A stretch of DNA of 64,000 nt, from the NCBI GenBank assembly GCA_029266945.1, contig JARIED010000023.1, forward strand, positions 34,491-98,490. The letters run 5' to 3'. A model generated the notes under the pieces. That model was given only the letters and a program-made list of their open reading frames with translations. It searched no databases and was not told the origin of the DNA. Shown here in pieces: positions 1 to 64,000 of this stretch; position 1 is the first letter of the stretch, and the number at the start of each line of letters is the position of its first letter. The DNA comes from Slackia sp. GTDB taxonomy: Bacteria; Actinomycetota; Coriobacteriia; Coriobacteriales; Eggerthellaceae. The translations under genes were made by a program, and so were the position numbers.

Positions 1-87
1 ATAGTCGGCCGCGCGGCCGATGCCGGCGACGTATGTAAAGCCCGCGTCAAATCATGCGGAGCGAAACAACTAAAATACGAAACCCGA

Positions 88-918
88 CTATCGCTGCAGC
101 CTGCGTAGCAGTTCGATTTCCTTCGCGTAGCCCGGCAGCTCGTTGGGCGTCTCCAGAATGAACGGCAAGTCGCGCAAGGCGGGATGATTCACTATGCGCT
201 CGAAAGCCTCGATTCCGATATAGCCTTCGCCGATGACCTCGTGACGGTCTTTATGCGCCCCGCACGGATTCTTGCTGTCGTTGATATGCACGGCGCGCAG
301 GCGATCGATGCCGAGCACGCGGTCGAACTCCTCCAGCACACCGTCGAGATCGTTCACGATATCGTAGCCCGCATCGTGCACATGACACGTATCCAGGCAT
401 ACGCCCATATGGTCGGACAGTTCGACGCGGTCGATAATCGCCGCCAGCTCCTCGAAGCTGCGTCCAACCTCGGTTCCCTTGCCCGCCATGGTTTCGAGCA
501 GCACCGTCGTAGTCTGCTCGGGCGCGAGCACCTCGTTGAGCACCTCGGCGATCATGGCGATGCCCGCTTCGGCGCCCTGCTTGACATGGCTGCCCGGATG
601 GAAGTTGTAGTAGCTATGCGGCGTGAACTCCATGCGACGCAGGTCGTCGGCCATGGCTTCGCGCGCGAACTGCCTGGCATGGGGCTTATCGGAGCAGCAG
701 TTCAACGTGTACGGCGCATGCGCGACGAGCGTTCCGAACGATTCGGCCTCCATCCATGCCTTCAGTTCGGCGGCATCCTCGGGATCGATTGCTTTGGCCG
801 AACCGCCGCGCGGGTTGCGCGTGAAGAACGCGAAAGTGTTCGCCCCGATCGATGAGGCGGTCTTGCCCATGGCGAGAAAACCCTTCGACGAAGAAAGATG
901 GCATCCGATAGTAAGCAT
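88..918 (-). CDS. nfo: Endonuclease IV (AP endonuclease family 2)
   Basis: The 276-aa ORF shows the Nfo-type TIM-barrel pattern (GCHLS, HAPYTLN, NFHPGSH, CLDTCH, HINDS, ILETP). The ATG is preceded by a purine-rich SD-like sequence. Confidence 0.9.
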
Positions 919-1201
919 GGCCTATCCGCCCTTCCGCAATGCAATGGCACCTATAACGTAACATTGAGCGCCTGGCATTATAGCGCAGCGAGCACGATGC
1001 TCCCGCACAGGCGGCGCGGCTCCACAGGACGCGAAACACCTCGACCGAAACCGCAGAGCACCGTGGGCAAACCGTGGGCGCGACCCCTTGAAACTGACGA
1101 TTCGTTGACGAACGCCCCACGCAGGCGCAACGGTTCGCGCGCGGCGCTTGAAGCGCATAGCGTTGCGGCGCATAGTGGACGCATCGACGAAAGGACGGAT
1201 C

Positions 1202-1522
1202 ATGAAAACGACGAACTCTCCTGTATCCGAGGCGTACGTCATCGAAAGCGACGGGTCGAAAACCGCCGTGCCCATCGGATTCGCCGATGAAAAGCCCCGC
1301 GCACGCCGCGCCTACTCATACTCTGCCGCGTACGGCTCGAGCTCTTCGGCTCGAAACGCCTACGCCGGCAGCGGCACGGCCGCCATGCCGCGTCGAGGAC
1401 TGCATCTGGGACGACGCGCGCTCGGCATACTGTTCGTATTGATCGGACTGCCGATGTTGATTTTGCCGGGGCCTGGCCTCGCTTTGGTCGGCCTGGGCCT
1501 TCTGATGACCGTCATGCCGTAA
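1202..1522 (+). CDS. Small membrane protein, PGPGW-type (putative)
   Basis: The ORF was trimmed to the internal ATG (MKTTNSP...), which follows GAAAGGA. The C-terminal hydrophobic hairpin LILPGPGLALVGLGLL resembles the PGPGW transmembrane family. A terminator hairpin lies downstream. Confidence 0.55.
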   Translation: MKTTNSPVSEAYVIESDGSKTAVPIGFADEKPRARRAYSYSAAYGSSSSARNAYAGSGTAAMPRRGLHLGRRALGILFVLIGLPMLILPGPGLALVGLGLLMTVMP

Positions 1523-1583
1523 CGGCCGCTCCTCCCCCAACCCCCTCCTGCGACGCTTTTTTTCGTGGCGCGCCGCATATATG

Positions 1584-1610
1584 AAAGAACCCGCCGATGG
1601 CGGGTTCTTT
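1584..1610. terminator. Bidirectional intrinsic terminator between the small membrane-protein gene and aspS
   Basis: Perfect 12-bp stem AAAGAACCCGCC/GGCGGGTTCTTT with a short loop. The A-run and T-run arms supply a U-tract on either strand. Confidence 0.6.
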
Positions 1611-1634
1611 GCATTCGGGAATATATGCCTGCGA

Positions 1635-3413
1635 CTACAGAGTGCGCAGCGCGACCTCCTTGAGCTGACGGGTGGTCACCTCGTTGGGGGCGCCCGTCAT
1701 GGGATCGGACGCCGAAGACGTCTTCGGGAAGGCGATGACGTCGCGGATCGACTGCTTGCCGGCGAGCAGCATGACCAGGCGGTCGAGACCCAGGGCGATG
1801 CCGCCGTGCGGCGGAGCGCCGAGCTCGAGGGCATGGATCAGGTGGCCGAACTTCTCGTCGATTTCGGCGTCGGTCAGACCGCAGCGACGAAGCACGCGGC
1901 GCTGAAGCTCCTCAGTGTGGATGCGGATGGTGCCGCCGCCGCACTCGAAGCCGTCCATGACCAGGTCGTAAGAGTAGCTGCCGCACTCAAGCGGGGCTTC
2001 TTCGATCTTGTACTGCTCCTCGGGAGGCACCATGGTGAACGGATGATGCTCGGCAGCGTACTTCTTCTCGTCCTCGTCGTAACGGAACATGGGGAAGTTG
2101 ACGACCCACAGGAGCGCATGGCCCTCGCGGGGGATGTCAAGCGCCTCGGCCATATGCAGACGCAGGGCAGAAAGCACGGCGTTGGCCACGTCGGCGGTAT
2201 CGGCCGCGAACAGCACCAGGTCGCCCGGCTCGACGTCGAGGGCTTCCTTCATCTTGGCATAGGTCTCGTCGTCGAAGAACTTGATGATCGGGCTCTTCTC
2301 GGCGCCGTCGGTGGTGTAGGCGATCCAAGCCATGCCCTTCGCGCCGTTGGCGGAAGCGATATTGGCCAGCTTGTCGATTTCGCCGCGGCTCCAGTCGCCT
2401 GCGCCCTTGGCGTTGATGGCCTTGACCACGCCGCCGGCCTCGACGGCCTTGGCGAACACGCCGAAGCCGCAGCCGCGCACGATTTCCGTCAGGTTGACGA
2501 GCTTCATGTCGAAGCGGACGTCGGGACGGTCGCAGCCATAGTACTCCATGGCATCGACGTACTGCATGCGCTGCAGCGGGAATTCGTGCTCGACGCCTGC
2601 GGCGGCCAGCACCTCGCTCATGACGCCTTCCATCATGTCCATGACGTCTTCGCCCTGGACGAAGGACATCTCGATGTCGACCTGGGTGAACTCAGGCTGA
2701 CGGTCGGCGCGCAAGTCCTCGTCGCGGAAGCAGCGGGCGATCTGGTAGTAGCGCTCGATGCCGCCGCACATCAGCATCTGCTTGAACTGCTGCGGGCTCT
2801 GCGGCAACGCGTAGAACTTGCCTGGGTTGGGACGGGACGGAACGATGTAGTCGCGGGCGCCTTCGGGGGTGGAGTTCGCCAGGATAGGCGTCTCGACCTC
2901 GATGAAGCCGCGCTCATTCAGCGCGGAACGCATGGCCTGGGCCACGGTGTGGCGCAGCTTGATGGCGTTGAACATCTCGGGACGGCGAAGGTCCATGTAG
3001 CGCCACTTCATGCGCGTGGTCTCGTCGGTCTCGATGCCGTCTTCGATCGAGAACGGCGGAGTCACGGAGGTGTTGAGCACCTTGACGACGGTGGCGAGCA
3101 CTTCGATCTCGCCCGTCGCCATGTTGGGGTTGACCGTGCCCTCGGCGCGAGCGCGCACCTTGCCGACGACCTCGATCACGTACTCGCGGCCCAGATGCTC
3201 GGCGACGGCGAAATCGTCCGCGCTGACGCAATCGGGGTCGATGACCACCTGGGTGTAACCCTCGCGGTCGCGCAGGTCGATGAAGATCAGACCGCCGTGG
3301 TCGCGGTTGTGCCACACCCAGCCGGTGAGCGTGACCTGGGAATCCACGTCGGATGCACGCAGCTGGCCGCACGTGTGGTCGTGCATGCAATACTCGTTAA
3401 CGAAATCGGTCAT
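1635..3413 (-). CDS. aspS: Aspartate--tRNA ligase
   Basis: 592 aa. It has an N-terminal OB-fold region ([23 protein letters not shown]) and class II motifs ([39 protein letters not shown]). AAGGAG SD upstream. Confidence 0.96.
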
Positions 3414-3421
3414 GTGCTTTC

Positions 3422-4816
3422 TTACTCCTTATCGTCATTCTCGAAAGAGAACACAGCATCAATATTGACAGGCGTGGCGGCGTTGCCGACCAGCTGGCCG
3501 CCGAACTGGGACAGAAGACGCTTCGCCGCATCGATATCGACCAGCTTCTCGCTGTGCTTCTGCATGCTGCGAACGCGGGCCTTGCCCTGGGCGAGCTCGT
3601 CGGGGCCCAAGATGACGACGACGCGCGCGCCGATCTTGTCGGCCATCTTGAACTGGCTCTTCAGGCTTTTGCCCTGGTGGTCCATCTCGATGCAGAGCCC
3701 GGCGTCGCGCGCGGCGAACACCAGGTCGAACGCTGCGGGGCGCACGGACTCGTCGACGCAGGCGACGTAGCCGTCCACGCGCTTCGAGCTTTCGCTCAAA
3801 ACGCCCGCGGCCTCGAGGGCAAGCACCATGCGCTCGAAACCGAGCGCGAAGCCCAGGCCCGGCGTCGGGCGGCCGCCCACCGTTTCGGCGAGGCCGTCGT
3901 AGCGTCCGCCGCCGCCGATGGCGCTCTGCGAACCCATGCCCTCGGTGACCTGCACCTCGAACACGGTGCGCGTGTAGTAGTCGAGGCCGCGCACCAGCGT
4001 GGGGTCTTCGACATAGGCGATGCCCGCGGCGTCGAGCAGCTGCTTCACGCTTTCATAGTGGCTGCGGCAATCGTCGCACAGGTGGTCGACGATTTTCGGC
4101 GCGTCCGCCATGACGTGCGCGCACGTCTTGTTCTTGCAGTCGAAGGCGCGCAGCGGATTGGTGTCGGCGCGGCGACGGCACTCCTCGCACATCTCGTCTT
4201 CGTGGGCGAGGATGAACTCGCGCACGCTTTCGCGATAAGCGGGACGGCAGGCGTCATCGCCCATCGAGTTGATGAGCAGGCGCATGTTCTTCGCAGGCAC
4301 GCCCATAGCCTCGAAGAAGCGCATGAGCATGATGATCATCTCGGCATCGGCCGTGGGCTCGGAAGCGCCCAGGCACTCGACGCCGATCTGATGGAACTGG
4401 CGCAAGCGGCCCTTCTGGGGACGCTCGGCGCGAAACATCGGGCCGGCGTAGAACAGCTTCGCGGGCGCGGCGCCCTGCTCGACCAGGTTGTGCTGCACCA
4501 CCGCGCGCACGACGCCTGCCGTGCCTTCGGGGCGCAACGAAAGCTTCTGCTTCGCCTTGAGGCCGGCATCGGAGCCTGCGGCAAGGGAGCGCTTATAGTT
4601 CTCGCCGCTGCGGACGACGAACATCTCTTTGCCAACGACGTCGGTCGCTTCGCCGATGCCGTGCGTGAACACCTCGGTCAGCTCGAACAGAGGCGTGTCG
4701 ATCGGCTCGTAGCCATACGTGGAGAACAGCTTCGCCGCTGCATCGGTCGTCGTGCGCCACAGGCGCGCGGCAGCGGGGAGCATGTCGGCGGTTCCCTCGG
4801 GTGCGTTGTAGGGCAT
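3422..4816 (-). CDS. hisS: Histidine--tRNA ligase
   Basis: Class II HisRS motifs are present ([47 protein letters not shown]). The start was trimmed to the internal ATG (MPYNAPEG) behind AAAGGA. The gene is adjacent to aspS. Confidence 0.93.
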
Positions 4817-4910
4817 GGTAATCCTTTGCGACGTGGCGTTATTCGTAACGCGATATTTTATCACCACCGCAGCTTAGAGCGAAACCGCGTCGAGCGCAAA
4901 CGCGAAAGAA

Positions 4911-4938
4911 GCAAAACGGCCGCAGGTCCGCTGCGGCC
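4911..4938 (-). terminator. Intrinsic terminator downstream of the M16 peptidase gene
   Basis: On the minus strand, GGCCGCAG-cggac-CTGCGGCC is followed by GTTTTGCTTCTTT. Confidence 0.6.
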
Positions 4939-4968
4939 GTTCGCATCCGGCGCCTTTCGCATCGCGCC

Positions 4969-7905
4969 TTAGAGCAGCTCGACGAACTCCCATGCGCCCT
5001 TCGACGCGCGCAGCACGTCTTCGCCGCCGAACGCGCAGACCGCGCCCTCGGCCGCGATGCGGTCGAGCACCTCGGCATACGCGCGCAGCTTCTCGGGCGT
5101 CGCGGCGAGCTTTTCCTCGCGCAGCTGCTCGCGATAGCCCGCAGGCTTGCCGGAGAACAGCGCCACGTCCTGGCGGCGCGCCACCTGGCGCGGTTTCACC
5201 GGCGCGTCGTGCGAAGCGACCGTGCTGACGATATAGCCTTCCATCTCGTCTTGCGCGGGATCGAACGCCGAAAGCCACGAGCCCGCCTCGTCGTAGCGCG
5301 CCAGCGTCGCATCGACGCCCGGATCCCTGAAGGAATAGAAGCGGCCGAAACCCTCGGGCGTGATGCGGAATCCGACGCCGTAAGCGCCGCCTTTCACGCG
5401 CACCTCGTTCCACAGGTAATCGAACGAGAGCGCGTTGGAAAGCACCGCCCAGGCTCCGTCGTAGTCGACCGCCTTATGAACGTCGGCGCCCTTCGCCACG
5501 TAGCACACGTCGCCCGGCACGATGAAGGCCTCCCGCTTGGCGACAGGCTCGGGCACGCGGTCGCCGAATGCGAAGCGACAGCGCGGATCGCCGTCGAAGG
5601 CGGCATCGCCCGGCAGGCCGAAATCGCCCGCGATGCTCCAGAAACGCTCGAAGTCGTCCACCGATCCCGTGAAACTCGCCAACGCGCCGTCTTTCGTGAA
5701 GATGCGGTCGCGCACATCCTCCAGACGCGCGCGCATCTCGTCGAAGCGCTCGTCGAAATGCTCGATGGAATCGCACAGGAAGCGGTAGAAATCGACGCCT
5801 CCCATCTGCTCTTTGATCAAGCCGGACTTGAACAGATACGACGACAGGCGATTCATCGCGCGCACGTGGCCCTCGCCCACGAACGACTGCTCCATGGAAA
5901 TGCGTCGCTGCACCAAGACGTCGCGGATCTTGCCCGCGTCGTCGAAAGACGTCGTCGCCCAGACCTCGCGCGGAATGCGGGCGAGATGCTCGATCTCTTC
6001 GGACAGCGCGCTTGCCGACGCGACCATCTTGAGAGAGAGCTTCGACGGGTCGGAATCGGACGAATAGGCCTCCGCGAAGAAACGGAGCGAGCCCAAGTGC
6101 GTGCGCATATGCACGTCGAGTTCGGCCGCGCTGCGCTCTGCCGTGCCGAGACGGCCGAGCAGCATGCCGAGCAGCGTGACATAGGGCAAGTCGTCGAACG
6201 CCAATCCGTCCATGTCGAAATACAGCGACAGGTAGTCGATATGGCGCGTAGGCAGGTCGTGATGCAAGCACGGCACGGGCGCATCGGCCGCCAGGCGATA
6301 CGCGGGATCGGAAACAGACGCGCCGATGTCGTCGACGCGCAGGCGCGGAAGCGTCGCCGTGACCTCGGGCGCGTCGGGCGTCTCCTGCATCAGGCGCAGG
6401 GCCGCCACGTCGTCGCGCACGGCCTGACGACGCACGTCGTCCATGGAAGCGAGCGTATCCGCCAGCTCGGCCTCCTCTTCAGAAGCGGAGCCGTCTTCGC
6501 CCGGCACCAGGTCGACGAGCGCCTTGTGGCCGCTTTCGCATATCAGCGAGGCCAGGACGTCTTCGAAGTAGCGGCCGTCGAGACCGGCACGCATATGGGC
6601 GAGCGCGTCCTCGTAGCGCAAATATGCGGTAGGCATGGCGTCATCGTAGAGCCAGCCCGCCAGCGCGTTCATAGCCAAAGGCACGCCGTCGGCCATGCCG
6701 CGGTCGCGTTCGCGCAAATCGAAGGCCATCTGGGCAAGAGACGCCTCGAGCACGTCGCGCGGGATGCCGTCGCGCACCAGACGCGCCGCCTCGCGCTCGA
6801 CCGCCTCCATGAACGCCTGCGCCTTGCCTTCCCCGGCGTTCTTCAGCTGGAACAGCGCGACGGGCTGCGCCTGGGAGTCAATCAGATACGCCGTGACGTC
6901 GCCGCCGAGGCCCTCGTCGAGCAGCGCGCGCTTCATCGGCGATTCATTTCCGCCCATCAGCGCGTCCATCAGCACGTCGCACGCCAGCACGCGTTCGAAA
7001 TCACGCGCCTGCCCCACCACGTAGCCCAGGCCGACGCAAGCGTTTTCCGGCGCCGTGTCCATGGAAACCGCGACGTCGGTCGCCACACGCGGCGCCTGCA
7101 CGCCCACCTCGTTGGGAGCGGCATCGACTCGCGGGCGCTCGACCGACAGATAGCGCTCGTCAAGAAACGACAGCATCCGTTCGGCGTCCACGTTGCCATA
7201 CAGCACGATGTAGGCGTTGTCGAGACGGTAGTGGCGCGCGTGCGTATCGAGGAACTGTTCGTAGGTCAGCTGCGGAATGGCGCGCGGGCGGCCGCCCGAT
7301 TCGAAGGCGTAGCACGTGTCGGGGAACAGCGCCGCGTTCACCGCGTGGTACAGCACGCTTTCGGGGTCGGACAGCGCGCCTTTCATCTCGTTGAACACCA
7401 CGCCGTTGTAGCGCAGGCGCGGCTCGGCGCCGTCTTCGTCGAGCTCGTAGTGCCAGCCCTCCTGCTCGAAGATGGCGCGCTTGTCGTAAATAGCGGGATT
7501 GAGCACCGCGTCCATGTACACGTCGGTCAGGTTCATCAGGTCCTGGTCGTTGGTGCTTGCCACCGGGTACATGGTCTTGTCGGGAAACGTAAGCGCGTTG
7601 AGAAACGTCTGCATCGACGTTTTCAGCAGGTCGACGAACGGCTCTTTGACGGGAAACTTCTTCGAGCCGCACAGCACGGAATGCTCCAGGATGTGGAAGA
7701 CGCCCGTATCATCGGAGGGAGGCGTCTTGAATGCGATGGAAAACGCCTTGTTCTCGTCGGCGTTCTGCAGGAAAAGCAGGCGGGCGCCGCTTTTCTCGTG
7801 GCGCATGACGTGCGCCGATCCGTCGATTTCCGAAAGCGGCTCCGACGACTCGACGACGAAACCGTGCATGCGGGCACCGGCTTGGAAATCATGGGTTGAA
7901 AGCAT
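4969..7905 (-). CDS. M16-family zinc metallopeptidase (PreP / M16C-like, about 978 aa)
   Basis: The inverted zinc motif HxxEH is present (FHILEHSVLCGS). Length and architecture are typical of presequence-protease-like M16C enzymes. TAGGAG SD upstream. Confidence 0.88.
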   Translation of the reverse strand: MLSTHDFQAGARMHGFVVESSEPLSEIDGSAHVMRHEKSGARLLFLQNADENKAFSIAFKTPPSDDTGVFHILEHSVLCGSKKFPVKEPFVDLLKTSMQTFLNALTFPDKTMYPVASTNDQDLMNLTDVYMDAVLNPAIYDKRAIFEQEGWHYELDEDGAEPRLRYNGVVFNEMKGALSDPESVLYHAVNAALFPDTCYAFESGGRPRAIPQLTYEQFLDTHARHYRLDNAYIVLYGNVDAERMLSFLDERYLSVERPRVDAAPNEVGVQAPRVATDVAVSMDTAPENACVGLGYVVGQARDFERVLACDVLMDALMGGNESPMKRALLDEGLGGDVTAYLIDSQAQPVALFQLKNAGEGKAQAFMEAVEREAARLVRDGIPRDVLEASLAQMAFDLRERDRGMADGVPLAMNALAGWLYDDAMPTAYLRYEDALAHMRAGLDGRYFEDVLASLICESGHKALVDLVPGEDGSASEEEAELADTLASMDDVRRQAVRDDVAALRLMQETPDAPEVTATLPRLRVDDIGASVSDPAYRLAADAPVPCLHHDLPTRHIDYLSLYFDMDGLAFDDLPYVTLLGMLLGRLGTAERSAAELDVHMRTHLGSLRFFAEAYSSDSDPSKLSLKMVASASALSEEIEHLARIPREVWATTSFDDAGKIRDVLVQRRISMEQSFVGEGHVRAMNRLSSYLFKSGLIKEQMGGVDFYRFLCDSIEHFDERFDEMRARLEDVRDRIFTKDGALASFTGSVDDFERFWSIAGDFGLPGDAAFDGDPRCRFAFGDRVPEPVAKREAFIVPGDVCYVAKGADVHKAVDYDGAWAVLSNALSFDYLWNEVRVKGGAYGVGFRITPEGFGRFYSFRDPGVDATLARYDEAGSWLSAFDPAQDEMEGYIVSTVASHDAPVKPRQVARRQDVALFSGKPAGYREQLREEKLAATPEKLRAYAEVLDRIAAEGAVCAFGGEDVLRASKGAWEFVELL

Positions 7906-8096
7906 GATGGCTCCTATCGGTAAAGGTATCGCAAAGGATTATAGACCAAGCAAAACCGTGGCCATCGCCACTGCACAGCATGCTCGCAGCGTCGGCGGAC
8001 GGGTCCCGTTTTCAACGCGACGGCCACATACGGCTGCGGCGCCGAAGCGCGGCTATACAATGGGACGAAACCCTCCCCCCGCAGAAAGGGATACTT

Positions 8097-8945
8097 ATGG
8101 ATATCGCCGTATTCTATGAGAACGCCGCGCCGTTTTCGGCCGAAATCGCGCTGGAGGCCGCCGAAGCGGACGCCCTCGTCGCCGATTCGCTGGCGCGGCT
8201 TGCGCGCATTCTCAAATGCCCCGAAAGCGCCGTAAGGGAGCGCGCCGCCCAGCTGCTGACCGCGCGCGAGATGGAGACCTATCTGCGCGAAAGCACGATG
8301 AACCGCGCGGCCGACAAGGCGCTCGCCGAGGTCTGCCCCCTGTTCGTCGGCACGCCGAAGGTCGAGGCGACGGGTGATTTCCGCGAACACGAGCCGCTGC
8401 GCTTCGGCGTCGTCGTGCACCCCGTGCCCGCGATGGAGCTGGACCTCGAGACCCCCATCGCGTCGCGCCGCAGGAAAAAGGCGGCCGACGGGTCGTCGGG
8501 GGCACACCCTGTCGAAGAAGCGCGCGAAGACTACGTGGCGGAAACGCTGCGCGCGCGCTTGAACGGGACCATTCCCGACGCGCTCCTGCGCGACGCCTTG
8601 GTGCGCAAAAAAGAAGAATTCATGGCCGAGCTGGCCGAAAAGGGCCTCACCTACCGCGAATACCGCATCGCGCATCGCGTGAAGCCGCAGGACGTGCAAG
8701 ACGCGCTCTATGACGAGGCCTTCGACGAGCTTTCGCGCGCCATCGCGCTCGACACCGTATTCATCAAGCAGAAATTGGAAACGACCGCCGACGACGAAGC
8801 GGCCGTGCTGGCAGAAACGGCGCCCGAGCGCGAAGCCTCGTTGCGCGAAGAGCTCGAAGCCACGGGAAAGCTCTGGATGCTCGCCCAAAAAACCCGCCGC
8901 GCCGCGGCCCTGCGGTGGGCGATGGAACATCTCCTGGAAAAATAA
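8097..8945 (+). CDS. Hypothetical protein, possibly with a trigger-factor C-terminal-like helical domain
   Basis: The ORF was trimmed to the ATG (MDIAVFYE) behind GAAAGGG. Its acidic, helical composition differs from the Arg-rich shadow ORFs. The functional call is weak. Confidence 0.5.
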   Translation: MDIAVFYENAAPFSAEIALEAAEADALVADSLARLARILKCPESAVRERAAQLLTAREMETYLRESTMNRAADKALAEVCPLFVGTPKVEATGDFREHEPLRFGVVVHPVPAMELDLETPIASRRRKKAADGSSGAHPVEEAREDYVAETLRARLNGTIPDALLRDALVRKKEEFMAELAEKGLTYREYRIAHRVKPQDVQDALYDEAFDELSRAIALDTVFIKQKLETTADDEAAVLAETAPEREASLREELEATGKLWMLAQKTRRAAALRWAMEHLLEK

Positions 8946-9993
8946 TGCCGGCCACGCCCTTGCAAGCGTGGTCGGCGAACAAAAGCCAAAGCGAATTCGC
9001 AACGAAACGCACTTCGATGCGCACCCAGACAGAACGAATCGTCACGTACTCCAGGTCGCCGCAGCGCAGACGAGGGCGAGCGCGGCGAGTGCAGTCGGCG
9101 TGAAAGACCGAGGAAGCGTACTTCGGTACGCGACCAGACAGGACAGACCACGAGACGTTCCAGGTCGCCGAAACGCAGCGAAAAGCCGCCCGGCGCCTTG
9201 GATCGGCCCGACTGGCGCAGGGAGCGTGCTTCGCACGTGACCGGAGCACGGAGAGTCGAGACAGGGCGCCCGGCGGCTTTGCAGCGTCGACTCGTTGCGT
9301 CGGCTGGAAAGCCGACGCAACTCCCGAGGCGTATTTCATCATGATCGAACGCATGATATCGGAGGCGCGCTCGCACGTATCAGCCGTGTTTTCCATGCGC
9401 TGGAACAGCTTATCCCAAATGAACACGTCCACAGCCTCTTCGCGCACGTCATGGGGATCGGCCGAGGGAGAAGCGTCCTTGCGGGCGTTCGTGTACAGGT
9501 CGTGCATGACCGTGAAGAACAAGTCGTCGGCCTCTTCCTCGACGTCTCCCACCTCCACGATGAGGGGCTTGAGCTTCTTGCCGTTCTTGAAATTCTTGAA
9601 CTCGCAAGCCGCAGCCTTCAGGGCTTCGCAGCCTTTCAGCAGCAGCTTCGCGAAATCGATCGCCCGGGGATGCATGCTCTGCACATCGAACATATAGAAG
9701 CGCTGGATGGTCGCCTCCATGTAGTCGAGGATGTCATCCATGCTCTGCGTGAGCGAAATAATATCCTCGCGGTCGATCGGCGTGATGAAATCGACGCTGA
9801 CGGCATCGAAGATGTCATGGCACACCATATCGGCCTGATGTTCGATTTCATGCGCGCGCTTGATATCGTCCAGGAGCGCTTCGGACGTACGGAAATTCTC
9901 GATGATCTCGATCAGCAGCTCCGCCTCGCGGCACGCCAGGTCGGCCTGCTTCTCGAATGCATCGAAATAGTTGAATTTCTGCTTGAGACTCAT
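8764..9993 (-). CDS. DUF47 / PhoU-like phosphate-transport regulator (PiT partner) with an anomalous C-terminal read-through
   Basis: The first 221 aa or so (nt 9331-9993) look like a TIGR00153/DUF47 protein (EIEHQADMVCHDIF..., TPIDREDI). The remaining 188 aa or so are Arg-rich. They run through a hairpin and the tandem repeat, and overlap the convergent gene. Confidence 0.7.
   Translation of the reverse strand: MSLKQKFNYFDAFEKQADLACREAELLIEIIENFRTSEALLDDIKRAHEIEHQADMVCHDIFDAVSVDFITPIDREDIISLTQSMDDILDYMEATIQRFYMFDVQSMHPRAIDFAKLLLKGCEALKAAACEFKNFKNGKKLKPLIVEVGDVEEEADDLFFTVMHDLYTNARKDASPSADPHDVREEAVDVFIWDKLFQRMENTADTCERASDIMRSIMMKYASGVASAFQPTQRVDAAKPPGALSRLSVLRSRAKHAPCASRADPRRRAAFRCVSATWNVSWSVLSGRVPKYASSVFHADCTRRARPRLRCGDLEYVTIRSVWVRIEVRFVANSLWLLFADHACKGVAGIIFPGDVPSPTAGPRRGGFFGRASRAFPWLRALRATRLRARAPFLPARPLRRRRSFPISA
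8967..9265. repeat. Three degenerate tandem units (about 80, 110 and 108 nt), each ending in a UUCG-type hairpin
   Basis: Units begin with GGTCG(C/G)CGAA...AAAAGCC and end with a hairpin plus GACC(A/G)GA(C/G)A...CGAGAC. The hairpins are CGCA-cttcga-TGCG (9008-9021), GCGTAC-ttcg-GTACGC (9116-9131) and CGTGC-ttc-GCACG (9225-9237). Confidence 0.6.
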
Positions 9994-10058
9994 CGTGGGC
10001 CTTTCTCATGTGGCAAACAGCGGCGCAAATACGCGCCGACGCGCAGTGCGGCGCGTAT

Positions 10059-11111
10059 TTATACGAAGAGAAGGAATAGCTCGGCCATCAAGAAGCCTAT
10101 GAGACCGCATCCAGGGAAGGTAAGCACCCAGGTTTTCACCATGTCGATGGCCACCTGCCATTTCACGGCGCTCTTGCGCTTGGCGGCGCCGACGCCCATG
10201 ATCGCCGTCGTTTTCACGTGCGTCGTAGAAACGGGCATGCCGGTAAACGTAGCGACCATAAGGCACAACGTGGCGGAGGCACTTGCCGCAAAGCCCTGAT
10301 ACACCTCGAGCTTGACCATGTTCATGGCGACGTTTTTGATGATACGCTCGCCGCCGATCGCGGTGCCAAGGCCCATGTTCACGGCGCAGAGCACCATAAG
10401 CCATACGGGCAAAGCGAGCTGCGCGGGCTGCCCCAGGCCAGCGGCCAAGGCGATGCCCAGCATGAAGACGCTCATGAACTTCTGTCCGTCCTGGGCGCCG
10501 TGCATGAATGCGACACCTGCGCCGGCGATGATCTGGCCCCAATGAAATACCTGATTCGCCCTGGCGCGCTGCACGTTCCTGCAAAGCCGAGCGATGGCCT
10601 TCGCCGTCAGCCAGCCCATGCCGAAGCCGAGGAAGGTCGACAGCAAAATGCCGTAGATAACCTTCATCCATTCGCTCCAATTGATGGCATCGAAGCTGCC
10701 GACCGCAGCGATGGCCGCACCCGTCAAGCCCGCGATCAGCGAATGGCTCTGCGACGTAGGTATGCCGAAGAACCAAGCCGCAGCACCCCAGACGATGATA
10801 GCCACCATGGCCGCCGCCAAGGCCGCAAGCGCGGCTTGATTATCGCCGCCGAAATCGACCATCTTGAAAATGGTGTTGGCGACGGCGCTCGTGAACACCG
10901 AAACGACGAGCAATCCCAAGAAATTGCAAAGCGCCGCCATAATGATCGCGGGACGCGGCTTCATAGAGCGCGTCGACACCACAGTCGCGATGGCATTGGG
11001 CGCATCGGTCGCTCCGTTGACGACGATGACGGCAACATTGAGCAGCGTGACGGCGAGCATGAGCGGGTCGGACATGACCCCCATCATGAAGGTTCCGAAT
11101 TCGACGGTCAC
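10059..11111 (-). CDS. Inorganic phosphate transporter, PiT family
   Basis: 350-aa polytopic protein with PiT signatures (NGATDAPNAIATVVSTR, HGAQDGQK, PVSTTH). GTG start behind GGAGGA. Confidence 0.9.
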   Translation of the reverse strand: MTVEFGTFMMGVMSDPLMLAVTLLNVAVIVVNGATDAPNAIATVVSTRSMKPRPAIIMAALCNFLGLLVVSVFTSAVANTIFKMVDFGGDNQAALAALAAAMVAIIVWGAAAWFFGIPTSQSHSLIAGLTGAAIAAVGSFDAINWSEWMKVIYGILLSTFLGFGMGWLTAKAIARLCRNVQRARANQVFHWGQIIAGAGVAFMHGAQDGQKFMSVFMLGIALAAGLGQPAQLALPVWLMVLCAVNMGLGTAIGGERIIKNVAMNMVKLEVYQGFAASASATLCLMVATFTGMPVSTTHVKTTAIMGVGAAKRKSAVKWQVAIDMVKTWVLTFPGCGLIGFLMAELFLLFV

Positions 11112-11153
11112 TTAGATCCTCCGATCGATCGCGTGCGCCTTGGCGCCGCTCCG

Positions 11154-11834
11154 CTAAAACGCCTCGATGACGCGACGACGCTCGGCGCCGATGGTCGTCA
11201 GGCCCTCATGGCCGGGATACACGATCGTCGCATCGGGCAGAGCGCTCAGCTTGTTGCGCAGGCTCGCGCGCATCTCTCGCGCGCTGCCGCCCTCGAAATC
11301 GACGCGGCCGGTAGCGCCGCGGAACAGCGTGTCGCCCGAGAACAGCAGGCCGGGCTTGCCGTCGAAGCCGGAAAGATACAGGCAGATGCCGCCTTTAGTG
11401 TGGCCGGGAGTGTGCAGAACCTTGAATTCGAGCGATCCGAGCTTGATCGTATCACCGTCTTTGACCTTGCGGTCGACATGCACGGGAGCCACGGCGTCCC
11501 AATCGCCGAAATAGCCGGGCTGGCCGGACTCGATGATCTTCGAATCGAGCGCATGGGCAATCACTTCGGCGCCCGTCGCCTTCTGCAGCGCAGGCAGCGC
11601 GACCAGATGGTCGTTGTGGTCGTGAGTGCAGACGATGTATCTCAGATCGAGCCAGCCGAGCGCCTTCAGGATGGCGTCGGCGTCGCCCGCGGGATCGACC
11701 ACCAATGCGGGAGCACCTTCTTCGCGACCCGCCGAAACGATAAAGCAGTTATTGTCCATCATGCCGATGGTCAGAATGGATACAGGAACGCAGCCGTTGG
11801 CGTCGGTGACGACGCGTTTGCAATCCGCACGCAT
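11154..11834 (-). CDS. MBL-fold metallo-hydrolase (glyoxalase II-like)
   Basis: The HxHxDH motif is present (THDHNDH) with downstream HTPGHT and D..F..G..GR. The start was trimmed to the ATG (MRADCK) behind GAAAGGA. Confidence 0.85.
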   Translation of the reverse strand: MRADCKRVVTDANGCVPVSILTIGMMDNNCFIVSAGREEGAPALVVDPAGDADAILKALGWLDLRYIVCTHDHNDHLVALPALQKATGAEVIAHALDSKIIESGQPGYFGDWDAVAPVHVDRKVKDGDTIKLGSLEFKVLHTPGHTKGGICLYLSGFDGKPGLLFSGDTLFRGATGRVDFEGGSAREMRASLRNKLSALPDATIVYPGHEGLTTIGAERRRVIEAF

Positions 11835-11957
11835 CAATATTCCTTTCGATTCCCCCTCGGCCTTGTGCCGAGGGGCTCTTACGCGAAAACACCGCGCAAG
11901 CGGACCCCTTCGCGCCAAAGGTCCCGAGCCCGGAAGCGCGAGACCTTTCCCCTTGTT

Positions 11958-14324
11958 CTATTTCCTTCGATGCACCGCATCGCCCGGAAGCATGCGGCGG
12001 GCATCGAACACGCCGTCGATCTTGCGCAACGACTCCAGGATGTTCTCGATGTTGGAAACCTGCGACACCTGGAACAGATACCTCATTTCCACGATGCCGT
12101 CTGAATGGCTTGCCGTGTTGGAGGTGAGCACGTTGACGCCCGTATCGGACAACGTGTTGATAATATCACGCAAAAGGTTCATGCGGTCGAGCGCTTCAAT
12201 GAACACCTCAACCTGATACGAACTTGTATTCTCCGCGGTTTCCTCCCATGATACGCCGATCAGACGTCCCTGGTCGCGCATGAGGTCTTTCGCGTTGGGG
12301 CAGTCGGCTCGATGCACCGAAACGCCGCGGCCGCGCGTGACGAAGCCGATGATCTTGTCGCCGGGCACCGGATTGCAGCAACGCGACAGGCGCACGGGAG
12401 CGCTGTCGAGGCCCGCTACGACCACGCCGTTGGACGAATGCGCGCGGCGCGGCAAAGGACGCTTGACCGATGTGATCATCGGGGGCATGACGCCGCTGCT
12501 CATCATGGGAATGGCCGGCGTATCATCGACGGGCTCGGGATGCAAGATCTTGAGCAGGCGATTCGCCACGTGCAGCACGGTTTCCTTGCCCGCGCCGATG
12601 GCGACCAGCATGTCCTCGACGTCTTTGTAGCCCATCTGCTCGGCGACCTGTTTCTGTGCGCGCACCGACGACGTGGATCCCAGACCCAGGCCGTGCTTCT
12701 TCATTTCGCGGCCGAGCTTCTCGCGGCCCATGATCAGATCGTCGCTGCGGCTGACCTTGGAGAAATAACTGCGGATCTTGCTGCGCGCCGAAGGCGTCTT
12801 GACCATCTTGATCCAGTCGCGCGAGGGCGTGGCGCTTTTCTGCGTGAGGATTTCCACGCGGTCGCCCATCTGCAACTCGTAGGACAGCGGCACGATGGCG
12901 CCGTTGACCTTCGCGCCGACGCAGTGGTTGCCCACCTCGGAGTGCACGTTATAGGCGAAATCGACCGGCGTCGAGCCGCTGCGCAGGCTCATGACCTCGC
13001 CGGCGGGCGTGAACACGAACACCTCGGTCGGCGCAAGGTCGACCTTGAGCTCGCTGAGGAACTCGCGCGAGTCCTTGGTCTCCTCCTGCCAGTCGACCAT
13101 CTGCCTCAGCCAGGCGATCTGACGGTCGAAGGCGGCGTCCGCCTTGCTCCCCTTCTCTTTATAGCGCCAGTGCGCGGCCACGCCGTATTCGCTCATGCGA
13201 TGCATCTCTTCGGTGCGGATCTGCACCTCGAGCGGGCGGCCCGACGGGCCGATCACCGTGGTGTGAAGGCTCTGATACATATTGAGCTTGGGCATGGCGA
13301 TGTAGTCTTTGAAGCGGCCGGGCATCGGATGCCACAGCGAATGCACCGCGCCGAGCACCGAGTAGCAGTCCTTCACCGTCTTCACGATGACGCGCACGGC
13401 GATCAGATCGTAAATCTCGGAGAAGCCCTTTCCGCGCTTGGTCATCTTCTGATAGATGGAGTACAGGTGCTTGGGACGGCCGGCGATATGGCCCTTGATC
13501 CCCACCTTGTCGAGCTCGCCCGTCAAAAGCTCGATCACGTCGGCCAGATAGCGCTCGCGCTCCATGCGGCTTTCGGCGACCATGCGGCTGATCTGGCCGA
13601 ACTTGACCGGATCGAGGTAATAGAACGAAAGGTCCTCGAGCTCCCATTTGATGGAGCCGATGCCGAGGCGATGCGCGATGGGAGCATAGATTTCGAGAGT
13701 TTCGCGCGCCTTGAAGATGCGGCGGTCCTCCCTGAGCGCCGACAGCGTACGCATATTATGGAGCCTGTCGGCGAGCTTGATCACGATGACGCGGATGTCT
13801 TTGCTCATGGCGACGAACATCTTGCGGATCGTGGCCGCCTGTTCGTCGGTCAAGCTTTCCACCTCGATGCGCGTGATCTTGGTGACGCCCTGCACGAGCT
13901 GGGCGACCTGCGGATTGAACAGGTCGGACACCTGCTCGACCGTCGTCGGGGTGTCTTCCACGGTATCGTGCAGAAGAGCCGCGCACAGCGTGTCGACATC
14001 CATGCGCAGATCGGTAAGGATCAGCGCCACCTCGATCGGATGCGCGACGAAGGGCTCGCCGCTTTTACGCTTCTGGTCCGCATGGACCCCGGAAGCGAAG
14101 CGATACGCCTTCTCGAGCATCGCGCAGTCCTCTTCGGGCAGATAGCCCGAAGCGATTCTTTTCAGCTTCGCGAAGCGCACCTCGGGCGACTTCGCCTCGG
14201 ACGGATTGGCCGAAGGAGCGATGCCGCCGTCGAAAAAATCGCCGATCGGCTCGCCGACGGCGTTGGCGAGCATCGGCTCGACCTGCATGGCGTCGCGACC
14301 TTCCACCTTCGCATCATCGGACAT
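11958..14324 (-). CDS. relA: Bifunctional (p)ppGpp synthetase/hydrolase (RelA/SpoT homologue)
   Basis: 788 aa with an HD hydrolase region (HPIEVALIL, LLHDTVEDT), a synthetase region (YRSLHTTV-type: YQSLHTTVIG, EVQIRT), and TGS and ACT-like C-terminal parts. The start overlaps the recJ stop by 11 nt. Confidence 0.95.
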   Translation of the reverse strand: MSDDAKVEGRDAMQVEPMLANAVGEPIGDFFDGGIAPSANPSEAKSPEVRFAKLKRIASGYLPEEDCAMLEKAYRFASGVHADQKRKSGEPFVAHPIEVALILTDLRMDVDTLCAALLHDTVEDTPTTVEQVSDLFNPQVAQLVQGVTKITRIEVESLTDEQAATIRKMFVAMSKDIRVIVIKLADRLHNMRTLSALREDRRIFKARETLEIYAPIAHRLGIGSIKWELEDLSFYYLDPVKFGQISRMVAESRMERERYLADVIELLTGELDKVGIKGHIAGRPKHLYSIYQKMTKRGKGFSEIYDLIAVRVIVKTVKDCYSVLGAVHSLWHPMPGRFKDYIAMPKLNMYQSLHTTVIGPSGRPLEVQIRTEEMHRMSEYGVAAHWRYKEKGSKADAAFDRQIAWLRQMVDWQEETKDSREFLSELKVDLAPTEVFVFTPAGEVMSLRSGSTPVDFAYNVHSEVGNHCVGAKVNGAIVPLSYELQMGDRVEILTQKSATPSRDWIKMVKTPSARSKIRSYFSKVSRSDDLIMGREKLGREMKKHGLGLGSTSSVRAQKQVAEQMGYKDVEDMLVAIGAGKETVLHVANRLLKILHPEPVDDTPAIPMMSSGVMPPMITSVKRPLPRRAHSSNGVVVAGLDSAPVRLSRCCNPVPGDKIIGFVTRGRGVSVHRADCPNAKDLMRDQGRLIGVSWEETAENTSSYQVEVFIEALDRMNLLRDIINTLSDTGVNVLTSNTASHSDGIVEMRYLFQVSQVSNIENILESLRKIDGVFDARRMLPGDAVHRRK

Positions 14325-17300
14325 GGCTATCCCCTTCCCCCGAAACGCCTTCCGGCGCGATCGGCCTGATGATCCTTTCGCGCAGAACGGACGCCGGCGT
14401 ACGCATCACCCACTCGGTGAAGCGGGCGAACGATTCCGACTCGTCGAGACCTTCGCGATAGCGGACGCTGTCGGTCAGCTCGACCTTGCCCCCGAATGCG
14501 CACACGTGCACCTCGCGGGACGGCCCGCCCTGCATCGAGGACGTGCGCGTGCGCACGAGCCCGAGCTCTTCGAACACCGCCATGCCGCTGGCGCACACAT
14601 CGGGCGTCACCGCGAAACGCGGCGTGCGGGCATTGCAGACGCGAGCAAGTTCTTCGTCGGACATTGTAAAGAAAATATCCTCGTCGCGCACGGTTTCGGA
14701 CCGGCCTGCGGCGCGCGATTCCGCATCGCGCTGCAGGCAGCGCAGCTCGCGATACACCTGGCCCAAGGCGTCATGCTCAGGCGCGGCCTGGCGCAAGACG
14801 TCCTGATTGGCCGCCGCATCGCGGCTTCCGAACAGCAGGTGTATGCATGCGTCCTGCCCGTTGCGGCCGGCACGGCCGCTCATCTGGTTGAATTCGACCT
14901 CTGAAAACGGCATGCCGTACAGCACGACGTGACGCACGTCGGGAATGTCGACGCCTTCGCCGAATGCGGACGTGCATACGAGCACGCGCAGGACGTTTTC
15001 CCTGAACAGACGCTCGATGCGCGTTCGCTCGTCGCGCGAGAGGCCCGCGTTGTAGAAGCCGACCTGCATGGCGATCTGGGGAACCATGCGGCGCAGGCTG
15101 CGCGTCAGATCGATAGAACCCATACGCGAGTTCACATACACGATGGTCTTCTCGCCCGATGCGACGATCGAAGCCAAATAGCTGTCTTTGTCGCGCAGGC
15201 TGCGACGATCGTCCACCTGCAGGTTGCTGCGGTCGGCGCCGTCGTAGACCACTTCCTCGATACCGAGCACGTCGGCGATATGAGACGCCGCCTCGTCGGG
15301 GGCGGTCGCGGTGGCCGCCAAGACGACGGGGCTTCCCATCAGGGCCGCGATATCGCGCAGACGGTCGTAGGCCTCGCGCTTGCCCAAGCCTGCCTGGACC
15401 ATATGGTGCGCCTCGTCGACCGCGAGGAACCCGATGCGGCCGCACGCCGCCACGTCTCCCGCATGCCATGCAAGGTATTCGGGCGTCGTCAGCACCACAT
15501 CGAGCGAGCCGTCGGCCAGCCCCCCGTACACCTCGACGCGCTCGTCGAAGGAGGACTCGCCTGTCAGCACAGCCGCCGTCAGGCCGAAGTTCGAAAACAG
15601 CGTGGCAAGATGGTAGGCCTGGTCGGAGATAAGCGCGCGCAGCGGATACACGAATACGCTGACAAGCCCCGCCGCCAAAGCGCAACGAGCGGCGTGCACG
15701 TGGAACACGAGCGATTTGCCCCGCCCGGTCCCCATGACCGCGAGGGTGTTCTTCCCCCTGGCGAGGCAGTCCAGCGCGCGGCGCTGGGCCTCATGCAGCG
15801 AACCGTCGCCGATCACGGCGCCGACCAGGGCGTCCGTCAATCCTGCGGGATTGTCTGCGGCAAGACGCCGCCAACGCTCGCGGCGTTCGCGCTTCTGGGC
15901 TTCACAACAGCACGAACCGTCGGCGCACGGCTCCCTGTCTTCGCAGCACAAGTCGTCGATGAACTCCATATCCTCGACGGGCAGGCACGCTTTCAGAGCC
16001 GGACATGCGCTGGCGGGCTCGACCACGTCGAGCATGCACTTCACCGTGCGGCGGCCGCGCCATTCGTCGACCTGGACCTGGAACGCCGCGTCGACCACGC
16101 TGCCGCACGCCATGAATTCCCCGATGCCGTCGCAATGAAACATAATGGCATCGACCGAGGACGCGCCGTCGGTAAGCGTGCAGGCCAGATGATTCTTGCC
16201 GGCGCCTACCGCACGGCAGTTCGACAGGCGGATATTGCGCGCAAGATAGCGGGGCGTGAGGTTTTCCTGGCCGAACGGGGCCAGGCTCGAAAGCGCGTCG
16301 ACGCTTTCGAGCGTCAATTCTCCCAGACCGACCAGCGAATCGACCTCGATAAGCGGATGGAAGCTGTCTTCGGGCAGCGTGTCCATGTAGGCACAGAGGC
16401 GCTCGGTGAATTCGGGCAGCTTGTCGGCAGGAAGCGTCACGCCCACGGCGGCTTCGTGGCCGCCGAAGCGCGTAAGGATATCGGACGTCGATTCGACCGC
16501 CTTGAACAGGTTCACCCTGCCAACGCTTCGTCCCGAGCCGCGGGCTTCGCCGTCCTCGATCGTGAACAACAGCGAAGGAACGCCGTATGCGTTCACCAGG
16601 CGCGAGGCCACGATGCCCTTCACGCCTTCGTGCCAGCCCTCGCCCGCCACGACGAGCGCGCGCTGGCCCGTATAGATTTCATCGGCCTTGCCCTTGGCCT
16701 CTTCGGCCAGATCGGCCTCGATCGCGCGGCGGGCGTCGTTGACCAGGTCGAGCTCTGCCGCCTTGACCTGGGCTGTTTCGAAATCATCGGCCATCAGCAG
16801 CTCGAGAGCCAGGTCGGCATTGCCCATGCGGCCCGCCGCATTGAGGCGTGGAATGAGCGAGAATGACAGATTAGTGGAAGAAAGCGGCTTGCCCGCCACA
16901 TTGCACACCCCGATAAGCGCCGCGATGCAAGGACGCGGATTCGCATTCATGCGGGCGATGCCGTCAGCCACGAGCGCGCGGTTCTCGCCGCGCAGCGGCA
17001 TGAGGTCGGCCACCGTGCCCAGCGTGGCGAAGTCGGTGTATTCGCGCCACAGGTGCGGCTGGCCCAAACGTCCGCCGAGCGCCTGCACCATCTTGAGCGC
17101 GACGCCGACGCCCGCCAGGATGGAGCTTTCGCACGCGGGGTCGCGCTTGGGGTCGGCCACAGGAACGCCTTCAGGCACGGCGGCGCCGGGCTCGTGATGG
17201 TCGGTGACCACCACGTCGATGCCGTCGGCCAGCACCGCGTTCACTTCGTCTTTGCACGAGATGCCGCAGTCCACCGTGACGATCAGCGACGGATCGTGGC

Positions 17301-17697
17301 TTTCCGCGCGCGCGATCGAAGCGGCCGTGAGGCCGTAGCCTTCCTCGAAGCGTTTCGGAATGAGCGGAACCGCATCGGCGCCGAGTGCACGCAGACCGCG
17401 CGTGAGCACCGTGGTCGCCGAAATGCCGTCCAGGTCGAAGTCGCCGAACACGAGGATGCGGCGGCCTTCGCGGATGGCCGCCTCGATGCGGTCGGCCGCC
17501 GCTTTCATATCGGGGATCTCATAGGGATTGCGCCAATCGCGCTCCAGGTCGGGCGCGAGGAATGCCCGCGCCTCCTCGACGCTCGAAACGCCGTGGGCCG
17601 CCATGGTGCGTGCGACGAATCGCGGAAGCCCGAACTCTTGCTGAAAAGTAGATACAAGCGTCGGGTCAGCCGACGCTACATGGAATTGCGCTGCCAT
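14314..17697 (-). CDS. recJ: RecJ single-strand DNA exonuclease fused to a RecQ-like DEAH helicase
   Basis: The N-terminal 560 aa or so carry RecJ DHH/DHHA1 motifs (FGDFDLDGISA, TVDCG, VVVTDHH, GGHEAAVG). A Cys-rich linker follows. The C-terminal 500 aa or so carry helicase motifs I (GTGRGKS), II (VDEAHH), III (ATAT) and VI (QMSGRAGRNGQ). Confidence 0.88.
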   Translation of the reverse strand: MAAQFHVASADPTLVSTFQQEFGLPRFVARTMAAHGVSSVEEARAFLAPDLERDWRNPYEIPDMKAAADRIEAAIREGRRILVFGDFDLDGISATTVLTRGLRALGADAVPLIPKRFEEGYGLTAASIARAESHDPSLIVTVDCGISCKDEVNAVLADGIDVVVTDHHEPGAAVPEGVPVADPKRDPACESSILAGVGVALKMVQALGGRLGQPHLWREYTDFATLGTVADLMPLRGENRALVADGIARMNANPRPCIAALIGVCNVAGKPLSSTNLSFSLIPRLNAAGRMGNADLALELLMADDFETAQVKAAELDLVNDARRAIEADLAEEAKGKADEIYTGQRALVVAGEGWHEGVKGIVASRLVNAYGVPSLLFTIEDGEARGSGRSVGRVNLFKAVESTSDILTRFGGHEAAVGVTLPADKLPEFTERLCAYMDTLPEDSFHPLIEVDSLVGLGELTLESVDALSSLAPFGQENLTPRYLARNIRLSNCRAVGAGKNHLACTLTDGASSVDAIMFHCDGIGEFMACGSVVDAAFQVQVDEWRGRRTVKCMLDVVEPASACPALKACLPVEDMEFIDDLCCEDREPCADGSCCCEAQKRERRERWRRLAADNPAGLTDALVGAVIGDGSLHEAQRRALDCLARGKNTLAVMGTGRGKSLVFHVHAARCALAAGLVSVFVYPLRALISDQAYHLATLFSNFGLTAAVLTGESSFDERVEVYGGLADGSLDVVLTTPEYLAWHAGDVAACGRIGFLAVDEAHHMVQAGLGKREAYDRLRDIAALMGSPVVLAATATAPDEAASHIADVLGIEEVVYDGADRSNLQVDDRRSLRDKDSYLASIVASGEKTIVYVNSRMGSIDLTRSLRRMVPQIAMQVGFYNAGLSRDERTRIERLFRENVLRVLVCTSAFGEGVDIPDVRHVVLYGMPFSEVEFNQMSGRAGRNGQDACIHLLFGSRDAAANQDVLRQAAPEHDALGQVYRELRCLQRDAESRAAGRSETVRDEDIFFTMSDEELARVCNARTPRFAVTPDVCASGMAVFEELGLVRTRTSSMQGGPSREVHVCAFGGKVELTDSVRYREGLDESESFARFTEWVMRTPASVLRERIIRPIAPEGVSGEGDSHVR

Positions 17698-17871
17698 AAT
17701 GTCACGTGCCTTACGTCATAACCTCTTTTTTCACGTGCCATTGTCGCATATTTATCAAGATTTCGACGCGCAATCGGCGTGGTCGCGGGGGCAAGCGGGA
17801 AACGTTGCCGAAACGCAACCGGCATGCGGTGCGCCCGGGCCGCAAGCGGAAACGGCGCGAACCGTACCCGA

Positions 17872-17907
17872 AACGCAGAAAAGCCGGCTGCGCACGGCAT
17901 CCGGCTT
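17872..17907 (-). terminator. Intrinsic terminator downstream of pth
   Basis: On the minus strand, AAGCCGG...CCGGCTT is followed by TTCTGCGTTT. Confidence 0.5.
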
Positions 17908-17912
17908 CATCA

Positions 17913-18470
17913 TCAGTTGAATTTCTGCTGGGTCTTTTCAAGCCCGTCGTCCAGAAGGGACAGCACCGCTTCGGCAGCCAGATGTGTGACCTGGTCGAAA
18001 TCGTCGCGGGCCTCCTTCTTCGGCAGGCTCAGCACCCAATCGGCCACCGGCATGCGTCCCGGCGGGCGCCCGATGCCGGCGCGCACGCGCGTCCAGTCTT
18101 TAGTCTGCAGCTTATCGGCGATCGATTTGAGGCCGTTGTGGCCCGCCAAGCCGCCGCCGAATTTCACGCGCACCGTGCCAGGGTCGATGTCGAGCTCGTC
18201 GTGAATCACCACCAAATCGGAGGGAGCGACCTTGTACGTGGAGCACAGCTGTTTCACGGGGCCGCCCGACACGTTCATATAGCTTTGCGGCTTCGCCAAA
18301 ACGAGCTCTTCGCCGCGATATTTCACCTTAGCGGTCAACGCGCCGCATTCGGTCTTCCAGTACGTCGCCCTGAGCTGTTCGGCCAAATCGTCGACGGCGT
18401 CGAAGCCGGCGTTATGGCGCGTATGGGCGTATTCGTCACCCGGATTTCCCAGGCCCACGATCAAACGCAT
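17913..18470 (-). CDS. pth: Peptidyl-tRNA hydrolase
   Basis: MRLIVGLGNPG...TRHNAGF...HDELD...GGHNGLKS. The start was trimmed to the ATG behind AAGGAGG. Confidence 0.94.
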   Translation of the reverse strand: MRLIVGLGNPGDEYAHTRHNAGFDAVDDLAEQLRATYWKTECGALTAKVKYRGEELVLAKPQSYMNVSGGPVKQLCSTYKVAPSDLVVIHDELDIDPGTVRVKFGGGLAGHNGLKSIADKLQTKDWTRVRAGIGRPPGRMPVADWVLSLPKKEARDDFDQVTHLAAEAVLSLLDDGLEKTQQKFN

Positions 18471-18558
18471 GCGTTCCTCCTTGCATTCTTTCGGCCTGAA
18501 TTGTGCCATGCGCCGCGCGAAGCCGCTCCGAAATGCATAAAACGCGCACGTCGACTCG

Positions 18559-19710
18559 CTATTTCGCAGACTCGCCCTGGCCGCGCAACGCGCGATGCGC
18601 CGCTTCTTCCGCAAGATCGCCGACCGCCGCCGTCAGAATGGCGCGGGTCTCCTCGTCGCTGTTCTTCGCGGCGTCGCGCATCAGCCCGAGCGTCTTCGGC
18701 CCGAACTTGAGAAACTCCGAGAAATCCTGGGCGCCCGACGCCTTCATGGCCTCGAACAGCGCATCCACGATCCTGCGCGCCTGCCGCTCGTCGTAGCGGG
18801 CCAACCAGCTTTCGATAACATCGTGCGCGAACTGCGCCGACGACGCGAGCCCGCTGCAGCGCGCAAAGTCGAACCCTTCGACTCCCCACGAGAACGGGTC
18901 ATGCTGCCACGCGCCCGATTCGCTCGACTGCACCACGGAATACGGCGCGGGGTATTCCATCAACATGCCGATCAGCGATTCGCGCGGCACATAGCGGTCG
19001 AGCAAGTGCGCTAGCGCGATGCTTTGCGCCCCGTCGAACACACCGTGGTGAAATCCCGGAGCATCGAACGAGAATACACGCGTAATGCGGGCACGCACCT
19101 TCGGGTCGCACTTCGCCGCGGCATACATGGCAAGATTGCCGCCTTTGGAATGACCGCCCACGAACAGGCGCCTCGGCAAGCGCGAGGCAGCCGCGTCCAG
19201 ATAGCGCACCGCGCTCTCTTGCGCCGGCACGCGATCCATGTAGGCCATGTCGAAATCTTCGCGCCAGCCCGTGAAAGAACAATCCGTACCGCGAAACCCC
19301 ACGAAGGCGAACTCGTTTTTATACGAGAACGAGAGCGCCGCGAACTGCGTGCACGCACCTTCGTCGAACACGCTCGCGCACTCTTCCATGCGCATGTCGC
19401 GAAAGCGCGGACTGGCCGCGAGGGCGAACATGAGCCCTTTGATCTTCTCGGGGACAAGACCCGTGAACATATCGGAGAAATGCTCGGCCATCAGGGCATC
19501 TTTGAAGCAAACCCCCCTCTTCCCAGGGAACAGCGCCTTCAGGCGCGCCGCGGCGCGGCCGCCGATCGTGCTTTCTTCCTTCATGGCGGGCAGGATGCAT
19601 TCCATGCGCACCATGCAGAACTCGGAAAGCACGAGCGCATCGACGGCGCAAAACGGCACCTCGTCGAACGTGGCGAATTCCGTCGCCAGGTAGTCCATGA
19701 TGTTGCGCAT
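18559..19710 (-). CDS. Alpha/beta-hydrolase-like protein (DUF2974 / Mbeg1-like, lipase-class-3-like)
   Basis: 383 aa. The nucleophile elbow is GHSKGG, preceded by FVGFRGTD...W.EDF. AAGGGAGGG SD upstream. Confidence 0.72.
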   Translation of the reverse strand: MRNIMDYLATEFATFDEVPFCAVDALVLSEFCMVRMECILPAMKEESTIGGRAAARLKALFPGKRGVCFKDALMAEHFSDMFTGLVPEKIKGLMFALAASPRFRDMRMEECASVFDEGACTQFAALSFSYKNEFAFVGFRGTDCSFTGWREDFDMAYMDRVPAQESAVRYLDAAASRLPRRLFVGGHSKGGNLAMYAAAKCDPKVRARITRVFSFDAPGFHHGVFDGAQSIALAHLLDRYVPRESLIGMLMEYPAPYSVVQSSESGAWQHDPFSWGVEGFDFARCSGLASSAQFAHDVIESWLARYDERQARRIVDALFEAMKASGAQDFSEFLKFGPKTLGLMRDAAKNSDEETRAILTAAVGDLAEEAAHRALRGQGESAK

Positions 19711-19898
19711 CGGGCGCCCTCCCTTTTCGCCGAAGAGAAGGCGCGCGACGGCGCCTTCCGTACGCGCTACACCTTCTCATACGAACGAACCTCGTGCGGG
19801 CCTGGACGCGCCTTTGATAACGAGACGTCACGCACGCGGGCGGGTCCGAGGCGCATGCAAGACCTTCGCGCGCTCGAAACGGCGCGGGCGCATGGCGC

Positions 19899-19929
19899 GA
19901 AAAAAGCCCGTCGCGATGCGGCGGGCTTT
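19899..19929 (-). terminator. Intrinsic terminator downstream of prs
   Basis: On the minus strand, AGCCCG-loop-CGGGCT is followed by TTTTTT. Confidence 0.6.
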
Positions 19930-19991
19930 CGAACATACCTCTGTATCCGTCCGGCCGGGCCGCATACGCGGGCACGGCGGGCGGCGCTTCC

Positions 19992-20948
19992 CTACTCGAA
20001 CAGAGAAGCGACGGAGCCGTTCTCGTAGACATTGCGGATCGTCTTGGCGAACAGCGGGGCCACGGACAGGACCTTGATCTTGCCGGTCTGACGGTCGAGC
20101 GGGACGGGGATGACGTTGGTCACCACGACCTCCTCGATGCAGGAGTTGGCAATGCGCTCGTACGCCGGGCCGCTGAAGATGCCGTGCGTGGCGCAGGCGA
20201 ACACCTGGGCGGCGCCCTTGGCCTTCAAGGTCTCGGCGGCGGCCACCAGAGAGCCGGCGGTATCGATCATGTCGTCGTTGAGGATGCAGATCTTGTCGGT
20301 GACGTCGCCGATCAGCGCGGTGATTTCGGCCTGATTGTGACGCGGGCGATCCTTATGCATGATCGCGATGTCGCTGCCGAGCATGGTCTGGAACTTCTTG
20401 GCAGCCTTCGCACGACCCACGTCGGGAGAGACGACGCACAGCTTCTCGGGATCGAAGCCCTTCTTCTTGAAGTAGTCGACGAAGATAGGCATGGCGGTCA
20501 TGTGGTTCACCGGGCGGTCGAAGAAGCCCTGGATGGCGTCCTGGTGAAGGTCGATCGTGATCACGTTGTTCACGCCGGCGGTCTCGAGCAGGTCGGCGAC
20601 CAGCTTGGCCGTGATCGGCTCGCGCGGGGCGGCCTTGCGGTCCTGGCGGGCATAGCCGAAGTGCGTGATGACGGCGGAGATGGTACGGGCGGATGCGCGC
20701 TTGGCGGCATCGACCATGATCAGGAGCTCCATGAGCGCGTCGTTGATGTGGGCGCCCGCGACAGACTGGATCAAGAACACGTCGGCGCCGCGCACGCTTT
20801 CGAGGTAGCGAGCATAGATTTCGCCGTTCGCGAACTTCTCGAGCTTCACATTGCCCAAAGACACGCCCAGTTCATCGGCGATCTGGTCGGCAAGCTCGGG
20901 GTTCACAGAGCCGCTGAAAACGGCCATGCTCTTCTTCATGTCGGTCAT
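19992..20948 (-). CDS. prs: Ribose-phosphate diphosphokinase
   Basis: FSGSVNPELA, YARQDRK and the PRPP-binding loop (NDDMIDTAGS) are present. The start was trimmed to the ATG (MTDMKK) behind GAAGGAG. Confidence 0.95.
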   Translation of the reverse strand: MTDMKKSMAVFSGSVNPELADQIADELGVSLGNVKLEKFANGEIYARYLESVRGADVFLIQSVAGAHINDALMELLIMVDAAKRASARTISAVITHFGYARQDRKAAPREPITAKLVADLLETAGVNNVITIDLHQDAIQGFFDRPVNHMTAMPIFVDYFKKKGFDPEKLCVVSPDVGRAKAAKKFQTMLGSDIAIMHKDRPRHNQAEITALIGDVTDKICILNDDMIDTAGSLVAAAETLKAKGAAQVFACATHGIFSGPAYERIANSCIEEVVVTNVIPVPLDRQTGKIKVLSVAPLFAKTIRNVYENGSVASLFE

Positions 20949-21260
20949 GGATATTCGCTCCTTCTCTATTCCCATGAAAACAACCGCATACCATATTACC
21001 CCGTTCTTGGGGAAAATGCCCTCCACCTCGCGAAATCACCGGGACGGCGAAGACGGGCGGGCGCCGCGGCGAACGGCCCTTGCGCGGCAAGCGGGCGCGT
21101 AAAGGTCGTCTTCGCACGGCGAACGGCGCGGCGGCACATCCGCGGCATTCTCGTTGCGGCCCGGCGCGTCGACGTCTTCGCGCGGCGAGACATCGTCTGA
21201 ACGAAGAGCGCCCGTCGGACGATTCGGACGGGCGCTGGAAACGACGCAATGCGCGGGCTA

Positions 21261-22682
21261 CTAACCCTTCTTCTGCGCTTCGGCCTCGGCTTTGCGGGCG
21301 CGCAGCTTCTCCCTGTGACGGGCGGCCCAGCCGGCGATTTCGCGCTGCTCGCAACGCTCGAGGGCAAGGGCGCCTGCCTCCACGTCGCGCGTGACGCACG
21401 ACGCCGCGCCGATGATGGAGCCGCGGCCGAGCTTCACCGGAGCCACAAGCATGCAATCGCTGCCCACGAACACATCGTCCTCGATCACCGTGGGATGCTT
21501 GTTCACGCCGTCGTAGTTGCACGTGATCGAACCCGCGCCGATGTTGACGCCCGAGCCCATGGAGGTGTCGCCGATGTAGGACAGATGCGGCACCTTGCTG
21601 CCGGCGCCGATTGTAGACTTCTTGATTTCCACATGCGTGCCCGCCTTGGCGCCTTCACACAAATGCGTGCCGGCGCGAAGATATGCGCGAGGGCCGGACG
21701 TGGCGGCGTCGTCGATGCGCGCGCCTTCGGCCACCGTTTCGTCCACACGGCAGCCGCGACCGACCACCGTGTCGATCAGGCGGGTGTTCGGACCGACCAC
21801 GCTGTTCTTGCCGACCTTGGTCTCGCCCAGAAGAAACGTCGTGGGCAGAAGCTCCACGTCGTTTTCGATTTCCACGTCGGGGCCAACCCAGACGGTATCG
21901 GGGTCCCACATGGTGACGCCCGCGGCCATATGGCGCTCATTGATGCGGCGCTGCATGGCCTTGGTCGCCTGCGCCAGCTGGATGCGCGAGTTCACGCCCA
22001 TGGCTTCCTCGGCATCCTCGGTGGTCAGCGCCAGCACCTCGCGGCCGTCGGCGCGACAGATTTCAAGCACGTCGGTGAGGTAATACTCGCCCTGCGCGTT
22101 GTCGTTGGACACGCGGGAAAGCGCGTCGAAAAGCACCGGCGCGTCGAAGCAATAGAAACCGGCGTTGCATTCCGTGATCGCGGCCTCTTCGGGCGTGGCG
22201 TCTTTCTGCTCGACGATACGCGCCACCGCGTCGCCCTCGCGCACGATGCGGCCGTAGCCGAAGGGGTTTTCCATCTGCATGGTGAGCACCACCACGGCGG
22301 CATCCGTTTCTTCGCGCTTGGCGACAAGAGCGGCAATCGTCTCAGGAGTGATCAGGGGGCAGTCGCCCGAAAGCACCACGAGCGAGCCTTCGGCAATCGA
22401 TCCGTCGTCGCAGGCCACGGCCTCGCGAGCGGCGTTGACGGCATCGCCTGTGCCCAGCTGCTGCGTCTGGATGACGATCTGCGTGTCGTCCTGCACGATC
22501 GGCGCGACGCGCTCGCTCATATGGCCCAGGACGGAAATGACGTCGGAGATGCCCGCCTTGCGGGCGGCATCCACCACCCAGCGCACGAGCGGCTTGCCCA
22601 AAACCTCGTGGGCCACCTTGGGTTTATCGGATTTCATACGGGTGCCAGCACCCGCTGCAAGAATCAAAGCTTTGGCGTTCAT
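21261..22682 (-). CDS. glmU: Bifunctional UDP-N-acetylglucosamine diphosphorylase / glucosamine-1-phosphate N-acetyltransferase
   Basis: LILAAGAGTRMKS is followed by C-terminal hexapeptide repeats (left-handed beta-helix). The start was trimmed to MNAKALIL. The glmU-prs-pth order is conserved. Confidence 0.95.
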   Translation of the reverse strand: MNAKALILAAGAGTRMKSDKPKVAHEVLGKPLVRWVVDAARKAGISDVISVLGHMSERVAPIVQDDTQIVIQTQQLGTGDAVNAAREAVACDDGSIAEGSLVVLSGDCPLITPETIAALVAKREETDAAVVVLTMQMENPFGYGRIVREGDAVARIVEQKDATPEEAAITECNAGFYCFDAPVLFDALSRVSNDNAQGEYYLTDVLEICRADGREVLALTTEDAEEAMGVNSRIQLAQATKAMQRRINERHMAAGVTMWDPDTVWVGPDVEIENDVELLPTTFLLGETKVGKNSVVGPNTRLIDTVVGRGCRVDETVAEGARIDDAATSGPRAYLRAGTHLCEGAKAGTHVEIKKSTIGAGSKVPHLSYIGDTSMGSGVNIGAGSITCNYDGVNKHPTVIEDDVFVGSDCMLVAPVKLGRGSIIGAASCVTRDVEAGALALERCEQREIAGWAARHREKLRARKAEAEAQKKG

Positions 22683-22839
22683 GCGAGAACCTTCTTCGCA
22701 TCGGCAATAAAGACATGCGAAGTATAACGCAGCGCGCAAGCAGGCCGAAGCCGCAGGCGAGAACCCATGCAATCGGCAGGAACGGCATGCGAAAGCACGC
22801 GGCCTGAACCCTCGCCGACCGACCCGGCCGCGACGCATG

Positions 22840-23787
22840 CTAGATGATCGGGCGCGTCCATTCCGGCAAACCCTTGGCGCGGCGGTTCGCACGGCGGCCG
22901 CGCATGTTCTCCACGCAGCCTTGCATGCCGTGCGGCACGTAATCGAGTCTCTCGATGTCTTCGGGCAGATAGCTCACCAGGCTCAAAGGCGCGGTCTGCA
23001 CGATGGATTCGGGGTCGGGGCCCGGCATGCGCGGCACGGCCTCGAATCCGTACACCGCGGCGCCTTGGGCCACCAGCTTGTTCTCGTAGCCGCTCCACGG
23101 CTCGTCGGGAAACATCGCGCGCACGTCGTCGGCGCTCCAGCGCAGGTCGTAGCCCGCAAGCTCGAGCTGCGTGAGCGAGAAATCGCGCAGCGGCTGGCTG
23201 TCGGTACGCAGGCGCACCATGCCGCCATCGGCCAGAACGGCGCGATAGGCCATGAGCCTGTCAACATACGTCAGGCGCAGCGGAGCCTTCTTCTTTTTCG
23301 GGAACGGCGTGGAGAAGTTGAGCAGGATCGCATCGAGCTCGCCCGACGCGAACAGCGTGGACAGATCCAAATCGGGGTTCTCCTCGAACACGAACACGAC
23401 ATTGGGCACGCCTTCGGCCAGAGCGCGCTCGGCGCCGCGCATCACGCAGACGCCTTCGATGTCGAGCCCGACGAACAGCACGTCGGGATTCGCTTTCGCA
23501 CAGGCCACCGTGTATTCGCCCTTGCCGCAGCCCAAATCGAGGCACACATGTGCATAGGGAGTTTCGCGGCGCACGGAAGCGTCACGACTCGGCCTCGTGC
23601 GAAAGGCGTCCGCCATCGCATCTTTTCCCGGTTCATGTTCCGAAACCGAAGCGGCCGATCCTCGCGGCGCCCAGAAACGCCATGCTCCCGCCCACGACGC
23701 GGGATCCGACTCCACGGCGTCGGCGCAGGCCGCCAAGCGGTCTTCGAGCGAGAAATCTTTCGGCATACGGGAACGCGCGGTGCGCAT
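22840..23787 (-). CDS. trmB: tRNA (guanine-N7)-methyltransferase
   Basis: LDLGCGKGEY SAM motif, followed by ILLNFSTPFPKKK and LRTDS. The start was trimmed to the ATG (MRTARS) behind AAAGGAG. N- and C-terminal extensions are present. Confidence 0.85.
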   Translation of the reverse strand: MRTARSRMPKDFSLEDRLAACADAVESDPASWAGAWRFWAPRGSAASVSEHEPGKDAMADAFRTRPSRDASVRRETPYAHVCLDLGCGKGEYTVACAKANPDVLFVGLDIEGVCVMRGAERALAEGVPNVVFVFEENPDLDLSTLFASGELDAILLNFSTPFPKKKKAPLRLTYVDRLMAYRAVLADGGMVRLRTDSQPLRDFSLTQLELAGYDLRWSADDVRAMFPDEPWSGYENKLVAQGAAVYGFEAVPRMPGPDPESIVQTAPLSLVSYLPEDIERLDYVPHGMQGCVENMRGRRANRRAKGLPEWTRPII

Positions 23788-24018
23788 AAGACGCTCCTTT
23801 TCGATGGAAGAAAAACGAACATCTATCCTATACCGTCGGGACGCGCTTGGCGAGAGCGCATTCGAAACATCACGCGAAACGGAAGCGGCGGCGAAGCCGG
23901 GCCGAAAGGCGCGGGCCGGACGGCCCGCGAGCAACCCAGGCGGCGGCCGCACGCGGCGCCCACGACGCGGCGGCCCGCAGGCAAGGCGCACCCGCAAGCG
24001 CGGCTGAGACGCCGGCGG

Positions 24019-24615
24019 CTACAGCTCGACGACGCGCGTGGCGATGCGGTCGCGCAGCATGGGCGAATGGGTCACCGTCACAAGCCCCGCGCCCGTCTCG
24101 TCGGCCCAACGCAGCAGGCGCTTCCACAGGTCGGCCTGGGTAAGCGCGTCGAGCATGGTGGAAATCTCGTCGCATATGAGGTAGCGCGGCGAACACGCCA
24201 ACGCCCGCACGATGCAGAAGCGCTGCAGCTCGCCGCCCGACAGCTCGCGCGGACGCCGGGTCAGCCATTCGTCGCACACGCCTATCTCCTCGCGCAAAGC
24301 GGCGAGCGTTGCGGCGTCGCACGGGCATTCCGCCAGGCTTTTCTCCATGGTCATCAGCGGATCGAGCATCCGCTCGGGGTGCTGCCAGATCATCTGCACA
24401 GGAGAAGAGCCCTTGCGCGGAAGCGGCGCGCCGTCCACCGTGACCGTACCTTTCTGCAGCTCGTCGTAGCCCGACAAGATCTTGCACAGCGTGGTTTTGC
24501 CCCGCCCCGACGGCGCGCTCAACGCGACCCGCTCGCCGGGAGCCACGGCGATGCTCACGCCCTCGAGAATGAGCGTCTTGCCGTATGAGAATTCGATATC
24601 GCATGCCTGCAACAT
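24019..24615 (-). CDS. ABC transporter ATP-binding protein (short OppF/NikE-like)
   Basis: Walker A (SGRGKTT), signature (LSGGELQR) and Walker B (LICDEISTMLD). The start was trimmed to the ATG (MLQACD) behind GAAGGGAG. Confidence 0.86.
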   Translation of the reverse strand: MLQACDIEFSYGKTLILEGVSIAVAPGERVALSAPSGRGKTTLCKILSGYDELQKGTVTVDGAPLPRKGSSPVQMIWQHPERMLDPLMTMEKSLAECPCDAATLAALREEIGVCDEWLTRRPRELSGGELQRFCIVRALACSPRYLICDEISTMLDALTQADLWKRLLRWADETGAGLVTVTHSPMLRDRIATRVVEL

Positions 24616-24765
24616 GTCGTGCTCCCTTCGAAATCGTGCCATCAGAGCGAACGGCGCGACGAGGCGGCGCCGCTCGTTCCGGCATCAGGCGAACGCGGCC
24701 CACCCGAGGCGTCGCGCGCCGCAAACAGGCGCCGAGCCTTCCCGATGCGCGGCGAAGGCCTTCGG

Positions 24766-25722
24766 TTATCGGCCGCCTTGCCTATCGGATCCTTCGAATC
24801 CGTGCTCGGGCAACGCGTGCCACAACGCGCGGCTGAACGGATGACGCAGCAGCTCGGGCGAGGCGAAGTTCGCCACGGCCGTTTCCTCCACCACCGTTCC
24901 GTCCTTGAACACCGCGATGCGGTCTGCCACGCGCAGCACCAGTTCGATGTCGTGCGTGATCAAAAGCACGCCGCCGCCTTCGTCGGCGAACGCGCGGAAA
25001 TCGTCCATCGCGCGCACGGCCAGGTCAAGATCGAGGCCGGGCGTCGGCTCGTCGGCGATGATCAGGCGTGGCCTGTTCGCCAGAGCGCACGCCAGCAGCA
25101 CGCGGCGGGCCATGCCGCCCGACAGCTCGAACGGATACAGGTTCGCCGCGCGCTCGTCCAGGCCGTAGCGCTCGAACACCTCGCGCCTACGGCGGCGCGC
25201 CTCCTCGGGCGTCGCGTCGCGCACGAAAAGCTCGACCTGCTTTCCCACCTTCATCAAAGGGTCGAGCGATTCGACACTCTGGGGAACGAATGCGATCTCG
25301 CGCCCGCGCAGGGCGGCGAGCCTCTCTTCATCGCATCGTTCCCCATCGAACCACACGGTCCCTTCGACCAGGGAGTTTTCGGCCGAAATACCCAGAATGG
25401 CATCGGCGAGCAAAGTCTTGCCCGAGCCAGACGCGCCCACCACGGCCACGATTTCACCCGCGTGCACGCCGATGCTCAGCCCATGGATCGCCTCTACCGT
25501 GCGGCGCGGCGCCGAAAGCCACGAGAAAAAGCCCGCGTCGGGCGCGTCGTCGTACATCGAAAACGAGACCGACAGGTCTTCCACCTGCAGCAGATGATGG
25601 CCGCCCGCATGGCGCGACCCGTCCGCGTGGGTATGGTGATGATGGGCGCGGCCGTCCTCATGCACCGCGGAATGCTCGGGCGTCCAGGCGCCTGCGGGCG
25701 CGTTCTTTTCGATATCCTGCAT
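24766..25722 (-). CDS. ABC transporter ATP-binding protein (OppD/DppD/NikD-like) with a His-rich N-terminus
   Basis: Walker A (GASGSGKT), signature (LSGGMARR) and Walker B (LIIADEPT). The start was trimmed to the ATG (MQDIEK) behind AGGAGA. The N-terminal segment is HEDGRAHHHHTHADGSRHAGGHH. Confidence 0.88.
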   Translation of the reverse strand: MQDIEKNAPAGAWTPEHSAVHEDGRAHHHHTHADGSRHAGGHHLLQVEDLSVSFSMYDDAPDAGFFSWLSAPRRTVEAIHGLSIGVHAGEIVAVVGASGSGKTLLADAILGISAENSLVEGTVWFDGERCDEERLAALRGREIAFVPQSVESLDPLMKVGKQVELFVRDATPEEARRRRREVFERYGLDERAANLYPFELSGGMARRVLLACALANRPRLIIADEPTPGLDLDLAVRAMDDFRAFADEGGGVLLITHDIELVLRVADRIAVFKDGTVVEETAVANFASPELLRHPFSRALWHALPEHGFEGSDRQGGR

Positions 25723-25730
25723 GCCGTCTC

Positions 25731-26648
25731 CTACTCCTGCGCGCTTGCCGGGTCGCTCAAGCGGCGAAGGCCCTGCCCCACCGCGTCGAACAACATGACC
25801 ACGCCGATGAGCGCCAGGCCGGGAAACACCGCGAGCCACCACATGCCAGCCGACAAATAGCTCATCGATTCGGACAAGATGATACCGATTGCGGCCGATT
25901 CGGGCGAAAGCCCGAACCCGAGAAACGTCACGGACGCCTCGTGCAGCACGGCATGGGGGAACAGCAGGATCGTTCCCACGATGAACTGCGGCAACACGTG
26001 AGGCAACACATGGCGCGCCGCCACCGCGAGGCGCGACTGTCCGAGTTTGCGGGAAAGCGCCACGTACGGCGCGTTTTTGACCTGCAGCACCTCGGCGCGC
26101 ACCACACGCGCCAAGCTGGGCCAGTGCGTGAGCGCGATGCCCACCACCACGCCGACGAACCCTTTACCCATGGCGTAAGAGATCAAAATGAGCAGCACGA
26201 TGTGGGGAATGCCCAGCATGAGGTCGATCAGCCAAGTGACCGCGGCATCCACATTGCGCCCGCCGAGGGCCGCCGCGGTGCCGAGCGCCAAAGCGATCAA
26301 AGCGCTCGCGCCCGCCGCAAGAAGGCCGATCAGCACGCTTTGCGCCAAGCCCGCCACCGTGCGCACCAGCATGTCGTGGCCGAGACGGTCGGTGCCGAAC
26401 AAATGCTCGAACGAAGGCGCGAGCGAACGCGCGCCCATATCGGTCTGCACCGCTTGGGGCATGAGCGCCACGCCCAGCACCGCCACCGCCAGCAGGATGG
26501 CCGCCGCCGCGACCGACGTGGCGAACACACGACGGCGCGACGGAACGCGGCGACTCGACGGGCAATGGATGATCGGCCGCCTCATGGCGGCGGTCGAAGC
26601 CTGGGCCGCGCACGCGGCCGCGCCGTTCGTCGAAGTGCTAGACCGCAT
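25731..26648 (-). CDS. ABC transporter permease (OppC/DppC/NikC-like)
   Basis: Polytopic protein in the BPD-transporter family with the pattern Y..A....G.S......H..P in the EAA loop region. The start is uncertain: 26648 overlaps the upstream gene by 11 nt, and 26585 is the alternative. Confidence 0.85.
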   Translation of the reverse strand: MRSSTSTNGAAACAAQASTAAMRRPIIHCPSSRRVPSRRRVFATSVAAAAILLAVAVLGVALMPQAVQTDMGARSLAPSFEHLFGTDRLGHDMLVRTVAGLAQSVLIGLLAAGASALIALALGTAAALGGRNVDAAVTWLIDLMLGIPHIVLLILISYAMGKGFVGVVVGIALTHWPSLARVVRAEVLQVKNAPYVALSRKLGQSRLAVAARHVLPHVLPQFIVGTILLFPHAVLHEASVTFLGFGLSPESAAIGIILSESMSYLSAGMWWLAVFPGLALIGVVMLFDAVGQGLRRLSDPASAQE

Positions 26649-27624
26649 GGGACGCCCCCTTCCTGATGCGCGGGTCGATCACGCCGTACAAGACGTTCGC
26701 CAGCAGGTTTCCGCCGAACACGATGGCCGCCGACACGAGCGCGATGCCCACGAGCAGCGGGGCGTCGCCGCCGAGGCCCGCCGTGACGGCCGCCTGGCCG
26801 AGGCCAGGATACGAAAACACCTGCTCGACGAGGACCGAGCCTCCGAAAATCTCCGAGATGGACGCGAACTGCAGCGTGATAGCCGGCAGCGCGACGTTGC
26901 GCAGGCCGTGCAGGCGAAACGCCTTCCACGCAGACTGCCCCTGGGCGCGGGCGAAGCGCATGTAGCCGCTGCCCATCACGTCGATCGTCTTCTCGCGCGT
27001 GTGCAGCGCGATGTTCGCCACGCCGAGAAACGACAGCACGATAGCGGGCAGGGCCATGTGGTACAGAATGTCGCCCAGGCCCACGTCTTCGGCGGGCATG
27101 CCGATCGGCACCGAGAAGCCGATCGGGAACCATCCCAGCGCCACGCCGAACACGATCAGCGCGAGCAGGCCCAGCCAGAACGTGGGAGTGGACGCCAGCA
27201 CATAGCAATACACGCGCACGACGCGGTCGAACAGGCTGTCGCGACGCAGGCCCGACGCCACGCCTAGCACGAAGCCGAGCACGCCCGAGAACGCCCACGC
27301 GCAGCCCATCAAAAGCAGCGAATTGCCAGCGCGCCACGCGATCACGTCGGCCACGGGCGCGTTGAAGCGCAGGCTCTGGCCCATATCGCCCTGCAAAGCG
27401 GCGCCGGCCCATTCGATATAACGCTGCCACAGCGGCGCATCGGTGCCCCAGTAGGCGGCGAGCTGGGCTTTCTTCTCGACGCTCATGGACACGAGCGATG
27501 CCTGGCCCATGTTGGCCTGCACAGGATCGATCGGCGACATCGCCACCAGCACGAACGCCACGATGCTCACGGCAACCATGAGCATCGCGAATTTCAGGAT
27601 ATTTCGTACGACGAATTTGACCAT
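26638..27624 (-). CDS. ABC transporter permease (OppB/DppB/NikB-like)
   Basis: MVKFVVRNILKF... is a typical OppB N-terminus. The EAA-type loop is YMRFARAQGQS. Confidence 0.9.
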   Translation of the reverse strand: MVKFVVRNILKFAMLMVAVSIVAFVLVAMSPIDPVQANMGQASLVSMSVEKKAQLAAYWGTDAPLWQRYIEWAGAALQGDMGQSLRFNAPVADVIAWRAGNSLLLMGCAWAFSGVLGFVLGVASGLRRDSLFDRVVRVYCYVLASTPTFWLGLLALIVFGVALGWFPIGFSVPIGMPAEDVGLGDILYHMALPAIVLSFLGVANIALHTREKTIDVMGSGYMRFARAQGQSAWKAFRLHGLRNVALPAITLQFASISEIFGGSVLVEQVFSYPGLGQAAVTAGLGGDAPLLVGIALVSAAIVFGGNLLANVLYGVIDPRIRKGASHAV

Positions 27625-27880
27625 GGGTCGATAGTTCGTTCTTTCTCTTCAGCCCGCAAGACGGGCGAGGTCGAAGCGCGCCGATGCGGCTGCGCGAAAG
27701 CAAACGCGTCAAGGATACACGAGAGCGAACGCCTCGCCCGCCTCGACGACGCGATGCGGACGGACAAAGGCGCCGGCGCGCGAGAAGCCTCCGAGCGAAG
27801 TCGACGAAGCGCAGCCGTCTCAAAACAGCAGGCGGCCGTCCGCGCCTGGACACGCCGCCTGCGCGAAGAAAGCCGCGAGC

Positions 27881-29533
27881 CTATGCCCACGCCCATTCGT
27901 CGACGTTGTTCACGATGGACCAGCCGTGGCCGTGCGGATGCGGCTTCTGGTCGGCCACCTTGAGGCCGTCGCGCGTGAAATACAGATGGTCGACGTTGGC
28001 GAGCCACACCCACGGCGCGTCGGTATCGGGCGTGACGCCCTCGGAGCCGTCGAACTGCGCCTTCTGATACAGCTCGTAGGAAGCCTCGATCGTCGGCGTG
28101 GAAACGGCCTGCTCAAGATACTCGTTGGTGGTCTCGTTGTCGCGACAGGCGAAGTCGGACGAGCCCTCGGAGTAATTCAAGTTGTAGACTTCAATGGGCG
28201 AATTGGAGCCCCAGCCCCACAACTGAGCCTCGCTGTACGACATGGGTTCCAAGTCGTCCCACGATTTGCCTTCGACATTCACCTTAATGCCCAACGGCGC
28301 CATCTGTTCGGCGAAATCGGCCGCCATGGCCTGGCGCATCATGTCGTTGGTCATATAGTAGAGTTTGAACTCGGCACGCACGCCGTCTTTGACCAGCACG
28401 CCGTCGTCGCCTGCGACCCAGCCGCCGTCGGCCAGGATGCCTTTGGCCTTCTCGACATCGGTTGCGACCTTCATGTCCTTGCACGCCCACGGCATGCCGT
28501 CGGAGGGGCTGAACGCAGGCGTCGCATGGCCGCTCAGCGAACGATTCACCAAAAGCTCGCGGTCGACCGCATAGTTCATGGCGCGGCGCAGGGCGAGGTC
28601 GCAGGTCACATTATTGCCCGCATCGTATTCCACACCGCCCACCATGCGCTTCGCGCCCGCGGGAACCACGGGAAGAGAAATGCCGCGCGAATCGACCGTC
28701 TTCACCGAAAGCAGCCCATAGCCCGCGGGCAGGGCATCGGCCATGGTGGCGGAGGTATAAGCCACGTCCACCTGGCAGGCCTGGGCGGCGGCGAGCGAGG
28801 CGTCTTCGTCCATGAACACCACCACGACGCGCTTCATCACGGGCGCTTCGCCATAGTAGTCGGGATTCGCTTCGAAGATGACCTGCTGGCCGCGATCCCA
28901 CTGGGCCAGCTTGTAGCGGCCGGAGCCGACGGGGTTGCTGCCGTAATCGTCGCCGTGCGCATGGGCGGGGCAGATGCCCACCGTGGAAAGCGTGTACATA
29001 AGAATGTTGAAGGGATGCACCATGCGGATCTCGACCGTTTCGTCGTCGAGCGCCACAGCCTCGGACACCATGGACAGGTCGACCTCGGACGCCGGGGCGT
29101 CCTTGATGCCGTTGATGGTGAAGGCGACGTCTTCGGCAGTCAAAGGCTCGCCATCGGTGAACTTGACATCGGTACGGATCTTGAACGTCCACGCCATGCC
29201 GTCCTCGCTGCATTCATAGGACGTGGCCAAGTCATTATGCAGGCCCATGTCGGTATCGGTCTTGACCAGCGTCGACTGGATGAGCGGCTCGTGCACGTGC
29301 TCGCCACAGCCCCATGCGACGAACGGGTCGAAGCCCGCCTCGGGCTCGGCGTTCGTAGGCATGGACACGATCACCTGCTCGGGCGCCTCCTGCTGCTCGG
29401 CGGCGGCATCGGACCCAGGCGCCGATTTGCCCGAAGAGCACGAGGTCAGAACGCCTGCGAAGGCCGCCGTGGCGCCGCCCGCGGCCAAAAGCTGCGAAAA
29501 GCGACGACGCGACATGAACATGGATTCCTGCAT
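27881..29533 (-). CDS. ABC transporter substrate-binding lipoprotein, family 5 (peptide/nickel/opine type)
   Basis: The start was trimmed to the ATG (MQESMFMSRRRFSQLL...) behind AGAGAGGGGA. A twin-arginine motif is followed by the lipobox LTSC. The body is SBP_bac_5-like. Confidence 0.9.
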   Translation of the reverse strand: MQESMFMSRRRFSQLLAAGGATAAFAGVLTSCSSGKSAPGSDAAAEQQEAPEQVIVSMPTNAEPEAGFDPFVAWGCGEHVHEPLIQSTLVKTDTDMGLHNDLATSYECSEDGMAWTFKIRTDVKFTDGEPLTAEDVAFTINGIKDAPASEVDLSMVSEAVALDDETVEIRMVHPFNILMYTLSTVGICPAHAHGDDYGSNPVGSGRYKLAQWDRGQQVIFEANPDYYGEAPVMKRVVVVFMDEDASLAAAQACQVDVAYTSATMADALPAGYGLLSVKTVDSRGISLPVVPAGAKRMVGGVEYDAGNNVTCDLALRRAMNYAVDRELLVNRSLSGHATPAFSPSDGMPWACKDMKVATDVEKAKGILADGGWVAGDDGVLVKDGVRAEFKLYYMTNDMMRQAMAADFAEQMAPLGIKVNVEGKSWDDLEPMSYSEAQLWGWGSNSPIEVYNLNYSEGSSDFACRDNETTNEYLEQAVSTPTIEASYELYQKAQFDGSEGVTPDTDAPWVWLANVDHLYFTRDGLKVADQKPHPHGHGWSIVNNVDEWAWA

Positions 29534-29652
29534 GGTAGTCCCCTCTCTGGTCGGACAAGAAGCGAAGCGCCGCGCAGCAGCGCGTCGGAGCCATCCCCCC
29601 GTCTGCGCCGCGACAGGACGCTTCGTCGCATCCTGTAGTGTTACCTTTTCTG

Positions 29653-29705
29653 GACTCGTAACACCATAGAGCATTGATGTTATCGATTCAAGATTCGTAA
29701 CACCA
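29653..29705 (-). promoter_or_regulatory. Direct repeat GA(C/T)TCGTAACACCA x2, spaced 39 nt, in the transporter leader (possible operator or RNA element)
   Basis: The copies are at 29653-29666 and 29692-29705. GTGTTAC (29638-29644) can pair with GTAACAC (29658-29664). Confidence 0.3.
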
Positions 29706-29788
29706 ACGGCGCGAAACGTCCCTGAACCGGCAACCAGGACCCTTTCGATAAAAGACACGCCGCCAGAAGTCGAGAAGATGCATGAAAA

Positions 29789-29930
29789 TTGCAGTTGGCG
29801 GTCTTTTCGGCGCCGCGACGTCATGGGCACGAAAATAAAATCCCAGGTGACGAGCTTTTGACAATTTCGCCCCACGCGATAAACCGTCGCGTGGGGCGAA
29901 AACGACCCTGGAAAAGACCGCCTACTGCAA
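29789..29930. repeat. Nested inverted-repeat element in the 440-bp leader
   Basis: The 20-nt arms TTGCAGTTGGCGGTCTTTTC (29789-29808) and GAAAAGACCGCCTACTGCAA (29911-29930) match as an inverted repeat at 19 of 20 positions. They enclose a perfect 12-bp palindrome, CGCCCCACGCGA-n7-TCGCGTGGGGCG (29868-29898). Confidence 0.6.
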
Positions 29931-29974
29931 AAAACGTGCAGAATCGCAGCGATTCCCAACAATGACGCCGGATT

Positions 29975-31051
29975 CTAGCGCTGCTCAACGGGAATATAGC
30001 TCACGTCCTTATAGCCGAACGCCTGCGGCCCCACTACGGCAAGACCCTCGGGCGTGCGCCACTGCGACGCGCACGGAATACCCACGATCATGACACGGCA
30101 TCCGTACTTGAGCGCCTCGCCCGTGATCGGCGTCAACGTTTCGACGTCGAATGCGGCGATCAGGTCGGGCGCGGTGCATACCGGCACGCCGTCGCACTTG
30201 GCCATAAGGAACTCGTTTTGGAATTCCATCGTGAACGAGCCTCCGCGATACGCGTCGAACCCTTCGAGCGTGGCGACGCCGCGCGCGAAGCCGCCCGTAG
30301 TGCAGCGCTCCACATCTTGCACCTTGCCGCGGAACAGCTCGACCGCACCCAGACGCTCCATGATCTTATCGTAGGCGTCCACCCTGTTCGTGCGCGCGTA
30401 GCGCAACAGGGCGCCCACTTCTTCGCACAGCGTATACGTTCCCGCGACGCTGTTGGCCTTCGCCTGCGCGCCCGTCATACCGTAGCACGCCAGCGAAATG
30501 TTGCCACCCATCATAACCGTGGCGCCGCGGCACAAATCCTCGGCGCGCTTGTTGTCATCGGTCTGAATCAGCATCTTGTTACCGCGCTCATCGGCCACGC
30601 CGATGGGGCTTGCGCTCTGTCCGAACACCGACCACGTGACCATCTGCAGCTCGGGAAACGCGCGGCCCATGCCGTCGCCGTCGAGCAGCGGAAGGCCGCG
30701 ACGCGCCGCGGGAAGCATAGGGTGCAGCGAATTCCAGCCGCCCGCCTCGGAGGGAAGCAGCATATCGAAACGATAGCCGCACATATCCTCGAGCGCCTCC
30801 AACGCGAACTCGGGCTCGGTGCCACGTGGCACCTTCTCCACCAGCACCGTCGGCGCACCCAGCCCCATCGACACCGCGATGCGAGCGTCGTCGGGCACTT
30901 CCTCCAGCTCGAGCAGCTCGATGGCGCCGAACTCTTCGACCGTCTGACGCGCGACCACCATGCCCAGATACGGGTCGCCTCCGCCTCCCGACGCGAGCAC
31001 CGCCGCGCCGCGCGCGATGTCTTCGACCGCCTGGACTCCCAATTTCCTCAT
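29975..31051 (-). CDS. DUF917-family protein (paralogue b)
   Basis: AAVLASGGGGDPYLG and DGDGMGRAFPELQMVTW motifs. It is a clear paralogue of 33084-34157. The start was trimmed to MRKLGV. Confidence 0.8.
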   Translation of the reverse strand: MRKLGVQAVEDIARGAAVLASGGGGDPYLGMVVARQTVEEFGAIELLELEEVPDDARIAVSMGLGAPTVLVEKVPRGTEPEFALEALEDMCGYRFDMLLPSEAGGWNSLHPMLPAARRGLPLLDGDGMGRAFPELQMVTWSVFGQSASPIGVADERGNKMLIQTDDNKRAEDLCRGATVMMGGNISLACYGMTGAQAKANSVAGTYTLCEEVGALLRYARTNRVDAYDKIMERLGAVELFRGKVQDVERCTTGGFARGVATLEGFDAYRGGSFTMEFQNEFLMAKCDGVPVCTAPDLIAAFDVETLTPITGEALKYGCRVMIVGIPCASQWRTPEGLAVVGPQAFGYKDVSYIPVEQR

Positions 31052-31206
31052 ACCGCACCCAACCATCTTTCCTCATCGCTTCATTGCGGAAAGCAGCGAA
31101 GCGCCGTTTGCTGACAGTGCAAAGCGCATGATGCGCCCCGTCTTCAAGTTCGCACGAGCCGGACGGGCTCGGAGCGACGACGAATCGACCGGGCGCCGCC
31201 GCGCCG

Positions 31207-31247
31207 GACGAAAAGCCCCCGCTTCCGGTCGATGTCGTACGGGGCTT
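31207..31247 (-). terminator. Possible terminator between the hydantoinase-like gene and DUF917-b
   Basis: On the minus strand, AAGCCCC...GGGGCTT is followed by TTCG. The loop is long (21 nt), so confidence is low. Confidence 0.35.
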
Positions 31248-31356
31248 CGCGCGCGCCCTTCGACACGCACGAAGCCCGTAGCAGGCGACGGCGACGCAGC
31301 CCGCAAGCGAACGGCTCCGCAACGCCCGCCGAAACGCCGCCCGCCACGGCCGCCAC

Positions 31357-32922
31357 CTACAGCTTCAAGCTACCGACCGCCTTCACGCGCACGCGCGTGG
31401 CGTTGCCCGGCAGATACGCCAGCGGCACGTCTTCCACGTCGATGATCTCGATCGTCTCGGGATCGGCTCCCGCTTTAACGGCCTCCTGCCTGGCGAGGTC
31501 TTTCGCCTTGTCCAGCGCCTCGGCGCGGCCCATCTCGTCGAGCGAGAAGATGCGCTCGATCTGTCCCGACACCTGAGAGATCGCGCTGCCGATGGCGTTT
31601 GCCACGCCGAAGTTCTCGGGCTTGTGGACCTTGCTCACGCCTTTGAGCTCGTCAGGAATCAGAATGGAGCCGCCGCCCACCAGAATGACGTCGATATCGC
31701 CTGCGCTCGTCTTCATCTTGTCGACGCATTCCTCGACCATGCGGGCCATTTCGGCGGAAGCCGCCTGCAACAACTCGGAATCGAGATCGGCCACCTTCGA
31801 CGGATCGCCCACGCCTTCGGCCGATCCCGACGCCACGGCGATATCGGTCGCCGTCAACATGTCGCCGCCGAAGCACAGTGCGCGCGTCAGCACCTGATAT
31901 CCCACCGAATCGGGACCGACGGTGACGCGGCCGTCTTCGTGTTTGCGCACGATCGACCCTCCGCCCAGGCCGATCGAAATAATGTCCGGCATGCGGAAGT
32001 TCGTGCGCACGCCGCCGATTTCGACCGCAAGAAGGCTCTCGCGCGGGAAGCCATGCGTCAACGCGCCCAGGTCGGCCGTCGTGCCGCCCACGTCCACTAC
32101 CACGGCGTCTTTGAGGCCGGTCAAGAACGAGGCGCCACGGATGGAGTTCGTCGGACCGCAGGCGATGGTGAGAATCGGATAGCGCATGGCGTACGCCGCG
32201 CTCATCAGCGTGCCGTCGTTTTGGCACAGATACACCTCGACATGCTCGATGCCTTCCGCGGCCAGCGCGGACACGAAGCTTTCCGACGTGGTTTTGGCAA
32301 CCGTGACCAGCGCCGCGTTAAGAACGGTGGCGTTCTCGCGCTCGAGCAGGCTCACGCTGCCGATTTCGCTGGAAATGGAAACCGGGAAATCGGCGCCCAG
32401 ACGGGCGCGCACGATTTCGGCGGCGCGCTTCTCATGCGACGAATCCACCGGCGAGAACACGCTCGTGATGGCCACGCTGTCGCAGGCGCCTTCGATTTCG
32501 GCGGCGATGCGCTCGAGCTCGGCCTCGTCGAGCGGTGCGATCTCGCGACCGTCGAATTCGTGGCCGCCGCGAACCAGATACCAGCGATCGCTGATGGCCT
32601 CGCGCAGGTCGGCGGGCCAATCCACCATGGGTTTGATCGCCGCGGTGGCGGGCGCGCCCAGACGGATCACCGCCACGCGGTCAAGGCGCTTGCGTTCAAC
32701 GATCGCGTTCGTGCAGTGCGTGGTGCCGAGCATCGCATAGCCGATGCGCTCGCGCGCGCCTTCCACCTGGGCGAGCGCGGAGGCCATCGCCTCGCGGATG
32801 CCGCCCATCACGTCTTCGGTGGTGGGGCATTTCACAGCCGCCACCAGGTTCAATTCGTTATCGAGGACGACAGCGTCGGTATTGGTTCCGCCGACGTCGA
32901 TGCCAATACGCCAATCCTTCAT
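31357..32922 (-). CDS. Hydantoinase/oxoprolinase-family protein (HyuA-like, ASKHA fold)
   Basis: MKDWRIGIDVGGTNTDAVVL and later VVVDVGGTTADL (two ASKHA phosphate motifs). The start was trimmed to the ATG behind CAGGAGGA. No HyuB partner is present in the window. Confidence 0.87.
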   Translation of the reverse strand: MKDWRIGIDVGGTNTDAVVLDNELNLVAAVKCPTTEDVMGGIREAMASALAQVEGARERIGYAMLGTTHCTNAIVERKRLDRVAVIRLGAPATAAIKPMVDWPADLREAISDRWYLVRGGHEFDGREIAPLDEAELERIAAEIEGACDSVAITSVFSPVDSSHEKRAAEIVRARLGADFPVSISSEIGSVSLLERENATVLNAALVTVAKTTSESFVSALAAEGIEHVEVYLCQNDGTLMSAAYAMRYPILTIACGPTNSIRGASFLTGLKDAVVVDVGGTTADLGALTHGFPRESLLAVEIGGVRTNFRMPDIISIGLGGGSIVRKHEDGRVTVGPDSVGYQVLTRALCFGGDMLTATDIAVASGSAEGVGDPSKVADLDSELLQAASAEMARMVEECVDKMKTSAGDIDVILVGGGSILIPDELKGVSKVHKPENFGVANAIGSAISQVSGQIERIFSLDEMGRAEALDKAKDLARQEAVKAGADPETIEIIDVEDVPLAYLPGNATRVRVKAVGSLKL

Positions 32923-33083
32923 GTATTCCTCCTGACGTACGCTTCCGACGGCCTTCCGGGCTTTCGGACCGCGCCCCGGCGCAGGCGGCTTCGAATCCGC
33001 GCCGCCGCCGAAGCGAATTAATCGCACCTGCCCGGTTTGTCGGAAACGCCCTTGCGTTTCCCGTATCGGAACGTGCCTGCGCC

Positions 33084-34157
33084 TTAGCGCTCTTCCACCG
33101 GCACGTAATCGATGTCGTAGCCGAAATAACGCGGGCCTGAGATTTCGAGACCGCGCGGGGTGCGCCAATGCTCGTGCACGGGAATGCCCGCGAGAACGCC
33201 GCGAGCGCCGTACTTCAGCGCCTCAGTGGTGATGGGCAGCGCCGTTTCCGCATCGAGCACGGCGATCAGGTCGGGGGCGCTGCAGAGCACTTCGCCGTCG
33301 GAGCGTGCGATCAGATGCTCGTTCTGGAACTCGATTTCGCAGGTGCGGCCGTGATAGCCTTCGATGCCTTCGAAATGAGCATAGCCGCGCACGAATCCGC
33401 CCACCGTGCGACGCGACACGTCGTCGAGCTTGCCGCGGAAAAGCTCCTTGCCCTTCAGCAGGTCCAAGATAACAGGAATGGGGTCGCCGCCCGCCTCGTG
33501 GGCTTCGCGAATGGTGCGTCCCACCACCTCGCAATACGTCGACGTTCCAGGAATGCTGGTCTTTTTGGCCTGGACGCCCGTCATGGCGTAGTCGGCCATG
33601 AACACGCTGCCGCCCGTGGTGATGGCCACGTTGCGCGCCAGTCGCTCGGCCCATTCGTTATCGACCGCCTCGATAACCACGGTGTCGCCCTTTTCGTCGC
33701 ACACCGCCGCAGGGCATGCGGGCACGTCGAACAAGGTCCAGGTCACATGGCGCAATTCGGGAAACGCACGGCCCATGCCGTCGGCGTCCACGATCGGCAC
33801 GCCCTTGGCCGCGGCCACCTGGAACGGCAGAAGCGAATTCAATCCGCCCGCCTCGAGCGGCATGATGGCGTCGAACTTCTTGCCGAAGCGAGCCTCCAAG
33901 GCGTCCACGGCGCCGATGCCCTCAAGGCCGTTGGGGACCTTCTCCACCAACACCGTGGGCGCACCCAGCATATGCGACGCGCACACCCAGGCGTCGTCGT
34001 CCAGCTCGTCGAGCGTCACCATCTTGAACGGTCCGTACTCCTCGATGGCCTGCAGGGCCATGAGCTTGCCGATATACGGGTCTCCGCCGCCGCCCGAAGC
34101 AAGAACGGCCGCGCCGACGGCCATATCCTCGACTTCCTGCTTGCCGATAATACGCAC
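33084..34157 (-). CDS. DUF917-family protein (paralogue a)
   Basis: AAVLASGGGGDPYIG and DADGMGRAFPELRHVTW motifs. A GTG start (VRIIGKQ) is proposed 5 nt after GAAGGAGG. Confidence 0.8.
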   Translation of the reverse strand: MRIIGKQEVEDMAVGAAVLASGGGGDPYIGKLMALQAIEEYGPFKMVTLDELDDDAWVCASHMLGAPTVLVEKVPNGLEGIGAVDALEARFGKKFDAIMPLEAGGLNSLLPFQVAAAKGVPIVDADGMGRAFPELRHVTWTLFDVPACPAAVCDEKGDTVVIEAVDNEWAERLARNVAITTGGSVFMADYAMTGVQAKKTSIPGTSTYCEVVGRTIREAHEAGGDPIPVILDLLKGKELFRGKLDDVSRRTVGGFVRGYAHFEGIEGYHGRTCEIEFQNEHLIARSDGEVLCSAPDLIAVLDAETALPITTEALKYGARGVLAGIPVHEHWRTPRGLEISGPRYFGYDIDYVPVEER

Positions 34158-34337
34158 GGCTACCTCCTTCTTTTTCGCAAAGAAGCGCCTGTCCTTTCGC
34201 GGGCGGCGCCTTGATTCCGAATGAGGACGCGAACCGCAGGCATCGCAGCGAATGCGCCCCGTACCGGCCGCATTCGCGACGGCCGGCGAAGCGCATGCGC
34301 GCCGCGACGCAGCGGGCATGCGCGCCCAAGCGATGCG

Positions 34338-35297
34338 CTACGCCAACTCGTCCACCGGCGGCAGCGCACCGAAGCCCTGCAGCCCGGCCATGTCGCCATA
34401 GCGCTCGACGAACGCGCGGTACTCGGCTTCGTCGCAGAACGAGCAGGCGCCGGCGCCGAAGGCCTTGGCAGCCTCGATCATGAACGTGCCGGCCTCGTCC
34501 AAATCGCCCAGGCGCGTGGCGCCGGTAGCGCAGCCCGCCACGGCGGTCTCGGTGGTTATGGCCACGCCCGCCACAGGAGCGTCGGTGCAGGTACACGGCT
34601 GAAGGATGCTGTTGAGATGATACAGGCCGTTGCCGTAGGGCGTGATGTCGGCCATCGAAAGCGCGAACACGTGCGGCAGGCGACCCGTCGCGGTCTGGGC
34701 CAGGTCGAGCAGGTCCTCGCTCACGCGCATGATGACGCCGCGCTTGACCGTGGGGCTGATGGCGAATCCGCGGGCGTTGATGATGCGGTTGCCCTTGGTG
34801 GTGTCGCACACCAGGATGGCATCGAGCTCGTCGGTCACTTCTTCTTTATTGATAGCCGCCGTCGACGTGGGCGAACCCATGAACGGCACGAGGTCGTGCG
34901 GAAAAGTGGGAGCATGCGGGCACACGTGCGTGGAAACGAACACGTCGCCCGGCAGCACGTCGCCCTTGCGGCGCATGTCGATGAGCTTCGCCGCGCAGGC
35001 AAGCGCCGTCAGCGCGCCGTCGCCGTCGGAAACGAAGCCGATGCGCTCGGGCCTGGCGCCCAAACCGCCCAGGCGGCCCAGCAGGCCGATCGTCGGCGCC
35101 TGCCCGCCCGCGGCCTTGCCCTGGGCGCCGGGGATACGCACGCGGACCATGTCGGTCGTACCCTTCGAGCCGGTCAGGGCATACGTCTCGACATCGCATT
35201 CGGAATCGATGCCGCGCAGATAGCTCGCCACCGCCTCACCGCTCGCCTGCGGGGAATCCAAAACGTCGTACAGGTCCATCAGGTATCGCAGCAACAT
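34338..35297 (-). CDS. Hypothetical protein, DUF1177-like (assignment tentative)
   Basis: 319 aa with non-shadow composition. It is first in the gene string with the DUF917 and hydantoinase-like genes. The family was recalled from memory and not verified. Confidence 0.6.
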   Translation of the reverse strand: MLLRYLMDLYDVLDSPQASGEAVASYLRGIDSECDVETYALTGSKGTTDMVRVRIPGAQGKAAGGQAPTIGLLGRLGGLGARPERIGFVSDGDGALTALACAAKLIDMRRKGDVLPGDVFVSTHVCPHAPTFPHDLVPFMGSPTSTAAINKEEVTDELDAILVCDTTKGNRIINARGFAISPTVKRGVIMRVSEDLLDLAQTATGRLPHVFALSMADITPYGNGLYHLNSILQPCTCTDAPVAGVAITTETAVAGCATGATRLGDLDEAGTFMIEAAKAFGAGACSFCDEAEYRAFVERYGDMAGLQGFGALPPVDELA

Positions 35298-35379
35298 GGG
35301 GCGGTCCTTTCGTTTTGCGATCGAACAATATCCAGTTCATTGTAACGTCCCGCCGGCGGTTCTGCAGCGAAGCGGAGCG

Positions 35380-38001
<2,622 letters not shown>

Positions 38002-38091
38002 CCTAGCACGTCGGCGAACGGACGCCGAAGGGCGGGCGGGCAGAACGCCCGCGAAGCCGCTACAATAGCCGAGACGAAAGGAAGGTGCCTC

Positions 38092-38910
38092 ATGAAGGAC
38101 ATGAAAATCGCCCTCGTGCAGTTCGAAGGCGAGATCGGAGAAGTCGAGAAAAACGTCGCCGACGCCTGCACGCTGATCGCCCAGGCTGCGGAAAACGGAG
38201 CCGACCTGATAGTTCTGCCCGAACTGTTCAGCACGGGATATCATCTGGACACCATCGGCCCGCGCATCCTCGAGCTGGCCGAACCCATCGACGGCCCCAC
38301 GGTGCGCGCCATGCAGCAGGCCGCGCGCGAGGCGGGATGCTACGTGATCGCGCCGATTGCCCTCATCCGCGAAGTGGGCGGCGTGCCGTTCAACAGCGCC
38401 GTGCTGATCGACCGCGAAGGAAACGTGACGGGAAGCTACGACAAGGTGCACCTGTGGGCGCTCGAGCGCTTCTATTTCCGCACCGGCGCGACCTACCCCG
38501 TGTTCGACACCGACTTCGGCCGCATCGGCATCATCATCTGCTATGACATGGGCTTCCCCGAGGCGGCGCGCTCCATGGCCCTGCAAGGCGCCGACCTGAT
38601 CGTGTGCCCGAGCGCCTGGTGCACCGAGGATATGGACGTCTGGGAAATCAACGCGCCCGCACGCGCGCTTGAAAACACCGTGTTCCTGGCGGCCTGCAAC
38701 CGCTTCGGCCGCGAAGGCGGCAACCTGTACATGCCGGGCAAGTCCATGGTATGCAATCCGCGCGGCACGAAAATCGCCCAGATCGAAGACGAGGAGGCGG
38801 GCATCCTCTATGTCGACCTCCACGCGGCCGACATAGACGCCTACCGCGTGAAAAGCCCATACCTACGCGACCGTCGCGCCGACACCTACGAAGGCGTGGC
38901 ACGCTGGTAG
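38092..38910 (+). CDS. Carbon-nitrogen hydrolase (nitrilase-superfamily amidohydrolase)
   Basis: Glu-Lys-Cys triad context: LIVLPELF, YDKVHLW, ICYDMGFPE. GAAAGGAAGG SD upstream. Confidence 0.88.
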   Translation: MKDMKIALVQFEGEIGEVEKNVADACTLIAQAAENGADLIVLPELFSTGYHLDTIGPRILELAEPIDGPTVRAMQQAAREAGCYVIAPIALIREVGGVPFNSAVLIDREGNVTGSYDKVHLWALERFYFRTGATYPVFDTDFGRIGIIICYDMGFPEAARSMALQGADLIVCPSAWCTEDMDVWEINAPARALENTVFLAACNRFGREGGNLYMPGKSMVCNPRGTKIAQIEDEEAGILYVDLHAADIDAYRVKSPYLRDRRADTYEGVARW

Positions 38911-38937
38911 AAGCTCACGCCGACAAACGGCTTTCGC

Positions 38938-38974
38938 GCAAAAGAAAAGGGCCTATAGGCCCTTTTCTTTTCTC
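38938..38974. terminator. Bidirectional intrinsic terminator (nitrilase-family gene / glmM)
   Basis: GAAAAGGGCC-tata-GGCCCTTTTC, flanked by A- and T-runs. Confidence 0.7.
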
Positions 38975-38992
38975 TATCGCTTGCAACGAAGT

Positions 38993-40363
38993 TTACGCCA
39001 GCTCGGCCTCCACCACGTCGGCGATCGCGCGGGCATGGCCGTCGGCCACATCCTGCGTTTCGGCTTCCACCATCACGCGCACCAACGGCTCGGTGCCGCT
39101 CGTGCGCACCAGAACGCGACCGACATCGCCCATGGCTTCCTCGGCGGCATGGACGGCGCCCCAGATGGCCTCGTTGCCCTCGAGCGCATGCTTGTCCTGC
39201 ACGCGCACGTTGATCAGCGTCTGCGGGAAGCGCGTCATCACTTTGATCGCCTCTTCCACCGGCTTGCCGCTGCGACGAACCGCCGCCAGGAACTGGCAGG
39301 CCGTCATAAGGCCGTCGCCCGTGGAGTTGTGCTCGAGCAGGATCATATGGCCCGACTGCTCGCCGCCCAGGGCATACCCGCCCTCGCGCATGGCTTCGAG
39401 AACATAGCGGTCGCCCACCTTGGTCTGCAGCACCTCGATACCCGCATCGCGCATCGCGTGAACGAAGCCCAGATTGGTCATAACCGTGGACACGGCCACG
39501 TTGCCGGGCAGGCAGCCGCGCTCTTTCAGGTCGACCGCCAGCACGGCCTCCATCACGTCGCCGTCGATCTCGGAGCCGTCCGCCGCGAGCATCATCACGC
39601 GGTCGGCGTCGCCGTCATGCGCGATGCCCACATCGGCGCCGCTTTCGGCCAGAAGCTCGGCAAGCGGGCCCAGATGGGTGGAACCGCAGCCCACGTTGAT
39701 GTCGTTGCCGTCGAAATCGTCGTTGATCACGGTGACTTCGGCGCCCAGGCGACGCAGCGCTTCAGCGCTAGTCAGAGACGATGCGCCGTGGCCCGTGTCG
39801 AGCGCCACATGCAGGCCCGAGAAATCGATGCCCTGCGCCTGGATGGATTTCACGACATGGTCGATATACATCTCGCACGCGTCCTCGATTTCCACCGCGA
39901 CGCCCACCATGGAACCTGCAGGCATGGACGCTTCCTCGCCCGCCTCGACGGCGCGGGCCACGACGCCCTCGAGGCCGCCTTCCACGATGAATTTCTCGAT
40001 ATCGTCTTCAACCGCGTCGGGCAGCTTGAAACCCTGGCCGTCGAAGAATTTGATGCCGTTGTACTCGGGCGGATTATGCGAGGCGGAGATCACGATGCCG
40101 CCATCGGCGTGCAGCTCGCGCGTGAGCAGGGCCACCGCAGGCGTGGGAATGACGCCTGCAAGCAAGGCGTCGCCGCCGGCGCTCGTAATGCCCGCCACCA
40201 CGGCCGCCTCCAGCATATCGCCGCTTTTGCGCGTATCCTTGCCAAGGACCACGGTCGCGCCCATGAACGCCACCGCCGCCTGGCCCAGACGGTATGCCAT
40301 CTCGCACGTCAAATCGACGTTCGCGACGCCGCGCACGCCGTCGGTTCCGAAAAGTCGAGCCAT
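38993..40363 (-). CDS. glmM: Phosphoglucosamine mutase
   Basis: MARLFGTDGVRG, the active-site region ISASHNPPEYNGIK, and GDGDADR. The start was trimmed to the ATG behind GAAAGGGG. Confidence 0.95.
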   Translation of the reverse strand: MARLFGTDGVRGVANVDLTCEMAYRLGQAAVAFMGATVVLGKDTRKSGDMLEAAVVAGITSAGGDALLAGVIPTPAVALLTRELHADGGIVISASHNPPEYNGIKFFDGQGFKLPDAVEDDIEKFIVEGGLEGVVARAVEAGEEASMPAGSMVGVAVEIEDACEMYIDHVVKSIQAQGIDFSGLHVALDTGHGASSLTSAEALRRLGAEVTVINDDFDGNDINVGCGSTHLGPLAELLAESGADVGIAHDGDADRVMMLAADGSEIDGDVMEAVLAVDLKERGCLPGNVAVSTVMTNLGFVHAMRDAGIEVLQTKVGDRYVLEAMREGGYALGGEQSGHMILLEHNSTGDGLMTACQFLAAVRRSGKPVEEAIKVMTRFPQTLINVRVQDKHALEGNEAIWGAVHAAEEAMGDVGRVLVRTSGTEPLVRVMVEAETQDVADGHARAIADVVEAELA

Positions 40364-40499
40364 AGACGCCCCTTTCAATGGTTGAACTTCCATATTCTAC
40401 CACTCGCCGCTATTCTACCACTCGCCACGCACGGCCTTTCGCAGCCGGGCGTCCGACACCCTTCTGTGAAAAACGCCGAGCGCTCGGCGAGCGCAGGAA

Positions 40500-41417
40500 T
40501 CAGGCGACCTCCTCGCGCGCTGGCTTCGGCGCATCGAAGCGCGCCAGCAGAAACACCGTGGCTACGATGAGCGCGAACCCGATGAAGTCCATGGGCGCGA
40601 ACGGCGTGCGGAGCCAGAGCGCGGCGAACGCGGTGGCCGACACGGTCTCGATGCTGGCGATCAGGCTCGCCTTCGCCGCGCCGATGTCGTTGATCGCGGT
40701 CAGATACGCGGTGAAGCCGAGCAGTGTGCCGATGCCCGTCAGGCCGCCGAACATGGCGAGGGCGCCTGCGGCATCGAGCTGCGGCGCGCAATTCCGTGCG
40801 CCTGTGACCAGGTACAAAACGACCCCGCCCAGCAGAAGGCCGCTTCCCACCACGGCAAGGCTGCCGTAGCGCTTCATAAGCGTTCCGGGCAGAAGGGAAT
40901 ACAGCGCCACCGACACCGCGGCGACAAGGCCCCAGAACATGCCTTCGGGTGAAAGCGCCATCGTGGAAGGATCGCCGTGCGTCGCCAGAAGAAACGTGCC
41001 GACGATCACGCAAAGCACCGCGACGAACTCGCGCGCGCTCGGAAGGCGGCGGGCCGCGAAGCACGACGCCACCACGATGAGCACCGGCCCGACATACTGC
41101 AGAACCGTCGCCGTTCCCGCATTGGAATACCGGATGGCCAGCAGATACGTCGCCCGGCACAGCGTCAAGCCGGCGAGCGCGAACAAAACCAGGCGCCCTA
41201 CCGATCGCGGACATCTCCAAAGCGCACGCAGCGCGTTCCTTCGCGCGACCAGCAAGTATGCGACGAGCGCCGCGCCGGCGACGGCCATGGCGACGGCCGA
41301 TGCCCAAAGCGGGTCGACCCCGCGACCGAACAGATACTGGGAACACGCTCCCGAAAAGCCCCAGCCCGTGCCGCCGACCAAAGCCAGCACGACCCCCCGC
41401 CTCCGCCTATCGGCCAT
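40500..41417 (-). CDS. EamA/DMT-family transporter
   Basis: 305 aa with about 10 hydrophobic segments and the two-EamA-repeat architecture. Confidence 0.82.
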   Translation of the reverse strand: MADRRRRGVVLALVGGTGWGFSGACSQYLFGRGVDPLWASAVAMAVAGAALVAYLLVARRNALRALWRCPRSVGRLVLFALAGLTLCRATYLLAIRYSNAGTATVLQYVGPVLIVVASCFAARRLPSAREFVAVLCVIVGTFLLATHGDPSTMALSPEGMFWGLVAAVSVALYSLLPGTLMKRYGSLAVVGSGLLLGGVVLYLVTGARNCAPQLDAAGALAMFGGLTGIGTLLGFTAYLTAINDIGAAKASLIASIETVSATAFAALWLRTPFAPMDFIGFALIVATVFLLARFDAPKPAREEVA

Positions 41418-41645
41418 GGAAAACCTCGCTCAAAACGCTTCTGAACAGCAAAAAGGGACGAACCCCGCCCCATTGTATCGCGAACGCGCGGCAGCGCCCG
41501 TGCACGCGACGGTTTCGCTGTGAAGCCGCGGAAACCAAAGGGCACGAAGGCGCCAGCCCCAGCGGGCATGCGCTATGCTATCGCCATTGACGAAACGAAT
41601 GGCGCGCCGTACGCGCAGCGCCCGCCCTACCGAACAGGAGCACCC

Positions 41646-42104
41646 ATGGAACTCAAGCAGATCGCCAGCTTTCAGGTAGACCACACCAAGCTCGTCCCCG
41701 GCATGTACACCTCGCGCGTCGATGGCGACATCACCACCTACGACATCCGCATGGTCAAGCCGAACTGCGGTACCTACCTGCCTTACGCCGCCATCCACAC
41801 CTTCGAGCACCTCTTCGCCACCTACGCCCGCAGCACCGAACTGTCCGACCAGGTGATTTACGTCGGCCCCATGGGCTGCCGCACCGGCTTCTATTTCCTC
41901 GTACGCGATATGGAACCCGCCGTGGCCATCAAGCTGGTCAACGACATGCTGGCCTTCGTCGCCGATTTCGAAGGCGCCATCCCGGGTGCAACCGAAATCG
42001 AGTGCGGCAACTACCGCGAGCAGGACCTGGACGGCGCGGAGGAAATCGCCCGCACGATGATTCCTGTCCTCAAAGACTGGACTGTTGAAAAACTTGCTTA
42101 TTAA
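41646..42104 (+). CDS. luxS: S-ribosylhomocysteine lyase
   Basis: The metal-site motif HTFEHL is present with GPMGCRTGFY. The start was trimmed to MELKQI behind CAGGAG. The last 12 codons or so are AT-rich. Confidence 0.93.
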   Translation: MELKQIASFQVDHTKLVPGMYTSRVDGDITTYDIRMVKPNCGTYLPYAAIHTFEHLFATYARSTELSDQVIYVGPMGCRTGFYFLVRDMEPAVAIKLVNDMLAFVADFEGAIPGATEIECGNYREQDLDGAEEIARTMIPVLKDWTVEKLAY

Positions 42105-42130
42105 AAGTTCTTAGACTTCTTTTAATAAGC
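42096..42130 (+). terminator. Hairpin spanning the luxS stop codon
   Basis: Perfect 12-bp stem GCTTATTAAAAG/CTTTTAATAAGC with an 11-nt loop. T-rich sequence follows. Confidence 0.5.
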
Positions 42131-42175
42131 TAATTACTTTTAGATACTTTCGATATATTAGAATCCAATTATTGA

Positions 42176-42204
42176 TTGACATTAAGTATCTTTAAGAAAT
42201 AATT
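42176..42204 (+). promoter_or_regulatory. Sigma-70-like promoter candidate (TTGACA-N17-ATAATT) inside the AT-rich junction
   Basis: TTGACA at 42176-42181 and ATAATT at 42199-42204, with 17-nt spacing. The match is on sequence only. Confidence 0.3.
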
Positions 42205-42246
42205 GGATTTACGAGCACTAATATCTTTATAGTATGGAACAAATAC

Positions 42247-42294
42247 CCTGTTACTTAGAGTAACTATCAAACTTTAAGTAACAGGCTTTCTTAC
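42247..42294 (+). terminator. Hairpin followed by a T-rich tract in the AT-rich junction
   Basis: CCTGTTACTTA (42247-42257) pairs with TAAGTAACAGG (42275-42285) and is followed by CTTTCTT. Confidence 0.45.
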
Positions 42295-42339
42295 AAGATG
42301 TTTACTTACTAAATATGTGTTCCATTCTCAAAGAAAGTA

Positions 42340-43632
42340 TTATTTCTTGAACCTGATCGAGAAGTTCACCGGCAGCAGATATTCGCCGTCGCTTTTCTCG
42401 ATAAGGCTCCAGCCATACTTCTTGGCGCTGACGTATTCGAACACCGTATTGCGGAACAGGTATTCCCTGAATTCCTCACGGTCGTTGGCGTGATAGCACA
42501 GCACGTCGCCATCGGGCTTCACCACGATATAGCCGCCATTGACTTGCTCGATGCCGTCCCACGGCTTGGTCGCCGACATGCCCGAGAACGCGGCGTACAG
42601 AAAATCCTTCATGGCTTTCTCATACACAGCCGCGGCGACGGCGGGCGGATAGCGCATCGGATTCTGCTCGGCAACCGATGCCGTGATAGCCGCCACGTCG
42701 GACGTCGTCGCGCCGCCGATGAAGCGCTCGCGCACGCACGCCGCGACGATTTCCAGCATGCCTTCGCGGATGAACAGCAGATTGCGCTCGAACGATCCCG
42801 CATTGCGGGCACGGGCGAAACTGACGCGCAGCCCGTGCTCGTCGAAAAACGGCTGGCAGCAGGCAAACCATCCCCTGTTGCCGCGAGCGTCATGCAACGC
42901 GTTGAATTCCTTCATCAAAGCGTCGTCGCAATGCGCGACCCAGTACAGAAGCGGCGCGGAAGGGCTTGCGTTGAACAGCGTCGCAGGGCTGCCGAACTGC
43001 GATTTGACCGAGAATCCCATCCTGTTGACCAGGGCATTGCGGCCGTCGCGCGTCTCGATGACGATATCGGCCTTGCCGCCGAACGCCTTATCGTGCCCCT
43101 GAACTCCAGGCGCCTTGGGATTACGCACGCCGATCGAATCGACGAAATCGCACACCTCGACGGGAGCATGCATGGTTTTCGCGCCGGTCGACGACGATGT
43201 CAGGCGATCGAACAAGATTCGAGCCGCCCGTTCGCAATCGGCCATAGAGACCGTCTGCACGGAGCCGCTCGGCCCCGCCGCATCATCGGCGTCGAACTCG
43301 CCTGCGGAATCTCCTTCGCAGGAAAAAAGCGACGTTTGATGCGCTGCGTCGGCAGAAACGTCTCGATGTTTCGTTGCAGGAACGGCCGCAGCGCTCGGTG
43401 CGTCGCCCCGACGCACCGCGACCGTTTCCGTTGCGGAGTCCACTTCGTAAACGGTAGGCTCGCCCGCCGCCTCGCACCGCAAAATCTTCGAAACTTCGAG
43501 AAGCGAGTCCGTCTTGCAGTTCAGGTCGCTATCGGCAGCGTGAAGCCTCCCTGTGCCGAGCAGGCGCAGAAACACGTAAAGCTCGGCCCATTCCCCCCTG
43601 TTGTATTCCTGGTCGTGAATGCGCTTGTCCAT
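42340..43632 (-). CDS. Type II restriction endonuclease, HpaII-like (tentative family)
   Basis: 430 aa. The N-terminal NRGEWAELYVFLRLLGTG resembles the HpaII-family N-terminus as I recall it. It lies immediately downstream of a C5-MTase gene (29-nt gap). GGGAAGGAA SD upstream. Confidence 0.68.
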   Translation of the reverse strand: MDKRIHDQEYNRGEWAELYVFLRLLGTGRLHAADSDLNCKTDSLLEVSKILRCEAAGEPTVYEVDSATETVAVRRGDAPSAAAVPATKHRDVSADAAHQTSLFSCEGDSAGEFDADDAAGPSGSVQTVSMADCERAARILFDRLTSSSTGAKTMHAPVEVCDFVDSIGVRNPKAPGVQGHDKAFGGKADIVIETRDGRNALVNRMGFSVKSQFGSPATLFNASPSAPLLYWVAHCDDALMKEFNALHDARGNRGWFACCQPFFDEHGLRVSFARARNAGSFERNLLFIREGMLEIVAACVRERFIGGATTSDVAAITASVAEQNPMRYPPAVAAAVYEKAMKDFLYAAFSGMSATKPWDGIEQVNGGYIVVKPDGDVLCYHANDREEFREYLFRNTVFEYVSAKKYGWSLIEKSDGEYLLPVNFSIRFKK

Positions 43633-43661
43633 GCGCGGATTCCTTCCCTGCGCGGCAGATG

Positions 43662-44714
43662 CTAGTCCCGCGCCTCGAGTACCGCGCGGACTTCGCGCGC
43701 GATGGCCTCGATCACAGGCACGGTGACGCTGTTGCCGAGCTGCTTGTACAGATGCGTATCGGACAACGGCAGCTTATACGAATCGGGAAAACCCTGCAGG
43801 CGCGCCCATTCGCGCGGTGTGAGCTTGCGAATGTCGGCATCGTTGATCTTGCCCTTGATCGCCGTGGTGGGCACCATGCTGTGCTCGCGATGGTCGGCGA
43901 TCAGGTTGCGCTCGCGACCCATGCCGCCGCACACGATGGCGCCCGATTTGCCATCGAGGGGACGCACCATGTAGCCGAATCCGTTGCCGCGCGAGCGATG
44001 GCGCTGCTTATGACGTTCGAGCGTCGCGAGATACGTATCCGACAGGTAGTAGCGCGACGGGATGGGCGCGTCTTCCAGAATGTCGGCCAACACGACGCCT
44101 GCATCGGTAGGTTCGGGGAAGCGAAACGCGCTCGAGTCCACGTCGTTGCGAAACGCCACGATGTAAATGCGTTCGCGATTCTGCGCCACACCGTAATCCT
44201 TGCTGTTCAGCACGGCGTCGTACACGGTATAGCCGATCTGTTCGAGCGCGCCCCTGATCACCTTCAACGTGCGGCCTTTGTCATGCATGACCAGGCCTTT
44301 CACGTTTTCGCAGAAAATGACGCTCGGCTTATGATACTCGCAGATGCGCAACACGTCGAAGAACAACGTGCCGCGGCTGCGGCCTTTGAAGTTGTCGTCG
44401 AAGCCCATCTTCGAACCCGCGATCGAAAACGCCTGGCACGGAAAACCCGCCAGGCAGATATCGAACGGCGGAATATCGTCGGCCGAAATCTGCGTGATGT
44501 CGCCGTACACGTACGGCTCGGAGCACATAGGCTCCTTCGACGAGCACGGCGCCGAGGGCGTATCGAAATTGGCCGCATAGGTCTTCACCGCGTGCTCGTC
44601 GAACTCGCTCGCGAACACCGTTTCCACGCCGTCGCCGAACGCTGCCTCGAAGCCCATGCGAATACCGCCGATGCCGGCGAAAAGATCGATCGTTTTCAAG
44701 GCCTTAGAACTCAA
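43662..44714 (-). CDS. DNA (cytosine-5)-methyltransferase
   Basis: Motifs I (DLFAGIGG), IV (GFPCQAFS), VI (ENVKGL), VIII (QNRERIY) and X (GNSVTVPV). A TTG start is proposed 4 nt after GGAAGGAG. The track ORF extends upstream to 44984 with an Arg-rich extension. Confidence 0.9.
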   Translation of the reverse strand: MSSKALKTIDLFAGIGGIRMGFEAAFGDGVETVFASEFDEHAVKTYAANFDTPSAPCSSKEPMCSEPYVYGDITQISADDIPPFDICLAGFPCQAFSIAGSKMGFDDNFKGRSRGTLFFDVLRICEYHKPSVIFCENVKGLVMHDKGRTLKVIRGALEQIGYTVYDAVLNSKDYGVAQNRERIYIVAFRNDVDSSAFRFPEPTDAGVVLADILEDAPIPSRYYLSDTYLATLERHKQRHRSRGNGFGYMVRPLDGKSGAIVCGGMGRERNLIADHREHSMVPTTAIKGKINDADIRKLTPREWARLQGFPDSYKLPLSDTHLYKQLGNSVTVPVIEAIAREVRAVLEARD

Positions 44715-45012
44715 AGCGCTCCTTCCGATGGGCGGTCGGCATGATGGAAAACGCCGACGCGACAGGCCGGCGAGAAGACACGAACTATGTATTGTAGTGC
44801 GTCGCGGCGCACGATGAAACAAGAAGCGGGCCGCTCCGAAAAACAACCCGATCCGCAGCATGACGCGCCATCGATGCGCCAGGATCGTGCTTCCGATTAG
44901 CTGTCCACATCGGAAGCACGTCTCCGACGGCATGCGCGGGCAGATGCGCGGCCGCAACCGCGAACCTGGAAGGCACGTCCGCATCGTACGAACACGCCCT
45001 GCGCGGCGCGAT

Positions 45013-45048
45013 AGAAAAAGAAAGCCCGCCTCCGAAGAAGCGGGCTTT
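45013..45048 (-). terminator. Intrinsic terminator of the rplM-rpsI operon
   Basis: On the minus strand, AAAGCCCGC-loop-GCGGGCTTT is followed by CTTTTTCT. Confidence 0.72.
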
Positions 45049-45074
45049 CGAACCGACGGAATAACGCGGTAAGC

Positions 45075-45467
<393 letters not shown>

Positions 45468-45469
45468 TG

Positions 45470-45907
45470 TTAGTTCTCCTCCATCTTGATCTCACGGGGA
45501 TTCTGAGCAGCATGCGGATGCTCAGAGCCGACGTACACCTTCAGCTTCTTGCCCTGGGCGCGACCAAGCGTGTTCTTGGGCAGCATGCCCTTGACAGCGT
45601 GCTCGATGACGCGCTCGGGATGCTTCTGCATAGCCTCGGCGAAGGTTTCCATCTTCAGGCCGCCGGGATAACCGGAGTGACGGTAGTATTCCTTGCTGGT
45701 GGCCTTGGTGCCCGTCATGCGGATCTTGTCAGCATTGAGAATGATGACGAAATCGCCGGTGTCGACATGGGGGGTGTACTGCGGCTTGTGCTTACCCTTC
45801 AGAATGTGGGCGGCTTTGGCAGCAACGCGACCCAGCACCTGGTCAGTGGCGTCAATGACGAACCACTCGCGCGCAACCTCCTGCGGCTTTGCGTAATACG
45901 TCTTCAC
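45470..45907 (-). CDS. rplM: 50S ribosomal protein L13
   Basis: [19 protein letters not shown]..., GRVA...[19 protein letters not shown] start 5 nt after GGAGG. The track ORF starts 4 codons further upstream at a TTG. Confidence 0.95.
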
Positions 45908-46230
45908 TGTATCCTCCAATAGATTTCTTTTTGTTCTAGTTCAAAAGTGCTGGCAACAAGACTGCTCGGGTTCCTACGCCAAGCCGACGCTTCTAGATCT
46001 GGACTTCCATTCACGTCGTGTCCCGTTTTTGCGCAGCAAGTACGGGGCTTTTGAAAGCGAACTTTTACAGTATAGGAATCGTACTCGGCGCCGTCAATAA
46101 GCCTTCATGAAAAATCGACTGCATTTTTCGGCTATGACGTGCGGTTTCTTTTAGTAACTAGGGTGCGCGCGCAACCGTTTCGAGCAAGGCCGCGACAAGA
46201 GGGCGACCGCCGCGCGCATCTCCTTCCGCA

Positions 46231-46262
46231 GAAAAAGAGACCAGAGGCGAACTCCGGTCTCT
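46231..46262 (-). terminator. Intrinsic terminator downstream of the dmsC-like gene
   Basis: On the minus strand, AGAGACCGGAG-ttcgc-CTCTGGTCTCT (one mismatch) is followed by TTTTTC. Confidence 0.6.
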
Positions 46263-46295
46263 GAAGGGTCGAATGCCGCCTTCGTTCTTTTCCGC

Positions 46296-47180
46296 CTACA
46301 TCACGAAGGTCAGCGGCACGGCGGCCATCACCACCAAGTAGCGCAGCATAAAGCCGCCGACCAGAACGCCCGCATCGGACGCGAAGCCGATCCAATGCGC
46401 CTTGCGGCTTTCCTCGAATTCCTTCGACGTGAAGAACAGCAGCCACGTCTCGAGCACCGTGGGAAGAACCAGCCCGACGAACACCAGGCCGACCCAGAAC
46501 CACACGGCCCATTCGCCCGATACCAAGCTCACGACGGACTCGAAACCGGCGGTCGAATCGAATGCGGTGATGAAGCACAGCGAAGCGACCAGCAGCATCT
46601 CGATGATCGGCAAGCAGAAGTGGAATTTCTTCAGCACGCCCGCTTTGTCGAACTCGTCGGCATGGCGCACCACGGCCGCCAGCAAAACCGATGCCGCGCC
46701 CGCGGAAAGGGCCGACACCGTGAACAGCACGGGTAGAAGCGCATTATTCCACAGGGGGTAAGTGCTGCACACGCCAAGCAGCGCGCCGGTATAGCCCGCC
46801 ACGCACAGCGCCGCCACGGCGCCCGCCACCTCAAGCCAACCCGGCACCTTCTTCTTCATGAAGTCGAACACCGCGGTGACCAGGGCCGCCGCCATGAAAA
46901 CGCTCAAGAAGACCACGCCCCACGTCATGACCGAGCCGAAGTTGCTCAGCAATAGCGCGAAACGCAGGGGATTATGCAAGCAGGCCTCGGCGTCCACCAT
47001 CAAAAGCACCAATCCGATCGCCACCGCGATAGGCGCGATGACGTGGCCGGCGCGGCGCATGCCGCGAGCCTCGGGGTGGCGCCAACGCAAAAACGCCAAC
47101 GTGATACAGGCGCCTGCACCCAGGCCCGCAAGGAATAGACACCACGCGATCGGCGCGCCCCATACAGGTTCGATAGACAT
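46296..47180 (-). CDS. DmsC/NrfD-like membrane anchor subunit
   Basis: 294 aa with about 8 TM segments. The N-terminus WGAPIAWCLFLAGLGAG is typical of DmsC/NrfD anchors. It is last in the dmsABC-like string. Confidence 0.8.
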   Translation of the reverse strand: MSIEPVWGAPIAWCLFLAGLGAGACITLAFLRWRHPEARGMRRAGHVIAPIAVAIGLVLLMVDAEACLHNPLRFALLLSNFGSVMTWGVVFLSVFMAAALVTAVFDFMKKKVPGWLEVAGAVAALCVAGYTGALLGVCSTYPLWNNALLPVLFTVSALSAGAASVLLAAVVRHADEFDKAGVLKKFHFCLPIIEMLLVASLCFITAFDSTAGFESVVSLVSGEWAVWFWVGLVFVGLVLPTVLETWLLFFTSKEFEESRKAHWIGFASDAGVLVGGFMLRYLVVMAAVPLTFVM

Positions 47181-47186
47181 CCTTCA

Positions 47187-47495
47187 TCACCTCACGTAGT
47201 AGACCTTGGACTTGGTCGGATCGCCCACGATGGACCGAGCATTCGTCTCGACGATGCGCTTGGAGATATCGGACTCGGGGTCGTCCAGGTCGCCGAACAT
47301 GCGCACGCCCGCGGGACAGGCCGTCAAGCACGTGGACATGCCCTCTTCGAGCGGCGCATACAGCGTGCAGAAACGATACTTGTCCACCACGCCCGTGCGA
47401 TGGTCCACAACACGCGCCTGATACAGGCAGGCGGCCATGCGATATTTGCAGCCGATGCACCTCGTAGTGTCGATAAGCATTCCGTAACGAGCCAT
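47187..47495 (-). CDS. Degenerate, internally shortened DmsB-like ferredoxin subunit (probably non-functional)
   Basis: Only 102 aa, against about 200 for DmsB-type subunits. The N-terminal GMLIDTTRCIGC and C-terminal CLTACPAGVRMFGDLDDP...VYYV ends are retained, but only 6 Cys remain instead of 16. The ATG overlaps the dmsA stop (TAATG). Confidence 0.6.
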   Translation of the reverse strand: MARYGMLIDTTRCIGCKYRMAACLYQARVVDHRTGVVDKYRFCTLYAPLEEGMSTCLTACPAGVRMFGDLDDPESDISKRIVETNARSIVGDPTKSKVYYVR

Positions 47496-49673
47496 TAGGC
47501 ACCCACCTTCTTCACGTTCACGAAAACTTCCTGCAGCATGCCGGAACCAGATTCGGGCTCAGCCTGGCGCGTGACGAGCGCCTTATGCAACGCGCCGAAC
47601 CCGAATGCCGTGCGAATCTCTTCCGATTCGCAGCCATAATGCGGCGGCAGATACACGGCGTCGGGACGAATGCGGCCGGTCACGCGAACCTTCACCTGCA
47701 CCGATCCGCTATCGTTCGAAAGCTCCACCACGTCGCCGTCCTCGATGCCGAGCTCTGCGGCGCGCGACGTCACCATCCAAACGTGGTCGGCTTCGAAATC
47801 CTTCGCGAGCTGCGCCAGCTTATCGCTCGCCATGGTGTAGGTCTTGCTCTGGAATACCTGGTCGCCCGTGATCAGACGCAACGATTCGCCGGAGGCGGAC
47901 ACGGCCAGCTCGATCCATGCGGGAACGGCAGACATGCCGCCCGCCGCGTAGGCCTCGCACGCGAACTCGATTTTGCCCGACTTCGTAGCGAACGCCGGAA
48001 CGTTGCCGAATTCGAGCTCGCAACCAGGGATAGGGGCCAAGCCATCGGATTTCAGCGCATCGTAGGAAACGCCGTAAGCCGCGCAGTACGTCTCGTTGAG
48101 CTGGTCGAGCGTGAAAGAGAAGTATTCGCCCAAACCGCATGCCTCGGCCAGGTCGACGATGATTCGATACGTCGGCTTGGTCTCGGGATGCACCTGGTCG
48201 ATCACGGGATTGCGCAGCGTGGCCACGGTCGCAGGAGCGGTAGCGGTGCCCACGATGCCGCGACGCTCGAGATAGGTCGTCTCGGGCAGCACATAGTCGG
48301 CCGTTTTGGCGGTTTCAGTCATGAAGCTGTCGACGACCACCTTGAAGTCGTTTTTTCCCACATCCTGCGCAGTCATCGCGGCCTGAGGATAGTCGACAAG
48401 AGGATTGCTGCCGAAGAACAACGCCACGTCGAGCGCGCCCTCGGCGGGCGCGGCCATGACGGCCTGGCAATCGTTTGCATACATATAAGCAAGAGGATGC
48501 ACGCCCGCGCCGATTGCATAGCTTTGCGGATAGCCGACGGGCTTGAACACCGTCGGATCGAACGCGCTGTCGTCGACCCACGGGCCCAGCGGGAACACCC
48601 AGCCGCCCTTCTGGTTGAAGCTGCCCAGCATCGCATTAAGCAAAATGATGCCACGCACGGTTTCGGCACTGTTGCGGTAGCCGCTTCCTACGGCGCCGGC
48701 CCACTGCATGTCCACATAGCAATGCGGCGCGGCGGCGGCCAAGCCTTCGGCGATCTCGGCGATTTTGGCCTCAGGAATGCCGGTCCTCCCGCTCGCCCAG
48801 GCGGCATCATAGGAGCGCACGCTTTCGGCGAAAGCCTCGAATCCCGATCCGTTGGCCTCGACGAACGCCTTATCGTAGAAATCGTTGTTCAACAAGTGCC
48901 CCATCACGCCCAGGAGGAACGCAAGCTCGAAGCCGGGGCGGACGCACACCCATTCATCGGCCAATGTGCCGATGCTCGGCAAACGAGGGTCTACGACGAC
49001 CACTTTACCGCCGTTTTCGCGAACGCGGATCACTTCCTCGGTCTCCGCAGGGCGCACGCCCTCGTAGTAGTTCTTGTCCAGAAGGACGATATATTTCGAT
49101 CCCTCGGCATGCGGCGCGGGGAACACGCCCAAGGTATTCGTTATGCCGGTAAGGATGTCCATGTCGGTCAGCACGGTATCGGTGTAGTAGTTCGCCGACC
49201 CCAGCGCGTTCATGAAGCGCTGGGCGTAATACTGGTCGGTCGCTCGAGAATCCTGGAACAACGCCACGCGGACGGTTCGGCCTCATTGATACGGACCGCG
49301 ATATCGACGATCGCCTCGTCCCACGATACGGCGGAGAAATTGCCCTGGCCGTCGTTTTTCAGCGGCGTGGTCAAGCGGTCTTCGGAATAGGCGACCGCCG
49401 TGTACCTCAAGCCGCGCACGCACAGATACCCATGCGCGAACGGATGGTCCTCGAGTCCCATGAAGCACCACAGGGCGCCGTCCCGCGTCCAAGCCCCATG
49501 CCGCATTTGTTGCCGCAACCATCGCACGTCGTCGCCGCGTATCCCACGACGAGGTCTTCGCCCCAAGCGAAAGCCTCGGGGCGTCTGCCGCCCACGCCGC
49601 CGAACGCGACCGCCGCGCCGGCTGCAGCGCCTGCAGCGAGAAACGAACGTCTCGCAAGAGCACTACTCGGCAT
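47495..49673 (-). pseudogene. Molybdopterin (bis-MGD) oxidoreductase catalytic subunit, DmsA family, disrupted by two -1 nt frameshifts
   Basis: Three frames join into one protein: a TAT signal and FeS motif (RRSFLAAG..., TTCDGCGNKCGMG), then AWTRDG...HPFAHGYLCVRG...DRLTTPL...SWDEA, then AVALFQDS... through to the end. The breaks are at the C4 run 49494-49497 and near 49267. AAGGGGGA SD upstream. Confidence 0.8.
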
Positions 49674-49946
49674 AAATCGATCCCCCTTGCGTTGTCGGTT
49701 GATTGGTTCGCGCTGCGTCGACGGACAAGGCCATGGTCCCCGCCGATGCGGCGCAAACGCATTATCACCGGTCGAAAACCGTCTTCGCATGCCCCATTTG
49801 AGGGAAAATAGCGACTCTACCCCCTTAGTGAGTATGCATTTGTACTGGGGTTTTAAGAAAATAGCACCTCGCAGCCGCAATAAAATGCAGTCGGAATCGC
49901 CCTTGATATACTTAACCGCCGACACGACCGTCGAAAGGAAATATCC

Positions 49947-51187
49947 GTGCATTCGCCTCTTCCGAAGCTTCGTTCGCTCACGGCCTACGCCGCGCCTATC
50001 CCGATCATCGCAGGCCCGGCCCTTTCCCATATCGCAATAATCATGTCGGGGCTCGGCGGACTCGCGAGCGGATTCGAGGTGCTGAGCAGCTGACTCGGAA
50101 CGGGCATCGCCTCCGTGCCGATATTCATCGCCACGCTCGCGCTCTACAAGGCGCACAACCCCTCTTTTTTTCGAAAAGGTCCATCGATGCCGCATTCTTC
50201 ATATCGATCGCCGTACAGTGCGCATCCATCGCGGCGCTCGGCCTCCTTGCGGCGAAAGCGCCTTCCGCATCCATCGGGCTTCCCGCGATAACGTCGCTTT
50301 CCAGCTGGATATCGATTCTCTCATGGCTGCGCCGCATGCAAGCGGTATCGTCGATCGCCGCCGTCTCCACTACGCTCAGCGCGGTCATGACGGGCTTGGT
50401 CTGGTATTTGATCATGGCGTTTTCCCATTATGGAACCAAGGACCCCTTCTTCTACGGGCTGGCTGGATAGCTCGCCTATCTCCTCCCGCGCGCGCTTGTG
50501 CAAATCGTCGTCGGACACACCCCCGGCCCGTTCCTCAGCGACCCCGCTCTTTTGGCCGCGCTATCGGGAGCCATGATTTTGGCATCGATGCAATTCGTCT
50601 TCGTCAGACTGCTGAAGACCGCACACAGCGACACCGACGCGGCTCAAGAGAGCACACAACGCCTCGAAGAGCTGCTCGGCCTGAAGGGCGCGCAAATGAG
50701 CGGTGCCTCCATGCGTAAAGAGCTGATTTTGCACGATGCGGAAAAGCCGCAAAAGGAATTCGGACTGTCCGACCGCGAGGCGGAGGTGATCGGCTTGTAT
50801 GCCCTCGGCAAGACGCAGCAAGCGATTGCCGAAGACCTCTGCATCACCCCCGCCACGGTACGCGTGCATATCAAGCATGTTTACGCGAAGACCGACCTGC
50901 ATTCTCACCAGGAAACCATCGATCGAATGAACAGCTTTCGACGGCGGCGGCTCGATGCGACGCGCATGCCAAGACGCGCACGCCCGCCCCCTTTCAGCCC
51001 CTCAACGCAAAGCAGCCCCGTTCCGGTCGAAACCGGAACGGGGGCCGATGCAGTTACGCATGACAAAAGGAGGGGAACGGCGTCCCAAACGACGCCGAGT
51101 CGGGCGGGCGGCGAGCCTCAGGCTTGGGGAGGGATCGACGGCCCGCCGCCGCATGCCCCGCTTCGGAAGGATAGCCGGAAAGGCTAG
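49947..51187 (+). pseudogene. Membrane-associated LuxR-family regulator, disrupted (in-frame TGA, frameshift in a T7 run, in-frame TAG)
   Basis: GTG at 49947 behind GAAAGGAAA. Hydrophobic segments continue across the TGA at 50091-50093. The frame shifts at the T-run 50165-50171. A TAG at 50468-50470 is in frame with the C-terminal HTH (LSDREAEVIGLYALGKTQQAIAEDLCITPATVRVHIKHVY). Confidence 0.65.
51015..51044. terminator. Strong hairpin in the convergent region (LuxR pseudogene / SUOX-like operon)
   Basis: 13-bp stem GCCCCGTTCCGGT-cgaa-ACCGGAACGGGGC. There is only a weak T-tract (CTGCTTTGCGTT) on the minus strand. Confidence 0.45.
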
Positions 51188-52263
51188 ATCACTTCGAACG
51201 TCAGGCTAGCCTCGAGAGGCGATACCATGCCGTCGGCCGTGCGGGCACGGACGGTGAGCTGGTACTCGCCGGCCTCCTCGAAGGAGGTCTCGAACTGCCA
51301 GTTGACCCACTTGTCGGCGGTAGCGCCTTCGGTCAGGCACTCGGTCCAGGTCTCGCCACCGTCGAAGGAAAACTCGATGGCTTCGATGGCGCTGCCCAGG
51401 TCGTCGGCCACACCCTCGAAGGTGATCGCGTCGCCAGCGAAGAACACGCAGCCGTCGGCGCTGTTCATGATCTCGATCTTGTTGCGGTACGCCGGATCGA
51501 CGGACTGAACGTCAGGAACCTGCTCCTCGGCGGTCAGCTTGATGTCGATGACGTTGCGCGTGAAGTAACGGGCGACGGTCTCGGGCATCCACAGCTGGGC
51601 GGAAGGACCGGCTTCGCTCTTGAGCTTCTCGCCGTTGACCTCATAAACCAGCAGCGCATCGCGGTCGAGGCAGTACTGCAGCGGCAGGGCCTGGCCGAAG
51701 CCGTCGGCTCCGTAAGCCGTCACGGTGTTCACGCCGTCCTCGAGGTCGGCCATGTCCACCACGGCCGCCAAAGGCACGCCCACGACGGCGGCCTGGCCGA
51801 ACGGAGCGCCGGTCGCACAAGAGCACACCATGGTCTGCTCCTCGGACTGCTCTTCCATGTCCTCGAGGTTCACGGAGAAGCTCTCCTTGATGTTGCCGCC
51901 CACGTTGATGTAGTAGTTCGCAACGCCCTCGGCAGGCTCGCCCACCACAAGCTCGTTGGCAGGTTTGGAGCACATCGAGGTAATCGTCGTGCCGAACACG
52001 TTGAACAGATCGTCGTTGGGGGTCACGCCGTCCTGGTTGAAGAAGAACGTGCCCTCTTTGTCGGCGACCTTGACATAGTCGCTCTCTTCGAGCTGCAGCG
52101 TGTGCGAGTCGATGGTGTAGCCGTTGTTCTCGTGCGTAGCGCCCTCGGGTGCATCCTGGCCGCCCAGGATCGTCGGGCCGCCCGCGGCGACGGCAACGCC
52201 GGTCATTCCCAGCAGAAGGGCGCCACCAGCCGCTCCTGCAGCCATTGCTTTCTTCTTATTCAT
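51184..52263 (-). CDS. Secreted sulfite-oxidase-fold (Moco-type) oxidoreductase paralogue, no haem motifs
   Basis: N-terminal signal MNKKKAMAAGAAGGALLLGMTGVAVAAGG. The core TMVCSC...VVGVPLAAVVDMADL...YGADGF...LLVYEVNGEKL resembles Oxidored_molyb. The C-terminal IEFSFDGGETWTEC...YQLTVRARTADG resembles the Mo-co dimerisation Ig-like domain. Confidence 0.78.
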   Translation of the reverse strand: MNKKKAMAAGAAGGALLLGMTGVAVAAGGPTILGGQDAPEGATHENNGYTIDSHTLQLEESDYVKVADKEGTFFFNQDGVTPNDDLFNVFGTTITSMCSKPANELVVGEPAEGVANYYINVGGNIKESFSVNLEDMEEQSEEQTMVCSCATGAPFGQAAVVGVPLAAVVDMADLEDGVNTVTAYGADGFGQALPLQYCLDRDALLVYEVNGEKLKSEAGPSAQLWMPETVARYFTRNVIDIKLTAEEQVPDVQSVDPAYRNKIEIMNSADGCVFFAGDAITFEGVADDLGSAIEAIEFSFDGGETWTECLTEGATADKWVNWQFETSFEEAGEYQLTVRARTADGMVSPLEASLTFEVI

Positions 52264-52286
52264 AAGAAAACGCTCCTTCGTGTTGA

Positions 52287-53972
52287 CTATTCGTTCTCAA
52301 GACCGGTCGAGAACATCAGAGGCAGGTCGGAATCGGGACCGCCGGCCTTGATGACCTTGTCCTCGGCGGGCAGCTGGTCCATAGCGTTGACCATGACCTC
52401 ATGCTCGCGGAAGCTCACTTCGCCCTGCTCGGTGGTTGCGCGAACGCTCAGGCAGTAGGCGCCGTGCTCAGGCGGGGTCCACTCGAAGGTCCACCAGATC
52501 CAGCGCTTGGTGTCGGTGTCGCCCAGATCGTAAGAGGTCCAGGTCTCGCCATGGTCCATAGAGAACTCGAGCGTCTTGACCTTGTGGTCGAAAGCGTCGA
52601 CGTAACCCTGGAAGGTGTAGGGCTTGCCGGTCTCGATGATCACGCCTTCAGGCGTGCCGCAGATCGTGGCGTTCGGACGGTTGACCAGCATTTCCTCCTG
52701 GTTCACCTGGCCGCAGACGCGCTCCTTCATCTCGTCGGAAGAAACGATGTAGCCGGAGGGCTGCTTGGAGAAGACCTGAGCGTCATAGCTTTCGACCCAG
52801 TTGATGCAGGGGAAGCCGCGACGTGCGTCGAGGTACTCGCCGCCCATCTTGTAGACCAGGTACTCGTTCTCGAGCATGGAGACGTCGATGCCGTTCTTGG
52901 AAGAACCGTCGGCGCGGACGCAGCGGATGGAGTTGGTGCCCTCGGTCATGCCGCCGGCACGCTCGATCAGCCAGCTCACGGGGATACCCGTGATCTCGGT
53001 CTGGCCGATGCCGCCGCCGCCGGTCGGGTTGAGGTCGCAGACCATCTTGGAAGCCTTGGTCACGACAGCGCCTTCGGCCTCGGCCTCGGCGATCAGGTCG
53101 ACCAGCTTAGCAGTGTAGGGGTTGGGCACGTTGCCCTCGATGGTGATTTCCCACTCGTCCATCATGCTCTGGGGCAGATCGAGGTCGAGAGCGGCATCGG
53201 AGCATGCATAGCGCATGTGGTCGTAATAGCCGTGAACGAAGTCGTAGCTGTACAGCTCGTCCATAGTCTGGACCTTGTCCTGCGTGAAGTCGAAGTTGCC
53301 CTCGACGTTCTCGACCGTGGTGATGCTGTCCTTCAGAGCGTCGTACTTCACGTTCTCCCACAGCTGCAGACCGTTGCCGTCGCCCGTGGCGGTGTGGCAG
53401 GACTCGCACGTGCCGTCGAAGCCATCTTTGAACTTCTCGGAGTTACGGCTGTTGAAGTGGATGCCGTGCATCAGTCGGCCGAACTCGTCGCCGTTGTCAC
53501 GATGGCAGGTGATGCACTGCTCGACGTCGCTGTAGGTCTCAAGGTCTTTGTTGGGAAGCACGGCGTGGCGGTATTCCATGTTCATGACGGTCTCATTGAG
53601 GTCGGCATGGCAGGAGTTGCAGCCCTTCTTGTCGGCATCCAGATAGTAGGTGTTGTACGAAATGGTCCAGCTTTGCTGCATCCAGTGCGGGCACTCGTAC
53701 TCGGAAGGAGTGCGCTGAACCAGCTTGCCGTTGGGAAGCTGACGGACCTCGGGAGCATACTCCTCGGCGATCCGGTCCCACTTCTCGTAGTTCTCGATGA
53801 TGTACTCCTTGCCAGGATACTGCACATCGCCGTCGGGCTCGCCGCCGCGCACGATCTCTGCCGCGGTGGAAGCCGAATCGACTGCGAAGGCAGGCACCAT
53901 GAGAGCCGACGCCGCAAGCACGGTTGCTATGCCTGTTACCATGGCAGCGCGCTTCGTCACCTTCTTCATCAT
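52287..53972 (-). CDS. Tri-haem c-type cytochrome fused to a sulfite-oxidase-fold (Moco-type) domain
   Basis: Signal or anchor MMKKVTKRAAMVTGIATVLAASALMVPAFA. Three CxxCH motifs (CNSCH, CITCH, CESCH) lie at nt 53394-53621. Next comes KMVCD...ITGIPVSWLIERAG...ADG...LVYKMGGEYL...GFPCI. The last part is LEFSMDHGETWTSYDL...WIWWTFEWTP...LSVRATTEQGEV. Confidence 0.8.
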   Translation of the reverse strand: MMKKVTKRAAMVTGIATVLAASALMVPAFAVDSASTAAEIVRGGEPDGDVQYPGKEYIIENYEKWDRIAEEYAPEVRQLPNGKLVQRTPSEYECPHWMQQSWTISYNTYYLDADKKGCNSCHADLNETVMNMEYRHAVLPNKDLETYSDVEQCITCHRDNGDEFGRLMHGIHFNSRNSEKFKDGFDGTCESCHTATGDGNGLQLWENVKYDALKDSITTVENVEGNFDFTQDKVQTMDELYSYDFVHGYYDHMRYACSDAALDLDLPQSMMDEWEITIEGNVPNPYTAKLVDLIAEAEAEGAVVTKASKMVCDLNPTGGGGIGQTEITGIPVSWLIERAGGMTEGTNSIRCVRADGSSKNGIDVSMLENEYLVYKMGGEYLDARRGFPCINWVESYDAQVFSKQPSGYIVSSDEMKERVCGQVNQEEMLVNRPNATICGTPEGVIIETGKPYTFQGYVDAFDHKVKTLEFSMDHGETWTSYDLGDTDTKRWIWWTFEWTPPEHGAYCLSVRATTEQGEVSFREHEVMVNAMDQLPAEDKVIKAGGPDSDLPLMFSTGLENE

Positions 53973-54306
53973 TCCCCCTTCTTCATTGCGACGGTCGCCG
54001 TTTCCTACCCGAAAACGATCGCCGCCGCCCCCTATCGGACCCCTCGGGTCCATCTGACAGACTCGAGATTAGCCCTCCGCAAGGCGGGCGCGCATCAACA
54101 CATCCGCGCTAAATGCCTGATAAATGGCATAGACCCTTTTGGTTGATGGGTGAAATGACCAGCACTAAACCAATAGTGAGGCTTTCTCCATAGACAGACG
54201 GAGCCTTTTCACGGACAATGAAGGAACAGGTGATAAGACGTCCGCTCCCCGCGGTCGGAGAAAGCCGTACGACCGCAAAAACATGCAATATACCGAAGGA
54301 GAGGGA

Positions 54307-55803
54307 ATGCTCGCATCCTTTAAAGATGCCGGCCTTTGTGCGCTATTCGCCGCCATCGGCCTCACCGTCAACCTAACCTGGTGCACGCTCGCAGGGCACA
54401 CGCCAGGGTTCACCGATGCCCTGTCAGGGTTCGGCGTGCCCGTCAACCCGCGCGCGTTCTTCCTCATGGGCATCCTTGCCATGAGCGTCGTATTCGCCGC
54501 GTTGCCGCGCAAAATGAGGGAAATGGAATCATCTCTGTGGCCCGTGGTCACCCTTCTCGCATCGGTCGGAACGGCATGCTTCGCCATCGCGTCGACCCAA
54601 AGCACCTTCCCTCCTGTCGCGCTTGCCATCGGAGGCCTGCTGCTTTTCGGCGTCGGCTATTTCTGGCTTACGGCACGATTCGTATTGCTTCTCGCGCGCA
54701 CACAAACCTTCATGCCCACCATGGCGTGCCTTGCCATATCGCTGATCGCCGAGCCGGCGCTTGTCTCGCTCGCCGAACGGCTCCTCAGCACCGATGCACA
54801 GGTATCCCTCGTCGTGCTGATGCCCATTCTTTCCACCGTGTTCTTCCAGTGCGCCCGCAGCGCCGCGCTCAAGCAGCGCAGCAGCGAAAAGACCGGCCGC
54901 ACGGTGTTCGGCGTTCCTTCGCGTCCGCGCGGCGAGCAGAAAAAAGGCATGCGAGACGACATTCGCGACGCGATCATCCTTATCGCCGCCGCATCGCTTC
55001 TTCTGGCCACCGTGCGCAGCCTGAGCTTCGTCGGCCTGTGGGGCGAAGGCCACATCGACGAGTTCGACCACCCGTCCATGACGTCGAGTCCGCTGCTTTT
55101 CCTGGCCTACTGCCTCGGCCTGGCGGCGTTTTCCTATCTCGCCCTCGGACGCACCGAGAACTGGCCGCTACGCCTGCGTTTCCAGCCGTCGTTCATCACG
55201 ATTATCATCACGCTGTCCGTGTCCATGATCCTCGCCGGCGACCAGAACGCCAACCCCGCCGTGCTCGACACGCTCATGAGGCTCAACGACTCGTTCTCGC
55301 ACCTGATGTTCTGGGCGGTGGTGGCCATCCTGCTCGACCTGTCCACCATCCCCTCGTATCGCGTCATCGGCACGGCCACGGCGCTTTACGCTGCAGGATC
55401 GATCGTCTGGGTTCTCTTCCTGGGCAAAGCCGACGCGGTCGAAAACCTCATCGTGATCGCGGCGATCTACGTGCTCTCCATCGCCTCAATGTATTACAGC
55501 TGGAACAAGCGCGAATCCGCGCCGAGCGATGCCGCCGCCGTGGTGACCGACGCCCTGGAGCGCCGCTGCGCCGAGGTTTCCGAGAAGTACAAGCTTTCGC
55601 CGCGCGAGAGCGAAATCTTGGTCCTACTCGCCCAGGGCCGCACCCGAACCTACATCCAGGAAGAATTGGTGCTGGCCGAAAACACCGTGAAGTCGCACGT
55701 CGCGCATATTTACACGAAGCTCGGCATCCGCGACCGCCAGGACATGATCGATATCGTGCTCGACATCGCCGACACGAAAAACGACAGGCACGCGAAAGAC
55801 TAG
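54307..55803 (+). CDS. Multi-TM LuxR-family transcriptional regulator (membrane sensor with C-terminal HTH)
   Basis: About 10 hydrophobic segments are followed by LSPRESEILVLLAQGRTRTYIQEELVLAENTVKSHVAHIYTKLGI. ATG behind AAGGAG. It is divergent from the cytochrome/SUOX-like operon. Confidence 0.86.
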   Translation: MLASFKDAGLCALFAAIGLTVNLTWCTLAGHTPGFTDALSGFGVPVNPRAFFLMGILAMSVVFAALPRKMREMESSLWPVVTLLASVGTACFAIASTQSTFPPVALAIGGLLLFGVGYFWLTARFVLLLARTQTFMPTMACLAISLIAEPALVSLAERLLSTDAQVSLVVLMPILSTVFFQCARSAALKQRSSEKTGRTVFGVPSRPRGEQKKGMRDDIRDAIILIAAASLLLATVRSLSFVGLWGEGHIDEFDHPSMTSSPLLFLAYCLGLAAFSYLALGRTENWPLRLRFQPSFITIIITLSVSMILAGDQNANPAVLDTLMRLNDSFSHLMFWAVVAILLDLSTIPSYRVIGTATALYAAGSIVWVLFLGKADAVENLIVIAAIYVLSIASMYYSWNKRESAPSDAAAVVTDALERRCAEVSEKYKLSPRESEILVLLAQGRTRTYIQEELVLAENTVKSHVAHIYTKLGIRDRQDMIDIVLDIADTKNDRHAKD

Positions 55804-55836
55804 GCCTGCGCCCTGCCGCATCCATCCGCACGTATT

Positions 55837-55872
55837 GCGCGCCTCCGCCCTGCGACAAGGCGCGCTTTTTTA
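55837..55872 (+). terminator. Intrinsic terminator of the LuxR-family gene
   Basis: GCGCGCC-loop-GGCGCGC is followed by TTTTTT. Confidence 0.65.
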
Positions 55873-55882
55873 TGCCCGCGCC

Positions 55883-56200
55883 CTACTTCGCAGCGGCAAG
55901 CATCTCTTCGATGCGGGAACGCGGCACATAGCCCGTCACCGCATCGACCCGCCTTCCACCCGAAAACAGAAGCGTCGTCGGCGCGGCGGCCACATCGAAG
56001 GCCCACGCCACGTCGGGAAATCGCACGGTATCCATGGCCGCGAAACGCATATGCGGGTAGGCGTCGGCCATCTGCTCGAGCAGCGCGCCGAGCGCATGGC
56101 ACGGCCCGCATCCAGGGCTGAAGAATTCGACCAGCACCGGACACGTCGCATCGGTCACCAGTTCGTCGAAGTTGTCTTTATCGAGTTCGATCAAGCGCAT
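55883..56200 (-). CDS. trxA: Thioredoxin
   Basis: 105 aa after trimming to MRLIELDKDNF, with the CGPC active site (FFSPGCGPCHAL). GGAGGTG SD upstream. Confidence 0.88.
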   Translation of the reverse strand: MRLIELDKDNFDELVTDATCPVLVEFFSPGCGPCHALGALLEQMADAYPHMRFAAMDTVRFPDVAWAFDVAAAPTTLLFSGGRRVDAVTGYVPRSRIEEMLAAAK

Positions 56201-56383
56201 CGCACACCTCCGCATCCGCGGCGCGTGCGCCGCAAGAAATCGTTTTCCTGCATTGTCGGAAGACGGCGACGAGCGTCAAGCAAGACCGAGCGCCCCTTCG
56301 GCGGCCGGAGGGGCGGAAGCGACAAGCCACACGTGGAATCGAACAACCGAAAACCCCGCCCCCCTGTCCAAGAGTGCAAAAAG

Positions 56384-56410
56384 AAAGGGAACCATGCGGT
56401 TCCCTTTTTT
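56384..56410. terminator. Bidirectional intrinsic terminator downstream of argS
   Basis: AAAGGGAACC-atgc-GGTTCCCTTT with T-runs on both strands. Confidence 0.68.
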
Positions 56411-56436
56411 CATTCGTATGCTCTCGCGAGCGGCTT

Positions 56437-58161
56437 CTACATGCGCTGCGGAGAGGAGATGCCCAGAATGCCGAGCGTCGTGGAAAGCACGATGCGGGTG
56501 GCGTCGCACAGGGCGAGACGCGCCTGCTTGAGCTTCTCGTCCTCAACCTTGAGCACCGGGCAATTCGTATAGAACTGGTGGAACAGACTGGCGAGGTCCT
56601 GAGCGTAGTGCGTCAGGCGGAACGGAGCGCGGTCGCGGGCAGCGAGGGCGATCAGGTCGCCGAACTCGCTCATCTTGCGCATCAGAGCGAACTCGGACGG
56701 ATCGGTGAGGACGCTCAGGTCCACGTCGGCCGGGATGCACTCGGCAGCCACGGCGCCCATGTCCAAGTTGTCTTCGCCCGAGTGACCGGAAGCGTCGCGC
56801 AGCAGCTTGCAGATGCGGGCATGCGCGTACTGGTCGTAGTACACCGGGTTGGAGGAGTCCTGCTTCTTGGCGACGTCGATATCGAAGTCGATCGGCTGCT
56901 CGCTGGAACGGCTCAGCATGTAGTAACGCGTGGCGTCGATGCCGACCTCGTCGATGAGCTCCTCGAAGGTGATCATCTCGCCGGTACGCTTGGACATGCG
57001 GACGGGCTTGCCGTCGCGGAACAGGTTGACCAGCTGGCCAAGCATGATCTCGAGTGCGCCGGGATGGCCCATGGCGGACAGAACGGCGGCGACGCGGGCG
57101 ATGTAGCCGTGGTGGTCGGCGCCCCAGATGTTGATCAGATGGTCGAAGCCGCGCAGCTTCTTCCAGTAGTGATAGGCCACGTCGGAAGCGAAGTAGGTGT
57201 AGTCGCCGTCGGCTTTGCGCACGACGCGGTCCTTCTCGTCGCCGTACTTGGAGGAACGGAACCACACAGCGCCGTCCTGGTCGTAGATGTCGCCCTGGTC
57301 GCGCAGATTATCGAGACAGAAGTCGAACGGGCTCTTGCCGCCGAACTCGTCGGAGGGAATATACATCTCGCGCTCGGACTGCCAACGCTCGAAGTGGTTG
57401 CCGAAGCGGTTCGTGATGTCGCGGAACATCTTCATGATGTAAGCGTAGCCGTACTCACGGAACTCGACCATGCGCTCGTTCTCGTCGGCGTCGACCCACT
57501 TGTCGCCGTCGCGGTCGATGATTTCCTTGGCGATGTCGTTGACATACAGGCCGTTGTAGCCGCCCTCGGGCACCTCGGCGTCTTCATGGCCGAGCTGCTG
57601 CAGGTAGCGAGCGGCGATGGACAGGCCGAACTTGTCCATCTGGACGCCGTGGTCGTTGATGTAGAACTCCTCGAAAACATCGTAGCCGGCGTGACGCATC
57701 AGGTTGGCCGTCGCGGAACCCAGAGCGGCCCAGCGGCCGTGGCCCACATGCATGGGGCCGGTGGGGTTGGCAGAGATGTACTCGATGTTGACCTTGCGCA
57801 TGCCCTCGGGCACGGTGCCGCGGCCGTAGTCGCCCTTCTCGGAGCGGACCTTGGTCACAACGTCCTGCAGCGCATCGTTGTTCAGGTAGAAGTTGATGAA
57901 GCCGGGGCCTGCGATCTCGACCTTGTTCACCAGCGTGTTCTCGGGAATGGCGTCGACGATGACCTGGGCGATTTCGCGAGGATTCTTCTTAGCGAGCTTC
58001 GCGCAACGCATAGCGGCCGTGCACGCCCAATCGCCGTGGCCTTCGTCTCGGGGTCGCTCGAGCGTGATTTCGGGAGCGTTTTCCATCTGAAGTTTGCCGG
58101 AAGCGATGGCCGCGTCCAGCGCAGCTCCGATAAGCTGCGTCAGTTCCTCGCGAGGTTGCAT
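56437..58161 (-). CDS. argS: Arginine--tRNA ligase
   Basis: Class I motifs: HVGH (SANPTGPMHVGHGR) and the MSKR-type loop (RMSKRTGE). There is a DALR anticodon-binding C-terminus. The start was trimmed to MQPREEL behind AAGGGAAGGAA. Confidence 0.95.
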   Translation of the reverse strand: MQPREELTQLIGAALDAAIASGKLQMENAPEITLERPRDEGHGDWACTAAMRCAKLAKKNPREIAQVIVDAIPENTLVNKVEIAGPGFINFYLNNDALQDVVTKVRSEKGDYGRGTVPEGMRKVNIEYISANPTGPMHVGHGRWAALGSATANLMRHAGYDVFEEFYINDHGVQMDKFGLSIAARYLQQLGHEDAEVPEGGYNGLYVNDIAKEIIDRDGDKWVDADENERMVEFREYGYAYIMKMFRDITNRFGNHFERWQSEREMYIPSDEFGGKSPFDFCLDNLRDQGDIYDQDGAVWFRSSKYGDEKDRVVRKADGDYTYFASDVAYHYWKKLRGFDHLINIWGADHHGYIARVAAVLSAMGHPGALEIMLGQLVNLFRDGKPVRMSKRTGEMITFEELIDEVGIDATRYYMLSRSSEQPIDFDIDVAKKQDSSNPVYYDQYAHARICKLLRDASGHSGEDNLDMGAVAAECIPADVDLSVLTDPSEFALMRKMSEFGDLIALAARDRAPFRLTHYAQDLASLFHQFYTNCPVLKVEDEKLKQARLALCDATRIVLSTTLGILGISSPQRM

Positions 58162-58644
58162 AGGTTCCTTCCCTTTCGTTCGAGCTGAGGCCGCATACCG
58201 TACCGGACGGCATGGGCTGAAAATACCTATAAGCTTTCTGATTGTACCATGCGCGGCATTAGGTGCTTCCCGCGCGCCCGAAAAGGGGAGAACCCCGTTC
58301 TTGAACACCTGCACAAAAACGCGAAGGTCACGGAGGGTCTAAAAAGATTCATTTATTTGCATATATCGATGCAAAATAGCGACTTTACGGGATATTCGAA
58401 ATTTATCCGATTAAAAACCTCACGAGTATGCACAAAGTTAGCATCACACGAACTTCACATTTAACGGGCTGCATAAGAAATGTCCGTTTATGCACGATGG
58501 AAACCCAGCCCGACACAAGAACGGTCGCATGCGCCGGCGCTTCGCGTTATCATGTTCGAGAATAATACACCCGCTCCCCTTTTCGGCCCGTTCGCCGCCG
58601 GAAAGGGGTCGCGACGACACGGCGCGCCGAGCGCAGGAGGGTCC

Positions 58645-59523
58645 ATGATCGACTTCGAGAAAGAATGGGAGCTCGTCCAGCAGACGCGCCCGAAGCCCAA
58701 CGACGCGCAGGGGTGGAACAAACGCTCCGCACGCTACGACAACAAAGACATGAAAAACGCTTATGCGGAAGACTTCCTGCGGCTAGCGGAAATCTATCCG
58801 AACGAATCGGTCTTCGACATGGGATGCGGAACGGGGACGCTGGCCGTCATGCTGGCCGAACGCGGCTGCGACGTGCATGCCGCCGACTTCAGCGACGGCA
58901 TGCTGGCCAAGCTGGCCGAAAACGCCGCCGTCCGCGGCGTCGAGGGCATCGACGCGTTCAAGATGAGCTGGGAAGACGATTGGTCCGCCTTCGGCATCGA
59001 AGACGACATGGTGGACGTGGCCATCGCATCGCGATCCATGTCGGTCGCGCACCTGGACGAAGCGCTCGACAAGCTGACGCGCATCGCGCGCCGCAAATGC
59101 TGCATCACCATGACCACCGGCACGGCGCCCTACGTCGACAGCCGCATCCTCGCCGCGATAGGCGTTCCCGCCGCCTCGACGAAAGACTATCTCTACGCCT
59201 TCGGCATCCTTGCCCAGAAGGGCCTCGAACCCAAGGTCGACTACGTCTACTCGACGCGCAAGGACACCTTCGACTCGCATGCCGAGGCGCTGGCCGATTT
59301 CACGCGCATGATCGACCGCTGCGGAACGCCCCTGACCGACGCCGAGCGCGATGCGGCCGTCGAGAAGCTTTCCGTCTGGCTCGAGCAGCACATCGTCGAA
59401 AATCCCGATGCCGGCAAGCCCGACCGCAAGGGCGTGCCCGAAGGTCTCCTGTGCCTCGATGTGCTGCGGGTCGTATCGTGGGCCTTCATCTCCTGGGACG
59501 CTCGCCCGCAAAACGCCTACTAA
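58645..59523 (+). CDS. Class I SAM-dependent methyltransferase
   Basis: VFDMGCGTGTLAVMLAERG...ADFSDGML. The start was trimmed to MIDFEKEW behind CAGGAGGG. Confidence 0.84.
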   Translation: MIDFEKEWELVQQTRPKPNDAQGWNKRSARYDNKDMKNAYAEDFLRLAEIYPNESVFDMGCGTGTLAVMLAERGCDVHAADFSDGMLAKLAENAAVRGVEGIDAFKMSWEDDWSAFGIEDDMVDVAIASRSMSVAHLDEALDKLTRIARRKCCITMTTGTAPYVDSRILAAIGVPAASTKDYLYAFGILAQKGLEPKVDYVYSTRKDTFDSHAEALADFTRMIDRCGTPLTDAERDAAVEKLSVWLEQHIVENPDAGKPDRKGVPEGLLCLDVLRVVSWAFISWDARPQNAY

Positions 59524-59622
59524 GCGATGCGCCGCCGCACGCGACGCATCGCTTCCAAACCGGCCGGCGCTGCCGCGCCGCACCTACGCCCGCGCATGCG
59601 GGCCCGAAAGAAAGGACCGGCC

Positions 59623-60888
59623 ATGTCGGATACCCCCTCCATGATTTCGCTCGAAGAGGCCCGCGCGCTCGTGGTCTCGCACGTGAGCGTCCTGCCCGCC
59701 GAAACCGTGCCGCTGCTCGATGCGATCGGACGCGTCGCGGCCGCCGATGTGAAAAGCGACATGGACGTGAGCCCCTTCGCCCACGCCGCCATGGACGGCT
59801 TCGCCGTGCATGCGAGCGACCTGGCCGAAGCGTCGGAAAACACGCCCGTCGAGCTCGATGTCATCGCCGACGTCCCCGCAGGCAGCACCTACGAAGGAGC
59901 AATCGAATCCGGCCGTTGCGTGCGCATCATGACGGGCGCCGCCCTTCCCGCCGACGTCGATTCGGTCGTGAAATACGAAATCGTCGAAACCGTCTCGGGC
60001 GACGGAAAAGCGGGCAGCTGCGTCCGCTTCAGCGAGCCCTGCAAGCCCGGCAGCAACGTGCGCGAAGCGGGCGAAGAGGCGCGCGAAGGCGAAACGGTCA
60101 TGCATGAAGGCGAAGTCATCCACCCCGCGGGCATCGGCTTTCTCGCCGGGTGCGGGGCGCTCGAGGTGGCCGTGCGCCGCCGTCCGCGCGTGGCGGTCAT
60201 CCCCATCGGCAGCGAGCTGGTCGAACCGCCCGCAAAGCCCGGTCCCGGCCACATCCGCAATTCCAACGGCTACGCCATGGCGGCCTGCGCGCGCGATGCC
60301 GGCGCGCTCTGCGACATCCTTCCCATCGTGGTCGACGACGAGGACCTGCTGGCCCAGGCCGTCGAGCGCGCGGCGGCCGAATACGACTTCGTCGTGACCA
60401 CCGGCGGCGCCTCCAACGGCGATTTCGACTTCATCAAGCCCGTCGTCGAGCGCCTCGGCACGCTGTATATGACCACCGTGAACATGCGCCCCGGCAAAGC
60501 CCAGACGTTCGGCCTGGTGAACGGCACGCCGGTGTTCGGCCTGCCTGGCAATCCGGCGGCCGCCTACATGGGCTTCTCGCTGATCATCCGCCCGGCGCTG
60601 CGCGCCATGCAGGGCTATACGGCCCTCGAGCACCCGTGCGTCAAAGCGCGCATTACCTCGTCGAAGAAAAAGAAGGACCCGCGCCGCATCTTCTCGCGCG
60701 CCACGATCGCGCGCGGCGCCGACGGCGTGCTCGAAGTGACCCCCGCCAAAAACCAGAGCTCCGGCCTGTTCGGCGTCATCCAGAAAAGCAACTGCGTCGC
60801 CATCATGCCCGAAGGCCTCGACCCCGTGCGCGAGGGCGACATGGTAGAGTGCATTCTGCTCGATGCGCCCGAGGACATCGTCCTGTAA
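59623..60888 (+). CDS. moeA: Molybdopterin molybdenumtransferase
   Basis: MoeA pattern: SPFAHAAMDGFAV, RIMTGAALP, IRNSNGYA, TTGGASNGDFDF, PGNPAAA. The start was trimmed to MSDTPSM. Confidence 0.92.
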   Translation: MSDTPSMISLEEARALVVSHVSVLPAETVPLLDAIGRVAAADVKSDMDVSPFAHAAMDGFAVHASDLAEASENTPVELDVIADVPAGSTYEGAIESGRCVRIMTGAALPADVDSVVKYEIVETVSGDGKAGSCVRFSEPCKPGSNVREAGEEAREGETVMHEGEVIHPAGIGFLAGCGALEVAVRRRPRVAVIPIGSELVEPPAKPGPGHIRNSNGYAMAACARDAGALCDILPIVVDDEDLLAQAVERAAAEYDFVVTTGGASNGDFDFIKPVVERLGTLYMTTVNMRPGKAQTFGLVNGTPVFGLPGNPAAAYMGFSLIIRPALRAMQGYTALEHPCVKARITSSKKKKDPRRIFSRATIARGADGVLEVTPAKNQSSGLFGVIQKSNCVAIMPEGLDPVREGDMVECILLDAPEDIVL

Positions 60889-60946
60889 CGCGCTCGATCC
60901 CGTCCTGACGGACGGATGCGGGAAGAAATCACGGAAAGAGGAATCC

Positions 60947-61441
60947 ATGACTGAAGAATATCGGGAGCCCTGTCCCACCTTCGCCATCATCACCTGCTCC
61001 GACACGCGCACGCTCGAAACCGACTCCGCGGGCGCGGCGCTCGAGGCGCTCATCGCCGAACGCGGCTGGACCTGCCTCGATCGCGTCGTGGTGGAAGACG
61101 ATCGCCCCTTCATTTCGGGCGCCCTGCTCCACGCGATTCAAGACCTCGAAGCCGACTTCGTGCTGACCTGCGGCGGCAGCGGCCTTTCCCCGCGTGACGT
61201 GACCCCCGAGGCCACGCGCGACGTGTGCACGCGCGACGTCCCCGGCATCGCCGAGGCCATGCGCGCCCACAGCATGCGCATCACGCCCCGCGCCATGCTG
61301 TCTCGCGCCGTATGCATGCAGCGCGATAACAGCATCGTCATCAACCTGCCTGGCAGCGAGAAGGCGGCCCGTGAAAACTGGGAGGGAATCGTCGACGTGC
61401 TGCCGCACGCCGCCCTCATGATGCAGGGTGCAGGCCACTAA
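60947..61441 (+). CDS. MogA/MoaB-family molybdenum cofactor biosynthesis protein
   Basis: FAIITCSDTR, LTCGGSGLSPRDVTPEAT, LSR, LPGSEKAA. The start was trimmed to MTEEYRE behind GAAAGAGGAA. Confidence 0.88.
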   Translation: MTEEYREPCPTFAIITCSDTRTLETDSAGAALEALIAERGWTCLDRVVVEDDRPFISGALLHAIQDLEADFVLTCGGSGLSPRDVTPEATRDVCTRDVPGIAEAMRAHSMRITPRAMLSRAVCMQRDNSIVINLPGSEKAARENWEGIVDVLPHAALMMQGAGH

Positions 61442-61454
61442 AACCGACACAGCG

Positions 61455-61486
61455 AACGAGGCCGCGATCGCGGCCTCGTTTCGTCT
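61455..61486 (+). terminator. Terminator hairpin after the mogA/moaB-family gene
   Basis: 20-nt perfect palindrome GAGGCCGCGATCGCGGCCTC, flanked by AAC and GTT and followed by TCGTCT. Confidence 0.55.
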
Positions 61487-61501
61487 ACCCTCCAAACAAG
61501 C

Positions 61502-61530
61502 AGAGGCGCGAGCGGGTCGCTCGCGCCTCT
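61502..61530 (-). terminator. Hairpin downstream of moaC
   Basis: AGAGGCGCGAGCG-ggt-CGCTCGCGCCTCT. On the minus strand it is followed by GCTTGTTTGG. Confidence 0.45.
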
Positions 61531-61609
61531 CGAACTTGAAACTCGAAAAACCGCGCAGGAAAGACGAAGCTCGCAACCCTCGCAGAAGGACGGCGGCGCA
61601 GCAGACGAC

Positions 61610-62119
61610 CTATTCGCACCCCTGCGAACGCTCCCACAGACCCGTCTTGCCGCCGTCTTTCTTAAGGAGTCTCACGTCCATGATTTCCATGCCGCGATCG
61701 ACCGCCTTGCACATGTCGTAAACGGTCAGGCATGCAACGCTCGCAGCCGTGAGCGCTTCCATCTCGATGCCGGTCTTGCCGGTAACGCCGCACGTCGTGG
61801 TGATATGGATGCCCACCAGGCCGTCGGCTCGCTCGCCCTCGCGCACCGGGTCGCACGACACCTTCGCCTTCGTGATGTTGAGCGGATGGCACATGGGAAT
61901 AAGCTCGCTGGTCTTTTTCGCCGCCATCACGCCCGCCACGCGCGCGCAGGCGAGCACATCGCCTTTCGCGGCCGTGCCCGACGTGATCAGCGCGAGGGTC
62001 TCGGGCTTCATCGCAATGAAGCCTTCCGCCACGGCAACGCGCTCGGTGTCGGCCTTCTGCGACACGTCCACCATGCGCACGTCGCCCTGTTCGTCGATAT
62101 GGGTCAACGTCTCGGTCAT
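61610..62119 (-). CDS. moaC: Cyclic pyranopterin monophosphate synthase
   Basis: LTHIDEQGDVRMVDVS.K..T.R.A, IPMCHPL, MEALTA.SVA.LT.YDM.K. Confidence 0.93.
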   Translation of the reverse strand: MTETLTHIDEQGDVRMVDVSQKADTERVAVAEGFIAMKPETLALITSGTAAKGDVLACARVAGVMAAKKTSELIPMCHPLNITKAKVSCDPVREGERADGLVGIHITTTCGVTGKTGIEMEALTAASVACLTVYDMCKAVDRGMEIMDVRLLKKDGGKTGLWERSQGCE

Positions 62120-62128
62120 TGTTCTCTC

Positions 62129-63133
62129 CTATCCGCCGATCTGGCTCATGCCGCGTCGGGTTCCCACCTTATCGTGATGCTCGTCGGGCTTGGCACCCAG
62201 GGCTTCGTACAAAACGGCGCGCACCGCGTCGTCGGATTCACCCGAGCGAAGCGCCGCCCGCACGTCGAATTCCTCGTCGGAGAACAGACAGGGCCTGATC
62301 TTGCCGTCGGCCGTCAAGCGCAGCCTGTTGCATTCGCTGCAGAAGTGGCGCGAAAGCGGCGAGATGAACCCCACCGTTCCCTGCGCGTTCTCGAACTCGA
62401 AATAGCGCGCAGGACCCCAGCCCGAAGGCGTACGCTTCGAAGCAGGACGCAGGCGTCCGAGCCCCGCGGCTTCGGCCCGCTCGTCGATCATCGCGCGCAG
62501 CTCGTCGCTCGGGATGACGTCTTCTTTGCCCCATCCGCACCCGCACGACCCGGCGCTTGCGCCCACCGGCATGTACTCGATGAAGCGCACATGCAACGGC
62601 CGGTCGATCGACATGCGCGCGAACGACAAGACGTCCTGGTTCAGCGAACGCACGACCACGGCGTTCAGCTTCACGGGCGAAAAGCCCGCCTCAAGCGCCG
62701 CGTCGATGCCCGCCATGGCATCCTCGAACGAGCCGCAGCGCGTGATGGCGCGATACTGCTCGGGATCGAGCGTGTCGAGCGAGATGTTCACACGCGAAAG
62801 GCCCGCTTCCGACAGCTCGTCGGCCATGCGCGGCAGCAGGATGCCGTTCGTCGTCAACGCGACGCTTTCGATACCCGAGATGCTCTTCAGCGCACGCACC
62901 AAACCCGTCACGCCGCGGCGTACGAGCGGCTCGCCGCCCGTCAACCTGACACGCGTGATACCCATGTCCGCCGCGATCCGCACCAGGCGCTCGATTTCCT
63001 CGAGCGTCAGGATGTCGTCGTGCGAAAGCGCGTGGACCCCCTCTTCGGGCATGCAGTAAATGCAGCGGAGATTGCACCGGTCCGTCAAAGAGATGCGCAG
63101 ATAATCTATCGTGCGCCCGTGAGAATCCTTCAT
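62129..63133 (-). CDS. moaA: GTP 3',8-cyclase (radical SAM)
   Basis: RISLTDRCNLRCIYCMP (CxxxCxxC), a GGEPL motif and a C-terminal Cys cluster (FCSECNRLRLTADG). The start was trimmed to MKDSHGR behind AAAGGGGAGGGG. Confidence 0.93.
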   Translation of the reverse strand: MKDSHGRTIDYLRISLTDRCNLRCIYCMPEEGVHALSHDDILTLEEIERLVRIAADMGITRVRLTGGEPLVRRGVTGLVRALKSISGIESVALTTNGILLPRMADELSEAGLSRVNISLDTLDPEQYRAITRCGSFEDAMAGIDAALEAGFSPVKLNAVVVRSLNQDVLSFARMSIDRPLHVRFIEYMPVGASAGSCGCGWGKEDVIPSDELRAMIDERAEAAGLGRLRPASKRTPSGWGPARYFEFENAQGTVGFISPLSRHFCSECNRLRLTADGKIRPCLFSDEEFDVRAALRSGESDDAVRAVLYEALGAKPDEHHDKVGTRRGMSQIGG

Positions 63134-63279
63134 GGAGGCCCCTCCCCTTTTTATACTCATACGCGAATAGTATAAAGCATGCAGAAAGCCCTGAACGAAA
63201 AACGGCACTCGCGCGGCCCCATATACGACAGGCGCCCGACCGAAGCCGGGAGCCTGTCGCCATAGCATCTTGCTTTTCG

Positions 63280-64000
63280 CTACCGCGTGACCAGATACAT
63301 GCTGCGCGGCGGTATTTCGATCAGGAACTCATCGCCCTCCTCGGGCAAGAGGTCGCGCGACGCGGCCAGCTTATCCACCTTCCACTGGATATGGTTCTTG
63401 AGAAACTTCATCGTGCTGTCCTCTTCTGCGGCGTCTTTCGCCACGGCAAGCCCCTCCGCGTCGAGGAACGACAGCATCACGGTGCGCTCGAAGCGCGAAT
63501 CGCTCACGCGGTCGGCCCGCACGCGGAACACGTTGGGGCCCGGCTCGCTCGCGCGGCGCAGCATGAACGCACGCACGCCGAACCACTTCACGTCGCGCGG
63601 CACCGCCTCGGCCGCATGGAGCGTGATGCCCCATTCGGGCAGGCGCACCTCGTGATCGCCCGCATATACGGCGGGCGTCGTGTTCTTGCACCCCGACAGC
63701 TTCACCGCGGCAAGGCTCGTGGGATGGTGGACCACCTGATCCTTGGGACCTATTTCGTCGATATGGCCCGCATCGACCACGGCGATGCGGTCGCAGAAGC
63801 GATAGGCTTCGTCGATATCGTGGCTCACGTACAGAATCGTGCCTTCGAACTCTTCGAACAAGCCGATGAGATTCTGCTCGAGCGAGCTTTTCAGATGCGC
63901 GTCAAGCGCGGAAAACGGCTCGTCCAGCATGAGGATCCCAGGATTCGCCGCCAGCATGCGCGCAAGCGCGACGCGCTGCTGCTGGCCGCCCGAGAGCTGG
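63280..64000 (-). CDS. ABC transporter ATP-binding protein with a C-terminal regulatory (TOBE-like) domain, partial (5' end beyond the window)
   Basis: The frame continues to the window edge through the signature (LSGGQQQRVALAR). Walker B is ILMLDEPFSALD and the H-loop is YVSHD. The position beside Moco genes suggests molybdate/tungstate or a related anion importer, but this is not proven. Confidence 0.85.
   Translation of the reverse strand, partial: QLSGGQQQRVALARMLAANPGILMLDEPFSALDAHLKSSLEQNLIGLFEEFEGTILYVSHDIDEAYRFCDRIAVVDAGHIDEIGPKDQVVHHPTSLAAVKLSGCKNTTPAVYAGDHEVRLPEWGITLHAAEAVPRDVKWFGVRAFMLRRASEPGPNVFRVRADRVSDSRFERTVMLSFLDAEGLAVAKDAAEEDSTMKFLKNHIQWKVDKLAASRDLLPEEGDEFLIEIPPRSMYLVTR

Follow-up and report, generated by a model that had tools for sequence, protein, structure and literature searches.

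A triheme cytochrome c–SUOX fusion protein and its adjacent heme-less paralog, a conserved and uncharacterized exported pair

What reaction could be served by an exported protein that combines three c-type heme motifs with a domain of the sulfite oxidase (SUOX) fold, and that is encoded next to a second SUOX-fold protein without heme motifs and to a membrane regulator? Such a locus was found in a 64-kb window of Slackia sp. DNA (the whole stretch that was analyzed, 64,000 nucleotides). We designated the two proteins A and B. Our preferred answer, to which we give a probability of roughly one half, is that the two proteins together make up an extracytoplasmic, heterodimeric SUOX-fold terminal reductase of the MsrP/nitrate-reductase mechanistic type, which is induced by its substrate. 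This reading is limited by the absence of cofactor, activity and expression data.

Domain organization of A and B

An open-reading-frame check located the three genes at the coordinates given in the original prediction. Gene A (52287..53972, minus strand) codes for a 561-aa precursor in which the signal peptide is followed by a triheme cytochrome c domain, then by a SUOX Moco-type domain and finally by an Ig-like dimerization domain. Gene B (51184..52263, minus strand) codes for a heme-less paralog of 359 aa, whose Gly/Ala-rich signal peptide precedes a SUOX domain and an Ig-like domain. The reading frame of A is open as far as 54053; the chosen start is the ATGATG at 53972, directly upstream of which lies a Shine-Dalgarno-like AAGGGGGA. 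Because B begins only 23 nt past the stop of A and has GAAGGAG 9 nt upstream of its own ATG, the two genes were considered an operon.

The triheme region of A (53328..53873, minus strand) contains, on the same strand, the motifs CNSCH (53607-53621, residues 118-122), CITCH (53502-53516, residues 153-157) and CESCH (53394-53408, residues 189-193). These three motifs, which had been noticed in the single sequence, were confirmed as invariant across full-length family members: they occurred at conserved spacing in every full-length member among 120 word-index homologs and likewise in 119 of the 147 representatives of 50%-identity clusters, far above chance. The family alignment revealed three additional invariant His residues (H136, H169 and H172), which are likely the distal heme ligands, heme occupancy itself being inferred from the motifs. 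In a Pfam profile search, A also matched PF22113 (MtrC/MtrF II/IV) with 32.1 bits (gathering threshold 30). The CxxCH motifs, the extra His residues and the profile match together fulfill the criteria for a multiheme c-type cytochrome at the sequence level.

The SUOX-fold domains of A (52737..53315, minus strand) and B (51520-52071, minus strand) matched PF00174 (Oxidored_molyb) with 35.6 and 56.8 bits, respectively, above the gathering threshold of 24. A family profile could be aligned to SorA residues 68-351, including the dimerization domain (E-value 1.2e-22), and an AF2 model of A (pLDDT 84, pTM 0.83) matched SorA, SorT, SoxC and chicken sulfite oxidase over 313-403 alignment columns, with the best Foldseek E-value for SorA (2.9e-20). 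The predicted SUOX-family domain of A is well supported by these data. An Ig-like domain of the Mo-co dimerization type had also been proposed for A (52368..52676, minus strand). This proposal was upheld: the region aligned with SorA 266-351 and the Foldseek matches extended across the dimerization domain, but the Pfam Mo-co_dimer match remained sub-threshold in both proteins (E-values 0.0067 for A and 0.046 for B). The Ig-like domain of B was placed at 51187-51480 (minus strand), and B matched Big_7 with 28.9 bits. BLASTP aligned residues 182-520 of A with residues 36-348 of B (E-value 9e-28, 26% identity), in agreement with the suggestion that B is a heme-less paralog of the last two domains of A.

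Cys312 of A, located in KMVCD (53034-53048), is the sole invariant non-heme Cys in the A family. The corresponding segment of B, MVCSCA (51814-51831, minus strand), holds a C147-S148-C149 motif. Three independent comparisons placed A C312 and B C147 at the Mo-ligand Cys of SorA (C104), Thermus sulfite oxidase ('LQCSGNGR') and E. coli MsrP ('MRCVEAW'), the position that had been assigned to them as candidate Mo ligands. C149 of B is an alternative candidate (CSC-A-T-G versus C-A-G-N); it is invariant in Coriobacteriia and Clostridia homologs together with C98 and C147, and residue 148 is either Ser or Thr. The phosphate of molybdopterin is bound in chicken sulfite oxidase by H283, R288 and K301 (PMC5856855). 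The equivalent of K301 is retained as K403 in A and as an invariant R236 in B. The equivalent of R288, the 'GxPxR' Arg that SorA, Thermus sulfite oxidase and MsrP all possess, has been lost: A has I390 at this position and B an invariant Gln223. In the absence of cofactor data, the presence of Mo or molybdopterin in A and B remains an inference.

Conservation, regulator and neighboring genes

Gene B immediately followed A at every locus read through, in Eggerthellaceae (Slackia, Raoultibacter, Gordonibacter, Adlercreutzia and Eggerthella sinensis) as well as in uncultured Coriobacteriales and gut Clostridia. A and B are a widely conserved, uncharacterized pair of exported SUOX-fold proteins, whose homologs are named in databases only as 'molybdopterin-dependent oxidoreductase'. 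Full-text literature searches found no characterization of a triheme c-SUOX fusion, in agreement with the original statement that no characterized N-terminal multiheme-c fusion was known. None of the outcomes set beforehand as refuting the original prediction (no SUOX match, a misaligned Cys or an already known characterization) was encountered.

The gene divergent from A (54283..55803, plus strand) codes for a membrane LuxR-type regulator with a C-terminal GerE HTH domain (PF00196, residues 438-491, E-value 5.6e-14 in the Pfam profile search). It had been described as an intact '10-TM-type' LuxR. The protein is indeed polytopic and divergently encoded, but in a hydropathy scan the region from residue 9 to residue 408 had ∼11-12 hydrophobic segments, slightly more than 10. 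Its GerE HTH, polytopic N-terminal domain and divergent position satisfy the criteria for a membrane-bound LuxR-type regulator, with ligand and target inferred only. All Coriobacteriia loci that extended far enough had a divergent LuxR gene upstream of A. Alignment of seven orthologous intergenic regions revealed a near-invariant block with variable flanks (54091..54147, minus strand, CATCAAC...ATGCC-N8-GGCAT...GTTGATG). This block is a candidate operator/promoter of the A-B operon, a function that is inferred only.

S. faecicanis possesses three LuxR-A-B triads, which were duplicated as units, and the LuxR proteins of the paralogous copies share 38-44% identity. The occurrence of three copies, each with a diverged sensor, suggests that they act on different small-molecule substrates. 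Eggerthellaceae are known for Cgr and catechol dehydroxylase loci, which contain LuxR-linked, inducible reductases. The A-B loci resemble them in having a putative exported reductase beside a divergent multi-TM LuxR and in the many paralogs per genome. However, the Cgr and catechol dehydroxylase proteins are flavoproteins or bis-MGD enzymes of the DMSO reductase family with Tat signals and do not have the SUOX fold.

Several neighborhoods contained redox genes. One paralogous Slackia operon continues after A3-B3 with genes for a Fer4_11 protein, whose Tat signal reads TRRAML, and for an NrfD-family protein. A module consisting of a Tat-exported FeS protein, an NrfD-like quinol oxidase and a periplasmic cytochrome c has been described (PMC10924467). 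The paralogous operon is similar to such NrfABCD-type modules in that an NrfD-family protein and a Tat-signal 4x[4Fe-4S] protein accompany an exported multiheme acceptor; it differs in that the terminal catalyst would be a SUOX-fold domain instead of a catalytic heme, and the copy in the window has no NrfCD genes. These NrfC/NrfD-like genes lend support to the idea that quinol or heme electrons are wired to a SUOX-type site. The A-B locus itself lacks genes for a quinol dehydrogenase or a second cytochrome, and so does the remainder of the 64-kb window. Another pair (L029) adjoins ResB/CcsA, and a further one (L036) lies beside an FMN_bind/FAD_binding_2 reductase. In Clostridia, variants have an additional N-terminal FMN_bind domain, and the pair adjoins MerR or MarR regulators and lies near a gene for a hybrid-cluster protein.

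Export signals and the cofactor

Moco is usually inserted in the cytoplasm, and Tat export is then required. The signal peptide of A (53883..53972, minus strand, MMKKVTKRAAMVTGIATVLAASALMVPAFA) has a signal-peptidase-I type site between AFA and V and contains KR, not RR (TKRAAMV). The ortholog P0004 has TRRAATV; the twin Arg is not conserved. A strict Tat motif was absent in 110 A-family and 110 B-family members, and a lipobox was detected in 67 of the 110 A-family members. A Tat-like signal (SRRRFIK) was observed only in P0309 among 105 full-length representatives. Classic RR signals do occur in the same genomes, on DmsA-like and NrfC-like proteins. The presence of Sec or lipoprotein signals on A and B, in place of Tat signals, is hard to reconcile with the usual assembly of molybdenum enzymes. 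Because of these signals and the replaced Moco-phosphate Arg, loading of A/B with Moco is unproven and would need an unusual route.

A possible explanation, although we consider it unlikely, is that the SUOX domains contain no Moco. They could acquire another ligand or cofactor after Sec export, such as free pterin, as in PruR, or another metal bound by conserved Cys residues, or they could use a catalytic Cys, and the hemes would have some other redox or sensing role. Besides the signals, which are of Sec or lipoprotein type across the family, and the loss of the Arg in both proteins, this explanation is favored by the presence in B of three invariant Cys residues instead of one and by the fact that a Moco riboswitch was searched for and not found. 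It also has a precedent in PruR, a Sec-exported protein with a SUOX-like fold that binds non-Moco pterins outside the cytoplasm and shows that such a fold can be loaded with excreted pterin after export (PMC11194511). However, PruR is a small single-domain signaling protein without a redox partner, in which Trp replaces the Mo-ligand Cys and the hairpin is truncated (PMC11194511), whereas A and B have an invariant Cys at this position. The retained phosphate-binding Lys/Arg, the Tat-like signal in at least one member (P0309), and the Moco biosynthesis genes moeA, mogA-like, moaC and moaA, located ∼4 kb from A-B, also argue against a Moco-free pair, as do FdhD-type genes found near A-B pairs.

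Proposed reductase and comparison with known SUOX-fold enzymes

We favor the reading of A/B as an inducible heterodimeric reductase, which would act on an S-oxide, an N-oxide or a comparable oxo substrate by taking away one oxygen atom. The multi-TM LuxR protein may sense this substrate and, at the conserved intergenic block, activate transcription of A-B. A and B would then be exported, and ResB/CcsA would attach the three c-hemes outside the cell, a step of which only the signals and the CxxCH motifs are seen directly. The two proteins are predicted to pair via their Ig-like domains, like the two subunits of sulfite oxidase; a heterodimer was inferred because of the strict adjacency and paralogy of A and B. 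Electrons would pass from menaquinol through a membrane quinol dehydrogenase to three bis-His hemes of A. The NrfD and Tat-exported FeS proteins may serve as this module in the paralogous operon, and the module of the window copy is unidentified. The hemes would finally reduce a putative Mo-pterin center on the invariant Cys of A, B or both. Physiology is the sole basis for inferring in which direction the electrons flow. Hosts of A-B are strictly anaerobic and possess large sets of reductases (10.1101/2022.12.26.521950). Features that count against a reductase are the Sec/lipoprotein signals, the replaced GxPxR Arg, and the lack of a Moco riboswitch and of a local quinol dehydrogenase.

Among SUOX-fold proteins, MsrP alone is known as a sulfoxide reductase (PMC7759655), and A/B could similarly repair methionine sulfoxide in cell-surface proteins and have no respiratory role. 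MsrPQ (YedYZ) of E. coli is a SUOX reductase system in the cell envelope fed from the quinone pool, B resembles MsrP in its short Cys loop and in the N-terminal motif 'F-x-x-F-G' (FNVFG in B, FYEFG in MsrP), and the context in Clostridia, with its MerR/MarR regulators and hybrid-cluster protein gene, is of a stress type. Nevertheless, we find this role improbable. MsrP has a Tat signal (KRRQVLK), lacks the dimerization domain present in A and B, and receives electrons from the heme-b/FMN membrane protein MsrQ with no fused heme c; A and B do not show its defining combination of an adjacent MsrQ, a Tat signal and a single Moco domain that has no dimerization domain. No MsrQ-like partner adjoins A-B, and the MsrQ-type Pfam family had no match among the neighboring genes examined (the remainder of the window was outside the scan). 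The similarity to MsrP is also weaker: hhalign gave probabilities of 80% (A) and 12% (B), and Foldseek ranked YedY far below the SorA class (E-values 4e-9 and 3e-20, respectively). In addition, three copies per genome with diverged dedicated sensors better fit different small-molecule substrates.

The best sequence and fold match to A/B was provided by SorAB of Starkeya novella (PDB 2BLF) and SorT/SorU. Shared features of SorAB and A/B include the SUOX Moco and Ig-like dimerization domains, the aligned Mo-ligand Cys and a c-type heme beside an extracytoplasmic Mo domain. However, the heme of SorAB resides in a separate mono-heme subunit, whereas A has an N-terminal triheme fusion and a second SUOX-fold protein as its partner. 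SorA is exported by Tat. In SoxCD (PDB 2XTS; Foldseek E-value 3.5e-17), a c-type cytochrome likewise accompanies the SUOX catalytic subunit, but SoxD is a separate di-heme subunit, the role in the Sox pathway is oxidative, and the SoxC NCBIfam scores of A/B were only 27-52 bits (cut-off 420). More doubtful still is a SorAB/SoxCD-type dehydrogenase, which would oxidize an extracellular reduced substrate, sulfite or another, and pass electrons from Mo via the hemes to an acceptor or into the quinone pool. SorA, SorT and SoxC, which are sulfite dehydrogenases, are the closest relatives in sequence and fold, and a rhodanese gene adjoins the pair in L036, but R55 and H57 of SorA ('FFVRYH') correspond to FNVFG in B and to an unrelated ELYSYDFVHG in A, the SorA Y236, Cys-loop Arg and phosphate-binding Arg positions are not conserved, NCBIfam scores for SorA, SorT and SoxC (27-69 bits) are far from the cut-offs of 420-600, the strictly anaerobic hosts have no obvious high-potential acceptor, and the FMN_bind fusion and reductase-type neighbors point to inward-to-outward electron flow. 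With R55, H57 and Y236 of SorA absent, A/B are, as judged from these residues, not a sulfite dehydrogenase, and their substrate is not sulfite.

A precedent for the combination proposed for A is provided by NicAB, the nicotinate dehydrogenase of Pseudomonas putida, in which a Moco domain and a triheme cytochrome c share one polypeptide. NicAB belongs to the xanthine oxidase family (MCD cofactor), has its cytochrome domain at the C-terminus and is an aerobic dehydrogenase.

Locus and the proteins A and B

The three genes of the original prediction were all present at the locus: gene A (52287-53972, reverse strand), encoding a triheme cytochrome c domain joined to a sulfite oxidase (SUOX) fold; gene B (51184-52263, reverse strand), encoding a haem-less SUOX-fold paralogue; and a gene for a multi-TM LuxR-type regulator (54283-55803, forward strand). 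The nearest match to the window was Slackia faecicanis DSM 17537, where A is 97.5-98% identical to its counterpart at locus L001 (NZ_QICB01000002.1). The open reading frame of A extends to 54053, and a Shine-Dalgarno-like AAGGGGGA lies immediately before the ATGATG at 53972. The start codon of B is located 23 nt past the stop codon of A, with GAAGGAG 9 nt upstream, so the two genes form an operon. Scans for promoter and terminator consensus sequences near this operon gave background-level matches only. The LuxR gene is divergent from A, and the 310-nt spacer between them includes a 57-nt block (54091-54147) that is kept across orthologous Slackia and Coriobacteriales loci. This block, which has the palindrome ATGCC-N8-GGCAT with flanks CATCAAC...GTTGATG, is a candidate LuxR operator, judged from its sequence.

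Protein A (561 aa) has an N-terminal signal peptide, MMKKVTKRAAMVTGIATVLAASALMVPAFA, and three CxxCH motifs starting at residues 118, 153 and 189. Pfam searches detected an Oxidored_molyb domain (35.6 bits, gathering threshold 24) and an MtrC/MtrF II/IV cytochrome domain (32.1 bits, threshold 30); Mo-co_dimer was below threshold. In an alignment of 50 family members, the three CxxCH motifs were invariant, as were H136, H169 and H172, which by prediction likely serve as distal ligands, giving three bis-His haems. The only invariant non-haem Cys was C312, within KMVCD. A profile of the A family aligned with the sulfite dehydrogenase SorA over residues 68-351 (E 1.2e-22), with C312 falling on the Mo ligand C104 of SorA, and hhalign placed it on the Cys of 'MRCVEAW' in E. 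coli MsrP (YedY). An AlphaFold2 model of A (pLDDT 84, pTM 0.83) had SorA as its best fold match (E 2.9e-20), with matches spanning 313-403 alignment columns, followed by SorT, SoxC, chicken and plant sulfite oxidase, and nitrate reductase.

Protein B (359 aa) and the C-terminal two-thirds of A are paralogous, with 26% identity (E 9e-28). B scored 56.8 bits against PF00174, and a bacterial Ig domain was also detected. The AlphaFold2 model of B was too poor for use (pLDDT 63), and evidence for its fold is limited to sequence comparison: its profile matched SorA at 3.5e-13, and its CSC motif (C147-S148-C149) aligned with the Mo-ligand motif 'LQCSGNGR' of Thermus sulfite oxidase (SO) and with the MsrP Cys. 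C98, C147 and C149 do not vary among homologues from Coriobacteriia and Clostridia. Which Cys of the predicted metal-binding motif would be the ligand is ambiguous, since 'C149-A-T-G' also resembles 'C-A-G-N'.

Occurrence, pairing and duplication of the family

Fusions of this kind are common: a word-index search retrieved 120 relatives, every one named just 'molybdopterin-dependent oxidoreductase'. Their sources are Eggerthella, Raoultibacter, Gordonibacter, Paraeggerthella, Slackia, Lachnospiraceae, Christensenellales and other Clostridia. When 1.84 billion cluster representatives were searched exhaustively with a profile, 293 matches were obtained at E <= 1e-30; the family comprises at least ~100 clusters at 50% identity. 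The best 150 profile matches included 147 proteins that had not been retrieved before, of which 119 had exactly three CxxCH motifs, and some Clostridial members carried an extra N-terminal FMN_bind domain. When the haem domain alone was used in a word-index search for other fused catalytic domains, 47 candidates were found, mostly fragments. One 520-aa metagenomic protein (P0107) combined the triheme module with the DMSO-reductase-family domains PF00384 and PF01568; either the haem module is truly fused to a different class of molybdoenzyme here, or gene calling may have joined two genes in error.

At all loci where the sequence could be followed past A (~25 from Coriobacteriia and six from Clostridia or unassigned metagenomes), a B-type gene came directly after it. 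Each Coriobacteriia pair was accompanied by a divergent multi-TM LuxR gene, and regulators varied in Clostridia (MerR, MarR or none). No conserved third gene, such as a possible cofactor exporter or chaperone, was found near the Clostridia pairs, whose neighbours change from locus to locus. S. faecicanis possesses three LuxR-A-B triads, with identities of 52%/48% for A, 67%/45% for B and 38-44% for LuxR; this congruent divergence suggests that the triad was duplicated as a whole unit. Two divergent A-B pairs were also observed on a metagenome contig with 66% GC (L036, 3-7717). The B proteins of this contig (272-276 aa, motifs CSCAGNP and CSCQGNP) lack the Ig-like domain, and neighbouring genes encode a rhodanese, a Tat-signal isochorismatase and an FMN_bind/FAD_binding_2 reductase.

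Known SUOX-fold enzymes are the sulfite oxidases and dehydrogenases, plant nitrate reductase and MsrP. MsrP has been treated as the sole SUOX-fold sulfoxide reductase (PMC7759655). Our literature search found no description of the triheme-SUOX architecture, and the reviews consulted name no c-haem-fused SUOX enzyme. Three features are unreported: the fusion of a SUOX fold to a triheme c domain at its N-terminus, in some members with FMN_bind as well; an obligate partner in the form of a haem-less SUOX paralogue; and the presence of several copies, every one with a sensor of its own, in the single genome studied in depth. Members occur in Eggerthellaceae and gut Clostridia. The reductase arsenals of these bacteria influence the chemistry of drugs, diet and host metabolites, and surveys of them have included flavin and DMSO-reductase-type enzymes but not this family.

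Proposed function, electron supply and cofactor loading

In the absence of cofactor or activity data, we assign a probability of about 0.5 to A and B being a Mo-pterin reductase. That they form a heterodimeric reductase is inferred from the exported triheme-SUOX fusion with a Mo-ligand Cys, the obligate SUOX partner, the sensor-regulator and the quinol-dehydrogenase module of a paralogue. The two proteins would form an extracytoplasmic heterodimer, held together by their Ig-like domains in the manner of sulfite oxidase dimers, and would be induced by substrate through the dedicated membrane sensor-regulator. Electrons from menaquinol may reach the three haems via an FeS protein or another carrier and continue to Mo, where an oxo substrate would be reduced.

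The third S. faecicanis A-B operon (L024, 12449-16653, NZ_QICB01000004.1) continues with a Tat-signal (TRRAML) 4x[4Fe-4S] NrfC/DmsB-like gene and an NrfD-family gene. Modules of this type are quinol dehydrogenases feeding periplasmic cytochromes (PMC10924467). By its predicted gene products, this operon holds a complete quinol-to-cytochrome module, which the copy in the window lacks; no quinol-oxidising NapC/NrfH-type cytochrome, nor any other ORF with more than one CxxCH, was found in the window. On a Clostridia contig (L029, 7130-15868), an FMN_bind-triheme-SUOX variant and its B partner adjoin genes for ResB and CcsA, which are cytochrome c maturation proteins. A DUF4213/DUF364 'heavy-metal chelation' protein gene also adjoins this pair, and FdhD-NarQ and YdhW_C genes lie ~1.6-2.9 kb upstream. 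The window itself contains a Moco biosynthesis cluster (59527-63268), 4-11 kb away, composed of moeA (59527-60888), a MoCF_biosynth mogA/moaB-like gene (60863-61441), moaC (61610-62119) and moaA (62129-63268). A Moco riboswitch, sought as independent evidence for Moco, was not detected in the window or eight related loci.

Exported Moco enzymes are loaded with cofactor in the cytoplasm and use Tat for export, and haem c is attached to unfolded, Sec-exported protein. A lipobox was present in 67 of 110 homologues of A and a strict Tat motif in none of them; among 105 full-length representatives, only P0309, one of the A proteins of L036, had a Tat-like signal (SRRRFIK). Protein A of the window has the signal TKRAAMV, which is similar to Tat motifs of the KR type, and an orthologue (P0004) has TRRAATV, but the basic pair is not conserved. 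Signals of B were Gly/Ala-rich with Lys residues, with a lipobox in some Clostridia. In contrast, classic RR signals are found on the DmsA-like and NrfC-like proteins encoded in the same genomes. The predicted signals of the family thus side with Sec export. In addition, the Arg of 'GxPxR', present in SorA, Thermus SO and MsrP, is replaced by I390 in A and by an invariant Q223 in B, with the Lys/Arg partner retained. In chicken SO the pterin phosphate is held by three side chains, and this Arg provides one of them (PMC5856855). A precedent is PruR, a Sec-exported SUOX-like fold that can bind an excreted non-Moco pterin, yet has lost the Cys (PMC11194511). The Sec-type signals, the lost phosphate Arg and this Cys-lacking precedent together set the weights: the Mo-pterin reductase stays at the level stated, and a SUOX fold without Moco is unlikely but has to be considered.

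A quite improbable version of the Mo-pterin enzyme is that the proteins are exported unfolded by Sec, often as lipoproteins, and would receive the pyranopterin outside the cytoplasm, in parallel to extracytoplasmic c-haem attachment and ApbE flavinylation. If true, this would be a Tat-independent extracytoplasmic maturation route for molybdoenzymes in anaerobic Gram-positive bacteria, a categorically new biogenesis, and would establish a large class of gut cell-surface reductases with a SUOX fold that has gone unrecognised. The family raises a concrete biogenesis question, namely how a Moco-type domain and c-haems occur together behind a Sec/lipoprotein signal.

Smaller weight was given to A and B acting as a dehydrogenase. 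The reductive direction is inferred from FMN_bind fusions, flavin-reductase neighbours and the hosts, which are anaerobic and have genomes rich in reductases (10.1101/2022.12.26.521950). An MsrP-like repair enzyme also received smaller weight; the FNVFG of B resembles the FYEFG of MsrP, and the match of the A model to YedY (4e-9) ranked below those of the SorA class. A sulfite dehydrogenase is ruled out by missing substrate-site residues (SorA R55/H57 of 'FFVRYH' correspond to FNVFG in B and an unrelated ELYSYDFVHG in A, and Y236 is not conserved) and by failed NCBIfam equivalog scores, an order of magnitude under cut-offs.

Other features of the window

A DMSO-reductase-type operon next to the LuxR-A-B triad, together with its own divergent LuxR (46296-51187), has decayed relative to S. 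faecicanis DSM 17537; the triad itself is intact. This operon encodes DmsA-like (ARRSFLAAG Tat signal), DmsB-like and NrfD/DmsC-like proteins. Its LuxR gene lacks approximately 486 bp internally, dmsB lacks ~218 bp of its 5' end, and dmsA has indels. The window has a 229-aa LuxR remnant, a DmsA that is split and a DmsB of 102 aa; the L001 counterparts are intact ORFs of 494, 749, 179 and 294 aa. Genes for an HpaII-type restriction endonuclease and a C5 cytosine DNA methylase (42340-44984) occupy the lowest-GC part of the window (0.57-0.60 versus ~0.61-0.68 elsewhere) and form a restriction-modification system that was probably acquired. A gene for a small cytoplasmic-type thioredoxin (CGPC, 55883-56215) lies between the gene for LuxR and argS; it is syntenic in most Slackia loci, and its CGPCH fits CxxCH by coincidence.
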